A stretch of 64,000 nucleotides of DNA, taken from an uncultured Chromatiales bacterium. Its GTDB lineage: Bacteria; Pseudomonadota; Gammaproteobacteria; Thiohalospirales; Thiohalospiraceae. Each line of letters starts with the position of its first letter. Within the stretch, counting starts at the first letter, position 1. Of the stretch, positions 1 to 64,000 are shown piece after piece. The stretch is taken from contig CAZKYF010000028.1 in assembly GCA_964557025.1 (NCBI GenBank), positions 2,555 through 66,554 on the forward strand, in the 5' to 3' direction. Both the position numbers and the translations under genes were made by a program. The notes beneath the pieces are model-generated. The model did not search any database, was not told the origin of the DNA, and saw nothing but the letters and a program-made list of their open reading frames with translations.

Positions 1-595
1 ATTCGCCGTTCTCCAGTGCCAGATAAGCACGTTGGCGAATCAACCGGCGATTGATTTTTCCGGCTTTCCGACCGGCGTCGAATACAGGATCACAACTATC
101 GGGACGCGGCTTGCCAGAAAGCCATAGCTCCTCGATGTCCTCGAGGGCTTTGTTTCGTTGGCCGGTCTTCAGCAATGCCGTGCGATAGTGGCATTGCAGG
201 GGGATGTCTTTCGTGGGTAGATAGTGGGAGATGTATGCTTTCCATCGTCCTTCCTTCGCCAGCTGCTTCAATAAGGCGGTGCGCAGCATGGGAGCGAGGG
301 GGGTGTTACCGTAGTTGTAGAAAAACAGAGTAAACTCGTCGTTCCGGGCAGTGGCCAAGCGTTGCCGGAGATCCTTGTAGAGGAGGTACGGGTAAAGCGG
401 GTAGTCACGGAGCTCCGGCAGCAAAGCGTTGTACTGGGAGTACTGTTTTTTTTGCAGCGCCTGCTCGGCCTGCAGGAACAGCGATCGCTGCTGTTGTCTC
501 ACATCCTCCGGGGCCATTGCCGCTGCCGCCAGAGACAGAGCGATTCCGGTTATTGCGGCTATTGTCCTGACCCACAGGCGATTGTTGAGTTTCAC
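1..595 (-). CDS. slt: soluble lytic murein transglycosylase (Slt70-like), N-terminal part; 3' end lies beyond the window edge
   Basis: Not in the supplied ORF track: GTG start at 595 and the ORF runs off the left edge. My minus-strand translation is VKLNNRLWVRTIAAITGIALSLAAAAMAPEDVRQQQRSLFLQAEQALQKKQYSQYNALLPELRDYPLYPYLLYKDLRQRL... This is a signal peptide plus the YPLYPYL-containing superhelical N-domain typical of Slt70. The catalytic domain would lie outside the window. Confidence 0.7.
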   Translation of the reverse strand, partial: MKLNNRLWVRTIAAITGIALSLAAAAMAPEDVRQQQRSLFLQAEQALQKKQYSQYNALLPELRDYPLYPYLLYKDLRQRLATARNDEFTLFFYNYGNTPLAPMLRTALLKQLAKEGRWKAYISHYLPTKDIPLQCHYRTALLKTGQRNKALEDIEELWLSGKPRPDSCDPVFDAGRKAGKINRRLIRQRAYLALENGE

Positions 596-734
596 CTTCT
601 GACCCCCCTTGCTCCCTCAATGGCTTATCGGCCTGAAACCGGATTGGTTTAATGTGCTCCAGCTACGGTGAAAATTCGTTCTATCAGTATATGATAGTAG
701 AAAATCTGCAACACGAAGAACCGCTGGACGAATC

Positions 735-3700
735 TTGAACGACAAAACCCAAATCAGCTCTCTCGAGGCCTTGTTGTCCCATTGCATGGTGTCGGATGGG
801 ATCGCTGCCTCTCGTAAACTCCAGGGTCTGAAAAGGGCGGGATCGCGGGAAGGGCATCCAGCCTGGAAGCGTCTAGCCGAGGAATTGGAGCGGTCCCGTG
901 AACGGGCCCGCCGCCGCGCGGCGGCCCGGCCAAGGCCGGAGTTCGCCGGAGAGCTGCCCGTGGTGGCGCACCGGGATGCCATTGAAAAGGCCATCGCGAC
1001 GCATCAAGTGGTGGTGATTGCCGGTGAGACCGGGTCCGGCAAGACTACTCAGCTTCCCAAGATCTGCTTGGACATGGGGCGAGGGGTGCGGGGCGTGATC
1101 GGCCATACCCAGCCCCGGCGTATCGCCGCCCGCAGTGTGGCGACCCGTATCGCCGAGGAGCTGGGGAGTGAGCTGGGCAGGGAGGTGGGGTACAAGGTGC
1201 GGTTTCGGGATCGCACCCACCCGGACAGCTACATCAAGCTGATGACCGACGGCATCCTCCTGGCGGAGATCCAGGGCGATCGTCTTCTTGCCCAGTACGA
1301 TACCTTGATTATCGACGAGGCTCACGAGCGCAGCCTGAACATCGATTTCCTGCTCGGTTATCTCAAACAGCTGTTGCCGCGCCGCCCCGATCTGAAGCTG
1401 ATCATCACGTCGGCTACCATCGATACCGAGCGTTTCTCCCGACATTTCGACGATGCACCCGTCATCGAGGTCTCCGGGCGCAGCTGGCCGGTGGAGATCC
1501 GTTATCGGCCCCTGGAAGGGGAAGATGAGGACATGCAGGACAGAGACATGCAGCAGGCCGTTCTGGATGCGGTGGACGAGCTCGCTGCGCTGGGGGAGGG
1601 GGACATCCTGGTCTTTCTGCCGGGGGAGCGGGAGATTCGAGAGGTTGCCGAGGCCCTGCGCAAGCACCACCCCCCGCACACCGAGATTCTGCCGCTGTAT
1701 GCACGGCTCTCCTCCGCCGAGCAGAATCGGGTGTTCGCCCCCCATCGCGGTCGTCGCATCGTACTGGCCACCAACGTGGCGGAGACATCCCTCACGGTGC
1801 CCGGAATCCGTTATGTGGTGGACACCGGGCTGGCACGGATCAGCCGCTACAGTGTTCGCAGCAAGGTACAACGCCTGCCGGTGGAGAAGATCTCCCAGGC
1901 CAGTGCGAATCAGCGCAGCGGCCGGTGCGGGCGGGTGGCGGCCGGTGTGGCCATCCGTCTCTACAGCGAAACCGATTTTCTCGGTCGGCCGGAATTCACC
2001 GATCCAGAGATTCGGCGTACCCATCTGGCCTCGGTGATCCTGCAGATGGCGCAGCTGAAACTGGGCCCCGTCGAGCGGTTTCCCTTCGTGGATCCGCCGG
2101 ATTCGCGCCAGGTCAACGATGGTTACCGGCTGCTGCAGGAGCTGGGGGCGATGGATGATGCACGGCGTATCACCCCCCTCGGCAGACGACTCGCTCGGTT
2201 GCCTTTGGATCCGCGCATCGGGCGGATGCTCCTCGAGGCGGAGCGCCACGGCGCGCTGCGGGAGGTGTTGATCGTCGCTGCCGCACTGAGTATCCAGGAT
2301 CCGCGGGAGCGTCCGCTGGAATCGCAGCAGCAGGCCGATGAGGCTCACCGACGGTTTCACCACGAAGCGTCCGATTTTCTCTCCCTGCTCAACCTGTGGG
2401 AGGCCTACGAGAGCCAGCGCCGACACCTTTCCCACAACAAGCTGCGCCGCTGGTGTAAAGCGAACTTTCTCTCTTTCGTGCGCATGCGGGAGTGGCAGGA
2501 GATCCTGGGGCAGCTACGCGGCCTGGTGGGGGAAATGGGCTTGCGGGTCAACCGGCAACCGGCCGGGTATGACGCCATCCACCGCTCCCTGCTAGCGGGT
2601 CTGTTGGGAAACATCGCCACCAAGATCGACGACACCACCTATCAGGGTGCGCGCAATATCCGGCTCGCCATCTTTCCCGGCTCCGGATTGTTCAAGAAGC
2701 GCCCCAAATGGATCATGGCGGCTCAACTGGTGGAGACCTCCCGCCTCTACGCCCACCTGGTGGCACACATCGATCCGGCGTGGGTGGAGCCGCTGGCGGG
2801 CACGAGGCTGAAACGCAGCTATTCCGAACCCCATTGGGAAAAGCGACCGGCCCAGGTCGCCGCCTGGGAACGGGTCACCCTCTACGGACTGACCATCGTG
2901 CCCCGGCGCCGCGTCAACTACGGGCCGATCGACCCCGAGGTGGCACGGGAGATCTTCATCCGTGAGGCGCTGGTGGCTGGGGAGTACCGCACTCGGGCCC
3001 CCTTTTTCCGGCACAACAGAGCCTTGCTGGAGGAGATTCGGGAGCTGGAGCACAAATCGCGTCGCCATGACGTATTGGTGGACGACGAGACCCTGTACGC
3101 CTTCTACGACCAGCGGATCCCCTTCGGCATCTATTCCGGACCCCGTTTCGAGCGTTGGCGCAAACAGGCAGAGCGGGAGGACCCCAAGTTGCTTTTCCTC
3201 ACCCGGGAATATCTCATGCAACATGGGGCCACTCAGGTGAACGAGGCGCGTTTCCCGGATCATCTTTCGGTGAACGGTGTCCCCCTGTCTCTCCGTTATC
3301 GTTTCGAACCCGGTCATCCGGCGGATGGCGTCACGCTCGAGGTGCCGGTGGAACTGCTCAATCAGCTCGAACCGGCCCGCTTCGAATGGCTGGTTCCGGG
3401 GCTGCTGGAGGAGAAGATCACCGCCCTGCTGCGTGGGCTGCCCAAGACAGAGAGAAAGAACTTCGTCCCGGTACCGGACTATGCCAGGGCCTGTATGGAG
3501 GCACTGGTACCAGGGGACGGTTCATTGCTGGACGCCCTTTCGGCTCACCTCCGCCGAATCAGCGGTGTCGAGGTGACGCCGGCGCTCTGGAAGGCGGTGG
3601 AGCTTCCGCCTCATCTCGCCATGAATTTCCGTGTGGTGGACGATGAGGGGACGATTCTGGGCGAGGGGCGCGATCTGGCGGCGCTGCAGAGTACGCTGGC

Positions 3701-4604
3701 CGGGCGGGCCAAGGCCGGGTTCGCAGCTCGTTCCCGTCTGCCACTGGAGCGGGAAGGGATCACCCGCTGGGATTTCGGTGAATTACCGGCAACGGTAACC
3801 TTCGACCGGGGTGGACTCACCCTGAAAGGGTATCCCGCGTTGGTGGACGCTGGCGCCTCGGTGGCGATCCGCGTATTCGACACGCCGCAGGCGGCCCGGG
3901 AGGCGATGGAAGGCGGGCTCTGCCGCCTATTTCAGCTTGCCCTGGCAGACAAAATGCGCTATTTGCGCCGCAACCTGCCGTTCGATCAATCCACCCGCCT
4001 CCGGCATGCCGCTTTGGGAAGGGGAGAGACCCTGGAGGATGAGCTCCTCGGTGCCGTCACCCGGCAGGTGTTTCTCGCCGAGGGGACGGACATCCGGGAC
4101 GCGGACACCTTCCAGCGACACCTTTCCCAGGCGCGGGACCGGTTGCTGGCATGTGCCAACGAAACCTGCGCTGTGGTGACCGAAATACTGGCGCTCCATC
4201 AACGGCTGCGCAAACGGCTCGAGGGGAGCCTCTCCCCGGCCTGGATTCACTCCGTCGGTGACATGCGCGATCAGCTCTCGCGGCTCGTTCATCCCGGATT
4301 CATCCGGGAGACTCCGTGGTGCTGGATGCAACAGATCCCCCGCTATTTGAAGGCGCTGGAGCTGCGGCTGGAGAAGCTGCAAGGGGGCGTGGAGAGGGAC
4401 CTGGCCAACCTGCGGCAGTTCCGACCGCTCTGGGAGCGTTATCTGCAATGGGCGGAAGCAGCAGGGGAGGAGCCCTGCCACGATGAACGATGGGTGGAGT
4501 ACCGCTGGCTGCTGGAGGAGCTTCGGGTTTCCCTGTTTGCCCAACAGCTCGGGACCCGGCGGCCGGTGTCGGTCAAACGGTTGTCCCGCTATTTCGACGG
4601 ATGA
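735..4604 (+). CDS. hrpA: ATP-dependent RNA helicase HrpA (DEAH-box)
   Basis: 1289-aa ORF with GETGSGKTTQLPK (Walker A), IIDEAHERS (DEAH), TSATID, LATNVAETSLT and QRSGRCGR, plus a long C-terminal extension typical of HrpA. The start at 735 is TTG and the first ATG is 786, so the exact start is uncertain. Confidence 0.95.
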   Translation: MNDKTQISSLEALLSHCMVSDGIAASRKLQGLKRAGSREGHPAWKRLAEELERSRERARRRAAARPRPEFAGELPVVAHRDAIEKAIATHQVVVIAGETGSGKTTQLPKICLDMGRGVRGVIGHTQPRRIAARSVATRIAEELGSELGREVGYKVRFRDRTHPDSYIKLMTDGILLAEIQGDRLLAQYDTLIIDEAHERSLNIDFLLGYLKQLLPRRPDLKLIITSATIDTERFSRHFDDAPVIEVSGRSWPVEIRYRPLEGEDEDMQDRDMQQAVLDAVDELAALGEGDILVFLPGEREIREVAEALRKHHPPHTEILPLYARLSSAEQNRVFAPHRGRRIVLATNVAETSLTVPGIRYVVDTGLARISRYSVRSKVQRLPVEKISQASANQRSGRCGRVAAGVAIRLYSETDFLGRPEFTDPEIRRTHLASVILQMAQLKLGPVERFPFVDPPDSRQVNDGYRLLQELGAMDDARRITPLGRRLARLPLDPRIGRMLLEAERHGALREVLIVAAALSIQDPRERPLESQQQADEAHRRFHHEASDFLSLLNLWEAYESQRRHLSHNKLRRWCKANFLSFVRMREWQEILGQLRGLVGEMGLRVNRQPAGYDAIHRSLLAGLLGNIATKIDDTTYQGARNIRLAIFPGSGLFKKRPKWIMAAQLVETSRLYAHLVAHIDPAWVEPLAGTRLKRSYSEPHWEKRPAQVAAWERVTLYGLTIVPRRRVNYGPIDPEVAREIFIREALVAGEYRTRAPFFRHNRALLEEIRELEHKSRRHDVLVDDETLYAFYDQRIPFGIYSGPRFERWRKQAEREDPKLLFLTREYLMQHGATQVNEARFPDHLSVNGVPLSLRYRFEPGHPADGVTLEVPVELLNQLEPARFEWLVPGLLEEKITALLRGLPKTERKNFVPVPDYARACMEALVPGDGSLLDALSAHLRRISGVEVTPALWKAVELPPHLAMNFRVVDDEGTILGEGRDLAALQSTLAGRAKAGFAARSRLPLEREGITRWDFGELPATVTFDRGGLTLKGYPALVDAGASVAIRVFDTPQAAREAMEGGLCRLFQLALADKMRYLRRNLPFDQSTRLRHAALGRGETLEDELLGAVTRQVFLAEGTDIRDADTFQRHLSQARDRLLACANETCAVVTEILALHQRLRKRLEGSLSPAWIHSVGDMRDQLSRLVHPGFIRETPWCWMQQIPRYLKALELRLEKLQGGVERDLANLRQFRPLWERYLQWAEAAGEEPCHDERWVEYRWLLEELRVSLFAQQLGTRRPVSVKRLSRYFDG

Positions 4605-4690
4605 TTCCGGATTCCTCTCAAGTTTGTCCCGCCTGCTGTCGATAGGATCATCGTACGTTGTTGAAACGAGTGAATCGAGGCGGGAAAGTG

Positions 4691-5527
4691 ATGTTTAGTT
4701 ACGATGGAATGCGCCAGCACGTTCTGGCGGACGATGAATTCGAGGTACTTCAGCAGCTGGTGTTGGAGAGTTCCGGGATTGTTCTCGCCGAGTCGAGCCG
4801 TCGCTCGTTACTCGATTACATCTCGTTACGGATGTACCAGCTGCAGCTTGGCTGTTTCCAGGCTTACGTGGAGCGGTTGCAGCAGGATACCACCGAGCTG
4901 CTGCGGCTGATCAATTCGGCCACGCAAAGCTACACCACCTTTTGTCACGACAAGCACCACTTCCGCTTCTTCACCAATACCGTGCTGCCTCAGCTCGCCT
5001 CCAACCCGGAGCAGACACTGCGGGTCTGGTCGGTAGGCTGTTCCACCGGAGAAGAGGCCTATTCGCTGGCGATGGTGGCACAGGAGGTGCTTTCCCACGT
5101 CGATGAATGGGACATCGTGGTTACTGGTACCGACCATGATCCCGATGCCCTTTCCACCGCCATGAAAGGTATCTATCCACTTTCACAGGTTCGCCATCTG
5201 CCGGCCCGGCATCTGTTACGCTGGTTCCGTTCCCTGCGGATCGGCAATGAAGAATACGTGCAAATCTCCCCCGCATTGCAGCAGATGGTTGCCTTCAGGC
5301 GTCTCAACCTGTTGTCGGACTGGGCCATCCCGGAGCCGCAGGATGCCATTTTCTGCCGAGACACCCTGATCTATTTCGATATGCCGAAACGGGCCTATCT
5401 CATCGAACGACTGGCAGACAGTCTGACACCGGGTGGCTATCTGTTTGCAGGGGATTCGGATCGTATCGAGCGCTACAGTGACCGTTTCGAGTCCTTGGGA
5501 AACGCCATCTTCCGCCGTTGCGAGTGA
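4691..5527 (+). CDS. cheR: chemotaxis protein methyltransferase CheR (orphan, no cheB/cheA nearby)
   Basis: CheR-type SAM-binding core LRVWSVGCSTGEEAYSLAMV preceded by an all-alpha N-domain. ATG 4691 follows GAGGCGGGAAAG. The track ORF starts at an upstream alternative codon (4658). Confidence 0.85.
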   Translation: MFSYDGMRQHVLADDEFEVLQQLVLESSGIVLAESSRRSLLDYISLRMYQLQLGCFQAYVERLQQDTTELLRLINSATQSYTTFCHDKHHFRFFTNTVLPQLASNPEQTLRVWSVGCSTGEEAYSLAMVAQEVLSHVDEWDIVVTGTDHDPDALSTAMKGIYPLSQVRHLPARHLLRWFRSLRIGNEEYVQISPALQQMVAFRRLNLLSDWAIPEPQDAIFCRDTLIYFDMPKRAYLIERLADSLTPGGYLFAGDSDRIERYSDRFESLGNAIFRRCE

Positions 5528-5556
5528 TCACGCTCGAATCCTGTTTCTCCTTGTTT

Positions 5557-5590
5557 TGCGCCGTTTCTCAACGGCGCATTTTTTTATTCC
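5557..5590 (+). terminator. Rho-independent terminator downstream of cheR
   Basis: tgcgccgt-ttctca-acggcgca forms an 8-bp stem followed by tttttttatt. Confidence 0.7.
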
Positions 5591-5645
5591 CGTACCGATG
5601 CATCTGGTATGATGTGGCCCATTTCAATGACGGGGTTACCACAGA

Positions 5646-5957
5646 ATGGACGAGAAGCTCGATACCGAGGTGCTGCGTGAAAAGCTGAATCGTGAAACGG
5701 CGAAGCTGCAATGGGGTGAGCTTGAGCGCCACTTCGCCTGTGGCGCCGTCATCAAGGTAGCCACGACCCTCGATCTGGTGGATGCAGCCGTTGCCATGGC
5801 GCAGGATGACACGCAGACCGTGAAAGTGGCCATGGATGCCGGGAACATCGCCCGGGCCAGCGAAGAAGATGCCCATCGATGGGCGGAAGCGAAGCAGATA
5901 CTGTGGGCCGTGGTGGTGGCCCCCTGGGTTCTGGTGCAGGAAGTGGTGGAGCATTGA
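5646..5957 (+). CDS. small conserved protein, DUF2288-like
   Basis: 103-aa ORF with good GC3 bias. The C-terminal ILWAVVVAPWVLVQE resembles what I recall of the DUF2288 family. The family call is from memory, not a search. Confidence 0.6.
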   Translation: MDEKLDTEVLREKLNRETAKLQWGELERHFACGAVIKVATTLDLVDAAVAMAQDDTQTVKVAMDAGNIARASEEDAHRWAEAKQILWAVVVAPWVLVQEVVEH

Positions 5958-5997
5958 CGTGCCTTGGATGGTTGCCGATTTCCAAAGGAGGTGAATC

Positions 5998-6837
5998 GTG
6001 CCGGTGACGATTCTCCATGCTTCCCGGTTGCCCGATGACTCGATCGATCGAATCATCGAGGTCGTGCCGGGAGAGCTCGAGCCCCGGGATAGTCATTACC
6101 GGTTGCATCACAAGCATCCGCTGTCGGCGGAGCAACTGTATGGGTTACGGCGCCGGTTCGACTTCGATATCAACCCCATTCCTCCGGCGTTCGAGCCCTC
6201 GGACGTGCGGTTGCTGATCAGTGATATGGATTCCACGCTGATCACTATCGAATGTGTGGATGAGATTGCGGATTTTGCGGGTCTCAAGTCACAAGTGGCG
6301 GCCATTACCGAAGCGGCGATGCGCGGCGAACTCGACTTCGCCGAATCACTTCGGCGACGGGTGGCCCTGCTCGAAGGGTTGGACGAGGCCGTGCTGGAAC
6401 GGGTCTATACGGAGCGGCTCAGGCTCAGCCCGGGGGCGGAGCATCTGTTGGAGGAACTGCAGCGGCGGGGGATTTTCACGGCGCTGGTCTCCGGCGGCTT
6501 TACCTTCTTTACCGAACGACTCAAGCAGCGGCTCTCCCTTGATTTCACTCTTGCCAACAAGCTGGCTGTACGAAAGGGGACGTTGGTTGGTCAGGTGGAG
6601 GGGGAGATCGTGGGCGCCGAGGCGAAGCGGGACTTTCTGCTGGAGCGTTGCGAAGAGCTGGAAATTTCCTCGCGGCAATCCATCGCAGTGGGTGATGGCG
6701 CCAACGATCTGGCGATGATGCGTGTGGCAGGGCTGAGTGTTGCCTATCGGGCCAAGCCGAGGGTGCAGGAACGGGCCGACGTGGTATTGGATTACAGTAG
6801 TCTGGATGCCATCCTCCACCTGTTGGATCCTTCATGA
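5998..6837 (+). CDS. serB: phosphoserine phosphatase SerB (HAD superfamily)
   Basis: HAD motif I ISDMDSTLI, motif IV GDGANDLAMM, and an N-terminal ACT-like extension. GTG start sits 6 nt after AAGGAGG. Confidence 0.85.
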   Translation: MPVTILHASRLPDDSIDRIIEVVPGELEPRDSHYRLHHKHPLSAEQLYGLRRRFDFDINPIPPAFEPSDVRLLISDMDSTLITIECVDEIADFAGLKSQVAAITEAAMRGELDFAESLRRRVALLEGLDEAVLERVYTERLRLSPGAEHLLEELQRRGIFTALVSGGFTFFTERLKQRLSLDFTLANKLAVRKGTLVGQVEGEIVGAEAKRDFLLERCEELEISSRQSIAVGDGANDLAMMRVAGLSVAYRAKPRVQERADVVLDYSSLDAILHLLDPS

Positions 6838-6913
6838 GGCGGGGAGTGGAATGCTGGAGAAGTGCAATGACGAGCTGTGTCGGCGTCTTGCATTCTTTCC
6901 TCCGCCCCAGAGA

Positions 6914-8056
6914 TCACCGTTCTTGGCTTCGTTTTTCTCCCTGCTGAGTCGATTCCGCCTGTAGGTTGACCGCGACGGTTTCCAGGTGCTCCATCACTTT
7001 CAGGCTCGCCAGCTCCATTTTTTCCAGTGCCTGGATTGCTTTTTCCATGTTTCCTTTCTGATAATGGTTGATGGCTTCGATACCGCGGCTGTGAACCTCT
7101 TTGTGGGGTTGCTCCAGATCACGAAACGCTGTGAGGTGTGAACAGATCTGTTTACCCATGCCCTGGTAGTACCATTTGCCCAGACGGCATGTGGTGTGAT
7201 CGGCGAACTCCTCTGGCGTTTTGTCTGATAGCCCCATCAGGATCTGATAGATCTGGAATTTATAAAGCATGTGGTCGGTTTTGGTCAGTTCCACGAATCC
7301 TCGGATGGAGCTGACCTCCATGGTATCGCCCAGGTGTTGGGCAAGCTCAAAGGTGGTATGCATCCGTGAAGTGGTTTTTTCGCCGATCTCGCTCAGTTCT
7401 CCCACCCACTCTGCCATGCGTTGCATCTGCTGCTGAACCTGGCTGGTAGCTTGCTGAATCTTACATACCTGTTCCGCAATTTCCTTAGTGGCGTCGTTGG
7501 TGCGGTGGGAAAGATTACGAACTTCATCGGCCACGACGGCAAACCCGCGTCCAGACTCTCCGGCGCGTGCTGCTTCGATGGCTGCATTGAGAGCAAGCAG
7601 GTTGGTTTGTTCGGAGATATCGCTGATAATATTGACGATATTCCCAATGGCATCAACCCGTTCATTGAGGCTGTCCACATTTGAGGCGCCGCTGGTAGTA
7701 AGGTCCACCACCTCTCTTAAATTGTTTACCACTTTGTCACTGCCGTTCTTTGCCTCGGTAGAGGCGGCTGCGGCGTCGGATGCGGCCCGTTGTTCTGCGT
7801 TCAGGGTATTGGCCAGGGTTGCCAAGGATTGTTGCAGTGCATCGAAGCCCTGATTGAAAGACTGCATGTTTCTGAATATGCCCTTATGAAGTGTCAGCTG
7901 TTTTTCTTGGTCAGCAAGCTGTTGTTGCAGGGCCTTCTCTGTCTCCTCTGCTTGTCTCAGTCGGGATCTTAGGACCTCCAGTTCTTCCTCCAGTCGTGAA
8001 TATTTTTCACCTGACGTATCCGGTTTCTTGCCGCTAGTGCTGGCTCTCCAAAACAT
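6914..8056 (-). CDS. soluble methyl-accepting chemotaxis protein with C-terminal CZB (chemoreceptor zinc-binding) domain
   Basis: MA signalling hairpin [38 protein letters not shown]. No hydrophobic segment. The C-terminus carries the full CZB motif HMLY-x24-CRLGKW-x22-HKEVH. Confidence 0.85.
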
Positions 8057-8426
8057 TTCGCTTGATCTCCTGATTGGTGTTGTTCAGCAGATATCGGACC
8101 ATAAGTGATTTTTTCAACAGTCTGACAGGGGCGGGTGAAGGGTGGTCCTTTTGTCTTGTATCAGTATAGAGGTCGTTTGCAAGAACGTAACAAATGTGTG
8201 AATTTGCCCATGGCATGTGCCTGCCTGATGCCTTGCTGGCAATGTCAACTTTTTGATTCAACAGGCCTTTGGAAATCGGGATGGTTTCTGATGCTTGTTA
8301 AGCAATTATGTGCAAGGTCAAGTTGCTATTTAGAGTCGGGATAAAAGGTCGATAAAGGTTGTTGTTAAATGCCAAATGCGCAGGATACAGCTGTGGTAGC
8401 CAAGACACTTCGATGGTACGCCTTGA

Positions 8427-10055
8427 TTGGTAGGTCTTGGCAGGTCAGAACCAAAGAAGAAGGGGTTGAACGTCTTGAAGAAAAACTATCCGGTCACCGG
8501 GGTCGAGAAAAACTATCCTGATTCTACCGTCATTATTTCGGAAACCGATCTCAAGGGGCGCATTACCCACGTCAACGACGATTTCATCTCGGTCAGCGGC
8601 TTCTCCCGTGAGGAGCTCATGGGCGCAAGCCACAACATCGTTCGTCATCCCGATATGCCTCCCGCTGCCTTTGCCGATCTATGGGATACCTTGAAACAAG
8701 GTAAACCATGGATGGGGATCGTGAAAAACCGGTGCAAGAACGGCGATCACTATTGGGTTGATGCATTCGCAACCCCCATTTATGCCGATGGCCAGATCAC
8801 GGGCTATCAATCGGTCCGGGTAAAGCCGGAACGCGTGTTGGTGGAACGTGCGGAACGGCTCTATCAGACCGTCAATGCCGGTAAGCCGATTCGCTTGCAG
8901 GTTTGGTGGAAGTCGTTGTGGGGAAGAGCGTTCCTGGCATTGAACGGGATTGGCGGATCCCTGCTGATGCTCGCAGCAGTTTTTGCTGGAAATCCTTTCG
9001 TCGTGTTGGGAGTGGGCGGGCTGGTGACCCCGGTGCTGGCATTCTTTCTGGCTCGTCTCGTAGCAAAGCCCATGGAAGAGGCGATGGCGGAACTGAAAGC
9101 GGTGGTGAACAATCCGCTGATGCAATATATCTACACCGGCAGGTTAGACGAAGGGGGCCATATGTTGTTGGTGGCGCGGATACTCAAGGCCAAGTTGCGC
9201 ACTGTTGTCGGGAGGATGGACGAAGCCTCCATCGCTCTTTCCGCAGCAGCCGAACAAACCTCCTCCAATGCTTCCCAAGCCGGAGAGGGCGGTGAACAAC
9301 AGCAGGACGAGATTGCACAGGTGGTGTCGGCCATGGACGAAATGTCCGCGTCGTCGCGCAAGGTGGCGGACAATGCCCAAAAGGCGGCCATGTCGGCCAA
9401 GCAGGCTGACAGGGTGGCGCAATCGGGGAAGGTGGTGGTTGCTGAAGCAATGGAATCCATCAATGCGCTCGTAGCCGCAGTAGAGCACGTTTCTGGTGTC
9501 ATCACGGAGCTGGAAGGGCACAGCCGAAGCATCGGTTCAGTGGTGGAAGTCATCCGTGAGATTGCTGAACAGACCAATCTGTTGGCTCTCAATGCAGCCA
9601 TCGAAGCGGCACGGGCCGGGGAACAGGGAAGGGGATTCGCCGTCGTAGCCGATGAGGTTCGAAGCCTCGCAAACCGGACACAAGTCGCCACAGGAGAGAT
9701 TCGAGGGACGATTGAACAAATCCAGCAGGCCACACAGCGGGCTGTGCAAGTCATGGAGCAGAGCAGGAACGAGGCGGACGCCAGTGTGAAAGAGGCAGGT
9801 CGTGTGAGCCATGCACTGAATGAGATAGCCGATGCCATCGCCGATATAAACGACACCAATGGAGAAATCGCATTGGCGGTCGAAGATCAAAGTCGGGTTG
9901 CCGATGCCATTCATGGAAATCTGTTGAATATCAATGAAGTGGTGGGAAGGACGGCTCAGGGAGCGACGGAGGCGGCGGAAGCAGGTCGCTCGCTGGCCCG
10001 GCTGGCTGGAGAAATGCAAGGGATGGTGGAGCAATTCGGAGAGCGGCGTGCCTGA
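8427..10055 (+). CDS. Aer-like PAS-domain methyl-accepting chemotaxis protein (aerotaxis/energy taxis type)
   Basis: N-terminal [76 protein letters not shown] closely parallels E. coli Aer. It is followed by a membrane hairpin, a HAMP-like linker and the MA domain [38 protein letters not shown]. The real start is probably one of the TTG codons at 8466/8475. Confidence 0.85.
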
Positions 10056-10057
10056 GG

Positions 10058-11743
<1,686 letters not shown>

Positions 11744-11766
11744 TTACGGGTCAAGCGGAATTTAGC

Positions 11767-11795
11767 CTTGAAGTTCCAGAATGTTATCCTTATAT
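11767..11795 (+). promoter_or_regulatory. candidate sigma32 heat-shock promoter of htpG
   Basis: CTTGAAg (11767-11773), a 14-nt gap, then CCTTATAT (11788-11795), compared with the consensus CTTGAAA-N13-15-CCCCATnT. It lies about 50 nt upstream of the htpG ATG. Confidence 0.45.
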
Positions 11796-11846
11796 GTCAG
11801 CTCATCCATTTTCAAATCGGAGTTTGTTTGAGGAGCCGGACAAAAC

Positions 11847-13748
11847 ATGACGACGGTAGAAGCACAAAGAGAGACCCTCGGTTTCCAGGCCGAGGCCAAG
11901 CAGCTGCTCAAGCTGATGATCCACTCCCTGTACAGCAACAAGGAGATCTTTCTTCGGGAGCTGATCTCCAATGCGGCTGATGCAGCCGACAAGTTGCGTT
12001 TCGAGGCGCTCAGTGACAGTGCGCTCTATGAGAACGACAGTGAGCTGCAGATTCGTGTCAGCTATGACAAGGATGCAAGGACCATTACGGTGCGGGACAA
12101 CGGAATCGGCATGTCCCGGGACGAGGTGATCGAGAATATCGGTACCATTGCCAAATCGGGTACCCAGCAGTTCCTGGAAAGTCTCACCGGTGATCAGGCG
12201 AAGGATGCCAAGCTGATTGGCCAGTTCGGGGTTGGTTTCTATTCCGCTTTCATCGTCGCCGATCGAGTGATACTCACCACCCGCCGAGCCGGTATGGGGT
12301 CGGAGCATGGGGTGCGTTGGGAGTCCACTGGGGAAGGGGAGTTCACTGTGGAAACGGTGGAGAAGAGAGAGCGCGGAACCGAGATCGTACTCCACCTCCG
12401 GGAGGGGGAAGAGGAATTCCTCGATGGGTTTCGGCTGCGCAACATCATCCACAAGTATTCGGACCATATCGACATTCCCATCTTGATGCCAAAGGAGTCG
12501 GCAGGAGAGGAAAAGGAGGAGGGCTGGGAGCAGGTCAACAAGGCGTCGGCGCTGTGGGCCCGTCCCCGCAATGAGATCAGTGAAGAGGAGTACAAGGCAT
12601 TCTACAAGCATGTGGCCCACGATTTTGAGGATCCATTGACCTGGACACACAACCGCATCGAGGGCAATCTGGAGTACATCTCGCTGCTTTATATTCCCAA
12701 GCGGGCCCCCTTCGATCTCTGGGATCGAGAGCGTCGCCATGGGGTCAAACTCTATGTTCGACGGGTGTTCATTATGGAGGATGCGGAGCAGCTTATGCCG
12801 GCCTATCTCCGCTTTGTGCGAGGCGTAATCGATTCCAACGACCTGCCGCTCAATGTCTCCCGTGAGATCCTTCAGCAAAGCAAGGTGATTGACTCAATCC
12901 GTTCTGGTTCGGTACGCAAGGTACTCGATCTGCTGGACAATCTGGCCAAGAACGAACCAGAAAAATATGCCACTTTCTGGTCCGAGTTCGGACGGGTCAT
13001 GAAGGAGGGGCCGGCAGAGGATTACGCCAATCGGGAGCGGATTGCAAAATTGTTACGCTTTGCTTCCACCCACAACAGCGATGATACCCAGAATGTCACA
13101 CTGGACGATTACGTGGGACGGATGAAGGAGGGGCAGAAATATATCTATTACATCACCGCTGACAGCTACAATGCCGCTCGTCACAGTCCTCACCTGGAGA
13201 TCTTCCGCAAAAAAGGAATCGAGGTGTTGTTGCTTTTCGATCGAGTGGACGAATGGCTGGTCTCGGCGCTCACTGAATTTGATGGCAAACCCCTTAAATC
13301 TATCGCCAAGGGTGAACTGGATCTGGGAGATCTGGAAGATGCCGAGGAGAAGAAACAGCAGAAGAAGGTCGCCAAGGAGTTCAAGGATCTACTGAAGCGG
13401 GTGAGTAAGGCACTGGGAGACCGGGTCAAGGAAGTACGTCTGACCCATCGCTTGACCGATTCTCCAGCCTGCTTGGTGAGTGATCTCTATGATATGGGTA
13501 CCCATCTTGAACGGATTCTCAAGGAGGCTGGGCAGGAGGTTGGTGGCAGCAAACCTATCTTGGAGTTGAATCCGGACCATCCGCTGGTGCTCAGGCTGCG
13601 TGAAGAGCCGTCTGGCAAACGTTTCGATGATTGGGTGGAAGTGTTGTTTGACCAGGCGGTGCTGGCCGAAGGGGGGCAGCTGGACGACCCGGCTACCTTT
13701 GTGGCACGGCTCAATGCCTTGCTGCTTGAGCTGGGCAAGGATTCCTGA
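11847..13748 (+). CDS. htpG: molecular chaperone HtpG (Hsp90)
   Basis: [37 protein letters not shown] and [11 protein letters not shown]. 633 aa. Confidence 0.97.
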
Positions 13749-13760
13749 ATCAATGGGCAA

Positions 13761-13777
13761 GGAGGCCAGTGGCCTCC
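13761..13777 (+). terminator. hairpin just after the htpG stop (no U-tract)
   Basis: ggaggcc-agt-ggcctcc is a perfect 7-bp stem 13 nt after the stop. With no T-run, terminator function is uncertain. Confidence 0.3.
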
Positions 13778-13889
13778 GCATGCTGTGCAGAACCTGCCAA
13801 ATGGCAAGGGGGAATGCTGTTTTACTGGTATAAACCGCCGGAGCGGGATAGGATACGGTTGAGCGGTTGACCTGAGGGACGGAGCAATC

Positions 13890-14183
13890 ATGAAACGCAT
13901 CATATTTCTTTTGTTTTTTCTGGTCGTACTGGTTATCGGCTTGAGTTTTGCCGTGATCAACCTCGAGCCGGTGAAGGTGAACTACTATCTGGGTAGCGTG
14001 GAGATGCCGTTGGCATTGTTGATCGTGTTATCCATTGCAGTGGGTGGTCTTCTCGGCGTTCTGGCGACCATGGGTAAAATCGTGGGTGCAAAAGGGGAGG
14101 CGGTGCGTCTGCGCAGAACCCTCCATGACGCCCAGAAGCAGCTTGAAAACCTGCGCACTGCGGAGTCGGCCAGCAAGGGCTGA
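13890..14183 (+). CDS. lapA: lipopolysaccharide assembly protein LapA (YciS)
   Basis: 97 aa with two TM helices (MKRIIFLLFFLVVLVIGLSFAV..., LALLIVLSIAVGGLLGVL) and a basic/coiled tail. It sits immediately upstream of lapB, as in enterobacteria. Confidence 0.8.
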   Translation: MKRIIFLLFFLVVLVIGLSFAVINLEPVKVNYYLGSVEMPLALLIVLSIAVGGLLGVLATMGKIVGAKGEAVRLRRTLHDAQKQLENLRTAESASKG

Positions 14184-14184
14184 A

Positions 14185-15396
14185 ATGGGTGCTGAAACCC
14201 TTCTCTTTCTCCTGCTCCCGGTGGCGGCCGCCTCCGGATGGTGGCTTGCGTACCGCCACCAGCGTCTTTCCGGTGAGGGAGAGGAGTGTCGGCGACTTCC
14301 GCCCGACTATGTCCGCGGCTTGAGTTATTTGCTCGATGACCAGCATGACAAGGCTATCGATATCTTCATCCGCATGTTGGAGGAGGATAGTGAAACTATT
14401 GAGCTACATCTGGCCGTGGGCAGCCTATTCCGTAATCGGGGAGAGGTGGATCGGGCCATCCGTATCCATCAAAATCTGGTGGATCGAACCACCCTCAGCG
14501 ATGAGCAGCGTATCCGGGCGTTATTCGAGCTGGGAGAGGATTATATGCGCGCCGGCCTGCTCGACGGAGCCGAGAATCTGTTTCAGGAGCTGGTGAAAAA
14601 AGGGGAATATCTGACCGACTCCTTGCGTCATCTAATCGATATCTATCAGCAGGAAAAGGATTGGCAGAAGGCTATCGATGCTGGCTTCAAACTGGAGCAG
14701 TGCGGTGTGGAAGATATCCGTCCTACTATTGCCCAGCACTACTGTGAGTTGACCGAGGAGGCCCGGAAGAAGGGGGATCTCAAGCAGGCCCAACAGATGC
14801 TTAAGCAGGCCCGCATTGCTTGGCCTGCTTGCGTTCGTGCCAGTCTCATCGAAGGGATGATGGCGATGGAGGAGGGGCATTATGAGGTGGCGGTGGCTGC
14901 CTTCCTGCGTGTGGAGGAGCAAGATGCCGACTATCTTCCAGAGGTGATTCCGGCGCTGCGGGAATGCTATCGGAAACTAGACCGCCCGGAAGAGATGCGA
15001 GGCTATTTGCAGAGGGTGGTGCATCGCCATGGTAGCCTCGGTATCATGCTGGCACTGGCGGAGATCATCTGCGACCAGGAAGGGGGGCGGCAGGCTGCCG
15101 ACGCATTGTTGGGTTATCTGCATCAACACCCTTCGCTCAGGGGGCTGGATCGCTTTTGTGAAATGGTTTCCCGGTGTGACGATCTGTGCGACGATGCGGT
15201 GCTTGCTGGTATCAACAATATCGTCAGGCGACTGGTGGAAGGGGATCCTGACTATCTATGCCATAATTGCGGATTCCAGGGCAAGGTGTTGCACTGGCAG
15301 TGTCCTAGCTGCAAGCGGTGGGGCGTGGTCAAGCCGCTGCACGGTATCAAACAGGAGCCGCAGCCGGATAGAATTCTCTCTTTGGCGGTCTCCTGA
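14185..15396 (+). CDS. lapB: lipopolysaccharide assembly protein LapB (YciM), TPR + rubredoxin-type zinc finger
   Basis: I trimmed the track ORF (14035) to ATG 14185, 1 nt after the lapA stop. It has an N-terminal TM LLFLLLPVAAASGWWLAY, TPR repeats, and C-terminal CHNCGFQGKVLHWQCPSCKRWG. Confidence 0.9.
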   Translation: MGAETLLFLLLPVAAASGWWLAYRHQRLSGEGEECRRLPPDYVRGLSYLLDDQHDKAIDIFIRMLEEDSETIELHLAVGSLFRNRGEVDRAIRIHQNLVDRTTLSDEQRIRALFELGEDYMRAGLLDGAENLFQELVKKGEYLTDSLRHLIDIYQQEKDWQKAIDAGFKLEQCGVEDIRPTIAQHYCELTEEARKKGDLKQAQQMLKQARIAWPACVRASLIEGMMAMEEGHYEVAVAAFLRVEEQDADYLPEVIPALRECYRKLDRPEEMRGYLQRVVHRHGSLGIMLALAEIICDQEGGRQAADALLGYLHQHPSLRGLDRFCEMVSRCDDLCDDAVLAGINNIVRRLVEGDPDYLCHNCGFQGKVLHWQCPSCKRWGVVKPLHGIKQEPQPDRILSLAVS

Positions 15397-15402
15397 GCGG
15401 CC

Positions 15403-16116
15403 ATGGCGCATGTCCCCTTTGCCTCACCCCATGTGATCGTCGCGCTGGACTATCCCGATCCACATCAGGCGCTACAGTTTGCATGGCAGCTGGATCCGAC
15501 CCGTTGCCGGTTGAAAGTGGGTAAGGAGCTGTTTACCCGTGGTGGCACGGCGGTAGTGGAACGGCTTGTCGCTGCCGGCTATTCTCTATTTCTCGACCTC
15601 AAGTTTCATGACATTCCCAATACGGTGGCAGCGGCCTGCCGGGCAGCAGCGGATCTTGGGGTGTGGATGGTCAATGTCCATGCCTTGGGAGGGAGGCGGA
15701 TGATGGAGGCGGCCCGAGAGGCGCTAGAAGGAGGCCGCCAACGACCACTGCTGACGGCGGTGACTCTTCTTACCAGCATGGGGGAACGGGATGTCCGCGA
15801 GATCGGACTGGTTGGCTCGCCACAGGACAACGTGATCCGACTGGCGGCTTTGGCCCGGGAATCCGGCGTGGATGGAGTAGTTTGTTCACCTCGGGAGGCG
15901 GCTGAGTTGCGGCGGCGCAACGGCGCCGGTTTTTGTTTGGTGACGCCGGGGGTGCGCCCCGAATGGGCGGCAAAAGGGGACCAGATCCGAACGCTCACAC
16001 CTGCCGATGCGCGCAGGGCAGGGGCCGATTATCTGGTGATCGGCCGACCGGTGACCCGGGCGGCAAATCCGTTGCAGGCGCTGGCTCGTATAGAATCTGA
16101 GCTTGACGATCTGTGA
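15403..16116 (+). CDS. pyrF: orotidine 5'-phosphate decarboxylase
   Basis: VIVALDYPD and [10 protein letters not shown] are catalytic motifs. The lapB-pyrF linkage is conserved. Confidence 0.93.
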
Positions 16117-16138
16117 GCACGTAACGGGGGTTGCCCGA

Positions 16139-18111
<1,973 letters not shown>

Positions 18112-18170
18112 TTAACCTGCCAGCGGGCGATTTTACAGGAAGATGGGCTGACATGAGAAGAAACGGATAA

Positions 18171-20030
18171 ATGAACAAGAGGGGGACTTTGATGATGGTG
18201 ATGACAGGGACCACTGCTGTGGTGGTGGCCGGGCTGCTGCTGGCCGGTGCGGGTGAAAGCAGGAAGATGACGGGGGCAGGGGAAATGGCCCCGGCCTATG
18301 AAATCCGGGCGGTGGACGGGATGACCCGTGTCGATCGACAGGGGGATTACAGAGGGCAGCGGGAGGTGCGCCTCCGAGCCGCGCGCAACGAGACTGAACC
18401 ATTTCAGGTGGTAGTTTCCGCCCGTCGTGCACCTTTGAAAGTGCTGGACGTGGATCTGACCGATTTGGTTGGACCCAAGGGCAAGCGGATCACCGATGCC
18501 GTACTCTATCGCGCTCACTACGTACCGGTTACCAAACCCTCTCCATTATCCCAGTTTGCGCCTCGGGATTATCCGGATGCGTTAATCCCATTCCGGGATC
18601 CGGTGACCGGACGGGCCTTGAAAGGGGCGAAGTATGACGCCGTACCCTATACCGTGCCGAAAGGGGAGAATCAGCCTTTTTGGGTGGATGTGCGGGTGCC
18701 AAAAGGGGTGCCTGCAGGGGAGTATCGCGGCCGTGTCGTGGTTACTGCAGAGGGAGGATTGCGTGCCGAGCTGCCCGTTACCTTGACGGTATGGGATTTC
18801 ACCCTGCCGGATGTTCCTGCTATGGGCTCGGATTTCGGACTGAACAGTACCCGAGTGGCGGAGATCTACGGATTGGACCCTGAGCGCGATGCGCGCCGTG
18901 TTAACCCATTGATCCGGAAGTACTATGATTTGCTATTCGATCACCTGCTCTCTCCCGCTTTTCTGTTCGATACCCGACCCAACGTAGACCTGGTGACCGG
19001 ACGTCCCGATTTCGGAGCTTTCTATCCAGGACTCGGTACCGCAGCCCAAGGGTTGGAGTACTATATGAATCGCAAACACGCTGCCAGTTACAGTTACCTT
19101 TTTTGGGAACATTCTCCCTTTCAAGAGCCCCTCGGCCGGGATCGGCAGCGAATGATGAATTTCCTTGTCGAGTATGTGAAATATCTGAAGCGGCGCGGCT
19201 GGAGCGATCGGGCACATATGCCTTACGGCTTTCTCGACGAGCCTTCCAGCAAAGAGGCCTATGGGAAGATTCGTGCTTGGGGCAGACTCTTCAATGAGGT
19301 GGAGAAACGGGCTGGAACCCGTGCGCCCCTGATGATCACCGAGCAGCCTGAGCCGGAAGAGACCGAATGGGGGTCTCTAGACGGGTATGTGGATATCTGG
19401 GTACCAGAGTTCAATGCCATCTGGTTGGACGAATACTATGAACAGGGTGCTATCGAGCGGCAATTGAAGGCGGGCAATCAGGTATGGAGCTATGCGGCAC
19501 TGGCCTATGTTCCGTCTGAATGGCACCGCGCTCACCCTTTTAGCCGTACCTTGGTGGATTCCCATCCGCCCAAGTGGCTGATCGATTATGCTCCCATTAA
19601 CTTTCGGATCCCGGCGTGGCTGAATGCCCTTTCTGGTATTACGGGGCTGCTCTATTGGGACACCATCTGGTGGGCAGAGGGTGTAGATGTGTGGCAGGAT
19701 GCCGGTACCTATCGCCATGAGGACAGGAACGATCCTGATAGCTGGGGTACCATCCTCAATGGCGAGGGCTTTCTTATTTACCCGGGATACCGTGCCCAGA
19801 TTGGATTCGACGGGCCGGTGCCTTCCATCCGCCTGAAGTGGTTTCGTGAGGCGGTGGAGGATTACGCCTATATTCAGGCGCTGCGGGATGCTGGGGAATG
19901 GGATTTTGCGCGCCGCCAGATCCGACGTTTTGCCCGTGGGGTGGGGGACTGGGATGACGACATGGACATGCTGTACGAGGCGAGGCGCAAGATGGGGGAG
20001 CGGCTCTCAGCGCTCCAGGGTAAAAAGTAG
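18171..20030 (+). CDS. secreted protein, DUF4091 / glycoside-hydrolase-like family (function unknown)
   Basis: Signal-like N-terminus MMVMTGTTAVVVAGLLLAGAG. NETEPFQVVVSA and VTLTVWDFTLPD resemble DUF4091-type proteins as I recall them. The 3' end overlaps tamB convergently by 24 nt. Confidence 0.7.
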   Translation: MNKRGTLMMVMTGTTAVVVAGLLLAGAGESRKMTGAGEMAPAYEIRAVDGMTRVDRQGDYRGQREVRLRAARNETEPFQVVVSARRAPLKVLDVDLTDLVGPKGKRITDAVLYRAHYVPVTKPSPLSQFAPRDYPDALIPFRDPVTGRALKGAKYDAVPYTVPKGENQPFWVDVRVPKGVPAGEYRGRVVVTAEGGLRAELPVTLTVWDFTLPDVPAMGSDFGLNSTRVAEIYGLDPERDARRVNPLIRKYYDLLFDHLLSPAFLFDTRPNVDLVTGRPDFGAFYPGLGTAAQGLEYYMNRKHAASYSYLFWEHSPFQEPLGRDRQRMMNFLVEYVKYLKRRGWSDRAHMPYGFLDEPSSKEAYGKIRAWGRLFNEVEKRAGTRAPLMITEQPEPEETEWGSLDGYVDIWVPEFNAIWLDEYYEQGAIERQLKAGNQVWSYAALAYVPSEWHRAHPFSRTLVDSHPPKWLIDYAPINFRIPAWLNALSGITGLLYWDTIWWAEGVDVWQDAGTYRHEDRNDPDSWGTILNGEGFLIYPGYRAQIGFDGPVPSIRLKWFREAVEDYAYIQALRDAGEWDFARRQIRRFARGVGDWDDDMDMLYEARRKMGERLSALQGKK

Positions 20031-23000
20031 ATCGATACCGCTATGCTGGCCCGACTCGCTTTCCAGGATCCAGTTCTTGTTGAGCTCGTACCGGGCGCGC
20101 AGGATGTTACCTCCTTCAGTGAGGCCGATCACGTATTGAACATAGAGGCGGGGTGAGAGGTATTTGCCGAGTACCAGGGAAGCGGCATCTTCACCGCTCC
20201 CTGACTCGATGCTTACCTCTTCAATGTCCAACTCTTTACCTAGCCGCTTGGCCAACCAGGTGCCGCCTGCCAGTTGCAGTGAGCGAGCAGCCTGGCTCAC
20301 TCGATCCCCTTCGCTGGTGGTTGCTTCGCGTAGCGGCTTGCCGATGAGAAGGTAGGCGAGGATGTCGCTGTCGTCCATCGGTGGAGTGGAAAAAAGCTGC
20401 AACTCCGGTTGTTTGAGCCGCCCGAACACCAGGATTCCTGCTTCCACGCCCCGTTGCCGACGTACCACCCGGAATTGCAGGCCAGGGTTGGTGAGTGGGC
20501 TGGCAGCATACAGCAGGCGTCCCTCATCGATATTCAGCTTCTGGCCATAAACTTTGTAGCTTCCGTCGTGGATCTCCAGCTCTCCCTGTGCAATGGCAGG
20601 CCGGTTTGGGGCTTCGATGATAGCCAGTTGTCCGCTGATACGGCCCTCGAAACCATGCCCGCTGACTTTGACTTTCTTGCCAAGCTTCAACGCGAGAGTG
20701 GTGGCAATACGCCATCGTTTTTGTGGTGTCTTCCCCTCCTCTCCGATGATCACGACGTCCGGGGAGACCGGGACCAACCCCTGTTTTTCCGGGAGCTGGA
20801 GCTTTGCCCTCGGAATCTCGAGGTACCCTGAGAGCTGGATTACACCAGGTTGAAGCTGGACCTTCAGGTTCGGTGAGGCGATCACCTTCGCTTCAGGGAT
20901 CCGGGCTACCTCCACCTCCTCACCTTTGATGGTGATCCATCCCTTCCAGTGGCTCGGGGAAACGAAGTCCAGTTCGCCGGCGAGGGCGAGAGAACCCGAG
21001 CCCGAGCGAGCGCCGCCAGTGACCGAGAGCCGGCTGCCGTGCAGGGTTCTGGCCAGCAATCTGACCTCGCGCAGGGTGATGCCCAGATCCGGCAGCATGA
21101 GAGAGCCGTCATCCAAACGGATCAGACCGTCGAGCCGAGGGGCGCCGAGGCGGCCTCCGAAAGTGATCTCCCCGCTCAGGTTGCCTGTTGGGTGCTGGAT
21201 GCGAGGGGTGAGTAGCGCCAGCAGGGTAAGGTCGTTGAAGTGCAGGGTCAGGGCTCCGTTTACAGCTTGTTCCTGGCTCAAGGCCTCGGCGAGCGTCCAG
21301 CCTGGAAGTTGCCAGGCGCCATGTGCCCGACCCGTTTTCCGCAGATCCACGTTCAATGTCGCCGTTAGTGCCTCAGGTTGCTTTTCCACCACCAGTGCTA
21401 TTTCCCGATAGGCTACGTCGTAGCGCTCCTCGTCGGGTATGCGGTAGCTGACGCTGCCGTCATGTATGCGAAGTGTGAGACGGCTACCCTCTATTCCGCC
21501 TTTTCGGTAAAGGAGCCGGGCCTCTCCTTCGGCCACTCCGGTGAACGAGAGATCTTCTCGAGGCAGCCAGGGACGCAGCCACGCCAGCCGAAGCTTTTTC
21601 AAAGAGAGATCACCCTGCCATCCTTCCCCTGTGCGTTTCCCTTCCAGGCAGAGATGGGCATCTTTATGTTGCCAGCACCAGGGAGAGAGGAAGGTGGTGT
21701 TCCTGCCAATCTCCAGCCGGGTGGCCTCGCGCTGGCGCCATCGTTGTTTCGGTAGAGCGAGCTCTCCTTTCTTCAGCGTTCCCCGCCAGATACCCCCCTC
21801 CAGCTTCCCAAGAATCTCGCTGTGCAGCCAGGTGGTATTGTCCCGTTCGATGTGCAAGTGAAGCCGGTGGCCATGAGTGAATCCGTCCCCGATGAGGGAG
21901 ACACGGCGGAGCTGCTCTTTTCCCAGAGTCAAACCCTCGATCCCTGCCTCCAGCCGCCACGGCTTTTTTTCCTCCAGACCCAGTTCGGTATCGATGCGGA
22001 TCCGGCGTGCAAGGTGGTTCTTCCAGCGGATCGCCTCTCCATCTAGCACCACTTGGAAAGCAGGGAGCCGACGAGGTCCGGTGATGTGGCCGGAGGCCTT
22101 GACGGAGCCTGCCAGATCCGGCCAGAGATGGGCGAGCTCAGGAGCTGTAAGTTCCCAATTGGCGTTCCAGCGTTTTCCCAGGGTGCCAGATGCGGTAAAG
22201 CGGGCACTGCCGGAAGTCAGTCGTACCTGTTCCAGCTGCAACAGGTTCTCTGTAAAAAGGAAGCGGCCGCTGGCGGCGACTGGGTAACCTCGGATTTTGC
22301 CTGAAAGCTGTTTCAACTCCATCTCAATGTGGTCGGCCCTTCCCTTGCCATCGAGCTGTAGGTCGATGCGACCTCCGGGCCACTTCTCCCAGCCCCGGAC
22401 GGGGTCAATCCCTTCCGCCGAAAGAGCAGCCTGCCAAGTGAAGGAAGGTCGCCACGTCAGTCGACCAGTTCCCTGCCAGAGACCATCCAGCCAATGGGCT
22501 TGCAATTTTCCGATGTGCAGTTCCGAAAGATTGCCGGTTCCATTTAGTTCTAGCACGGCCGGAGAAAACCTGTCGGAAGGGAGCCGGGAATGGATCTCGA
22601 ACTGGTATTTTTCGGGTATCCCTTCGATTCGCAGTTCTCCAGAGGCCGTGAAGGGGGAGCTGGGAGGAGCGTTCCAGTGCCATCGAGAGGAGAGACTGAA
22701 GCGTAGAGCCGCACTGGTCTCTAACCGTCCTGTAGCCTCCGCGGCGCCTTGGGGAGCGGTGATTACAAGCTGCTGGATGGTCAAGGTGGTGTTATGTAGC
22801 TCGCCCTGGAAACCGATCTCCTGGAGAATCACCGGTTTGCTTCCTTCCTGCTGGAAACGAAGATCGCGGACCGTCGCTGTTTCCAGTCGGATGGGGAGTG
22901 GGGAGGAGAATCCTTGGAACGACCGTTGTGGTTCGTTCATCTTTTTTTCTCTCCGGAGGATTTGCAATATCTCCGCTTCTAGGGAGTCTAGCTGGAGTAT

Positions 23001-23267
23001 GCCTTGCAGCAACGACGCGGGTTGCCACCGGAGACGAAGTTGCTTCAAGGTGAGAGTGGTGTGTGAGTCCCGGTAGCGGATGTTATATAGCCGAATCTCA
23101 TCAAGCCACCGGCCCCGAGCGGAAGTGATGGTCAGACGACCGTCACTGAACGATTCCAGCTGGCGGATTGACCATTGCAGGCCGCTCTCGGTCCCCAGCA
23201 GCAATCCTGCGGCGAGGCTGGTGGAGAAGAGCAGGAAAACGGGTAGCCAGAGGAGTCTGCGCATCAC
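20007..23267 (-). CDS. tamB: translocation and assembly module inner-membrane subunit TamB
   Basis: 1086 aa with N-terminal signal-anchor RRLLWLPVFLLFSTSLAAGLLLG, a long beta-rich body, and a DUF490-type C-terminus ...RARYELNKNWILESESGQHSGIDLLFTLER. GTG/ATG start overlaps the tamA stop. Confidence 0.9.
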   Translation of the reverse strand: MMRRLLWLPVFLLFSTSLAAGLLLGTESGLQWSIRQLESFSDGRLTITSARGRWLDEIRLYNIRYRDSHTTLTLKQLRLRWQPASLLQGILQLDSLEAEILQILRREKKMNEPQRSFQGFSSPLPIRLETATVRDLRFQQEGSKPVILQEIGFQGELHNTTLTIQQLVITAPQGAAEATGRLETSAALRFSLSSRWHWNAPPSSPFTASGELRIEGIPEKYQFEIHSRLPSDRFSPAVLELNGTGNLSELHIGKLQAHWLDGLWQGTGRLTWRPSFTWQAALSAEGIDPVRGWEKWPGGRIDLQLDGKGRADHIEMELKQLSGKIRGYPVAASGRFLFTENLLQLEQVRLTSGSARFTASGTLGKRWNANWELTAPELAHLWPDLAGSVKASGHITGPRRLPAFQVVLDGEAIRWKNHLARRIRIDTELGLEEKKPWRLEAGIEGLTLGKEQLRRVSLIGDGFTHGHRLHLHIERDNTTWLHSEILGKLEGGIWRGTLKKGELALPKQRWRQREATRLEIGRNTTFLSPWCWQHKDAHLCLEGKRTGEGWQGDLSLKKLRLAWLRPWLPREDLSFTGVAEGEARLLYRKGGIEGSRLTLRIHDGSVSYRIPDEERYDVAYREIALVVEKQPEALTATLNVDLRKTGRAHGAWQLPGWTLAEALSQEQAVNGALTLHFNDLTLLALLTPRIQHPTGNLSGEITFGGRLGAPRLDGLIRLDDGSLMLPDLGITLREVRLLARTLHGSRLSVTGGARSGSGSLALAGELDFVSPSHWKGWITIKGEEVEVARIPEAKVIASPNLKVQLQPGVIQLSGYLEIPRAKLQLPEKQGLVPVSPDVVIIGEEGKTPQKRWRIATTLALKLGKKVKVSGHGFEGRISGQLAIIEAPNRPAIAQGELEIHDGSYKVYGQKLNIDEGRLLYAASPLTNPGLQFRVVRRQRGVEAGILVFGRLKQPELQLFSTPPMDDSDILAYLLIGKPLREATTSEGDRVSQAARSLQLAGGTWLAKRLGKELDIEEVSIESGSGEDAASLVLGKYLSPRLYVQYVIGLTEGGNILRARYELNKNWILESESGQHSGIDLLFTLER

Positions 23268-25006
23268 ATGTCCGGTCCGATGCTGAGATGAATCCGCCAG
23301 GGACGATCCGGTTCAAGGAAAGCGGAGGCCAAATCAAGACGCAGGGTTCCCACTGGCAGGAACCAGTGTAATCCCAATCCGGCACTCTGTTTGAGTGTGA
23401 TTTCATTGAAGGAGTCGAAAGCATTGCCGGTGTCAAAAAAGACGGCAATGGCGAAGTTTCTGGCAAAAGGGAACTCGTATTCCACGCTGCCGGTCAGCAA
23501 ATGTTTACCACCAAGTACCCGGCCCTGCTCGTCGGTGGGCCCCAAGGATGCATAGCGATATCCGCGGACGCTACGATCACCACCGGTGAAGAAACGCTGG
23601 GAGGCGGGGAGCTCAGCCAGTTCCGCCAACCAGCTCACACCGATCTCAGCGCGAGAGATGAGCCGTCCCCACTCGCCAAAGGCATGGATGAAACCGGTAC
23701 CGAAACGGGTCTGGATGAAGCTGGTGTTGGAGAGTAACAATTCCGATGCCCCCTTCAGGGTGGCGCTGGCATGCCAGCCCCGTTTGGTATGAATGCGGTT
23801 ATCGGCTTCTACATACTGCAGGGTGATCAGTGGAATGAGCAGGGCGGAATAGTCCGATGCACCAGCCACTTGGTAATCCTCAATTTCATAGGTGATAGCG
23901 ATGGTACGCTGCAGATGGCGCAACTTGTGGTTGGCACTAATTCCAATCTTGCGGGTTTTGCGACGGCTGGTATCAGTTTGTTCATTGATCGAGGCAGCAA
24001 TCAGCTCAGCGTAATCGCTCTGTGGCCGTTCCAGGGGAATGCGATATCGGGCGGTGGCTTCCTGACGGATCTCGGAGATCCGCACATCGCCGCTGATCTT
24101 GTAGCCCAGGTAGTTGTGATAGCGTCGTTCGATGCCAAAACTGATCCGGGGGCCGGTATCTGTTCCATACCCCAGGCCAGTGGTGTAGCGGGTGGGTTTG
24201 CGAGGTTCCAGTGCCACTTCAATGGGGATCTGTCGATCGTGCGCTTGTTCCGGCAATGGCTGAACTTCTACCCGCTGGTAGTAACCGCTGTTGCTCAGTG
24301 AGCGTTGCAGCTCGAGCAGCTTGTCAGCGTCGTAGGGGTCTCCCGGCTGGAAAGGGAGATAGCGGCGCAGCAAGGATTCCTTGAGGATATCCTGCTGGAA
24401 GGTGACCTGGCCGAACCGGTAGCGGGGACCCGTGTCCACCTCCAACCGCAGGGTTGCGGTGTAACGATTCAGATCCACCCTGATCTCGTGTTGCTCCAGT
24501 TTGTATTCCAGATATCCCCGATCCTGCAACAATTGCAACAACGCCTGTTTGGCACTTTCGTAATCCGGGTGGCGTAGCACCTTTCCTTCACGCAATGGGA
24601 ATCGTTTCCGCCACCGCTGCAGCATACGGTCGGTTGCACCTTCGCCACGGATCGCAACAGTTACTTTGGAGAGACGCACGGGGGGACCGGGTTGGATCCG
24701 GTACCTTGCTTTCCAAATCCCGCCTTCGTGGACGAGATGGGCAACGATTTTCGGTTTGTAATAGCCGAACGGCTGGAGAGCGGTGCGGATCTCACGTTCG
24801 GCCCGCCGGTGCAGGCGGAAGATGGTCGCTTCGTCCAGTGGTGTCTTGTCGGCCAATCGTTGCTGCAAGGTGAGGTTGGCGTAAATGTTGGTCTTGAGCT
24901 CTCCTTTGACTCCCTTCACCGAGATCTCCAGTTTCGGGGCTGCCGTTCCTGCCAGGGAACCGCTCGACGACAACAACAACAGGCCGATGAGCAGCAGCCG
25001 CCTCAT
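23264..25006 (-). CDS. tamA: translocation and assembly module outer-membrane subunit TamA (Omp85 family)
   Basis: I trimmed to ATG 25006 (MRRLLLIGLLLLSSSGSLAGTA signal peptide). POTRA-like repeats are followed by an Omp85 barrel, directly upstream of tamB. Confidence 0.9.
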   Translation of the reverse strand: MRRLLLIGLLLLSSSGSLAGTAAPKLEISVKGVKGELKTNIYANLTLQQRLADKTPLDEATIFRLHRRAEREIRTALQPFGYYKPKIVAHLVHEGGIWKARYRIQPGPPVRLSKVTVAIRGEGATDRMLQRWRKRFPLREGKVLRHPDYESAKQALLQLLQDRGYLEYKLEQHEIRVDLNRYTATLRLEVDTGPRYRFGQVTFQQDILKESLLRRYLPFQPGDPYDADKLLELQRSLSNSGYYQRVEVQPLPEQAHDRQIPIEVALEPRKPTRYTTGLGYGTDTGPRISFGIERRYHNYLGYKISGDVRISEIRQEATARYRIPLERPQSDYAELIAASINEQTDTSRRKTRKIGISANHKLRHLQRTIAITYEIEDYQVAGASDYSALLIPLITLQYVEADNRIHTKRGWHASATLKGASELLLSNTSFIQTRFGTGFIHAFGEWGRLISRAEIGVSWLAELAELPASQRFFTGGDRSVRGYRYASLGPTDEQGRVLGGKHLLTGSVEYEFPFARNFAIAVFFDTGNAFDSFNEITLKQSAGLGLHWFLPVGTLRLDLASAFLEPDRPWRIHLSIGPDM

Positions 25007-25010
25007 GGGG

Positions 25011-25613
25011 TCAGTGATGCCGGGTGCTGGATGCGCTGCCTGGGGCGGCCAGGCCGCCAGTGAGTACGAACCGCATGGCATCCTCCTTGGAGAGGTTGAG
25101 TGGCGTCACCCGTGAGCGAGGAACCAGTACCGTGTGCCCGCCGATCATATAGCCGAGTGGAATGTAGACCACGAGTTCTTCCCCGTTTTCGCCAGGAAGA
25201 TCGTCGAGGTTGTTGCGGGTGACGAAACCGATGACCCGAAGACCGTTGTCCATGTGAACGGTGACGACTTGTTGAAACTCGTTGTCGGAGGATTGGGAAA
25301 TGAAGGCGAGCAGATCCCGGATGGAACCATAGATGGACTTGATCAAAGGGATGCGGTAGAGCAGCCGCTCCCACCAGGTGAAGACGGTGCGCACCAGCCA
25401 GGAACGCATCATCAGCCCCGCCAGGAACACCAGCAGCAGACTGACCGCTACTCCGGTGCCGGGAATGTAGTACTGTTCCGGCAAGATCATGCGGACGGCG
25501 CGCCCGAGCAGCGATTCCGTGGTGACGGCGAGCCAGTAAAGGAAATAGAGTGTGGCTGCGATGGGGACCAGGGTGACCAGGCCGGTGAGAAAGGTGGTGT
25601 TCAGTTTGGACAT
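25011..25613 (-). CDS. DUF502 family membrane protein
   Basis: The N-terminus MSKLNTTFLTGLVTLVPIAATLYFLYWL is typical of DUF502. It has two TM segments. 200 aa. Confidence 0.8.
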   Translation of the reverse strand: MSKLNTTFLTGLVTLVPIAATLYFLYWLAVTTESLLGRAVRMILPEQYYIPGTGVAVSLLLVFLAGLMMRSWLVRTVFTWWERLLYRIPLIKSIYGSIRDLLAFISQSSDNEFQQVVTVHMDNGLRVIGFVTRNNLDDLPGENGEELVVYIPLGYMIGGHTVLVPRSRVTPLNLSKEDAMRFVLTGGLAAPGSASSTRHH

Positions 25614-25694
25614 GGGCGATTCCTCCGCTGGCTTTCCTGTTCCGGACGGTTGGAGTGAAAGAAGGACCGAGGGTTCCCGGCTCCGTGTTCCCGG

Positions 25695-27181
<1,487 letters not shown>

Positions 27182-27184
27182 GGC

Positions 27185-28006
27185 TCAGATGTCACGCAAC
27201 AGTTCGTTGATGCCGACCTTGGAGCGGGTTCTCTCGTCCACCTGTTTGACGATCACGGCGCAATAGAGGCTGTAGCTGCCATCCTTGGAAGGAAGGTTGC
27301 CGGGAACCACCACCGAACCGGCCGGGACGCGTCCGTAGCTGATCTCACCGGTTTCACGGTTGTAGATGCGGGTGCTCTGGCCAATATAGACTCCCATGGA
27401 GATGACCGAACCTTCCTCGACGATCACCCCTTCGACGATCTCCGAACGGGCACCGATGAAGCAGTTGTCCTCGATGATGGTTGGGTTGGCTTGAAGCGGC
27501 TCCAGTACGCCGCCGATGCCGACACCGCCGGAGAGATGGACGTTCTTTCCGATTTGAGCGCAGGAGCCCACCGTGGCCCAGGTGTCCACCATGGTTCCGC
27601 TGTCCACATAGGCACCAATGTTGACGTAAGAGGGCATCAACACCACGCTCGGTGCAATGAAGGAACCTTTGCGCACCATTGCCGGTGGTACCACCCGTAC
27701 ACCGCTCTCCCGGAAGTCCCGGGCGCTGTAGTCGGCATACTTGCCGTCCACCTTGTCGTAGTAGTTGGTGAATCCACCTTCGATGAAGCGATTGTCCACA
27801 ATGCGGAAGGAGAGCAGGACTGCTTTTTTCAACCACTGGTGTACCGCCCATTCGCCGTTTATCTTCTCTGCCACCCTCAGCTCGCCGCGGTCTAGCAGAT
27901 GCAGCGCGTCTTCCACCGCTTCCCGTACATGGGTCTCCACGTTGCGAGGTGTGATCTCGGCCCGTTGTTCAAAGGCCTGTTCGATTACCTTCTGCATGTC
28001 GTTCAT
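27185..28006 (-). CDS. dapD: 2,3,4,5-tetrahydropyridine-2,6-dicarboxylate N-succinyltransferase
   Basis: The N-terminal helical domain (EQRAEITP..., [26 protein letters not shown]) and left-handed beta-helix hexapeptide repeats are typical of DapD. Confidence 0.95.
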
Positions 28007-28018
28007 GGGGTTTCTCCA

Positions 28019-29230
28019 TCAAGCTGGTTGTAATTGGTTCGTTTCTATGAATTCCCGGATACGGTTTGCCGCTTCCACACACTCTTCCAGCGGGGCGACC
28101 AGGGCCATGCGGATCCGCCGATCTCCTGGATTGACACCGTTCGCTTCCCGGGACAGGAAACTACCCGGCAGCACGGTGACGTTTTGCTGTGCAAAAAGCT
28201 CCCGGGCGAATCGGGTATCGTCGATGGGGGTTTCGGCCCAAAGATAGAAACCGGCTTCCGGCAGCGAAACGTTCATCACCGGAGCGAGGATTTCCAGCAC
28301 CGCGGAAAATTTCTCCCGGTAGAGACGGCGGTTCTCGATTACATGGTCCTCATCTTGCCACGCTTCGATGCTCGCCGCCTGGATTGGCGGCGGCATGGCG
28401 CATCCGTGATAGGTGCGATATAGCAAAAAGCGCTTGATGATTTCAGCGTCTCCCGCTACGAATCCGGAGCGCAGACCGGGGACATTGGAACGTTTGGAGA
28501 GGCTGTGGAACACCACGCAACGAGAAAAATCCTTGCGTCCGGCAGCAGCCGCTACTTGAAGTAGTCCTGGTGGGGGATTTCCTTCGTCGGGATAGATCTC
28601 GGAATAACATTCGTCTGCAGCGATGATGAAATCGTGGCGATCCGCCAGCCGGAGGAGCGTCTCCAACGTGTCTGGATTGGCCACCGCGCCGGTAGGATTA
28701 CCCGGTGAGCAGAGATAGAACAGTTGGCAACGTTGCCAGATTTCCATTGGGACTGCCTCGAGATCGGGCAGAAAATCATTGTCCGCGGTACAGTTCAGGT
28801 ACCAGGGTTCGGCGCCGGCCAGCAGGGCTGCTCCCTCATAAATCTGGTAGAACGGATTGGGCATCATCACCACCGGCCGGGTGTGTCGATCCACAACTGC
28901 TTGTGCAAAGGCGAATAGCGCTTCACGGGTACCGTTGACCGGCAGGACATGGCATTCTGGGTCCAGTATGCCGTTTTCCAGGGAAAAGCGGCGGGTCAGC
29001 CATTTTGCGACAGCCTCCCGCAAAGGAGTGTTTCCTCGGGTAAGCGGATAGGCAGCCAGCTTGTGAAGATGGGTGAGCAGTGCCTGACCGATGAAAGCGG
29101 GCGGTGTATGACGTGGTTCTCCAATGGAGAGCGGGATGGGATCCCGATCTGATGGTGGTGTGATACCCTCCTTCAGCTGGGTCAGCCGGGTGAAGGGATA
29201 AGGGCGCAATTTGTCCAGATCGGGATTCAT
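28019..29230 (-). CDS. dapC: succinyldiaminopimelate aminotransferase (class I PLP aminotransferase)
   Basis: I trimmed to ATG 29230 (MNPDLDKLRPYPFTRL...). PLP-lysine motif HSLSKRSNVPGLRSGF. It clusters with dapD and dapE. Confidence 0.85.
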   Translation of the reverse strand: MNPDLDKLRPYPFTRLTQLKEGITPPSDRDPIPLSIGEPRHTPPAFIGQALLTHLHKLAAYPLTRGNTPLREAVAKWLTRRFSLENGILDPECHVLPVNGTREALFAFAQAVVDRHTRPVVMMPNPFYQIYEGAALLAGAEPWYLNCTADNDFLPDLEAVPMEIWQRCQLFYLCSPGNPTGAVANPDTLETLLRLADRHDFIIAADECYSEIYPDEGNPPPGLLQVAAAAGRKDFSRCVVFHSLSKRSNVPGLRSGFVAGDAEIIKRFLLYRTYHGCAMPPPIQAASIEAWQDEDHVIENRRLYREKFSAVLEILAPVMNVSLPEAGFYLWAETPIDDTRFARELFAQQNVTVLPGSFLSREANGVNPGDRRIRMALVAPLEECVEAANRIREFIETNQLQPA

Positions 29231-29273
29231 GGAACAGAGGGTCAGCCAAGTGTTTAAAAACGAAACAGTATAA

Positions 29274-30170
29274 ATGAAGCCGCCTGAACGCGAAACAACG
29301 GTACTGCCATTCCTGGCCCTGCTGCTCAGCGCCACAGTTTGGGGCGTCATGTGGTACCCGTTGCGTCTGTTCGAGGCCCGGGGGCTGGACGGATTGTGGA
29401 TCACCTTCATTTTCTTTGCCGGTGCCACTGTAGCAGGAATGGTACTGATGGCGGGTCGCTTGCGTAGGTTGGGCGGGCAGCCATGGGTGGTGTTGGGTAT
29501 CGCGCTGGCCAGTGGTTGGTGCAACACCACTTTCAATCTGGCCATGCTCGAGGGCAATGTGATGCGGGCGCTATTGCTGTTCTATCTCTCGCCCCTTTGG
29601 GCGACATTGATCGGCTGGGGATTTCTTGGAGAGCGACTGACGCCACTTTCCCTTCTGTTGTTGGGGATATCAATCCTGGGCGCGGTGATCATGTTGTGGC
29701 AGCCGGGGGCGATGGTTCCCTGGCCCACTGGCCGGGCGGACTGGTTGGCCATCGGTTCCGGCTTGGCGTTCGCCATCCTTAATGCGTTGATTCGGCATGG
29801 GACCCGCGTGCCCTTGCCGATCAAAATGATGGCCAGCTGGGTAGGCGTATTGCTGGTGGCTGGCGTTTGGCTGGTGGTGATCGGCATACCCGCGCCCGCC
29901 ACGGGGGCAGGAACAATCTCAGCGGCGGCACTATTTGGTGCAGTGGTGATCGTGATTGCGACACTGAGCGTGCAGTATGGTGTTACACACATGCCGGTCC
30001 ACCGTTCAGCGATAATCCTTCTGTTTGAACTGGTGGCGGGGGCGGTGTCTGCTGGACTTTTGACCAATGAGGTGGTTTCCCTCCGGGAGTGGCTGGGAGG
30101 AGGATTGATTGTGGTGGCTGCAATGATCTCTGCCCGGATGACCCTGCGACCGGGGCCGACAGCAGGATGA
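29274..30170 (+). CDS. DMT-superfamily (EamA-like) transporter
   Basis: 298 aa with about 10 hydrophobic helices and a two-fold EamA-like organisation. Confidence 0.8.
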   Translation: MKPPERETTVLPFLALLLSATVWGVMWYPLRLFEARGLDGLWITFIFFAGATVAGMVLMAGRLRRLGGQPWVVLGIALASGWCNTTFNLAMLEGNVMRALLLFYLSPLWATLIGWGFLGERLTPLSLLLLGISILGAVIMLWQPGAMVPWPTGRADWLAIGSGLAFAILNALIRHGTRVPLPIKMMASWVGVLLVAGVWLVVIGIPAPATGAGTISAAALFGAVVIVIATLSVQYGVTHMPVHRSAIILLFELVAGAVSAGLLTNEVVSLREWLGGGLIVVAAMISARMTLRPGPTAG

Positions 30171-30196
30171 GGTGTGGGGTCTGTTAAAAGGCGTTT

Positions 30197-30463
30197 CTAT
30201 CCGGTTCTCTGCCGGAAAGGGTCATTACCGTGGTATGTTTCATCCATCCGGCAGGGAGCGCCGCCCGGTGGGCGTTTCCTTTGGATGGATCGAAAGCTGG
30301 GGAAGCCCGAGGATGTGCCAGGGCTCTGGCCGGAGGATGGACTGCCGGTGTTTGCCGTTTTTTCGGGGGGCTCTTCCGACACATAGCGGCGTGCTGCGGC
30401 GCAGAAGATGAAGATCATAAAGAGTACCACTGCTACCCACATTATGAGCAGGAACTTGATCAA
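30197..30463 (-). CDS. hypothetical small membrane protein (speculative)
   Basis: TTG start 9 nt after GGAGA. N-terminal TM IKFLLIMWVAVVLFMIFIFCAAARR. GC3-rich codons, but a low-complexity Pro/Ser/Gly tail and no recognisable family. Confidence 0.25.
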   Translation of the reverse strand: MIKFLLIMWVAVVLFMIFIFCAAARRYVSEEPPEKTANTGSPSSGQSPGTSSGFPSFRSIQRKRPPGGAPCRMDETYHGNDPFRQRTG

Positions 30464-30674
30464 GGGGGCACGTCTCCGGTTTCAGGAAAACACCAACAAA
30501 TGATATATCGGCAGGAGGAGAGGAAAACTTTAACGATTTCTCAGAATGGTCAATTTTTCACTGAAACCGAAGTGATAGATTGTGGCTTCTGGCGAAAGGA
30601 GAGCGTGTTGGTGCAGTTGCTTTGAACCAGAATTCTCGCCGTTGCACGGGGGCCGAATACCTTCCGACGGCCCT

Positions 30675-31595
30675 TTAGAAACGGCGACTCAGCTGCAGAC
30701 CAACGATGGAGATATCTTTCTGCAGGCGCTTGATGGTTTCTTCGTCGCCTGTCACGCTGTCGTTGAAGGATTCGGAGAGGTTATCGATTTGATAGAACTC
30801 GGAATAGATGGAAATGGCATATTTCATCCAGAATCGCTTGGAGAGCTGGATGAAGATGGTGTTGGTGCGGCCGGCCGGAATAGTGGCTTCTGCCTTGTTC
30901 TCTCCCCCGTCCCGGGTGGCGGCGACAAAAAGCGGAAACTTGAAACCGGCACTGATCTCAAACGGTAGGGGGAAGCCCAGATCGGTATAATAATCGTATT
31001 CTCGAATGGTTCCTCCAAGCTTGCCGTAGACAATCAGGTGCTGTTCATCGAAACCGGGAAGTGAATGTTCATCCACGGTTTTTACCTCGTGAACCGTCCG
31101 CTGCCAAGCATCCGCTCCCAGTACGGCAAAGATGTTAGTGCGGTTGCCGCCGTACCCAAGGGTCCCTTCCAGGCGCAGACCGATATAATCCGAATTGGTT
31201 TGTACTGGCTCGGGGTTCTCGGTGGTGTTGTTTATCCCCTCCAGCTCCATCCTCCCGGCATAGATCTTTCCTTCGAGCCCAAAGACCGCACCAGGTTCGT
31301 AACGCTGGAAGTTATCTGCTGAGAGCGCAAGGGTCAATCGCGGGCCAGCCTCTGATGTGGCAGGTTCCTCTGTCTCCCAGCTGAACCACTCTGCACCGAT
31401 CCCGAACTTCGTATAGGAGTGGGGAATGATGGTATTTGCGGCAATGCAGAAGGAGGGCAGGAAAAGGAGCGACAAAACCAGAATACATTGCCAGCGTGGC
31501 GTCCGTGAGGCCTTTCGGAGCTTTACCGGAAACTTCCTGTTCACAGGCGTATACCAGATGAAGTGGGAAAAACGTTCACATTGTTCACCAAGCAC
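30675..31595 (-). CDS. hypothetical outer-membrane beta-barrel protein
   Basis: Basic n-region plus CILVLSLLFLPSFCIAA signal peptide. Alternating hydrophobic beta-strand pattern with a C-terminal ...LQLSRRF (terminal Phe). The real start is probably GTG 31544. Confidence 0.6.
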   Translation of the reverse strand: MLGEQCERFSHFIWYTPVNRKFPVKLRKASRTPRWQCILVLSLLFLPSFCIAANTIIPHSYTKFGIGAEWFSWETEEPATSEAGPRLTLALSADNFQRYEPGAVFGLEGKIYAGRMELEGINNTTENPEPVQTNSDYIGLRLEGTLGYGGNRTNIFAVLGADAWQRTVHEVKTVDEHSLPGFDEQHLIVYGKLGGTIREYDYYTDLGFPLPFEISAGFKFPLFVAATRDGGENKAEATIPAGRTNTIFIQLSKRFWMKYAISIYSEFYQIDNLSESFNDSVTGDEETIKRLQKDISIVGLQLSRRF

Positions 31596-31824
31596 ACTCC
31601 GTGCGACCTATCCATGAACGGGTTCACAAATCAAAGTATATCATAGTGGCGGAAGAGCAACTACGGTATCAGTGAATTCAACCCCAAAGTGCATCACTCG
31701 CTTGAGGCTGTGGGCGTCGATGACAAAATCGATCTCAACAGGGTAGGAGCATGTTGTTCTCGTAACGCAAAATGAGTTGGGATAGGGGTTGGCTCTATGA
31801 ATTTTTGGGCGCCAATGTCGGGGG

Positions 31825-31852
31825 TTGACATGGAGGTGCCCGTCGCTAGAAT
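31825..31852 (+). promoter_or_regulatory. sigma70 promoter of the tRNA operon
   Basis: TTGACA (31825-31830), a 16-nt spacer, then TAGAAT (31847-31852). It lies about 18 nt upstream of the mature tRNA-Gly 5' end. Confidence 0.55.
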
Positions 31853-31869
31853 ATGCAATTCGCCAGCAA

Positions 31870-31945
<76 letters not shown>

Positions 31946-31967
31946 GATTCTGACAGAAACCTCGGTG

Positions 31968-32002
31968 ACCCGGAGGGGCGTCCGCCGGGGTTTTTTGTTT
32001 GT
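31968..32002 (+). terminator. terminator-like hairpin + T-run between tRNA-Gly and tRNA-Cys
   Basis: acccggagg-ggcg-tccgccgggg forms an imperfect GC stem followed by ttttttgtttgtt. It may be an attenuating or processing element, since the equivalent E. coli operon is co-transcribed. Confidence 0.4.
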
Positions 32003-32047
32003 TCTTTGCTGCAAAGAGAGGTGAAAGTCTCTTTCCGTTTCATCCAA

Positions 32048-32121
32048 GGCTGGGTGGCAGAGTGGTTATGCAGCGGCCTGCAAAGCCGTGTACCTCGGTT
32101 CGACTCCGGGCCCAGCCTCCA
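32048..32121 (+). tRNA. cysT: tRNA-Cys (anticodon GCA)
   Basis: 74 nt: GGCTGGGTGGCAGAGTGGTTATGCAGCGGCCTGCAAAGCCGTGTACCTCGGTTCGACTCCGGGCCCAGCCTCCA. The U73 discriminator is as expected for Cys. Confidence 0.95.
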
Positions 32122-32199
32122 TTTTGCTCTGACCCCATTGATCCTTTTGGCTGTAGCGGGTGGTTTGACCGGTGTTTAGCCGGTACAATGGGCCACCGC

Positions 32200-32286
32200 G
32201 CCCGGGTGGCGAAATTGGTAGACGCAAGGGACTTAAAATCCCTCGGTGGCGACACCGTGCCGGTTCGAGTCCGGCCCCGGGCACCA
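32200..32286 (+). tRNA. leuZ: tRNA-Leu (anticodon TAA), long variable arm
   Basis: 87 nt: GCCCGGGTGGCGAAATTGGTAGACGCAAGGGACTTAAAATCCCTCGGTGGCGACACCGTGCCGGTTCGAGTCCGGCCCCGGGCACCA. It has a class II variable arm. Confidence 0.95.
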
Positions 32287-32287
32287 C

Positions 32288-33949
32288 TCAGCCTGCCTTG
32301 GCGGCGGGCGGTGCAAGCAGCATTCGGGCTAAGGTTTCGTCATCGAGTGGTCGGGATGCTGGTTCATGTTCAGCCTGTCTCTCCATTATTCGTTGATATT
32401 CCTTCCAGAATCTTTGTTGCTCCCGCTGTAGTCCCTCCAGGATCTGCCGAAATTGCTGATCAATCTCCGCCAATCCCGCCTCGAGTCCGGCCCGCAGGCC
32501 GCGCAATGCAGCTTTCTGTAGAGAGGGTTTCAATCTGCGATGAATCAGATAAGGTAGCAGCCAGGCCGTCAATACCAGCAGCAGACTGTGGATGGCAAAG
32601 TCAATCCCCAGATAGTTTTGCGGGAGGGTGGCACTTTGATAGTAACCGGTAAACAGGCGGTAACCTACCCATCCGAGCGCTGTTACGGGAAGGAAGGTGG
32701 CCAGTATCCCCGTGGCGCGATAAAGGAACCGGTGCAGGGTGGTGCCGGGTTTTTGCAAGGCGGTGCGCAGGGAGAGCTGGAGATGATTTTCCATCTTGTC
32801 TTTGGCTTCTTTCAGAAAGGGGGATAGCGCTTCCCGCAGGGGAGTGCCGGGTAAGGAAAGGGCGTCGGCTTCGATGAGGAGCGCATCGAAGGCATCGTGC
32901 AACCGGGTCTCGGCCCAGGAATCCCAAATTTCTTCGCTGTCGCGCTGCTGTTTTTCTACGCCGGACTCAGGTGTGGAACCCTTCTGGCCTCGGAACCACC
33001 CTTCGGTATTGCGGGGTGCGAAACGTGCGGCCAGTACTTCCATTTTCCAATCCAGTCCCTGCCGCAATTCTTGGGCGGTCTTTTCCCAGAGAGCTTGCCA
33101 ATGCTTAATCAGTTCCGGGAATGCCTCTTCGGGCCCCAGTTTTTCCGCCGCCCGCTTCAGCGCTTCGCGCAGCTCTTGCATCCGTACAGAGATGCCGCGG
33201 ATCTCCAGTTGCCGGATGGTGTGGGCATTGGCCAGAGCATGAATAGTCTGTGCCAGCTGGGGAAAATCATCCTCCGCGGCTTTGCCCTCCCGGCTGTCGG
33301 TACAGAATATCAGTGGTCGCTGGAAGCCGGCTTCCTCCAACAGCCGAATAAAATCCTCGCGTTGGGTCGGGTCTCCTTTGTCCCACTGGTTAATGACGAA
33401 CAGCCAGGCGTGACGATGGCCATGTTCCAGCAAAAGCCGCCAGCCACGATCATCGCGGTAACGTTCGGGGCTGACCACGTAGATCAAGAGATCGATATGC
33501 GGCAGCCACTCTAGCACCAATTCGCGATTGGCGATGTCCACGCTATCGATGTCGGGCATGTCGATCCAGAGGATGTCGCGGTTCTCTTCTTTTCGGTGCA
33601 AGGCGATCTTCACCTTGTCCACAGGAAAATCCTGCGGGAGATTCTGGATTTGAACCGACTCATGGAGATAAAGCGTCACCTCCCGTGAGGTGGGGCGTTC
33701 GACGCCGGTGCGAGCGATGGCTTCGCCGGCAAGCCGGTTGAGCAGACTGCTCTTGCCTACGCCGGTACCCCCGAAGAAAGCCACCACCAGCGGTCGCTGG
33801 ATCCCCGCTTCGAACAGGTCTCCGGGGGTGGCCGATTCCACCGATTCCAGTCTTGTCACCTCCGCCTCCGGGAGCCAACCCGCTTGTTGTGCTTCACGGG
33901 CCCAGTTGAGGGTTTGCCGCTGAAAGTGTTGAAGGGGATCAGTCGCCAT
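32288..33949 (-). CDS. dynamin-like / HSR1-type GTPase with C-terminal membrane hairpin (second gene of pair)
   Basis: I trimmed to ATG 33949. G1 FFGGTGVGKSSLLNRL, G3 DMPDIDS, G4-like NQWD. Long helical region, then two adjacent hydrophobic helices (ILATFLPVTALGWVGYRLF / FAIHSLLLVLTAWLLPYLI). The stop codon is 1 nt from the tRNA-Leu 3' end. Confidence 0.8.
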   Translation of the reverse strand: MATDPLQHFQRQTLNWAREAQQAGWLPEAEVTRLESVESATPGDLFEAGIQRPLVVAFFGGTGVGKSSLLNRLAGEAIARTGVERPTSREVTLYLHESVQIQNLPQDFPVDKVKIALHRKEENRDILWIDMPDIDSVDIANRELVLEWLPHIDLLIYVVSPERYRDDRGWRLLLEHGHRHAWLFVINQWDKGDPTQREDFIRLLEEAGFQRPLIFCTDSREGKAAEDDFPQLAQTIHALANAHTIRQLEIRGISVRMQELREALKRAAEKLGPEEAFPELIKHWQALWEKTAQELRQGLDWKMEVLAARFAPRNTEGWFRGQKGSTPESGVEKQQRDSEEIWDSWAETRLHDAFDALLIEADALSLPGTPLREALSPFLKEAKDKMENHLQLSLRTALQKPGTTLHRFLYRATGILATFLPVTALGWVGYRLFTGYYQSATLPQNYLGIDFAIHSLLLVLTAWLLPYLIHRRLKPSLQKAALRGLRAGLEAGLAEIDQQFRQILEGLQREQQRFWKEYQRIMERQAEHEPASRPLDDETLARMLLAPPAAKAG

Positions 33950-35726
33950 GTTCCAGTCTCTCCAGTTCCTGTTCCGCAGCGGAGACCTCTTCCACCGAAA
34001 TTCCAAAACGCTGTGTCGGATCGAGGCGCTGTTCGAGTGCGGTCAGTTCTGTGCCAAGTGCTACAAACAGCTGTTTTTCCACTGCCTCCAGCTGCCGCTG
34101 TTTCAGCTCTGCTGCTATCCGATCCATGTAGTGACCCAGAGTGCTCTCTGCCAGCATGCTCGTGAGAGAGAGCATGGCCGGGGCGACCACCAAGTCATGG
34201 ATACTCAGTCCTCCTGATTTGACAGCCAGGACGACGGCGGCGGCATCGGTGGTGACCCGTGCTGTACGCAGGGTGTTGAGCATCGCCGGCTGTTGCTCCA
34301 GCTGTTCATAGAGACGGTGGGCGCTACGCTCGATCTCAGGTTGGAACTGTGCCTGATAGCTCTTCACCGCGTCAGCAAAGCGCTGCTCGAGCCGGGGGCG
34401 CTCATCACGCAGGGTACGGGCGATATTCTTCCACCAATTCTCCTGTTCCGCCTCGGTCTCGGCGAGCCGTAGCGCCTCCTCGGCGAGATGGACCAGTGTA
34501 TGGTGAGCAATCTGGTTGAGCAGGCGTTGCTCTTGGTTGCTGTCCTTCTGTGCACCTGCCGGTTTTCTGCCGAACAGGGATTTTCCGGCATCGACTGCTC
34601 GACGCAGTGGCCAGGTGATGACTCGACGTGCCCGAGCGAGGGATTCGGCCAGTAAGGGAATCTCCAGCAAGGTCAACAGTTCTGCGATGGCTTGCTGAAA
34701 GGTCTCATAGTTCTGCGGGTGATCCAGATAATCCCGCCTGTAGTCAATTAGCCCTTGCTCCACTGAATGGTCCACCATCTCCTTCCAGCGCGCCTCGGCA
34801 GCTTGCTCGGCTCGAATAGGCGTTAGCCACGCCGACCAATGGTGGCGGATGAATCGGTAGGCGTGATAGGCCTGATCGGTGCGGTCGAGCTGAGCCAGTG
34901 GCTCTGCTACCATGTTGCGCAGCCTTTCCACCGCCCCGGGTTCCATTCCTCGGCCGGCGTCGTCTAGATCCTTTTGGTACGGAAGGGTACAAAGTGGAAA
35001 GCGCTCCGGAGGAAGTTTTTTCTCTTTCAGATGATGGTGGAAGGAGTCAAGGACCATCTGGCGCGACTCTTCATCCACTTTGTTGATGCAGATCATCAAG
35101 GGGCGCCCGAGGGGGAGCAGGAGTTCCAGCGTTTCCCATACCCGCTGATCGGCATACTTGTCCTTACTCACTACTAGTAACAACAGATCGGCCAGGGCAG
35201 CGGTTCGCAGCACGGCATCTCGGTAACCGACCGCGTCCACTGAATCGAAGTCTGGTGTATCCCAGAGCAGCGACGGAGGAAGGGGTGCCTCGCCTGCCTC
35301 GCTTATTGCATAGGCACGGTAAGGAGCCTGCGCCAGCTCGGCGGAAGAGACTTGGTGGTAGCCGATGAAAAATTCCGGCAGCCAGGGATAGTGGTCAATA
35401 CGGCTCTTTACACAGAATCCCTGAGGATGGACGGTAAAACCTGCCAAGGCACTGACTCCTGCCAATGCTTTTCCGAGGAGGAGATTGACTACGGTGCTTT
35501 TGCCCGCCTGAGTGGGACCAATGACCGCTGTCTGGGGGTTTCCTCCGGGGTGTTGTTGCTCAAATCGCAGTTTGCGCAGAGCCGCTTCTGCCAAGGTTAG
35601 TGAGGCGAGAATCTGCTCATGAGGGGTGGTGTCTTTCCGGGTTCTGTGCGCTACACTCTGGTAGCGTGTTATCAGCCGTTCTATGAAGTCGAGCATTCGC
35701 ATCCCTGGAGTTTTGGTTTGCGTCAT
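33939..35726 (-). CDS. dynamin-like / HSR1-type GTPase (first gene of pair)
   Basis: G1 GPTQAGKSTVVNLL, G3 WDTPDFDS, G4 INKVD, followed by about 350 aa of predicted helical stalk. The stop overlaps the next GTPase start by 11 nt. Confidence 0.8.
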   Translation of the reverse strand: MTQTKTPGMRMLDFIERLITRYQSVAHRTRKDTTPHEQILASLTLAEAALRKLRFEQQHPGGNPQTAVIGPTQAGKSTVVNLLLGKALAGVSALAGFTVHPQGFCVKSRIDHYPWLPEFFIGYHQVSSAELAQAPYRAYAISEAGEAPLPPSLLWDTPDFDSVDAVGYRDAVLRTAALADLLLLVVSKDKYADQRVWETLELLLPLGRPLMICINKVDEESRQMVLDSFHHHLKEKKLPPERFPLCTLPYQKDLDDAGRGMEPGAVERLRNMVAEPLAQLDRTDQAYHAYRFIRHHWSAWLTPIRAEQAAEARWKEMVDHSVEQGLIDYRRDYLDHPQNYETFQQAIAELLTLLEIPLLAESLARARRVITWPLRRAVDAGKSLFGRKPAGAQKDSNQEQRLLNQIAHHTLVHLAEEALRLAETEAEQENWWKNIARTLRDERPRLEQRFADAVKSYQAQFQPEIERSAHRLYEQLEQQPAMLNTLRTARVTTDAAAVVLAVKSGGLSIHDLVVAPAMLSLTSMLAESTLGHYMDRIAAELKQRQLEAVEKQLFVALGTELTALEQRLDPTQRFGISVEEVSAAEQELERLEHGD

Positions 35727-35894
35727 TGTATTCGTTTCCCGGCAACTATTCAGCCACAGGGGCGGGGGAGCGTTTCAATACTTTCGGGAATGGGAAAGGT
35801 GTAATATGCTTACCCCTGATGCTGCGCCAAGGATTCCGTCTCCAGGACGCGATTCCGGTCTTCCTTTCTCTTCGCTGTCATTGGTGAGGTTGCC

Positions 35895-38072
35895 ATGTCC
35901 AGAAAGTTTCTCCTGATTCTCCTGTCGATGATCCTTTTTCCTGTAGTGGGCGGCGCGAAAAGCCTGCAACTCTCCCTGGCTGAGGTGGAGCAAGCCCTGA
36001 ATGAGGCTGATGGCCGTCTGCAGGGATTGTTGGACCGTGAGCTGCAGAGCGTTTTCGAGCGGCTCAATCTCTCCCTGGAAGAGGGTAAGCCAGTATTCCA
36101 CTTCTCCGAAGGTGATATCGTTCTGCAAGGAGGGTGTGACTCCCGTTCCCGCTTGGAGCAGATAGATGGAACCGTCACGTTGCGGGACACCAGCCGGGCG
36201 GCGTTGAGAGTGATTGCGTTCTCCAAGCCGGTCTCCCTCCAGCTCTCCCTGGATGCCGATCTGATTGCGTCGGGCAGGATGGCACAAGAGTGGGGGATTG
36301 GCAGCGAACGCCATTGTAACCGTTACGCCGACTATACTTTTGACTTCGATGCCACCGGTAACTTGGTGGTGATGCTGGATGTCACGTTTCTCCCCCAGAT
36401 CGAGTATCTCGAGGAGGGGATCAAATATACTCCGATTCCCACTGTCCAGGCCCGGATTGAACATGCTTCCTATACTATCGATGTAAAGGACAAGAATTTC
36501 GCCTCTCTGATCCGGAAGAAGATCGATGGTTACATCCAGCCCTATCTGGATCCAGCTACGGCAGCGGCATTCTCTCTTCAGCTGGAGCAACGGCTCAAAC
36601 GTTCCATCGTCGATGCCTGGGGAGCGGAATACCTGATCGTCCGCTTGCCGGAACTGGATCAGCGACAATTGGAGGAGACGCTTTCCCGGTTGCAGCAGCG
36701 GTTCGCGGATGAGGCGTTCGATCCCGAGGATCATCTGGGAGAGCTCTATTACTTGCTGTTGAGCGGCGATGACGAGCTGTGGGACAGTCTGCTGGATGAT
36801 GCCACCATCTGCGAGCTGGGAGGGAGGCTGATGGCGGAGATGCCCACCGAGCCGCTCTATCGTCAGGAGGGGGTCGCCTGTCTGGCGGTGGATCCACGTG
36901 ACATCCCGGCGGGTGCCTATTTCGCCGATGCCGCCTGCCGACAGATGATCCAATACGAGCCGCAGAGCCTGAAGGCCTATTGCGCCGAGCTCAGCGGGAC
37001 CGAGAAGGTCGAACTCACTGCGGAACCCTCCCCGTGGTATCTGTCGCCGGTCACCCGGCTCGACATCGGCGTGGAGGGCATTCGGGAAAATCATCAGCCT
37101 TTCACCACCCGCGTGGTGTACAAACGGGCGGGGACATGCGAGCTGGAGATGCGTGTCTACCGACGTTCGTTGTCCGGTGGGAATCTCGAGCCGTTGATGA
37201 TGATCCATGGCGGAAGTTGGGAACGGCGTCGTAACGGGTTGTTGGGGATGGAGTCCCAGATCTCCCATTACACCGAGCAGGGGTTCGTCGTGTTCGTTCC
37301 CTCCTACCGGCTGACGGGAGATATCGAGGGAGAAACGGATTGTAACGGCGTCGATGGTGAGGCGATCGTGGAGGATGTCGCCGATGCGCTGGCGTGGGTG
37401 CAGTCGCATGGAGTACGTTACGGGGCCAAGGCGGGTCCGGTGGCCCTTTTCGGCCAGTCGGCCGGGGGGCTTCTCGCCTTGCGACTGGCGACGGAGCAGC
37501 CGGAGCAGGTTCGCCGTTTGATGCTGCTCTATCCGGCTACCGATCTCGGTGATTTCCTGACCCGCTGGCGGGCGGGCGAACTGGGGGATGAACCCGATGG
37601 GCTGGAAGCGCTGGAAGGCTTCGTCGGTAGACCCGTGGCATCGCTGCAGCCTGACGACCCGGCCATCCTGCGCAACAGCATCCCGGGGATCATTGCTTCC
37701 ATGCCGCAGCGTTTCCCACCGATGTTCGTCATTCACGGCAGCGGAGACAGCCTGGTGCCGGTTTCCCAGTCGGTGCGCCTCTGCAATGCGTTGTCGGGAA
37801 ATCCGGAGCAGGGACCAGTGACCGAGATTCCATCACGCGTGGCGGACGGAAGGGGGCGTTCCTACGATTGTGATCAGCGTGGGAGCCGTTTGCAGGTGGT
37901 GACCGCTGCGGAACATATGCTGGATGGCTGCCTCTTCTCCTTGCTCTGCCCGGCAGGAGGGCCGGAGAGCCAGCTGGTGGCACAGGCGTTCTTGCGCACC
38001 GGGCGTCAATGGTTGATCGAGCGGGATGTGCCTCTGGTGCTTCCGCCGGGGCTTCCCGGCTACCGGAGATGA
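35895..38072 (+). CDS. secreted two-domain protein: unknown N-terminal domain (~430 aa) + C-terminal alpha/beta-hydrolase (esterase/lipase type)
   Basis: Signal peptide MSRKFLLILLSMILFPVVGGA. The C-terminal part has the oxyanion motif MMIHGGSW, the nucleophile elbow LFGQSAGG, an acid residue in FVIHGSGDSLVP, and His in AAEHML. The 653-aa antisense ORF (35775..37736) has shadow-ORF composition. Confidence 0.8.
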   Translation: MSRKFLLILLSMILFPVVGGAKSLQLSLAEVEQALNEADGRLQGLLDRELQSVFERLNLSLEEGKPVFHFSEGDIVLQGGCDSRSRLEQIDGTVTLRDTSRAALRVIAFSKPVSLQLSLDADLIASGRMAQEWGIGSERHCNRYADYTFDFDATGNLVVMLDVTFLPQIEYLEEGIKYTPIPTVQARIEHASYTIDVKDKNFASLIRKKIDGYIQPYLDPATAAAFSLQLEQRLKRSIVDAWGAEYLIVRLPELDQRQLEETLSRLQQRFADEAFDPEDHLGELYYLLLSGDDELWDSLLDDATICELGGRLMAEMPTEPLYRQEGVACLAVDPRDIPAGAYFADAACRQMIQYEPQSLKAYCAELSGTEKVELTAEPSPWYLSPVTRLDIGVEGIRENHQPFTTRVVYKRAGTCELEMRVYRRSLSGGNLEPLMMIHGGSWERRRNGLLGMESQISHYTEQGFVVFVPSYRLTGDIEGETDCNGVDGEAIVEDVADALAWVQSHGVRYGAKAGPVALFGQSAGGLLALRLATEQPEQVRRLMLLYPATDLGDFLTRWRAGELGDEPDGLEALEGFVGRPVASLQPDDPAILRNSIPGIIASMPQRFPPMFVIHGSGDSLVPVSQSVRLCNALSGNPEQGPVTEIPSRVADGRGRSYDCDQRGSRLQVVTAAEHMLDGCLFSLLCPAGGPESQLVAQAFLRTGRQWLIERDVPLVLPPGLPGYRR

Positions 38073-38075
38073 GGA

Positions 38076-39110
38076 ATGTCGTTTCTGGCCGAATATGCTT
38101 TGTTCCTCGCCAAGACGGTGACGATCGTTGCCGCCATTCTGCTGTTGGTGGGTGGGGCCGTGGCCCTTTCTCAGCGCCAGCGCGGCAAGGGAGAACGAGG
38201 ACATCTGGAGGTAACGAACCTCAACGAACGGTATGAGGAGATGTCCCGGGCGCTGGCAGAAGTATTGTTGCCGAAGGAGACATTGAAACAACGGAGGAAA
38301 GAGGAAAAGCGACGCAAGAAGGCACAGCGCAAGGAGCAGAGAAAAGCCGCCGGTCAAGCAGCCAGGAAACGGTTGTTCGTGTTGGATTTTCACGGAGATA
38401 TCCAGGCGAGTGCGGTAGAGCATCTCCGTGAGGAGATCAGTGCCGTGCTGACCATGGCGGAACAAGGGGATGAAGTGCTGGTGCGGTTGGAGAGCGGCGG
38501 CGGGACCATCCACGGTTACGGGCTGGCTGCCTCTCAACTGGAGCGGATCCGGGCGCGCGGCATCACGCTCGTCGTGGCGGTGGACAAGGTGGCAGCCAGT
38601 GGCGGTTATCTGATGGCCTGCGTGGCGGACCGGTTGATTGCCGCACCCTTTTCCATCATCGGTTCCATCGGGGTGTTGGCGCAGCTTCCCAATTTCAACC
38701 GGCTGCTGAAGCGGCACGACATCGACTTTGAACAGCTCTACGCCGGGGAATACAAACGCACCCTGACTCTCTTCGGGGAGAATACCGACAAGGCACGGGA
38801 GAAGGTGCGGGAGGAGCTGGAGGAGATCCACAGGTTGTTCAAGGGATTCATCAAGCGGCAGCGTGCAGGCCTGGAGGTGGAGAAGGTGGCCACAGGCGAA
38901 CATTGGCTGGGTAGCCGGGCGCTCGAGCTCGGGCTGGTGGACGAGCTGCTCACCAGCGACGACTACCTGATGGCGGCCCGGGAACATGCCGATATCGTCG
39001 AGGTGCGCTACGTGCTGCGGCAAGGGCTGAAGGAACGTCTGGCATCGCTGTTTTCGGGGGAACGGCTGGGAAGGCAAAAGGCCACCACACCATTCGTTGG
39101 AAGGGTCTGA
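38076..39110 (+). CDS. sohB: inner-membrane peptidase SohB (S49 family)
   Basis: N-terminal TM FLAKTVTIVAAILLLVGGAVAL, basic linker, and the S49 catalytic region DKVAASGGYLMACVA. Confidence 0.9.
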   Translation: MSFLAEYALFLAKTVTIVAAILLLVGGAVALSQRQRGKGERGHLEVTNLNERYEEMSRALAEVLLPKETLKQRRKEEKRRKKAQRKEQRKAAGQAARKRLFVLDFHGDIQASAVEHLREEISAVLTMAEQGDEVLVRLESGGGTIHGYGLAASQLERIRARGITLVVAVDKVAASGGYLMACVADRLIAAPFSIIGSIGVLAQLPNFNRLLKRHDIDFEQLYAGEYKRTLTLFGENTDKAREKVREELEEIHRLFKGFIKRQRAGLEVEKVATGEHWLGSRALELGLVDELLTSDDYLMAAREHADIVEVRYVLRQGLKERLASLFSGERLGRQKATTPFVGRV

Positions 39111-39182
39111 GGAAAGCGAGTGGAGGTTGAAAGTGGAGGAATATGACGGCCGGGGCTGAAGGGCCACCGACCGCATTCCCGC

Positions 39183-40031
39183 TCAATGCAACACGTTGGC
39201 CAACCGGCGGCGATATTCCCGTACCAGGTCGGGATTGTCCACGATGTTGAACAAAGTCAGCATCTGTTTGCGGCCGATGTCTTCCCTGAAACCGCGATCG
39301 CGGCGGATGATCTCCAGCAGTTGCTCCATCGCCTCGGCGTAACGGTGTTCCGCGGTATAGCGATTGGCCAGCAGCAAGCGGGCCTCGAGATCGCCCGGAT
39401 CGTCGAGGATGCGTCGCCGCAACTCGGCTTCCTCCGGCAGATCCCTGCTCTGCTCGGCGAGCTCGAGCCGGCTTTCCAGTTCCTTCACTTCCGATTCGGC
39501 CCGTGCGGTGGGGGAGAGGGCATCGAACTGTTCCCGCGCCGCCGCCAGCCGATCGAGGTCGAGGTAGAGGCGAATCAGATCGGTACGGATACGATCGTTC
39601 TCCGGCTCCATAGTCAACGCCTCCTCCAGCAACTCCCGCGCTTTCTCGGCATTCCCGTCCCCCCGTTGCTCGGCGGCATGTCTGCGCAGCTTCTCCGCCG
39701 GTGACGGAAGCAACCGCTCGATGAATACCCGAACCTCCGACTCCGGCAGGGCCCCGGAGAATTCGTCCACGACACGGCCTTCCACCACCGCTTTCACGCT
39801 GGGGATGCCGCGAACGCCGAACTGGCTGGCGAGATGAGGGTTTTCGTCGGAGTTCACCTTGGCCAGCACGAAACGCCCACCATATTCTTCGGCGAGCTTC
39901 TCCAGGATCGGTTTCAGCATCCGGCACGGGCCGCACCATGGAGCCCAGAAATCCACGATGACCGGTACCTGATAGGAACGTTCGATGACCTGCTGTTCGA
40001 AATCTGCCTCTCCAACGTCGATGGCGTGCAT
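39183..40031 (-). CDS. thioredoxin-domain + TPR co-chaperone (YbbN/CnoX-like, with intact WCGPC)
   Basis: [18 protein letters not shown] thioredoxin fold followed by about 170 aa of TPR-like helical repeats. Confidence 0.85.
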   Translation of the reverse strand: MHAIDVGEADFEQQVIERSYQVPVIVDFWAPWCGPCRMLKPILEKLAEEYGGRFVLAKVNSDENPHLASQFGVRGIPSVKAVVEGRVVDEFSGALPESEVRVFIERLLPSPAEKLRRHAAEQRGDGNAEKARELLEEALTMEPENDRIRTDLIRLYLDLDRLAAAREQFDALSPTARAESEVKELESRLELAEQSRDLPEEAELRRRILDDPGDLEARLLLANRYTAEHRYAEAMEQLLEIIRRDRGFREDIGRKQMLTLFNIVDNPDLVREYRRRLANVLH

Positions 40032-40175
40032 CTCTTCTCCTCGCTTCGATCAAAAACCTGTCTCGGTGAACCAGGAAGGAAGCCCCGCTTTCCGTTCCAT
40101 TCTATCCATTCGGGATGGAGGCGGATAGGGGAAGATTCAAGTGAAAGGAGAAACGGGACGAAAAGAGGTCTGGAC

Positions 40176-40204
40176 TTGACAATATGTAAAGATGTTCATA
40201 TCAT
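40176..40204 (+). promoter_or_regulatory. candidate sigma70 promoter of the efflux operon
   Basis: TTGACA (40176-40181), a 17-nt spacer, then TATCAT (40199-40204). It lies about 38 nt upstream of the GTG 40242 start. The -10 is overlapped by the palindrome TCATCA-ttgcc-TGATGA. Confidence 0.45.
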
Positions 40205-40241
40205 CATTGCCTGATGAATATCAGGAAAGGAGTATTCAGAG

Positions 40242-41597
40242 GTGTTCTGCCCGACATGTAATTTGAGAGGTGGATTGGTTATCTCATTGATTTTGATGAG
40301 TGCCGTATCGGTATCGACGGCCCAGGAGACGATCGATTTCCCGGCCGCCGTTCGCATGGCCTTGGAGCGCAACCCCGGCCTGGCGGCCACGGCGCAACAG
40401 ATCGAGGCCGCCCGTGCGCAGCAGCGAGGTGCCCGGGGAGCGCTGTTTCCCCGGCTGGATCTGAATGTCGAGGCTTCCAGCACCGACGCCCCCCTCGGTG
40501 TCTTTGCCGGCAAACTCTCGCAGCAGCGGGTGACGGTGCAGGACTTCGATCCGGCGCGGCTCAACTCTCCCGATGACTTCGACAACGTGAAGACATCGGT
40601 GCGGCTGAGCTGGCCCGTTTGGCAGGGAGGGGCGCTGTGGGCCGGCAAGCGGCAAGCGAAGTCGGCATTGGAGGCGGCGTCCCACAGCTACGGTATGAGC
40701 CGGCAGAAATTGACCCTGGACGTCTTGACCGCCTACACCGGTGCCCATGAGGCCAAAGCCCAGTTGAAGGCCAGTGAGGAAGCGCTGCAAGCAGCGGAGC
40801 AACATGCCAAGGTGACTCGGGCGCAGCGGGAACAGGGAATGGCGGTCGAGAGCGATGTGATGACCGCCGAGGTCCATCGCCTGAATGCCGAGGTGCAGCT
40901 GCACCGGGCACGGAACGCCCTGGCGGATGCCATGGACCGGCTGCGGGTCCTGTTGAATCTGGAATCCGGAGCCCCGTTGACCCTGGGGCCGGTTCCGGTG
41001 ATCCCGCCGCTGGACGCCGATCTGGAGAGCTTGCAACGGACAGCCGTGGAGTCCCGGCCCGACCTGCTGGCATTGCGGGCCAGCATCCGGGCCCAGCAGG
41101 CGGCCGTCCGTGTTCGGCAGGCGGCCTTCTATCCCTCCGTGCAGCTGATGGCGCAGCAGGAGTGGAACGATTCGAAGCTGGCCCTGGAGAACGAAAATAC
41201 CCTGGTGGCCGGTGTGGTGCAGATGAACCTGTTCGCCGGCGGAGCGGACAAGGCGGCCGTGGACGGTGCGCGAGCGCAGCTGGCCCGCCTGCAGTATCAA
41301 CTGGAAAGTGCACAGCGGGCCTACCGTGCCGAGGTGGCCCGTGCCTGGCGCGGGCGGGAGGAGGCCCGTTCCCGGGCCGTGGCCCAGAAAGAGGCGGAAC
41401 GGCAGGCAGCCGAGGCGCTGCGCATCGTGGAACTGCGTTACAAGGCGGGACTGGAGCGTACCGTCGATCTGCTACAGGCCCAGGCCCGGCTCGACGCGGC
41501 CCGTGCCCAACGTATTCACACCGATTTCGAACTGATTCTGGCCGAGGCCCGCTTGCGCATGGCGGCCGGTCGGCTTGCTTTGGAGGAGATTCTATGA
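40242..41597 (+). CDS. TolC-family outer-membrane efflux protein
   Basis: Signal peptide plus two OEP repeats rich in long Ala/Gln/Arg/Leu helices (e.g. AARAQQRGARGALFPRLDL, AQLARLQYQLESAQRAY). It is the first gene of the tripartite operon. Confidence 0.9.
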   Translation: MFCPTCNLRGGLVISLILMSAVSVSTAQETIDFPAAVRMALERNPGLAATAQQIEAARAQQRGARGALFPRLDLNVEASSTDAPLGVFAGKLSQQRVTVQDFDPARLNSPDDFDNVKTSVRLSWPVWQGGALWAGKRQAKSALEAASHSYGMSRQKLTLDVLTAYTGAHEAKAQLKASEEALQAAEQHAKVTRAQREQGMAVESDVMTAEVHRLNAEVQLHRARNALADAMDRLRVLLNLESGAPLTLGPVPVIPPLDADLESLQRTAVESRPDLLALRASIRAQQAAVRVRQAAFYPSVQLMAQQEWNDSKLALENENTLVAGVVQMNLFAGGADKAAVDGARAQLARLQYQLESAQRAYRAEVARAWRGREEARSRAVAQKEAERQAAEALRIVELRYKAGLERTVDLLQAQARLDAARAQRIHTDFELILAEARLRMAAGRLALEEIL

Positions 41598-42667
41598 AAC
41601 CGAGCGTTTGGTTGTTGGCAGGAGGACTCTTTGGGGCGATCGCCCTGGCAGGGTGCGGTGGAACGGGACACGAGGGTGCCCTGCCGCCGGCGGGGGAGGT
41701 GAAGGCCCGAACGATCACCGTGGAACCGGAGTCGGTACCGGTCTTCTACGATGCCAGTGGATCGGTGGTTTCCGAACAGCGGGTCACCATCACCTCACGG
41801 CTCTCCGGTTACATCCGTGACCTGAACGTGAACGAAGGGGACCGGGTGAAGGCCGGACAGGTGCTGTTCCGGGTGGATCCCGTGGATGTCCGCTCCCAGC
41901 AGGAGGCGGCCCGGGCGCAATTGGTGCAGGCGGAGGCGGATCTCGCGGATGCCGAGTCGGATCTGCGCCGTTTCGAGGCGCTGTTCGAACAGGGTGCCGC
42001 TTCCCAGCGTCAATTGGACAAGGCGCGGCTGCGTGTGAAGGTGGCGCGCAGCGCGGTGAAGCAGGCCAGGGCGGCGCTGCGTCAGGCGCGCAACCAGCTC
42101 ACCTACGCCGAGGTACGGGCACCCGGAGACGGCATCGTGGTGCGCAAGCTGAAGCGCAACGGTGACCTGGCCACCCCCGGGGCGCCGGTGCTGACCCTGG
42201 AGAACCCGGAGCAACTGGTGGTGGATACCTACGTGGATGAGGCCAACGTCAGCCGCATCAAACCGGGTGACGAGGTTCATCTCGAATTTCCCGCCTTCGA
42301 CAAGAGGCTCACCGGTGAGGTGTTGCAGGTGGTGGGGGCGGCCGACCCGGTGGCTCACAACTTCCTGGTGAAGATCAGTCTGCCCAAGGATGCCGACGTT
42401 CCGGCGGGAGCCTATGTGAAGGTGCGTTTCACGGTGGCTACCCGGGAGGTGTTGATGCTGCCCGAGAAGGCGCTGATCAACCGGGCCGATCTGCCCGCCG
42501 TCTATGTGGTCGACGAGCAGGGTATCGCGCACTACCGGCTGGTGCGTCTCGGCCAGTCCTACGGGGACAAGGTGGAGATCACCGCCGGTTTGACGGCCGG
42601 AGCCCGGGTCGTGCTGGAGAGTGAGGGTGAGTTGCGCAGCGGCATGCGGGTCGTGGCGGAGGAGTGA
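41594..42667 (+). CDS. efflux RND periplasmic adaptor (HlyD/MFP family) lipoprotein
   Basis: I trimmed to ATG 41594 (ATGA overlap with the TolC stop). Lipobox AIALAGC. Lipoyl-like VKAGQVLFRVDP, a coiled-coil hairpin and a beta-barrel domain. Confidence 0.9.
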   Translation: MKPSVWLLAGGLFGAIALAGCGGTGHEGALPPAGEVKARTITVEPESVPVFYDASGSVVSEQRVTITSRLSGYIRDLNVNEGDRVKAGQVLFRVDPVDVRSQQEAARAQLVQAEADLADAESDLRRFEALFEQGAASQRQLDKARLRVKVARSAVKQARAALRQARNQLTYAEVRAPGDGIVVRKLKRNGDLATPGAPVLTLENPEQLVVDTYVDEANVSRIKPGDEVHLEFPAFDKRLTGEVLQVVGAADPVAHNFLVKISLPKDADVPAGAYVKVRFTVATREVLMLPEKALINRADLPAVYVVDEQGIAHYRLVRLGQSYGDKVEITAGLTAGARVVLESEGELRSGMRVVAEE

Positions 42668-42672
42668 AAGCG

Positions 42673-45600
42673 ATGAGTGAACAGCACAATCCTTCCGATC
42701 TGAATATCGCCGGCCGCCTCGGTCAGGCGGCGATGAACAGTACCCTCACGCCCCTGATCAGCGTGCTCATCTTCCTGGTGGGGCTGGTGGCGCTGTTCAT
42801 CACCCCCCGGGAGGAGAATCCGCAGATCGACGTGCCGGCGGCCAACGTCTTCGTACGTATGGAGGGTTCCAGTCCCGCCGAGGTATTGAACAAGGTGGTG
42901 CGCCCGCTGGAAGCCGTTTTGCGGGAGATGAGCGGCGTCGATCACACCTATGGCATGGCGCTGGATTCCCTGGCCATCGTCACCGTGCAGTTCGAGGTGG
43001 GCGAAGACAAGGAGGAGAGCCTGGTCAAGCTCTACGATCGCCTGATGCACAATCTGGATCGTATCCCGCCGGGGGCCAGCCAGCCGCTGGTGAAGCCGGT
43101 GGATGTGGACGATGTGCCCATCGTGGTGCTCACCCTCTCCAGCGACGAGCTGGATGACATGCAGCTGAAACGCCTGGCCGAGCGGGTGCGTGAACAGCTG
43201 GTGCCGCTGGAAGGGGTCAGTGTGACCGATATCATCGGCGGGCGCGATCGCCAGATCAGCATCAAGATCGATCCGGTGCGTCTGGGTGCCTACCGCATCC
43301 CTCTGGACCGGCTCCAGCAGGTGTTGCAGGGAGCCAATGCCGGCGGTCCGGTGGGAGAGCTGGTGGGGGACAACCGTGTGGCCAAGGTGTGGCTGCAAGG
43401 TTACCTGAAGAGTGTGGAGGATGTGGGTGCCCTCGTGGTGGGCGAGTGGGAAGGCAGTCCCATCTATCTGCGTGATGTGGCCACCCTGTATGACGGTCCC
43501 GCCGAGGTGGAGACCCTGCACCGCATCGGCTTCGGACCCGGTGTGAGCCCCGAGGCGGCGGCGGAGCCGCAACGGCCGGCGGTCTCCATCGCCCTGGCCA
43601 AGAAGCGGGGGACCAACGCGGTATTCGTGGCGGATCGCATCCTGGCGAAGGTGGAGACCCTGAAAGGGGACTTCATCCCGGAGAACGTCACCGTCACGGT
43701 CACCCGGGATTCCGGCAAGCAGGCCAACGATGCCGTCAACTATCTGATCGAGCATCTCGGGATCGCCATCGGTTCGGTGATCATCCTGTTGCTGCTGTTC
43801 CTGGGATGGCGTGAGGCGGCCATCGTCACCATGAACATTCCGCTGATCCTGTTCGTGGTGTTCGCGGCCGGCCTGCTGGCGGACCAGACCATCAACCGGA
43901 TCACCCTGTTCGCCCTCATCCTGGCGCTGGGTCTGCTGGTGGACGATGCCATCGTAGTGGTGGAGAACATCCATCGGCATCTGCACAAAGGGGTGAAAAG
44001 CCTGAAGGACAAGGCGCGGGTGATCATCACCGCCACCAACGAGACCGGCAAGCCCACCATCATCGCCACCTTCGCGGTGATCCTGGCCTTCATCCCGATG
44101 GCCTTCGTCACCGGCATGATGGGACCCTACATGGCACCCATCCCTTTCAACACGCCGGTGGCGATGCTGGCCTCGCTCATCATCGCCTACATGGTGACAC
44201 CCTGGATCGCACAGCGCTGGATGCCCTGCAAGATCAGCGAGCCCACCATGGAGGAGCGGGATGCCGAGGAGCGTGACTGGATCCATCGTACCTATTACCG
44301 GTTGGCGACGCCGCTGGTGGAGGGGACCTGGCAGCGCTGGGTGCTGTTCTTCGTGGTGCTGGCGATGATGATCGGTGCCCTGTGGCAGCCCGCCTGGCAG
44401 TTCTTCCGTCCGTCCGGCATCGGCGGGCCCATGACCCCGGGCACGGTGGAGCTGAAAATGCTGCCCAAGGGCAACAAGAACACCTTCAACATCACCATCG
44501 ACATGCCGGAGGGTACGCCGCTGGAGATGACCGACGGAGTGGCGCGAGAGGTGGCCGATGTGCTGCGCGCCTATCGCTATGTCACCGACTACGAGACCTT
44601 CGTGGGTCAGGCGGGACCGGTGGATTTCAACGGCATGCTACGCGGTGCAGTGTTGCGTCGCGGACCGCATCTGGCGGAGATCCGGGTCAACCTGGTGGAC
44701 AAGCGGGAACGCAGCCTCAAGTCCGAGGCCATCGTGCTCGAGTTGCGGGAGTTGCTGCGGCCGGTGATGCAGGCCCATCCGGGCGCCAACATCAAGCTGG
44801 TGGAGGATCCGCCCGGTCCGCCGGTGCGCGCCACCGTGCTGGCCGAGCTCTACGGGCCGGATTCGGAGGTACTTGCCGAGCTGGTGCGCAAGGTGCGGGC
44901 CGAGTTCGAGCAGACCTATGATCTGGTGGATATCGACGACTCCCTGGGAGACGATCAGGTGGAGTACCGTATCGAGGTGGACAAGGAAAAGGCGGCCCGG
45001 CTGGGGATCTCCACCGCCCGGGTGCTGCAAACCGTCGGCTCCTTCCTGGGCGGTTTCGACCTGGGGGCGGTGCACGACGAGAATGAGCGCCACCCGGTGA
45101 AGATCCACGTGCGTCTGCCGCGGGAATACCGGGCCCATCTCTCCGATCTGGGGCAGATCTATATCAGCGATCGGGAAGGGCGTCCCATCTCCCTGGCTTC
45201 CCTGGCCAGGATTCACGAGGTGGTGGCTTCCAAGCCGGTCTACACCAAGGATGGGCATGTGGTGGCCTACGTGTCGGCCGAGCCGATGCGCGGTTCGCAG
45301 GTCTATCCGCTGCTGGACCTGGACGGCCGGCTGGACGGCATGGAGCTGGGCAGCGCCGGCAAGTTGACCACCGCCGGGCTGAAATTCGTCTCGGTGCAAC
45401 CGGAGGATACCTACAATTATCAGCTGTTGTGGGACGGGGAGATGCGCCTGACCCTGGACGTGTTCCGGGATCTGGGCTCGGCGTTCATCGTGGCGCTGGT
45501 GCTGATCTATCTGCTGCTGGTGGCCTACTACGCCAACTTCACCACCCCGCTGCTGGTGATGGGCGCCATACCGCTCACCATGATCGGCATCTTCCCCGGC

Positions 45601-45981
45601 CACTGGATTCTGCAGCAGCCGTTCACCGCCACCTCGATGATCGGCATGATTGCGCTGGCCGGTATCGTGGTGCGTAACTCGCTGTTGCTGATCGATTTCA
45701 TCATCGACTACCGGGCGAAGGGGAATGATCTGAAGACCGCGGTACTGGAGGCGGGCGCGGTGCGTACCCGGCCCATCCTGCTCACCGCACTGGCGGTGAT
45801 CGCCGGAACCTCCATCATGATCAGCGACCCTGTGTTCGGCGGGCTCGGGATCTCCATGGCCTTCGGCACCCTGGCTTCCACCGTGCTGACGCTGTTCGTG
45901 ATCCCGCTGGCCTATTACCGCTGGCAGCGGAACAAGCCATCGGCGCCGAGGGTCGAGGCCACGGCTTGTGAAACCAACTGA
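42673..45981 (+). CDS. RND efflux permease (HAE-type, AcrB/AcrD/AcrF superfamily)
   Basis: About 1100 aa with 12-TM topology. The TM4 motif ALGLLVDDAIVVVENI is the hydrophobe/amphiphile type, not the heavy-metal DFG..DGA..EN type. ATG 42673 is 8 nt after GGAGGAG. The track ORF begins at GTG 42664, overlapping the MFP stop. Confidence 0.92.
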   Translation: MSEQHNPSDLNIAGRLGQAAMNSTLTPLISVLIFLVGLVALFITPREENPQIDVPAANVFVRMEGSSPAEVLNKVVRPLEAVLREMSGVDHTYGMALDSLAIVTVQFEVGEDKEESLVKLYDRLMHNLDRIPPGASQPLVKPVDVDDVPIVVLTLSSDELDDMQLKRLAERVREQLVPLEGVSVTDIIGGRDRQISIKIDPVRLGAYRIPLDRLQQVLQGANAGGPVGELVGDNRVAKVWLQGYLKSVEDVGALVVGEWEGSPIYLRDVATLYDGPAEVETLHRIGFGPGVSPEAAAEPQRPAVSIALAKKRGTNAVFVADRILAKVETLKGDFIPENVTVTVTRDSGKQANDAVNYLIEHLGIAIGSVIILLLLFLGWREAAIVTMNIPLILFVVFAAGLLADQTINRITLFALILALGLLVDDAIVVVENIHRHLHKGVKSLKDKARVIITATNETGKPTIIATFAVILAFIPMAFVTGMMGPYMAPIPFNTPVAMLASLIIAYMVTPWIAQRWMPCKISEPTMEERDAEERDWIHRTYYRLATPLVEGTWQRWVLFFVVLAMMIGALWQPAWQFFRPSGIGGPMTPGTVELKMLPKGNKNTFNITIDMPEGTPLEMTDGVAREVADVLRAYRYVTDYETFVGQAGPVDFNGMLRGAVLRRGPHLAEIRVNLVDKRERSLKSEAIVLELRELLRPVMQAHPGANIKLVEDPPGPPVRATVLAELYGPDSEVLAELVRKVRAEFEQTYDLVDIDDSLGDDQVEYRIEVDKEKAARLGISTARVLQTVGSFLGGFDLGAVHDENERHPVKIHVRLPREYRAHLSDLGQIYISDREGRPISLASLARIHEVVASKPVYTKDGHVVAYVSAEPMRGSQVYPLLDLDGRLDGMELGSAGKLTTAGLKFVSVQPEDTYNYQLLWDGEMRLTLDVFRDLGSAFIVALVLIYLLLVAYYANFTTPLLVMGAIPLTMIGIFPGHWILQQPFTATSMIGMIALAGIVVRNSLLLIDFIIDYRAKGNDLKTAVLEAGAVRTRPILLTALAVIAGTSIMISDPVFGGLGISMAFGTLASTVLTLFVIPLAYYRWQRNKPSAPRVEATACETN

Positions 45982-46009
45982 TGTGTGAGAAACCGAGAGG
46001 AGGTCTGTC

Positions 46010-46246
46010 ATGACTGTTGAACGTTTGATTCGTATCATTGCCGGCAGCTTCATTCTGCTGTCCCTGTTCCTGGCCTGGGCAGTGAATGGCATTCCACTGT
46101 TCGATGGCCCCAACTGGCTCTGGTTCACCGCGTTTGTCGGTGCCAACCTGCTGCAATCCGGCTTCACCCGCTGGTGTCTGATGGCCCAGATTCTCAGCAA
46201 ACTGGGTGTTCCGTCCGGCTGCGTGGAGAGTGGCAGTAAGTGCTGA
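46010..46246 (+). CDS. DUF2892 (YgaP C-terminal-like) small membrane protein
   Basis: 78 aa. ERLIRIIAGSFILLSLFLAW...WFTAFVGANLLQSGFTRWCLMAQIL is the two-helix DUF2892 pattern. Strong RBS GAGAGGAGG. Confidence 0.75.
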   Translation: MTVERLIRIIAGSFILLSLFLAWAVNGIPLFDGPNWLWFTAFVGANLLQSGFTRWCLMAQILSKLGVPSGCVESGSKC

Positions 46247-46249
46247 GTT

Positions 46250-46594
46250 TTGCCGATTGAAATCATGGTGAACGAGAAGGAACAGGCAGGTTTGATCGAG
46301 GGAAAAGACATCCAAGCCGCGGCGGAAGGGCTGAAGGCCATCGCCCACACCACGCGGCTGGATGTCCTCTGCCATCTGCAGAAAGGGCCGATGACCGTCA
46401 ACGAGCTGATGGCGGTTACCGGCACCACCCAGTCCAACCTCTCCCACCATTTGGCCAAGATGCGGGCCATGGGGCTGGTGGAGGCGCGGCGTGAGGGAAA
46501 CTGCGTGTACTATTCCCTGGCGCATTCCGGCTACGCCGATCTCATCCAGGTGCTGCGCAACATCTATTGCAAGGGAGACGGGCAGGGCGCATAG
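46250..46594 (+). CDS. ArsR/SmtB-family transcriptional regulator with SqrR/BigR-type cysteine pair
   Basis: Winged HTH LKAIAHTTRLDVLCHLQKGPMTVNELMAVTGTTQSNLSHHLAKMRAMGLVEARREGNCVYYSL. Cys in alpha2 (LCHL) and Cys near the C-terminus (IYCK) are 66 residues apart. The start is ambiguous (TTG 46250 or ATG 46265). Confidence 0.85.
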   Translation: MPIEIMVNEKEQAGLIEGKDIQAAAEGLKAIAHTTRLDVLCHLQKGPMTVNELMAVTGTTQSNLSHHLAKMRAMGLVEARREGNCVYYSLAHSGYADLIQVLRNIYCKGDGQGA

Positions 46595-46690
46595 GATCCG
46601 AATCACTCGTCAGCCGGCCTTTCTTTACGCCACCGGCTTCCTGGACTATAAGAAAGGGACGCGAGAGGCGCAGTAAAGTCGGAGGGATGG

Positions 46691-47590
46691 ATGAAGTTGC
46701 TCGTTACCGGAGGGACCGGGTTCATCGGCCGCCACCTGTGCCGGCTGCTGAACGAGCAGGGACACAGCGTCACCGTACTGACGCGAAACCCCGCCGAAGG
46801 AGCACGGCTCCTCGGAGATGGTATCGGTTTCATCTCCGATCTCGAGGCGCTGAGTTCCACCGATCATTTCGATGTTCTCATCAACCTCGCCGGGGCACCC
46901 ATCTTCGGCAGGCGCTGGACGGCGCAGCGCAAGCGGATTATTCATGACAGCCGGATCGGCACCACGGCCAAGTTGATCGCATTCATTGCACGGTGTGAAC
47001 GTAAGCCCGAGCTGCTGATCAGCGGGTCGGCCATTGGCTTCTACGGTGATCAAGGGGACCGGGTACTGGATGAAACCGCCGAAGGCCATCCCGAATTCGC
47101 CCATACGTTGTGCCGGGACTGGGAGGCGGAGGCAGCGAAGGCCCGGGAACATGGTGTCCGGCTCTGCATCCTGCGGACCGGCCTCGTGGTAGGGGAAGGG
47201 GGTGGGTTCCTGCAACCCATGTTGCTGCCATTCCGGCTGGGGCTGGGTGGACGGCTGGGTTCCGGTGACCAGTGGATGTCCTGGATCCACATGGCGGACT
47301 ATCTCGCCATGATTCAGATGCTGCTGGAAGATGCTTCACTCCAAGGCGTCTACAACGCCACCGCGCCGAACCCGGTGACCAACCGGGAGTTCACCGAGAC
47401 ACTGGCCCGGGTGCTGCATCGTCCGGCACGGTTGCCCGTGCCGGCGTGGGCACTGCGTCTGATGTTGGGCGAGATGTCCGGATTGCTCCTGGGTGGGCAA
47501 CGGGTGCTGCCGATCCGCTTCCAGCAGGCGGGGTTCCGGTTCCGCTATCCCGAGTTGGAGCCGGCCTTGCGACAAGTGCTCTCCCACTGA
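46691..47590 (+). CDS. TIGR01777/YfcH-type NAD-dependent epimerase/dehydratase family protein (with DUF1731 C-terminus)
   Basis: MKLLVTGGTGFIGRHL Rossmann motif, 299 aa, with a C-terminal GGQRVLPIRFQQAGFRFRYPEL tail typical of this family. Confidence 0.85.
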   Translation: MKLLVTGGTGFIGRHLCRLLNEQGHSVTVLTRNPAEGARLLGDGIGFISDLEALSSTDHFDVLINLAGAPIFGRRWTAQRKRIIHDSRIGTTAKLIAFIARCERKPELLISGSAIGFYGDQGDRVLDETAEGHPEFAHTLCRDWEAEAAKAREHGVRLCILRTGLVVGEGGGFLQPMLLPFRLGLGGRLGSGDQWMSWIHMADYLAMIQMLLEDASLQGVYNATAPNPVTNREFTETLARVLHRPARLPVPAWALRLMLGEMSGLLLGGQRVLPIRFQQAGFRFRYPELEPALRQVLSH

Positions 47591-47699
47591 TTATCCCTTC
47601 GCCCATCCATCAATGGGGTCAGAGACAATCGTTCGTACGCGGGAGAGTTCCCGGTGGGGCGTTCGCAACGGGAACGAGAAACGGCCGGCCCCCGCGAGG

Positions 47700-48578
47700 T
47701 CAACGCCTGGTGGTGAGGTTCGACCACTGATAGAGTAGCAGTCCGGCCAGGATGACGGCCGTTCCCCACCAGATGCGCGGCTCCACCCGCTCTCCGTTCA
47801 ACCACTGTCCGAGCAGGAGTGCCAGCACGGGTGTGACCAGGGTGATCAGGGCGATCACCCCCGCCGGCAAGTGGCGCAGGATATGGTAGTAGAGGGTGAA
47901 GCCCACTACCGAACCGGCGATCCCGAGATAGAGAATGGAACCGGCGGTTTGCAGGGAGAGGGTCACGGGCATGGTGTCCCCGCTCCCCAGCCAGGTCAGG
48001 AGTGACAGGGAGGCGGCCACCACCAGTGCACCGCCGTTGATGGCCATCGGGTGCAAGCGGATCCCATCCCCGAGACGTTTCACCCAGACGCTGCTGGCCG
48101 AATGGATCAGCATCGAGATCAACATGGCAGCGATGCCCACCCAGGAGCCGTTCTCCCACTGCCGGCCCGCCTCGAAGATGAGGCTCAACCCCGCCAATCC
48201 CAGAAGTGTTCCCGCCACCTTGGGAAGTGTCAGAGCCTGTTCGCCCAGCCAGACCGCCGCCATCACTCCGGTGGCCAGCGGAGTGAGGCCGAAGATGACC
48301 GCGATGAGCCCCGACGGGATGTATTGCGCGCCCCAATAGACGGTCAACAGCCCCCCGTAGATCCCCAGGCCGGCGGCCAGATAGAGCCGGACTGCGCCCA
48401 GATGCCAGGGAAAAGCGATCCGCATCAGCCGAAGCAGGGCGAGGCAGAGCAAGACGCCCACCACCAGCCGCGCCATCAAGCCGAACAGGAATGAACTGCC
48501 GATGACGCTCCACTGGATGGCCAGCGGCGTGGTGGACCAGATGAGGATGACGCCGATATAAGCAGCCGGTACCGACAC
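47700..48578 (-). CDS. DMT-superfamily (EamA) transporter
   Basis: About 10 TM helices. The likely start is GTG 48578, 8 nt after GAGGG. The track ORF extends to 48683 across a 9-bp hairpin and a non-hydrophobic leader. An alternative same-strand 322-aa ORF is Arg/Gly/Pro-rich junk. Confidence 0.75.
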   Translation of the reverse strand: MSVPAAYIGVILIWSTTPLAIQWSVIGSSFLFGLMARLVVGVLLCLALLRLMRIAFPWHLGAVRLYLAAGLGIYGGLLTVYWGAQYIPSGLIAVIFGLTPLATGVMAAVWLGEQALTLPKVAGTLLGLAGLSLIFEAGRQWENGSWVGIAAMLISMLIHSASSVWVKRLGDGIRLHPMAINGGALVVAASLSLLTWLGSGDTMPVTLSLQTAGSILYLGIAGSVVGFTLYYHILRHLPAGVIALITLVTPVLALLLGQWLNGERVEPRIWWGTAVILAGLLLYQWSNLTTRR

Positions 48579-48734
48579 GAAATCGCCCTCGCCGGAAAAA
48601 TTAAAAGGCCGCAGATCTCGATGAAAACCTGCGGCCTCGGTGATCCATTCGAAAACGGTGCCTGGAGGATGTCGCCCGCCCATTCCCGAAATGCAGGAGA
48701 GCGGAACGGCATCGCCACCCGGCGCGCCTCCATT

Positions 48735-48761
48735 CGCCTCCCGAGGGTGCCTCGGGAGGCG
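48735..48761. repeat. perfect 12-bp GC-rich inverted repeat with 3-nt loop, in a divergent intergenic region
   Basis: cgcctcccgagg-gtg-cctcgggaggcg. It lies between the divergent EamA and lipoprotein genes. Confidence 0.6.
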
Positions 48762-48979
48762 GATTTACGGGTTCAGTGTGGCGTTGGGCAACCTCTTTTG
48801 TCAAGCGCGGCATACCCGCGTATGGGTGGGTGAAACGATGTCCCCCGTCACGAAAAGGGTGTGTGACCGGAACCCGTATGGATGCGGTTCCTGGAAAAAA
48901 TTTCGATCGTCAGGGAACCGGATCCCTGCCCGGTGCGTGAAGAACCTATGAGTCTACCAACAACGATGGAGCCCATGAC

Positions 48980-50848
48980 ATGAATGCAAAACCGTTCGCC
49001 CTAGTTCCCCTCGTCATTGCCCTGGCAGCCTGTGGCGGCAGTGACAGCGAGTCTTCCGCTGCGCTTGGCGGCGGCAGCGTTTCGGTTCTGATTACCGACG
49101 ATCTGAGCCGGAATTACAACGAGGTTTGGGTCGAGGTTCGTTCCATCAGTGCCGTCGCCCCGGACGGGCAACGAGTGGTGCTGTTCGAGGATGCCACCGG
49201 CCGGACCTTCAACTTGAGTCAGCTGGTCAATATCGGAACCCTGGTGGATACGCAGGTGGTCACCCCCGGTACCTATACCTCATTCGAGATCGTTCTGAGC
49301 AATGGGGTCACACTGGTCGATCCGTCCGGCAATCTGCTCGAAGCGAGGTTCGACCAGAGTGGTTCCCCCGTTCACACCGTCACAGTGAATGGCAATCTGG
49401 TGGTCGACCCAAATCGTTCCTCTACGCTGGTACTCGATTTCGATCTGGCCAATTTCACCTATGACTCGGCCACCAACACCGTTACGCCGGTGGTGATCCA
49501 GAAGGATCCCAACGCCTTGGCGCAGGCCGTCGCCTCCCTGCGGGGCGAGATCCGGTCCATCGACGGTCCTGACCGCTTCGTACTGGCGCCTGCGGGTGGT
49601 GGTGCCGTCATCACCGTGAGTCTCCACAACAGTGCCGCCGTCACCGACCCGGCCACCAACACCATTGCCCCCGATACCACCCCGTTGCAAAACGGCATGG
49701 CCGTCCGTGTTTCGGGTGGGTACGATGCCGATAGCCGCACTATAACCGCCATCAGTGTCGTGATCGAGCGTTCCACCACCCCCGTCGTCTTGCGTCACGA
49801 GGTGGAGGGGTATGTGACCTCGGTGGCGGGTTCCGTGGTCGAACTCGATGTCAAGGAGGCGACCTTTCGTCCCGGCAGTAATATCCTTGCCATCGACGTC
49901 GGCAATGCCCTCTTCACCAAAGGTGATCTGGCCATGCTGGCCGCGGGTCAGTCGGTCGAGATCAAGGGCGACTGGGATGGCAACGCCTTCAGTGCCGCGG
50001 TGGTCGAGATCGAAGGAGCGCCGCGGAATGCCGCCGGACACGGCTATGACGACGATTATGCCGAGATCGAGGGCACCGTCACCGATGTGACCGACACCAC
50101 CGTGACCCTCACCGTGCGGGAGTACGAGCATACCAGCGGGGTTGCCGTGGGCCAGAGCATCACCGTCGATCGCAGCAACGCTTGGTACAAGTACGGGGAT
50201 GCTTCCTGCCTCGCCTCCGGCATGGGGATCGAGATCAAAGGGGCCTTCAGCAGGGACTCGATGACGGCCTTCGTCATCGAATACGATGACAACAGCTGTT
50301 ACGGCGCCTACGGAGGGGGTGGGTACGCCGAGATCGAGGGTATCGTCACCGATATGACCGACACCACCGTGACCCTCACTGTCCAGGAGTATGAGCATAC
50401 CAGCGGCATCACCGTGGGCCAAAGTATCACTGTCGATCGCAGTGACGTTTGGTACAAGGATGGGGATGTCTCCTGTCTCGTTCCCGGTAGGCGGATCGAG
50501 GTCGAAGGCTCCTACGACGGCACCGTCATGGATGCCTTCGTGATCGAGTTCGAAGATGGCGGTTGTCGCGGTTTCTCTCATGACGGGGATTATCCCGAGA
50601 TCGAGGGTGTCGTGGCGGAGGTTACCGCCGATGCCATGATCGTGATCGTCCACGAGTATGAATATGTCAGTGGAATCACCTATGGCCAGCGTATCACCGT
50701 CGATCGCAGCGGTGCCCGCTATGACGACGGCAGCGCCTCCTGCCTGGCCCCGGGCGCAAGGGTCGAGGTGGAAGGCAGTTACGACGGCTCCGTGATGCGG
50801 GCGCGAGTGATCGAGTTCGAGGACGGGCGTTGCGGTTACCACGACTGA
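48980..50848 (+). CDS. lipoprotein: DUF4382-like N-domain followed by five DUF5666-like beta modules (last three recently duplicated)
   Basis: Lipobox VIALAAC. VSVLITDD...YNEVWVEVRSISAV...FNLSQLVN resembles DUF4382. The repeated EIEG.VT.V....V.L.V... modules resemble DUF5666. Family names are from memory. Confidence 0.85.
   Translation: MNAKPFALVPLVIALAACGGSDSESSAALGGGSVSVLITDDLSRNYNEVWVEVRSISAVAPDGQRVVLFEDATGRTFNLSQLVNIGTLVDTQVVTPGTYTSFEIVLSNGVTLVDPSGNLLEARFDQSGSPVHTVTVNGNLVVDPNRSSTLVLDFDLANFTYDSATNTVTPVVIQKDPNALAQAVASLRGEIRSIDGPDRFVLAPAGGGAVITVSLHNSAAVTDPATNTIAPDTTPLQNGMAVRVSGGYDADSRTITAISVVIERSTTPVVLRHEVEGYVTSVAGSVVELDVKEATFRPGSNILAIDVGNALFTKGDLAMLAAGQSVEIKGDWDGNAFSAAVVEIEGAPRNAAGHGYDDDYAEIEGTVTDVTDTTVTLTVREYEHTSGVAVGQSITVDRSNAWYKYGDASCLASGMGIEIKGAFSRDSMTAFVIEYDDNSCYGAYGGGGYAEIEGIVTDMTDTTVTLTVQEYEHTSGITVGQSITVDRSDVWYKDGDVSCLVPGRRIEVEGSYDGTVMDAFVIEFEDGGCRGFSHDGDYPEIEGVVAEVTADAMIVIVHEYEYVSGITYGQRITVDRSGARYDDGSASCLAPGARVEVEGSYDGSVMRARVIEFEDGRCGYHD
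50057..50845 (+). repeat. three tandem ~267-bp (89-aa) coding repeats
   Basis: Units start at 50057, 50324 and 50591 (YAEIEGTVTDVTDTTVTLTVREYEHTSG... / YAEIEGIVTDMTDTTVTLTVQEYEHTSG... / YPEIEGVVAEVTADAMIVIVHEYEYVSG...). Units 1 and 2 are also clearly similar at nucleotide level. Confidence 0.85.
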
Positions 50849-50884
50849 ATGTGGATGCCCTTGCTCGCACTTGAATCGGAACGA

Positions 50885-50925
50885 GACCCCGGGGGGGGCA
50901 GATACCGCCGGGGTCTTAGTTTTCT
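50885..50925 (+). terminator. Rho-independent terminator between convergent genes
   Basis: gaccccgg...ccggggtc is an 8-bp GC stem followed by ttagttttctc. It abuts the stop of the minus-strand SDR gene. Confidence 0.5.
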
Positions 50926-51782
50926 CGGATGGGAGCAATCCCCGTCAATCCGCTGGACAGGTCAGGATGGCGTAGCGTGATACCGAGCTCTTTCAACATC
51001 TTGCGGTTGTCGATGCGCCGTGACTCATCCAGGTAGGATCGCATGGCAGGGGAGATCCGCCGAACCGCTTCCGCACGGGAGATCTCCGGGCACCGGGGCA
51101 GACCCAGGGCGTCGGCGACGGCGTGGAAATAGTCGGTCATGGTGCTCTCCTGGCCATCGGTGACGTTGTAGAGAATGACCCCGGTGTGCCGATGACGGGC
51201 GGCCGCAAGACAGACGCGGGCGAGGTCGTCGGCATGGATGCGGTTGGAATAAGGGGATTCTTCCGGGCGAAGGACTGGATGACGCTGGCGGATCCGTTCC
51301 ACCGGTAGCCGTTCGCGGCTGTAGATGCCGCCGACGCGCAGGATGACCCCAGGGACGCCGGCCTTCTCGGCCCAGCGCGTCAGTCGCCGCTCGGCATTCA
51401 GGCGGCGTCGGGCACGATCGGTCCGGGGATTGGGCGGGGTGGCTTCATCCACCCACTTGCCGCATTGATCCCCATAGACACCGGTGGTGCTGATATAGAC
51501 GATTTTGAGTGGCAGGTTGTCGGGGGTCAGTGTTTCCAGCCAGTTTGCCATCCGCGGATCGTCCGTTCCTTTCCGGGGCGGAGGGGCAAAGTAGTATACC
51601 AGCCGTCCCTTGCAGGAGATGGCGTCGAGTGTCGACGGCCGGTCCAGATCGGCCGGCACGACATGGAGCCCATTCATCGGTGCCGGGGTTCGGGAGAGCG
51701 CGGTCACCTCGCTGCCGTGTTGCAACTCGAGTCTTGCGACGCGCTGTCCGATGTCACCATGACCGACGATGAGGATTTTCAA
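50916..51782 (-). CDS. NAD(P)-binding Rossmann-fold protein (SDR/epimerase-like)
   Basis: KILIVGHGDIGQRV dinucleotide-binding motif, 288 aa. TTG start after GGAGAAG. Confidence 0.8.
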   Translation of the reverse strand: MKILIVGHGDIGQRVARLELQHGSEVTALSRTPAPMNGLHVVPADLDRPSTLDAISCKGRLVYYFAPPPRKGTDDPRMANWLETLTPDNLPLKIVYISTTGVYGDQCGKWVDEATPPNPRTDRARRRLNAERRLTRWAEKAGVPGVILRVGGIYSRERLPVERIRQRHPVLRPEESPYSNRIHADDLARVCLAAARHRHTGVILYNVTDGQESTMTDYFHAVADALGLPRCPEISRAEAVRRISPAMRSYLDESRRIDNRKMLKELGITLRHPDLSSGLTGIAPIREN

Positions 51783-51854
51783 AGTGGTTTCTTCTCCGTT
51801 GGGGATGGGTTACAGTTTACCGCATGTTCCCAGTAGATTTCGCGAGGCTTCGTC

Positions 51855-52271
51855 ATGAAACGGGATCCCCGGCTGCGCGCGCTCTCCAGTGATCACCACC
51901 GGGCTCTGGTGATGGCCCGCAGGATGGCGCGGGAGGGAACGGCGGAGACACCCGATCCGCGAGTGTTGGGGGAGATCGAGGCGTTCTGCCGAGAGGAACT
52001 GGCACCCCATTTCACGCAGGAGGAAGAAATCTTGTTGCCGGCGCTGGAGCGGCATGGGGAGAGTGCGTTGGTGGAGCGGACGCTTCGGGAACATGCCGAA
52101 ATGATGTCGCTGGCGGAGCGGCTGAACGAGCCGGATGCTCTGGTGGCCTTTTCCCGCTTGTTGAAGCAGCATGTCCGTTTCGAGGAGCAGGAGCTGTTTG
52201 ATGTGGCACAGGCGAAGCTGGACGAGACGGAACTGGAACGTATCGCCGACCGGTCTCATCCCTTGGATTGA
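51855..52271 (+). CDS. hemerythrin-like domain protein
   Basis: 138 aa, four-helix pattern with His/Glu ligand motifs SSDHHRALV, HFTQEEEILLP, REHAEMM, HVRFEEQELF. Confidence 0.75.
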   Translation: MKRDPRLRALSSDHHRALVMARRMAREGTAETPDPRVLGEIEAFCREELAPHFTQEEEILLPALERHGESALVERTLREHAEMMSLAERLNEPDALVAFSRLLKQHVRFEEQELFDVAQAKLDETELERIADRSHPLD

Positions 52272-52330
52272 TCACCCGGGATGCCGTTTCCCTTTTTTCA
52301 CCCTTCGGGCGGTGGTCGGTATCGCTCCGA

Positions 52331-52858
52331 TCACGTTTCGTCGGCCACCCGTTTGAAAACAGTGTAGTGGCACTTGGGACAGGGCGGGATGCGACTGGGC
52401 CGGTGGAAGTGGAGGCGTTCGCCGCAGGAGACGCACTCCAGGGTTCCGGGACCGGTGATCTCGCCGGTGTGGTAACGAACCGTGGACTGGAGTTGCTGTT
52501 TGAATTTCAGGAATTCCACGGTCGCCTTGTCCGCGACGCTGAGGAACAGATCGGCCAGCCGTTCCTCGATCAGCCTGATGTCGAACCGTAACCAGTCCTT
52601 CAGTTCCTGCATTTCATCGCTGCTGAGATAAGCTGCGGCATCCTCGACGTCACGGCGCAGGTATTCAGCGATCTTCTCCGCTTCTTCTCGGGTCAGTTCA
52701 CCCAGTTCCACCGCTTTGTCCCGGGCCTGTTCGATGGCGTGGCGCAGCCTCGGCGCCTCTTCTTCCACCGTCTTCTCCATGAATTCCTTCACCCGCTCCA
52801 GCATGCGCTCGTAGCCGTGGATCAGTTTTTCTTCCTGGTTCTGTTTCTGTTCAGTCAT
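52331..52858 (-). CDS. zinc-ribbon protein (DUF1451-like)
   Basis: I trimmed to ATG 52858 (MTEQKQNQEEKLIHGYERMLERVKEF...). Helical N-part and a C-terminal CVSCGERLHFHRPSRIPPCPKCH ribbon. The upstream 78 codons of the track ORF overlap ftsH. Confidence 0.75.
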   Translation of the reverse strand: MTEQKQNQEEKLIHGYERMLERVKEFMEKTVEEEAPRLRHAIEQARDKAVELGELTREEAEKIAEYLRRDVEDAAAYLSSDEMQELKDWLRFDIRLIEERLADLFLSVADKATVEFLKFKQQLQSTVRYHTGEITGPGTLECVSCGERLHFHRPSRIPPCPKCHYTVFKRVADET

Positions 52859-52880
52859 GGCTCGTTTCCCGTTTGTTGAT

Positions 52881-54812
52881 TCAGTGGGCAATGTCTTCCT
52901 CTTTTCTCGCGTTGGTGGTTTTTTTCTCCGTCCCTTCATCGGAGATGCCCAGTATCCGGTCCACCTCTTCACCGCTGAGGATTTCCTTCTTCTCCAGCTC
53001 CCGGGCCAGCTCGTCCAATAGCTCCCGCTTCTCGGTGAGGATGGTCTCGGCCCGCTGCCGTGCTTCGTCCACCAGTTCCTTGACCTCCTCATCGATCAGT
53101 CGGGCGGTCTCCTCGCTATAGTTGCGTTCTTCCTGGCTTTCCACTCCAAGGAAGGCGAGCTGTTGCCGCTTGCCCCAGGTGAGGGGCCCCAGCCGCTTGC
53201 TCATGCCGAGCTGCGTGACCATGTTGCGGGCGATCTCGCTGGCCCGTTCCAGATCGTTGGCGGCTCCACTGGAGACGTCGCCGAAGACGATGGCTTCGGC
53301 CGTGCGTCCACCCAGCAGGATGGCCATCTGGTCTTTCAGCTCCTGTTCAGTGGAGAGAAATTTCTCTTCCTCGGGCAGTTGCAGTGTGTAGCCCAGCGCC
53401 GCCACACCGCGCGGGATGATGGAGACCTTGTGTACCGGCTCACCGGTGGGCACATTCTTGGCCACCAGGGTGTGTCCCGACTCATGGTAGGCGACGCGGT
53501 GCTTCTCGTCGGGGTTCATCACCCGGTGTTTTTTCTCCGGACCTGCAAGCACACGGTCGATGGCGGCCTCGAAGTCCTCCATGGTGACGGCATCGTGTTT
53601 GTGGCGTACGGCGAGGATGGCCGCCTCGTTGGCGATGTTGGCCAGATCGGCGCCCACGAACCCCGGAGTACGCTGGGCGACCACCTTGAGATCCACGTCA
53701 TCGGCCAGCTTCATCTTGCGGGTATGCAGTCTGAGGATGGCGATGCGTGCCTCCAGGTCCGGTTTGTCCACCACGATCTGGCGATCGAAACGGCCGGCCC
53801 GCAGCAGCGCCTTGTCCAGGATCTCCGGCCGGTTGGTGGCGGCCAGCACCACCACCCCCACCGACGGATCGAAGCCGTCCATCTCGGTCAGCAGCTGGTT
53901 GAGGGTCTGCTCCCGCTCGTCGTGCCCGCCCATCACCGGGCCGATGCCGCGGGCGCGGCCGATGGCGTCCAGCTCGTCGATGAAGATGATGCAGGGGGCC
54001 TTCTGGCGCGCCTGGTCGAACAGTTCCCGCACCCGGGCCGCCCCAACTCCTACGAACATTTCTATGAATTCCGAGCCGCTGATGTTGAAGAAGGGGACAC
54101 CGGCCTCACCGGCCACCGCCCGTGCCAGCAGGGTCTTTCCAGTACCGGGTGGTCCTACCAGCAAGACCCCTTTCGGCATCCGCCCGCCCAATTTCTGGAT
54201 GGATTTGGGATCCTTGAGGAATTCGATGGTTTCCGCCAGCTCCTGTTTGGCTTCCTCATTGCCGGCAACGTCGTCGAAGGTTACCTTGACGTCACCCTCT
54301 GGATGGATACGGATGCGGTTTCCAATACTGAGAAATCCCTTGCCCGCCGGGCCCATGCGCCTCATCAGCCAGCCCCAGAGCAGAAACAGCACTCCGAAAG
54401 GTAATACCCAGTTGAAAAAGAAATTACTGAGCCAGTTGTCTCCACTACGTACCTTGTAGGTGACACCGGCCTTCTCCAGCTCCTTGGCCAGATCGGTGTT
54501 CCATAGAGGTACGGTGACGAACCGGCGGGGCTGCTGGGTCTTGGGATCCTTCAGGGTCAAGGTTCCGGTGATGAGCCGCTCGGTGACGACTGCCTCCGCC
54601 ACTTCACCCTTCTCCACATGTTTGAGGAACTCACTGTATGGGATCTCCTGTTGCTGTACCTTTTCGGCACTCTGCCAGAGATAGAGTGATGCAATCAGAA
54701 ACAGGATATAGGCCAGCAGCGTGAACTCCGGGCGCTGCCAGAACTTGAGCTGCGGTGGCCGGTTGATGTCCAGCTTGCCGTTGTTCTTTCCTGTTGAGAA
54801 GTTGTTTTGCAT
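52881..54812 (-). CDS. ftsH: ATP-dependent zinc metalloprotease FtsH (probable paralog, non-canonical context)
   Basis: I trimmed to ATG 54812. Two N-terminal TMs, Walker [19 protein letters not shown], Walker [33 protein letters not shown], zinc site AYHESGH. Confidence 0.92.
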
Positions 54813-54838
54813 CTTCGCCACTCCTTGCCGCCAGGGCT

Positions 54839-55273
54839 CTATAGATAAGTATGGACCCAGCGGACGATATCTGCCGCGCCCATGGCGCCGGGTTGGCGAG
54901 CCACCTCCTCGCCCCCTTTGAACAGAACCAGGGTGGGGATACTGCGGATCCCATACTGGGCGGCCAGTATCTGCTCTTTTTCCGTGTTCACCTTGGCCAG
55001 CCGGATACGGGGCTCCAGTTGGGCCGTTGCTTGGGTGAAGGCGGGTGCCATCATCTTGCAGGGACCACACCAGGGAGCCCAGAAATCCACCACCACCGGC
55101 AGGTCGTTTCGGTTGATGTGTTGCGGGAAGTTTAGGGCGGTCAGCTCGATGGGTTGTCCGGTGAACAGGGGTTTACCACACTTTCCGCATTTGGGTTTGT
55201 CTTCCAGCCGTTCCTGCGGGATCCGGTTGACGGTGTCACAGTGAGGGCAGACTATATGGATGGGACTGCTCAT
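54839..55273 (-). CDS. trxC: thioredoxin 2 (zinc-finger thioredoxin)
   Basis: N-terminal CPHC...CGKC zinc finger followed by [17 protein letters not shown]. Confidence 0.9.
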
Positions 55274-55400
55274 TCTCGGCTCCTTTTCGGATTTGCTTGT
55301 AGACCTAATCTGAATGTGAGGCCATTTGTGGTGATTTCAAATGAAGCGGGAGGTTCGTAAAAAGAGACCACCCATCATTAAGCTGTGTTGATGGAAAAAC

Positions 55401-55934
55401 TCAGGGGATTTGCTTTTTCGAAAGCTGTTTCTGGACTGTCAGTTCAAGACGTTTGTCTAGGCCAAGGATCTCGATGGTGGAGTAGTTTTCCGCCGGGATC
55501 TGTACCAGTACACAGGGATGTGTGATGACTGCTGCGACCAAGGCGTCGGGTTTTGGGGTGTGGAATAGCAGCCAGAGCCTCCCCATCCCTTTCTGGACGG
55601 TAAAAGGGGGCGTATTGAGTGAGAGTGAGTATCCTGCAGTAGGTCTTTCCCCCGCGGAGACATAGACCACCCGCCAGTAACGGAAATCAATGACCGGCAG
55701 GGCAGGAGTGGAAGAAGAGAGTATCGAACCACGCAACCGGCTTGCCATACGCTGCAGCTGCTCCTGGTTGTTGATCAGCATGGCTTGAGGTTCCTTTGTG
55801 CTGGCTTTGCATTGGATTGCAGAGTCCAGTATCCGCACCGCTCCCCGCATTGTTCCGGCGTGATTAGCAGAGGGCAGGGTACAGCCTGCCAGTAGCAGAA
55901 GTAGCAGCGAGAGAGAGAGCCGTAAGTCAGTCAT
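55401..55934 (-). CDS. lipoprotein with PrcB_C-like domain (protease-complex accessory subunit-like)
   Basis: ATG 55934 overlaps the S8 gene stop by 8 nt. Lipobox LLLLLLAGC. YVSAGERPTAGYSLSL...ITHPCVLVQIP resembles the G-x-x-P-T-G-G-Y core of the PrcB C-terminal domain. The family call is from memory. Confidence 0.55.
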   Translation of the reverse strand: MTDLRLSLSLLLLLLAGCTLPSANHAGTMRGAVRILDSAIQCKASTKEPQAMLINNQEQLQRMASRLRGSILSSSTPALPVIDFRYWRVVYVSAGERPTAGYSLSLNTPPFTVQKGMGRLWLLFHTPKPDALVAAVITHPCVLVQIPAENYSTIEILGLDKRLELTVQKQLSKKQIP

Positions 55935-58506
55935 GGGCAATTCGGGAGAAGCTTGGTCGTGATGATGTGGGTTTCCCTTCGCTTAACGCTTGCAAGATGA
56001 TGTCGAAGTTGGTACCGAAATTGATACCGTCCTTTTCACCTTGGACTTCAATGGGCTGAAGGCGTTCAATGGTAGGATAGCCGCCGCATGCTTCCCCGGG
56101 ATCGCAAATCTCCCCATCGTCATCCAGATCGGTGCCGGCAACGACGAAATAGCGTCCGGCAGGGACCTGATCGAATCTGTAGCGATAGCTACCATTCAGA
56201 TTGTCTGCTTGAGTGGTGCGTATGGTTTTCAGGGTATCTGGTTCCACTAAAATGAAGTAAAGGTGGCCAGTGTTTCCTTTCTCATGGGGCTGGCCCACTT
56301 GAAGGGTGACCGGGATTGAGAGGCTGGCGGTGGTATCGGTCTGCAATACAATGGTGGCCCGATAGACCCCTTCGACCAGTAAAGTGCGATCCACTGTAAC
56401 GGTGAAAGTGCCTTCGCTGCCATCGATGGATGGGGGATCCACAACCAGCCAATCGGCATCGTCTGTCACCGCAGTAATGGAAAATTCGCCACCTCCGGCA
56501 TTGCGGGTGGAGAAAGTGAGTTGGTTGATGAATGGACCGAAATCCAGGGGGCCGGTGTGATCGATGGCAAGTACCGGGGGGAGGGATATGTTGATGTTTT
56601 CCACCGCCTTTAGGGCATCGAGAAGGCCATAACCGAAGAGATCGTCGCGGCCAGTGGCCCCGAGATCGATGGTCAGTTTTCCGGTCTCCAGCAAAGTGGT
56701 GAAGCGGTCGGGATCCAGTCCGGGATCGAGGGACTTCATGATCGCTGCCACCCCGGCCACGTGCGGGGTTGCCATGGAGGTCCCCTGGGCGAAGGAGTAA
56801 ACGGGCTTGCGTGTAGCGGAGGTGTCGTCCACCAGGGTGCTGAGGACACCATCGAAATAGCCATCGCCATCGCTGTCCACGGCAGTGTTTCCTCCGGGGG
56901 CGGCAATGTCCACCGTGGGTCCGAAATTGGAGTAAGGGGCCCGTTGTTGCCCCATGGTGACCGCGCTGACGGAGATAACGCCATCGTATGCCGCTGGATA
57001 ACTGGGCAGATTGCTGTTGTCATTACCAGCGGCCGCCACCACAATGACCCCCGCCTCGCGGACCGCATTGTATTCCGCCTGTTCAGTCATCGAAAAGCCG
57101 GGGCCGCCGAGGCTGAGGTTTATGATGTCTGCCCGTTGCGGTGGCACGGTCCCTGAATCATTGCTTAGCCCTGCGGCGTAACGGATTCCTTGAATGATGT
57201 CGTACGTAGTACCGCCGCCTCGGCCGAGCACCCGGATTGGCATGATTCGCGTGTTGGTGCCCCAACTGATACCGGTCACCCCGGTGCCATTGTTTGCCAG
57301 TGCAGCGATGGTACCCGCCACGTGGGTGCCGTGGAAAGAGCTTCCCCCCGGTGTGGCGTTGTCGCCTGGATCGTCCGGGTTGTCGTCGATACCATCTCCG
57401 TCTCCGGCGATGGAGGGGTTGGATATGAAATCATAGCCGCTGTCGAGAAGATTGGCCTCTAAATCCGGATGGGCAAGAAAAACGCCGGTGTCCACAACGG
57501 CGACAATCACCTGTTTGGCATTACCGTTTGGCAATGTAGTAACTTCCCATGCCTGAGGCAGATTGATTAAGGGGAGATTCCATTGCAACGGATAGTGTTC
57601 ATCGTTCGGTATCGCAGCGGCCCGTCGGATATAGTTGAGATCGGCTGTTTCTATGTCGGGACGCAAACGAAGTGCCTTGACCGTTTCAATGGTCTCCCGT
57701 TTCAGTTGCTCGATGGCGGATTCCTGGTCGTTCACCGAAGCCATCCGTATCCCCAGCGCTTGTCGGATGTGTTGTCGTTGTATCGCGTCACCCAGGGAGA
57801 AAAGGATGGGTTGTCCCGGGGCTCCCTGTTTAGGAATCAGGCCTGTGGAGGCAGCAAGCAGTTCGGGAGCGGAGGCAGCGCTCATGGGATCGTCATTTTC
57901 CCTGAAACGGACGATGATCTCACCGGCAACGAAAGGCGGTTGCTCTTGTGCGGCGAGAGTTGCAGGTTGTCCGATAGTGAGTAGATAGTTCGAGGCGCCA
58001 CGGATGGAGCGTACAAATATATAGTAGCTGCCGCTGTCGGGAATACGGATGGTCTCCGTGGAAGAGGTGCTGCTGATGGAGTAGGCTACCGGTCGAGTGT
58101 CGATGTTAATCTCGGCAGTGTTATAGATTTCGATGTCCAGATCAATGGCGTAGGGATCGGTGGGATCATGGTCGCTAATGAAGAGGGTGATGGCCTGTCC
58201 CTTCGCCAGAGTTGCCTGATAGACATCAGTGCTGTCACCTTGTTCGGCAAACTTGCCGTGGCCCACACCGATACGGGAGACGAAGCCCCCGACCAGCACC
58301 GGATTAGGCAACGGCTGGGCAGTGGAAGGGGTATCGTTGGTTTTGAAGGGTGCGCTGGCATCATTGACATCACCATCCACCGTGACCCCGATGGCAGAGG
58401 TGACATTCCCGCTTAAGGCAAAGGAGGGAGGAGTATCGCTGGAATTTCTGTCGCAGCCACCCAGTGCCAGAGCGATCAGTACTGTAAGCAAGAGGCGCTT
58501 GCTCAT
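55927..58506 (-). CDS. S8 (subtilisin-family) serine peptidase lipoprotein with N-terminal PPC-like and C-terminal beta-sandwich domains
   Basis: I trimmed to ATG 58506 (MSKRLLLTVLIALALGGC lipobox). Catalytic triad VAVVDTGV / HGTHVAGTIAA / GTSMATPHVAGVAA. It has a pre-peptidase-C-terminal-like module (VYQATLAKGQAITLFISDHDP...YIFVRSIRGASNYLLTI). Confidence 0.9.
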   Translation of the reverse strand: MSKRLLLTVLIALALGGCDRNSSDTPPSFALSGNVTSAIGVTVDGDVNDASAPFKTNDTPSTAQPLPNPVLVGGFVSRIGVGHGKFAEQGDSTDVYQATLAKGQAITLFISDHDPTDPYAIDLDIEIYNTAEINIDTRPVAYSISSTSSTETIRIPDSGSYYIFVRSIRGASNYLLTIGQPATLAAQEQPPFVAGEIIVRFRENDDPMSAASAPELLAASTGLIPKQGAPGQPILFSLGDAIQRQHIRQALGIRMASVNDQESAIEQLKRETIETVKALRLRPDIETADLNYIRRAAAIPNDEHYPLQWNLPLINLPQAWEVTTLPNGNAKQVIVAVVDTGVFLAHPDLEANLLDSGYDFISNPSIAGDGDGIDDNPDDPGDNATPGGSSFHGTHVAGTIAALANNGTGVTGISWGTNTRIMPIRVLGRGGGTTYDIIQGIRYAAGLSNDSGTVPPQRADIINLSLGGPGFSMTEQAEYNAVREAGVIVVAAAGNDNSNLPSYPAAYDGVISVSAVTMGQQRAPYSNFGPTVDIAAPGGNTAVDSDGDGYFDGVLSTLVDDTSATRKPVYSFAQGTSMATPHVAGVAAIMKSLDPGLDPDRFTTLLETGKLTIDLGATGRDDLFGYGLLDALKAVENINISLPPVLAIDHTGPLDFGPFINQLTFSTRNAGGGEFSITAVTDDADWLVVDPPSIDGSEGTFTVTVDRTLLVEGVYRATIVLQTDTTASLSIPVTLQVGQPHEKGNTGHLYFILVEPDTLKTIRTTQADNLNGSYRYRFDQVPAGRYFVVAGTDLDDDGEICDPGEACGGYPTIERLQPIEVQGEKDGINFGTNFDIILQALSEGKPTSSRPSFSRIAHD

Positions 58507-58706
58507 CCTTTGGCCCCGAGAGCTGTTTTTCGGCAGTATGGTTCGGTGGATGTTGGAAAAAACATGAGTCAAGTCAGAAATTACTGACCTTTTAAATCGG
58601 CTGCGAATCCGGTTTCTGAAGGAACGCCTATTCTCATGATGAGGTGCTCTAAAAAGAGACGACAGGCTTGGTTCCGGCAAGACAGAAGCCCTTTCATGAC
58701 TGGCAT

Positions 58707-58736
58707 TTTACATGCTTAAGATTTTCCTTGTATAAT
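58707..58736 (+). promoter_or_regulatory. candidate sigma70 promoter of the giant surface-protein gene
   Basis: TTTACA (58707-58712), an 18-nt spacer, then TATAAT (58731-58736), in an AT-rich divergent intergenic region about 90 nt upstream of ATG 58825. Confidence 0.5.
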
Positions 58737-58824
58737 TAAATAGATAGCGATTGGTTCTCGAGAAACCTCCGCTCTCTTGTATCTTCTGTGTCTTCTAAAT
58801 CTAAAGAATCAAGGAATAACAATA

Positions 58825-61800
58825 ATGCGCTGTTTTCCCGTTTCTGCGAGCGATGAATGTTTATTTTTCTCCTGTGTATCCCGGTCTTGCAAATGTTTGA
58901 TCGGGGTTGCGGTCATTCTGCTTTCATGTTGGCCAAAGACCAATTTGCTGGCCAAGGGGGAGGTGACTGATATCTATTCGATACAGGGTGATGCAACAAT
59001 GCAAACCCAGTACGTCGAAGCAGGGAACAGCTATCTCTGGGGACAGGGAAACGATGGTCAGGGAACCGGTGGTGATCGACTGATCGAAGGTTTTTCCTTG
59101 GACAATGGAGCCACTCGTTATGAGTATCAACGGGTGGCCGACATGGTGCGGATTGTGCGTACCAGTGCGGCGACACCATGTGGCCTATTCGCAGAAACCA
59201 CGGGAAACGTCCGTTCTTATCGACCTGATTTTCCGGGGAACCCGGATGGCAGTGGCTGTGACATGGCTGTGGTTATGGCGGGACGGGTGATCAATGTGGG
59301 GGTGCTGGACCTGTTCAACAACGCCGGGGCTGCGGGAAAGAATGTCGAGCGGGTGGATTTCATATTCAACGACGGTATCTTCGTGGCACAACCGGCAGGT
59401 TCAGGTCACGTAGTGACCGAGAAGTCCGGAAACAACAATGTGAAAATTGCAGCGATTCTTTCCCTTGATGGGTCCGGCAATCCGGCCTCCTACGGTCCCC
59501 TGATCGAAGTCCATGCCCATGCGGGTACGCCCAACATTGGTTGCCCGAACCCGGCTACCGATATCTGTTACGGTGTTCCGAACGATCCATGGAGCATCGA
59601 ATATCTTCACACTGCCGATGCCGGTACGCCCCCCACGAGGGTCGGCGGCGCCGCCGAGTCGATGGGATTGGCGTTTGTCTCCCAAACTGACCTGGGATTG
59701 TCCCAGGGAGAGACCTATTACGGTTTTTCCTATTTTGCGCCGGATGTGGATGCCGCGGTGCATACCCTTACCGATCCTGCCTCCTTTCCGGGGAATACTG
59801 ATGCGGCTAACCGTGGTCCTGGTGACGCCGATCTGCATGGGGGAACCGCCGGTCTCTTCGTACTGACGACTTTGCTGAAAAATGTCACGGGAGATGTGGT
59901 GGATTCGGCGAGTAACGGTATTTCCGCCGTAACCATCCAGCTCTATCGTGACGATGGTGATACTCCGGGCAGATATGATCCCAATGACTCCTTGTTGCAG
60001 ACCACGGAGACGGATGCTGGTGGATCATTCATTTTTACCCGGGTGCTGGCGGGTGACTACATCATTCGGGTGGATGCCGCTGACAGTGATCTGGCGACGC
60101 CTGGCTATACCACCGCAACGGATGCCTTGGCCATTACGGTGGATGGTACGGATTTGACTGGTCAGCGATTCGTGTTTGCACTGCCGGTTATCAGCGGAAG
60201 TGTGTTCATCGACAGGAACGAAAATGGGGTTCTCGACAGTGGAGAAGAGGCCCAGGGTGTGACGCTCCGTCTCTTTGCAGATGCAGCGATGCAGCTCCAG
60301 ATTGGAGAAGATGTGCGAAGTGGAGCTGACGGTGCCTTCTCCATGGGTGGTGTACCGAACGGCACTTACTATCTGTTTGTGGATCAGGGAAGCGCTCCAT
60401 CACTGGCTGATCTTATTGGTGGCAGTGACAATCCATTGGAGGTAACCGTGAGCGGTGGCAGCGATGTCAACGTCGTGTTTCCTTTCACCATCCGGCCTCC
60501 GGTGGTCTGGACCTTGAACGGTAGCGTGTTCTTGGATGTTGATGGTAACGGGCAGCAGAATGGAAGCGGTGAACCTGGGGTTGGACAGATTACGGTAATG
60601 CTCTATGACACCGCGGGTAATCAGGCCGGATCCCTCGATACTGACGAAGGTGGAGGATTCACGTTTGATGGGGTATTGGCCGGTGAGTACACCTTGCAAC
60701 TGGACTCAGCCGATCTCCCGAGGGGCTATGCGCTTTCGACTGATTACGACCTTGTTCCCGTGACGTTGCAAGATGACGTGAGTCTCCTGATCCCGCTGAG
60801 CGTGGATCATGACGGAGACGGGGTTGTTGATGACGAGGACCTCGATGACGACAACGACGGCATCCTCGATACCGCTGAAAGGAAAGCGGGGAGCGATGTG
60901 GATACTGATGGAGATGGTATCGTTGATCGGCTGGATCGGGACAGTGACAATGATGGGATTCTCGATGCATTTGAATCGGGTGCCGTACGGATAACGGTGC
61001 AAGATGGATATGTTGCTGGGACTGCAGGTCCCAATGGATTGCCGGATGCGGTGGAAAGCGGTAGTGAAACCGGTATGGTGAACTATGGAACCCCAAGGGA
61101 CAGTGATGGGGACGGTGTACCGGATTTTTTGGATCTGGATTCCGACAACGATGGGATTACGGACGTCATCGAGGCGGGAGGAATCGACGAAGAGCCTGAT
61201 GGCCGTCTCGGTGACGCTTTGTCCCCGCAGGTGGATGAGTGGGGACTGTCTAGTGGTTGGGTGAATGTTCCTGCGGATACCGACGGAGATGGTATCCCGG
61301 ATTACCTGGAATTGGATTCCGATGCTGACACCATAAAGGATGTGGTCGAGGCGGGATATGAAGACCGTGATAGGGATGGAGTAGTAGACGATTTCTCCGA
61401 TCCCGATGGGGATGGTGCTGGCAATCCCGCCGGATTTAGTTCGTTCCTCAAGCTTCCAGACAAGGACTCCGACGGCGTGCCGGACTATCGGGAGAAAGAT
61501 ACCCTGCCACGCCTGGAAACCGGTCTGAACGGCATGGGTTGTATGGTGGGCAGCAACCGTTCGCTGGATCCATTGTTCCCATTACTAGTGCTGGTCTCCC
61601 TGTTCCATCTGTTTGGAAAACAGCGCGGGAATGAAAACCGGGGTGGAGCACGGCGGGATGCGGCATCTGTTGTTTTGGCAGGACTGATTCTGATGACAGT
61701 TCCGGCCGTTTCAATCAGTGCAGAAGAAGGCTTTGCAGGCCGTTGGTACGGGAGTATCGGCGTAGGATTGTCCGAACTGGAGCCGGATCCCAATAGCACT

Positions 61801-62688
61801 GTTTATACCAATGAGGAAACCCGGAGCAGCGGTGGCAAGCTGACACTCGGCTATGATTGGTCGGAACGCTTCAGTATCGAAGCCTATTATGCTGATCTGG
61901 GCGAAGCAAGGATTGGCAGCACGGTTCCGGTGGTTGCTGGCGGCACAATCGAATACAAGGACTATGGTTTGAGCGGTCTTTATTATCTCTACAAACAATA
62001 CAACACCCGTCGTGGCTTGGGTGTATTTGCCCGTGCTGGTGTGGGAAAGATGGAAAACAGGACCGATCTTCCCTATAAGCGGCTGAACGATGAACACCTT
62101 TTGTTTGGTATTGGCTTCGAATACGGATTTTCCAATGGCCTGGCTTTGCGCTCCGAGTTGGACCAATATGACACTGATTCCCGCCTGTTGACCCTCAGCT
62201 TATTAAAACGTTTTGGAAGCAAAGGACAGCGAGAGGAACCTCGACCTGTGGCGAAGCTCGATACAGAACCTGGGGCCGCTGAGTTGTCTACGTTGCCGGC
62301 GCCTTCTGCATCACGCACGGTGAAAAAGGAGAAGGAGAAGAAGAAAGTAAAACTGGGGGAGTTGGGTACTGTCTATTTTCCTTCTGACTCGGCGGATCTG
62401 AATCAGGCAGCGAACAACATTCTGGAAGAGATAGTTGCCGAACTGCAACGTGTTCCGGATGTCGTTATCGACGTGGAGGGGCACACCGACAGCCGGGGAT
62501 CCGATGCGTATAATCTGGCCTTGTCGGAAAGACGAATCGAGGCAGTCATCAGTTATCTGACTGCCCGCGGAATCGCGCGGCATCGCTTGAAGGCGAAACC
62601 ATATGGCGAACGACATCCGGTAGCAAGCAATGCAACGCCGCAGGGACGGCAGTTGAATCGTCGGGTCGAACTTCGCGAACACAAATAA
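58825..62688 (+). CDS. giant surface protein: unknown N-domain + 3 SdrD-B/Cna-B-like modules + thrombospondin type-3 repeats + OmpA-like barrel + OmpA C-terminal peptidoglycan-binding domain (possibly two fused genes)
   Basis: ATG 58825 is 9 nt after AAGGA; the track ORF starts at TTG 58777. Modules: VTGDVVDS...GDYIIRVD, ISGSVFIDRNENG...GTYYLFVD, LNGSVFLDVDGNG...GEYTLQLD. About ten DxDxDGxxD loops. The C-terminus VYFPSDSADL...VEGHTDSRGSDAYNLALSERRIEAV...NRRVELRE is a canonical OmpA_C. See the finding on the junction at 61531-61796. Confidence 0.8.
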   Translation: MRCFPVSASDECLFFSCVSRSCKCLIGVAVILLSCWPKTNLLAKGEVTDIYSIQGDATMQTQYVEAGNSYLWGQGNDGQGTGGDRLIEGFSLDNGATRYEYQRVADMVRIVRTSAATPCGLFAETTGNVRSYRPDFPGNPDGSGCDMAVVMAGRVINVGVLDLFNNAGAAGKNVERVDFIFNDGIFVAQPAGSGHVVTEKSGNNNVKIAAILSLDGSGNPASYGPLIEVHAHAGTPNIGCPNPATDICYGVPNDPWSIEYLHTADAGTPPTRVGGAAESMGLAFVSQTDLGLSQGETYYGFSYFAPDVDAAVHTLTDPASFPGNTDAANRGPGDADLHGGTAGLFVLTTLLKNVTGDVVDSASNGISAVTIQLYRDDGDTPGRYDPNDSLLQTTETDAGGSFIFTRVLAGDYIIRVDAADSDLATPGYTTATDALAITVDGTDLTGQRFVFALPVISGSVFIDRNENGVLDSGEEAQGVTLRLFADAAMQLQIGEDVRSGADGAFSMGGVPNGTYYLFVDQGSAPSLADLIGGSDNPLEVTVSGGSDVNVVFPFTIRPPVVWTLNGSVFLDVDGNGQQNGSGEPGVGQITVMLYDTAGNQAGSLDTDEGGGFTFDGVLAGEYTLQLDSADLPRGYALSTDYDLVPVTLQDDVSLLIPLSVDHDGDGVVDDEDLDDDNDGILDTAERKAGSDVDTDGDGIVDRLDRDSDNDGILDAFESGAVRITVQDGYVAGTAGPNGLPDAVESGSETGMVNYGTPRDSDGDGVPDFLDLDSDNDGITDVIEAGGIDEEPDGRLGDALSPQVDEWGLSSGWVNVPADTDGDGIPDYLELDSDADTIKDVVEAGYEDRDRDGVVDDFSDPDGDGAGNPAGFSSFLKLPDKDSDGVPDYREKDTLPRLETGLNGMGCMVGSNRSLDPLFPLLVLVSLFHLFGKQRGNENRGGARRDAASVVLAGLILMTVPAVSISAEEGFAGRWYGSIGVGLSELEPDPNSTVYTNEETRSSGGKLTLGYDWSERFSIEAYYADLGEARIGSTVPVVAGGTIEYKDYGLSGLYYLYKQYNTRRGLGVFARAGVGKMENRTDLPYKRLNDEHLLFGIGFEYGFSNGLALRSELDQYDTDSRLLTLSLLKRFGSKGQREEPRPVAKLDTEPGAAELSTLPAPSASRTVKKEKEKKKVKLGELGTVYFPSDSADLNQAANNILEEIVAELQRVPDVVIDVEGHTDSRGSDAYNLALSERRIEAVISYLTARGIARHRLKAKPYGERHPVASNATPQGRQLNRRVELREHK
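60805..61500 (+). repeat. thrombospondin type-3-like Ca-binding repeat array (coding)
   Basis: Iterated Asp-rich loops: DHDGDGVVDDED, DDDNDGILD, DTDGDGIVD, DSDNDGILD, DSDGDGVPD, DSDNDGITD, DTDGDGIPD, DRDRDGVVD, DPDGDG, DSDGVPD. Confidence 0.8.
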
Positions 62689-62700
62689 GGAGCCGGCTGG

Positions 62701-62725
62701 CCAGGAATCCGTTCCTGGTTTCGCA
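62701..62725 (+). terminator. terminator-like hairpin after the giant gene
   Basis: ccaggaa-tccg-ttcctgg is a perfect 7-bp stem followed by tttcgca, 13 nt after the TAA stop. The U-tract is short. Confidence 0.45.
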
Positions 62726-62945
62726 TCACAAGGTTGGGAGGCGATCTTTTGACTCATTGCTGTGACAGGTTCGTTTGCACGATTTTTCTTCGTTCCATTT
62801 TTTCGAGGATTCCTGGAGCCAAACGATAACCGAATGACCCATTGAACTGCATGTTCGCACGGGATGTTCCCACGGGCTCTCCTCGGTGTTTTTTGTCGAG
62901 GCAGGCTCCGTTGCAAGCGACTATTTGTCGAATGCTTGACATTGT

Positions 62946-62974
62946 TTATGTAAGTGTTTATTTTTAGCGACAGT
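62946..62974 (+). promoter_or_regulatory. candidate sigma70 promoter in the 570-bp AT-rich spacer
   Basis: TTGACA (62946-62951), a 17-nt spacer, then TATTTT (62969-62974). Confidence 0.35.
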
Positions 62975-63258
62975 CTTAAAGGAAGAATAATAAGATTTTC
63001 CAGGGAGAGGGTGCGATGGAGTTCGCTGAAAATGGGGACGGGAATTGGGCGATGCGCCGGCGCAGGTGCCGGATGAATGGTTTGTCTCCTCAGGGATTCC
63101 TGTTTCGCTGGTCTGGCAATTTTTTCCTCTATTCGTTTCTTCTCTTCCCAACCTGCAACTACAACAGAAAACGGAACCGTTTTTTGTGTGCCGGGATTTT
63201 ATCCGGAAACGGTGTCTTTTTGCTTCAAAAACGGGCCTGACAACAATGGAGTTTCGTC

Positions 63259-64000
63259 ATGCGTAACAGAACCGGATTCAAGAATTCCTCCAACGGTCGT
63301 TGTGGAGCCATCTGCCGACGGGTAGTTTTCCTTGGCCTGCTTGTCGTTCCGCTGAGTTTTGTTCAGGCTGCTTTCGAAGGAGTGGTCGATGGCCAGCTCG
63401 CCGCATTAGGAGACAAGGAGGGAGGTGTCGCATGGGCGGACTTCAACGGAGATCACTGTCTGGATGCTGCCATTGCCACCGATCAAGGGGCTCTCGTGTA
63501 TCAACAGAGAAGCGTTGAAGGAAGTTGCAGTGGAACGTTTTCCCTCGCTGCCAGCTTCAATGATGCAGTACCTGTCCGTTCAGTGATCTGGGGTGATTTC
63601 GACAACGATGGACAGGTCGATCTGGCGATTAACGCCTCACGTCTGGTGGTTGTTCTCGACAACACGAATGGTCAGGCATCCGGATTTACTGTTGCTGCGC
63701 GGCTTACCCCTGGCAACTCTGAAGGAATGGCCTGGATCGATCACGATGCCGATGGCGATCTCGATTTGTTACTGGAAAACAATGATTTCGGATTGCGGAT
63801 CTATCTTAACGATGCTGGGCTGAGCAATGAGCGTTATGTGGATATTCATACAGGAGCTGTCAACGGTGAGTATTTGGCGGCCACTGATCTCGATGCTGAT
63901 GGCGACGTGGATTTCTATGTGCGTCGCCCCGGGACGGCAGACACCGATGCCGAGGCGGATCTGTTCATTAACCAGAATGGAGTTTTTTCCCGCAACGTTA
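63259..64000 (+). CDS. FG-GAP/VCBS-repeat secreted protein (ASPIC/UnbV-like), 5' part; continues beyond window
   Basis: Not in the ORF track because there is no stop inside the window. ATG 63259 is 7 nt after GGAG. My translation is MRNRTGFKNSSNGRCGAICRRVVFLGLLVVPLSFVQA (signal) followed by ADFNGDHCLD, WGDFDNDGQVDL, WIDHDADGDLDLL and ATDLDADGDVDFY. These are FG-GAP-type Ca-binding loops. Confidence 0.8.
   Translation, partial: MRNRTGFKNSSNGRCGAICRRVVFLGLLVVPLSFVQAAFEGVVDGQLAALGDKEGGVAWADFNGDHCLDAAIATDQGALVYQQRSVEGSCSGTFSLAASFNDAVPVRSVIWGDFDNDGQVDLAINASRLVVVLDNTNGQASGFTVAARLTPGNSEGMAWIDHDADGDLDLLLENNDFGLRIYLNDAGLSNERYVDIHTGAVNGEYLAATDLDADGDVDFYVRRPGTADTDAEADLFINQNGVFSRNV

Follow-up and report, generated by a model that had tools for sequence, protein, structure and literature searches.

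An adhesin-like protein joined to an OmpA-type protein through an apparent internal JDVT-CTERM-type tag and signal peptide: a conserved gene fusion and probable envelope precursor

In the window, the whole 64,000-nucleotide stretch of DNA analyzed here, one uninterrupted reading frame on the forward strand (ATG at 58825, end at 62688; protein P0121, 1287 amino acids) encodes an adhesin-like passenger, a predicted internal sorting tag, a predicted internal signal peptide, and an OmpA-type protein, an architecture shared by its orthologs. The passenger opens with a predicted N-terminal Sec signal peptide (residues 1 to 43; 58825 to 58953) that is hydrophobic over residues 21 to 37 and has a putative cleavage site between NLLA and KGE; the residues around this site (A43, K44, G45, and E46) were invariant in four orthologs. 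A conserved N-terminal domain of ∼300 residues follows (58954 to 59880; 61 to 64% identity to orthologs), for which we found no Pfam match and no PDB sequence match, and AlphaFold2 (AF2) modeling from a 4-sequence alignment gave a pLDDT of 31. The remainder of the passenger consists of Ig-like repeats of the CarboxypepD_reg, SdrD_B, or SpaA type (59884 to 60780; Pfam SdrD_B, 71.2 bits; CarboxypepD_reg, 54 bits) and an Asp-rich array of bacterial TSP3 calcium-binding repeats (60785 to 61518). The TSP3 label had been given to this array in the original prediction, and it was upheld by the TSP3_bac model across four stretches (28.1 bits; cutoff, 25). Upstream, a promoter-like site (TTTACA-18-TATAAT; 58707 to 58736, forward strand) lies ∼90 nucleotides 5′ of the start codon and matches 11 of 12 consensus positions, a match to consensus only: the scan for promoters and terminators yielded nothing above shuffle expectation, including the total of promoter-like sites. 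At the junction between passenger and OmpA, no TTTACA/TATAAT-like promoter site was detected on the forward strand.

Directly after the TSP3 array lie three elements whose coordinates and translations we reread and found as originally described: GMGCMVGSNRSLDP (61531 to 61572), a hydrophobic helix, LFPLLVLVSLFHLF (61573 to 61614), and a basic cluster, GKQRGNENRGGARR (61615 to 61656). Their earlier assignment to the C-terminal sorting signals of the MYXO-CTERM and GlyGly-CTERM class was correct; here the features are those of the JDVT-CTERM type. The signature motif, TGLNGMG-C-MVGSNRSL-DP (61519 to 61572), contains the sole cysteine of the tag, Cys906 (61540 to 61542), with an aspartate nine residues beyond it. 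This spacing was retained in 13 of 14 fused representatives, and the T, G, L, G, C, D, and P of the motif were invariant in seven fused relatives. Helix 1 (LFPLLVLVSLFHLF), the transmembrane segment of the tag, is a predicted stop-transfer anchor on the basis of hydropathy, conservation, and an AF2 helix. It is followed by the loop GKQRGNENRGGARRD (61615 to 61659; charge, +5/−2), predicted to be cytoplasmic, which supplies the Arg-rich cluster of the tag class in a form weaker than typical (five Lys or Arg with two acidic residues); the loop was net positive in all 14 fused representatives. It is predicted to double as the basic tail of the tag and the n-region of the internal signal peptide. 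The segment C-MVGSNRSL-DP-LFPLLVLVSLFHLF fits the published definition of JDVT-CTERM (Haft 2023, bioRxiv 10.1101/2023.06.07.544157), except that the definition places the tag at the extreme C terminus, and here 381 residues lie beyond Cys906. Against the JDVT-CTERM hidden Markov model (HMM; NF033191) the window tag scored 18.7 and 19.5 bits, below the cutoff of 27, and the internal tags of fused relatives passed it with 32.2, 40.7, 42.3, and 34.7 bits. JDVT-CTERM was the only sorting-tag model to match the window segment, with MYXO-CTERM not among the matches listed. Judged by its sequence features, the internal tag is of the JDVT-CTERM type and, as such, a predicted target signal for MrtJ, a protease of the myxosortase family.

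The second hydrophobic stretch reported after the tag (61657 to 61722), described as resembling a signal peptide with an AxA motif and ending in SISA followed by EE, is also present, and the N-terminal signal peptides of OmpA homologs that stand alone align with it. Its helix and c-region, AASVVLAGLILMTVPAVSISA (61660 to 61722), are predicted to be cut by signal peptidase I after SISA, between 61722 and 61723. Read in frame, RGGARRDAASVVLAGLILMTVPAVSISA already holds complete n-, h-, and c-regions with no repair to the sequence. This homologous segment occupies residues 932 to 966 and hence not the N terminus, where membership of the OmpA family would place it. Among the fused relatives, Ala or a different small residue closes the uncharged stretch, and in most of them Glu or Asp comes next; some have a lipobox where helix 2 ends, a variant also seen in a Granulosicoccus homolog from a cultured lineage. 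AF2 confidence was low for both helices. Helix 2 appears to have once served an OmpA-type protein as its signal peptide and is now internal.

Downstream of the junction, a complete OmpA-type protein had been predicted, and both of its domains were recovered. AF2 modeled an 8-stranded OmpA-type beta-barrel (61744 to 62214) with pLDDT above 90, which Foldseek matched to OmpA transmembrane domains (TMt, 0.66 to 0.72; E, ∼1e-10) and to full-length OmpA (E = 5e-15); Pfam OmpA_membrane scored 17.7 bits on the barrel, under its cutoff of 21. After a disordered Pro/Lys-rich linker of low pLDDT (62215 to 62358), the peptidoglycan-binding OmpA_C domain (PF00691; 62359 to 62679) scored 70.9 bits against a cutoff of 27.2 and resembled the C-terminal domains of OprF and Pal (Foldseek TMt, 0.8 to 0.9).

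The fused arrangement recurs in other genomes. Five orthologs (P0122 to P0126; 1288 to 1371 amino acids; 48 to 62% identity) share the architecture and run through OmpA in one reading frame, and they come from independent assemblies and samples (P0122 on two contigs, P0124 on four, P0126 on six). More distant relatives (P0127 to P0129 and P0132) carry other passengers, with OmpA likewise inside a single reading frame, and the in-frame junction is conserved across orthologs and distant relatives alike. Fused genes also occur in L040 and L045, there on 3-Mb contigs. Fused forms accounted for ∼19 of 44 species-representative loci (9 canonical and ∼10 variant) and for 73 of the best 150 protein clusters at 50% identity (39 plus 34). 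In many of these relatives the same signal peptide and OmpA follow Gly-rich tags that lack Cys and pass the TIGR03501 or TIGR03382 cutoff. The relatives are Gammaproteobacteria. The fused form is common in marine and hydrothermal members of this class and is found with other tag classes as well.

Related genomes also contain the unfused order, found as a cassette in 12 loci, in which a client whose tag is truly C-terminal precedes OmpA and OmpA precedes MrtJ. In one such locus (L005), a split paralog ends in GVGGCALNPNASFDPVLLLMLLGAPLYLFRTRRRGNGGQSA immediately before its stop codon (JDVT-CTERM, 43.5 bits); OmpA comes next, and after it an MrtJ scoring 100 bits (NF033192; cutoff, 75). MrtJ is likewise encoded in genomes that carry fused genes (L008, L020, S140_32, and Dive96_bin10.247), and in the syntenic relative L008 it lies ∼5 kb downstream. 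Our search found no MrtJ in the window or in L007; for the window this can be put down to the contig, which ends inside the next gene. By synteny with L008, we infer that the source genome of the window encodes MrtJ. The truncated gene itself (63259 to 64000, forward strand, continuing past the window) is an ortholog of an FG-GAP/TSP3 JDVT-CTERM client that, in L005 and L008, precedes a separate OmpA and then MrtJ. In L005, L008, and L026, client and OmpA share a reading frame, with one TAG and four codons between them, and these pairs illustrate how a fusion could arise by loss of one stop codon. A preference of split pairs for the same frame, which might have hinted at stop-codon readthrough, was rejected: the 3 of 11 pairs are all closely related and the count is at chance level.

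On the other side of the gene, two divergently oriented neighbors on the reverse strand, a PrtP/mycosin-like S8 peptidase (open reading frame 55927 to 58680; called start, 58506) and a PrcB-like protein (open reading frame 55401 to 55940; called end, 55781), both below equivalog cutoffs, together span 55401 to 58680 and are syntenic with the window slot in relatives. In L001 and L005 the same OmpA stands alone in this slot, and tblastn upstream of these OmpA-only genes detected no passenger remnant. LPWRGSVTTGL-F-SRRSAAG weakly resembles LPRLETGL...LFGKQRG..ARRDAAS, which is suggestive of a deletion derivative without demonstrating one.

The original prediction had offered four accounts of the junction, most of which treated it as two genes welded by a 1-nucleotide change at a run of four T residues. 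The features that suggested this are all present: a GGAG (61645 to 61648), a +1-frame ATG at 61658 to 61660 that reads MRHLLFWQD before a stop, the T4 run (61673 to 61676), and a third-frame TAG (61794 to 61796). On this account, an error of sequencing or assembly, or else a T5-to-T4 deletion that happened very recently, joined an adhesin gene to an OmpA gene starting at the 61658 ATG. Restoring T5 does yield a plausible signal peptide, the closest homologs of the OmpA half among the matches listed are standalone proteins (331 to 420 amino acids) with signal peptides of their own, and split cassettes are known in relatives. Indeed, the search with the OmpA half and the L005 cassette briefly favored a frameshift, until the search with the N-terminal half found fused orthologs and overturned it. 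Because these orthologs, at 48 to 62% identity and from independent assemblies, keep one open frame, the fusion is old and conserved, contrary to both a homopolymer error and a recent deletion. Three-frame analysis further showed the +1-frame ATG and its Shine-Dalgarno (SD)-like sequence to be missing at the junctions of L008, L010, and L013. An ATG near the T4 run is expected by chance, since the reading frame holds 76 +1-frame ATGs, which arise at GAT-Gnn codon pairs, and an SD-like core stands 5 to 11 nucleotides 5′ of 10 of these (GGAG in 3), alongside 48 homopolymer runs of at least four bases; we therefore regard the segment from 61645 to 61676 as a set of chance features without supported function. 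In contrast, the succession of tag, helix, basic loop, helix, and AxA is far beyond chance, being conserved in the orthologs and in dozens of distant relatives. Also weighing against error or deletion are the 45-residue Arg-rich junk tail that T5 would add to the adhesin, with an overlap of ∼140 nucleotides with OmpA; the contig name (k141_71799), which suggests short-read assembly; the other long genes of the window (HrpA, AcrB, HtpG, and TamB), all full length; and the in-frame sequence, which is a proper n-h-c signal region as it stands. The error or deletion reading, to which we assign a very low probability, is effectively refuted by these sequence comparisons, on the criterion that the original prediction had itself set. 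A two-indel repair (A4 to A5 at 61617 to 61620, giving GKTARE and a stop with an ATGA overlap at an ATG at 61631, plus T4 to T5) was also discarded, both features being absent in orthologs. Programmed frameshifting or phase-variable slippage at the T4 run, toggling between fused and separate products, would exploit the position of the homopolymer between the out-of-frame ATG and the OmpA frame. Neither the run position nor the alternative-frame start is conserved in L008, L010, and L013, however; the +1 frame is only nine codons long, with no counterpart in orthologs, and a T4 run is too short for slipped-strand phase variation, which leaves this reading with next to no probability. What stands of the original proposal is that two gene-sized units are joined; the recent accident at the T4 run falls away. 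Its remaining alternative, that the fusion is real and encloses a helical hairpin, is the one supported by the continuous frame and the conserved in-frame junction.

A genuine fusion might still never be split, the hairpin serving as an inner-membrane anchor (or the tag persisting as a decaying relic) within one large polypeptide. In its favor, the window tag falls under the JDVT-CTERM HMM cutoff, and both cleavages of the precursor are ones that we infer. However, the first barrel strand begins ∼8 residues past helix 2, which would leave an uncleaved protein unable to get to the outer membrane and insert there. Across fused lineages, clear purifying selection acts on the Cys, on the DP, and on the small residues closing helix 2; the lipoboxes that some relatives have at that point make sense only with processing; and the same OmpA occurs alone in the same syntenic slot of L001 and L005. 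We consider an unsplit protein unlikely. The order of a passenger followed by a C-terminal barrel also resembles a type Va autotransporter, in which the barrel would export the passenger through its own pore. The barrel here is of the 8-stranded OmpA type by AF2 and Foldseek, in contrast to the 12-stranded type Va barrel, and is too narrow for passenger export. No autotransporter barrel domain was matched by Pfam in the window protein, between passenger and barrel lie two hydrophobic helices with a basic loop, and the homologous systems consist of two separate proteins with a dedicated tag protease. A type V mechanism is accordingly very unlikely.

We therefore favor, with good confidence, a genuine and conserved fusion that acts as an envelope precursor, in which an internal JDVT-CTERM-type tag is followed by an OmpA signal peptide and two cleavages are predicted; one precursor would probably be cut into two partner proteins. 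In the proposed sequence of events, the N-terminal signal peptide would begin Sec export of the passenger, helix 1 would halt transfer with the basic loop remaining in the cytoplasm, and helix 2 would restart export as an internal signal peptide. Cleavage by signal peptidase I after SISA would release OmpA to insert in the outer membrane and bind peptidoglycan. The invariant Cys would be modified and, following the scheme put forward for MYXO-CTERM and MrtX, the intramembrane protease MrtJ would cut off the tag. The adhesin would then be free to be displayed on the surface, probably beside its OmpA partner, and the remaining hairpin of ∼55 residues would be discarded. The predicted products are a passenger of ∼95 kDa and an OmpA of ∼35 kDa beginning at EEGFAGR. 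Such a fusion would ensure 1:1 co-synthesis of adhesin and OmpA, resembling in this the translational coupling of TraA and TraB.

More broadly, several tag classes (JDVT-CTERM and GlyGly-like) may recurrently be followed, within one polypeptide, by a dedicated OmpA-like protein that begins with its own signal peptide, of type I or of lipoprotein type, a generalization that we advance tentatively and rate at somewhat under an even chance. If true, bacteria would possess envelope polyproteins that cross the inner membrane in the form of a helical hairpin and from which two membrane proteases would yield a lipid-anchored surface adhesin and an outer-membrane/peptidoglycan anchor. Clients of such tags would then generally need a private OmpA-type partner, extending the TraA/TraB arrangement well beyond the myxobacteria. 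The analysis also removes a false alarm: with no frameshift, pseudogene, or phase switch, annotation pipelines should neither split nor flag the gene. It also links JDVT-CTERM/MrtJ sorting, a system that has received little study, with a dedicated OmpA-type partner, whether the genes are fused or arranged separately as client-OmpA-MrtJ. In the literature searched, the only mention that bears on a tag followed in one protein by OmpA was a remark on one atypical Myxococcus protein, MXAN_5598. The natural fusions offer substrates with which to study myxosortase-type proteolysis of internal tags, cutting of internal signal peptides in bacteria, and the role of OmpA in surface display.

Compared with JDVT-CTERM/MrtJ as described, the window gene shares the tripartite tag with one invariant Cys, DP nine residues on, a Leu-rich helix, and a basic cluster, as well as its occurrence in Gammaproteobacteria and, in L008 and L005, a bona fide MrtJ in the same gene cluster. 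It differs in that the tag is internal rather than C-terminal, that the client has an OmpA-type partner, either joined to it or, in split cassettes, encoded between client and MrtJ, and that the genomes of these relatives encode two clients or more instead of a single one. The published account describes a two-gene neighborhood of client and MrtJ and never mentions OmpA (Haft 2023, bioRxiv 10.1101/2023.06.07.544157; NF033191 and NF033192). GlyGly-CTERM clients of rhombosortase likewise have a tripartite tag after a TGL.G.G-type motif, but the window tag differs in carrying the Cys and DP that mark the JDVT class. Viral glycoprotein polyproteins such as bunyavirus GPC carry alternating stop-transfer and internal signals and are then split by signal peptidase. 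As a purely mechanistic analogy, they too are single precursors threaded through a membrane and then divided, although in the eukaryotic endoplasmic reticulum and without homology.

The closest precedent is TraA/TraB of Myxococcus xanthus together with the fused MXAN_5598. TraA, a MYXO-CTERM adhesin, and TraB, an OmpA-like protein, are encoded by reading frames that overlap by 4 bases, and the TraA tag is cleaved by a myxosortase-family CPBP protease (PMC3325183; PMC11980579). MrtX is functional when expressed heterologously (PMC11980579). As at our locus, a surface adhesin whose tripartite tag contains Cys is tightly coupled to a downstream OmpA-domain partner in the same pathway. In contrast, TraA and TraB are separate proteins of another phylum that rely on a MYXO-CTERM tag and MrtX, TraA has a PA14 domain and Cys-rich repeats, and the window protein reached only 73 bits against the TraB model (cutoff, 700), through the generic OmpA_C domain. 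In the available text of PMC11980579, MXAN_5598 is presented as a rare, atypical single case in which an internal MYXO-CTERM, rather than JDVT, tag precedes an outer-membrane beta-barrel and an OmpA domain; a two-gene fusion is proposed as its origin, and its N-terminal part is proposed to be processed and surface anchored. That same text does not mention a second helix as internal signal peptide or split and fused lineages, and it points to tags that function mid-protein (its references 45 and 46). Judged from this description, MXAN_5598 shares with the window gene both its overall architecture and its proposed origin by fusion, and the window gene fits the pairing that TraA/TraB and MXAN_5598 exemplify: a Cys-tagged adhesin fused to a barrel protein with an OmpA domain.

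The adhesin-like passenger and the OmpA-type protein are encoded by a single forward-strand ORF of 1287 aa (ATG at 58825, stop at 62686-62688), with a good match to a promoter-like site upstream; the promoter and terminator scan found no site at the junction and was otherwise uninformative. Every element of the junction was present exactly as the original prediction had described it. The TSP3 array (TSP3_bac, 28.1 bits versus a cutoff of 25) ends in the tag motif GMGCMVGSNRSLDP (61531-61572), followed by helix 1, LFPLLVLVSLFHLF (61573-61614), a basic stretch, GKQRGNENRGGARR (61615-61656), and a second hydrophobic stretch, helix 2, which ends SISA/EE (61657-61722) and leads into the OmpA-type protein. 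On the same strand, GGAG (61645-61648) precedes a +1-frame ATG (61658) reading MRHLLFWQD-stop, and a T4 run lies at 61673-61676. By hydropathy, the protein has three strongly hydrophobic segments and no others: a conserved N-terminal signal peptide (aa 21-37, ...LLA/KGE), helix 1 (aa 914-931), and helix 2 (aa 945-965). Pfam and PDB sequence searches returned no match for the N-terminal domain of ∼300 aa.

Explanations of two sorts had been offered for this arrangement: either two genes, adhesin and OmpA, are joined at the T4 run (through homopolymer error, a recent 1-nt deletion, or slippage), or the fusion is genuine, with an internal helical hairpin. When the OmpA half was searched with the start obtained by adding one T to the run (T5), ∼30 close homologs were returned, all of them standalone OmpAs of 331 to 420 aa whose signal peptides aligned column for column with the repaired start. 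Likewise, in the closest relatives (loci L001 and L005), the syntenic slot contains an OmpA gene only, and a second cassette in L005 carries a tagged FG-GAP/TSP3 protein and OmpA as separate genes. However, fused proteins were absent among the matches listed for this word-indexed search, including the window's own product (P0121), though they share almost the whole query; because of this limited candidate selection, the OmpA-half search by itself would have backed the wrong conclusion, a frameshift. A search with the N-terminal 945 aa recovered P0121 itself (1287 aa, contig k141_71799, 67,459 nt), together with orthologs P0122 to P0126 (1288 to 1371 aa, 48 to 62% identity) that encode OmpA inside the same single ORF. 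More distant proteins (P0127 to P0129 and P0132) have unrelated cadherin-like passengers and the same C-terminal arrangement. Fused orthologs occur on several independent contigs, which differ in sample and in assembler, and one ortholog locus, L008, is fully syntenic with the window.

Junction alignments of these proteins showed a conserved in-frame order of TGLxGxG-C-x8-DP, helix 1, a basic loop of 3 to 25 residues, and helix 2, followed by Ala or another small residue, in most proteins acidic residues, and F..RWYG, the first barrel strand. When ortholog DNA from L008, L010, and L013 was read in three frames, neither an ATG nor an SD in the +1 frame was present in the loop or helix-2 region. 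Orthologs therefore keep one continuous ORF and do not conserve the out-of-frame start, a pattern that the original prediction had named as counting against its two-gene reading. The window's ORF contains 76 +1-frame ATGs, since an Asp codon GAT followed by a G-starting codon creates one; 10 have an SD-like core 5 to 11 nt upstream, and the ORF has 48 homopolymers of at least 4 bases. Given these counts, the SD and ATG near the T4 run are an unremarkable coincidence. In frame, RGGARR-DAASVVLAGLILMTVPAV-SISA already forms a regular n-h-c signal region, and T5 repair alters six residues with nothing gained. HrpA, AcrB, HtpG, and TamA/TamB are intact across full profile lengths in the window, indicating that the assembly is not frameshift-prone. 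Judged on sequence comparison, the frameshift, error, and slippage interpretations of the T4 run are refuted and a genuine fusion is supported. In ortholog P0124 (L010), an A9 run (L010:13013-13021) encodes KKK of the loop between the helices and could be long enough for transcriptional or replicative slippage; a 1-nt slip there would bring a stop within ∼6 codons (KKKKGG-stop), leaving the adhesin with its JDVT tag at a true C terminus and without OmpA.

Among NCBIfam models, the sole sorting-tag match of the junction was JDVT-CTERM (NF033191), defined by a single invariant Cys, a DP that lies nine residues after it and is nearly invariant, a Leu-rich transmembrane segment, and an Arg cluster (Haft, 10.1101/2023.06.07.544157). 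The window's tag reads C-MVGSNRSL-DP, with D at C+9, and this spacing was found in 13 of 14 fused representatives. Against the cutoff of 27 bits, the window's copy is subthreshold (18.7 and 19.5 bits), whereas internal tags of fused relatives pass (32.2, 40.7, 42.3, and 34.7 bits), and the tag of the L005 paralog, which is truly C-terminal, also passes (43.5 bits). The window protein is thus not a standard JDVT-CTERM protein, because its tag is not C-terminal and its score falls under the HMM cutoff. A 133-aa Rce1-like gene after the L005 split cassette is a bona fide MrtJ (NF033192; 100 bits versus a cutoff of 75), the proposed protease of this tag, and an uncalled MrtJ lies at the equivalent position in L008. 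The window's contig stops within an FG-GAP gene, before the position where MrtJ would lie; we infer its presence in this genome. That FG-GAP gene, which starts at 63259 and runs off the window (64000) and contig, is orthologous to the FG-GAP/TSP3 JDVT-CTERM client in L005 and L008. Two JDVT-type clients are therefore probable for this genome, against typically one per genome in the published description.

Helix 2 and its c-region align with the signal peptides at the N termini of standalone OmpA homologs, sharing small terminal residues (usually Ala), acidic residues next, and 5 to 8 residues to the RWYG strand. In other fused lineages, a lipobox (VLAGC, LVAC, LTGC, LSGC, LSSC, or ASGC) stands at the end of helix 2, as in L035, L036, L039, L041, and L044 (Granulosicoccaceae) and in P0204, P0207, P0253, and P0275. 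Such a site would be an internal lipoprotein signal peptide, freeing an OmpA-like lipoprotein from the precursor's middle; a lipobox here has no easy explanation without processing. Between the helices, the loop carried a net positive charge in 14 of 14 representatives, which fits a cytoplasmic location, and it serves twice, as basic tail of the tag and n-region of the signal peptide. Downstream, the OmpA_C domain scored 70.9 bits, and AlphaFold2 (29-sequence alignment) modeled barrel and OmpA_C at pLDDT values above 90, with a disordered linker between them and, at low confidence, two short helices at the junction. Foldseek matched full-length E. coli OmpA (E = 5e-15), the OmpA transmembrane domain (TMt 0.66 to 0.72), and the OprF and Pal C-domains (TMt 0.8 to 0.9). 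Very large proteins (P0241, 7284 aa; P0259, 3516 aa; P0244, 2446 aa) carry the internal tag, signal peptide, and OmpA module at the C-terminal end; the module has thus been joined to many different giant passengers.

In L001 and L005, the OmpA-only slot lies between a divergent S8 peptidase/PrcB pair and the downstream FG-GAP gene, and its genes (L001:8001-9128, 375 aa; L005:8001-9176, 391 aa) have a long N-terminal extension. That of P0001 (LPWRGSVTTGLFSRRSAAG...) weakly resembles the window's ...LPRLETGL...LFGKQRG..ARRDAAS; such a slot would fit deletion of passenger, Cys motif, and helix 1. Further downstream in L005, the FG-GAP/TSP3 protein of the second cassette ends ...LQTGLKGVGGCALNPNASFDPVLLLMLLGAPLYLFRTRRRGNGGQSA, a true C terminus with clear homology to the motif, helix, and basic cluster of the window; a separate OmpA gene starts 33 nt later. 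At L005:12754, L008:17657, and L026:983, client and OmpA share one frame, with nothing but a TAG and four sense codons between them. Losing that stop would therefore yield exactly the fused hairpin, and readthrough would likewise directly give it. In the window, the divergently transcribed pair (55401-58680, reverse strand) comprises a PrcB-like protein and a PrtP/mycosin-like S8 peptidase whose scores (131 to 141 bits) fall below cutoffs; together they recall the PrcB/PrtP pair of dentilisin. This pair adjoins the fused-gene or OmpA slot in L001, L005, L007, and L008 and may have a functional tie to the adhesin. The window also contains intact TamB and TamA genes (translocation and assembly module; 20007-25081, reverse strand), which are ordinary housekeeping but possibly relevant to how large surface proteins are assembled.

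A junction-profile scan of species-representative genomes yielded 44 loci, mostly from uncultured Gammaproteobacteria (hydrothermal MAGs, Chromatiales, Granulosicoccaceae, Thiohalomonadaceae, and Thiotrichales) plus one Nitrospirota. Nine of the 44 had the canonical JDVT tag in frame with OmpA, ∼10 were long ORFs fused via variant tags, and ∼13 were split (tag, stop, separate OmpA). In 12 split cassettes MrtJ directly follows OmpA, and in L020 it lies downstream of a fused gene; the S140_32 and Dive96_bin10.247 genomes each combine a fused gene with an MrtJ-containing split cassette. L055 (Nitrospirota MAG OFTM308) is a complete split cassette of JDVT-tagged client, OmpA, and MrtJ, outside Pseudomonadota, the phylum from which the system was described. 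A profile search across 1.84 billion representative proteins gave 596 matches at E ≤ 0.001. Among the best 150 of these, the tag was internal in 39; in 34 a long protein had the barrel deep inside it, in most cases preceded by tripartite tags that are rich in Gly and lack Cys, some of which pass GlyGly-CTERM or GC_trans_RRR cutoffs; and 77 appeared standalone or fragmentary. The window's gene belongs to a conserved fused family in Gammaproteobacteria.

Processing of the precursor into two partner proteins is a well-motivated proposal from these sequence features. The N-terminal signal peptide would start Sec export of the passenger, helix 1 would halt transfer with the basic loop remaining inside, and helix 2 would restart export. 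Signal peptidase I would then cleave after SISA, freeing OmpA for BAM-dependent outer membrane insertion and peptidoglycan binding. The Cys would be modified and the tag then removed by MrtJ, as modeled for MYXO-CTERM and MrtX, sending the adhesin to the surface and discarding the hairpin. Uncleaved alternatives are unlikely, because the barrel starts ∼8 residues after helix 2.

Haft's description of JDVT-CTERM (10.1101/2023.06.07.544157) makes no mention of OmpA or internal tags, and our literature searches for a tag, internal signal peptide, and OmpA found no description beyond MXAN_5598. In M. xanthus, TraA (MYXO-CTERM) and the OmpA-like TraB are reported to act jointly from genes overlapping by 4 bases (PMC3325183; PMC11980579), and cleavage of the TraA tag by MrtX is reported as demonstrated experimentally (PMC11980579). 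The latter report also cites evidence for LPXTG and PGF-CTERM tags that function in mid-protein positions. It describes MXAN_5598 as atypical and probably a gene fusion, in which a barrel and an OmpA domain come after an internal MYXO-CTERM. The window protein shares that layout but bears a JDVT-type rather than a MYXO-CTERM tag; it is a JDVT/MrtJ-system version of an already known kind of protein.
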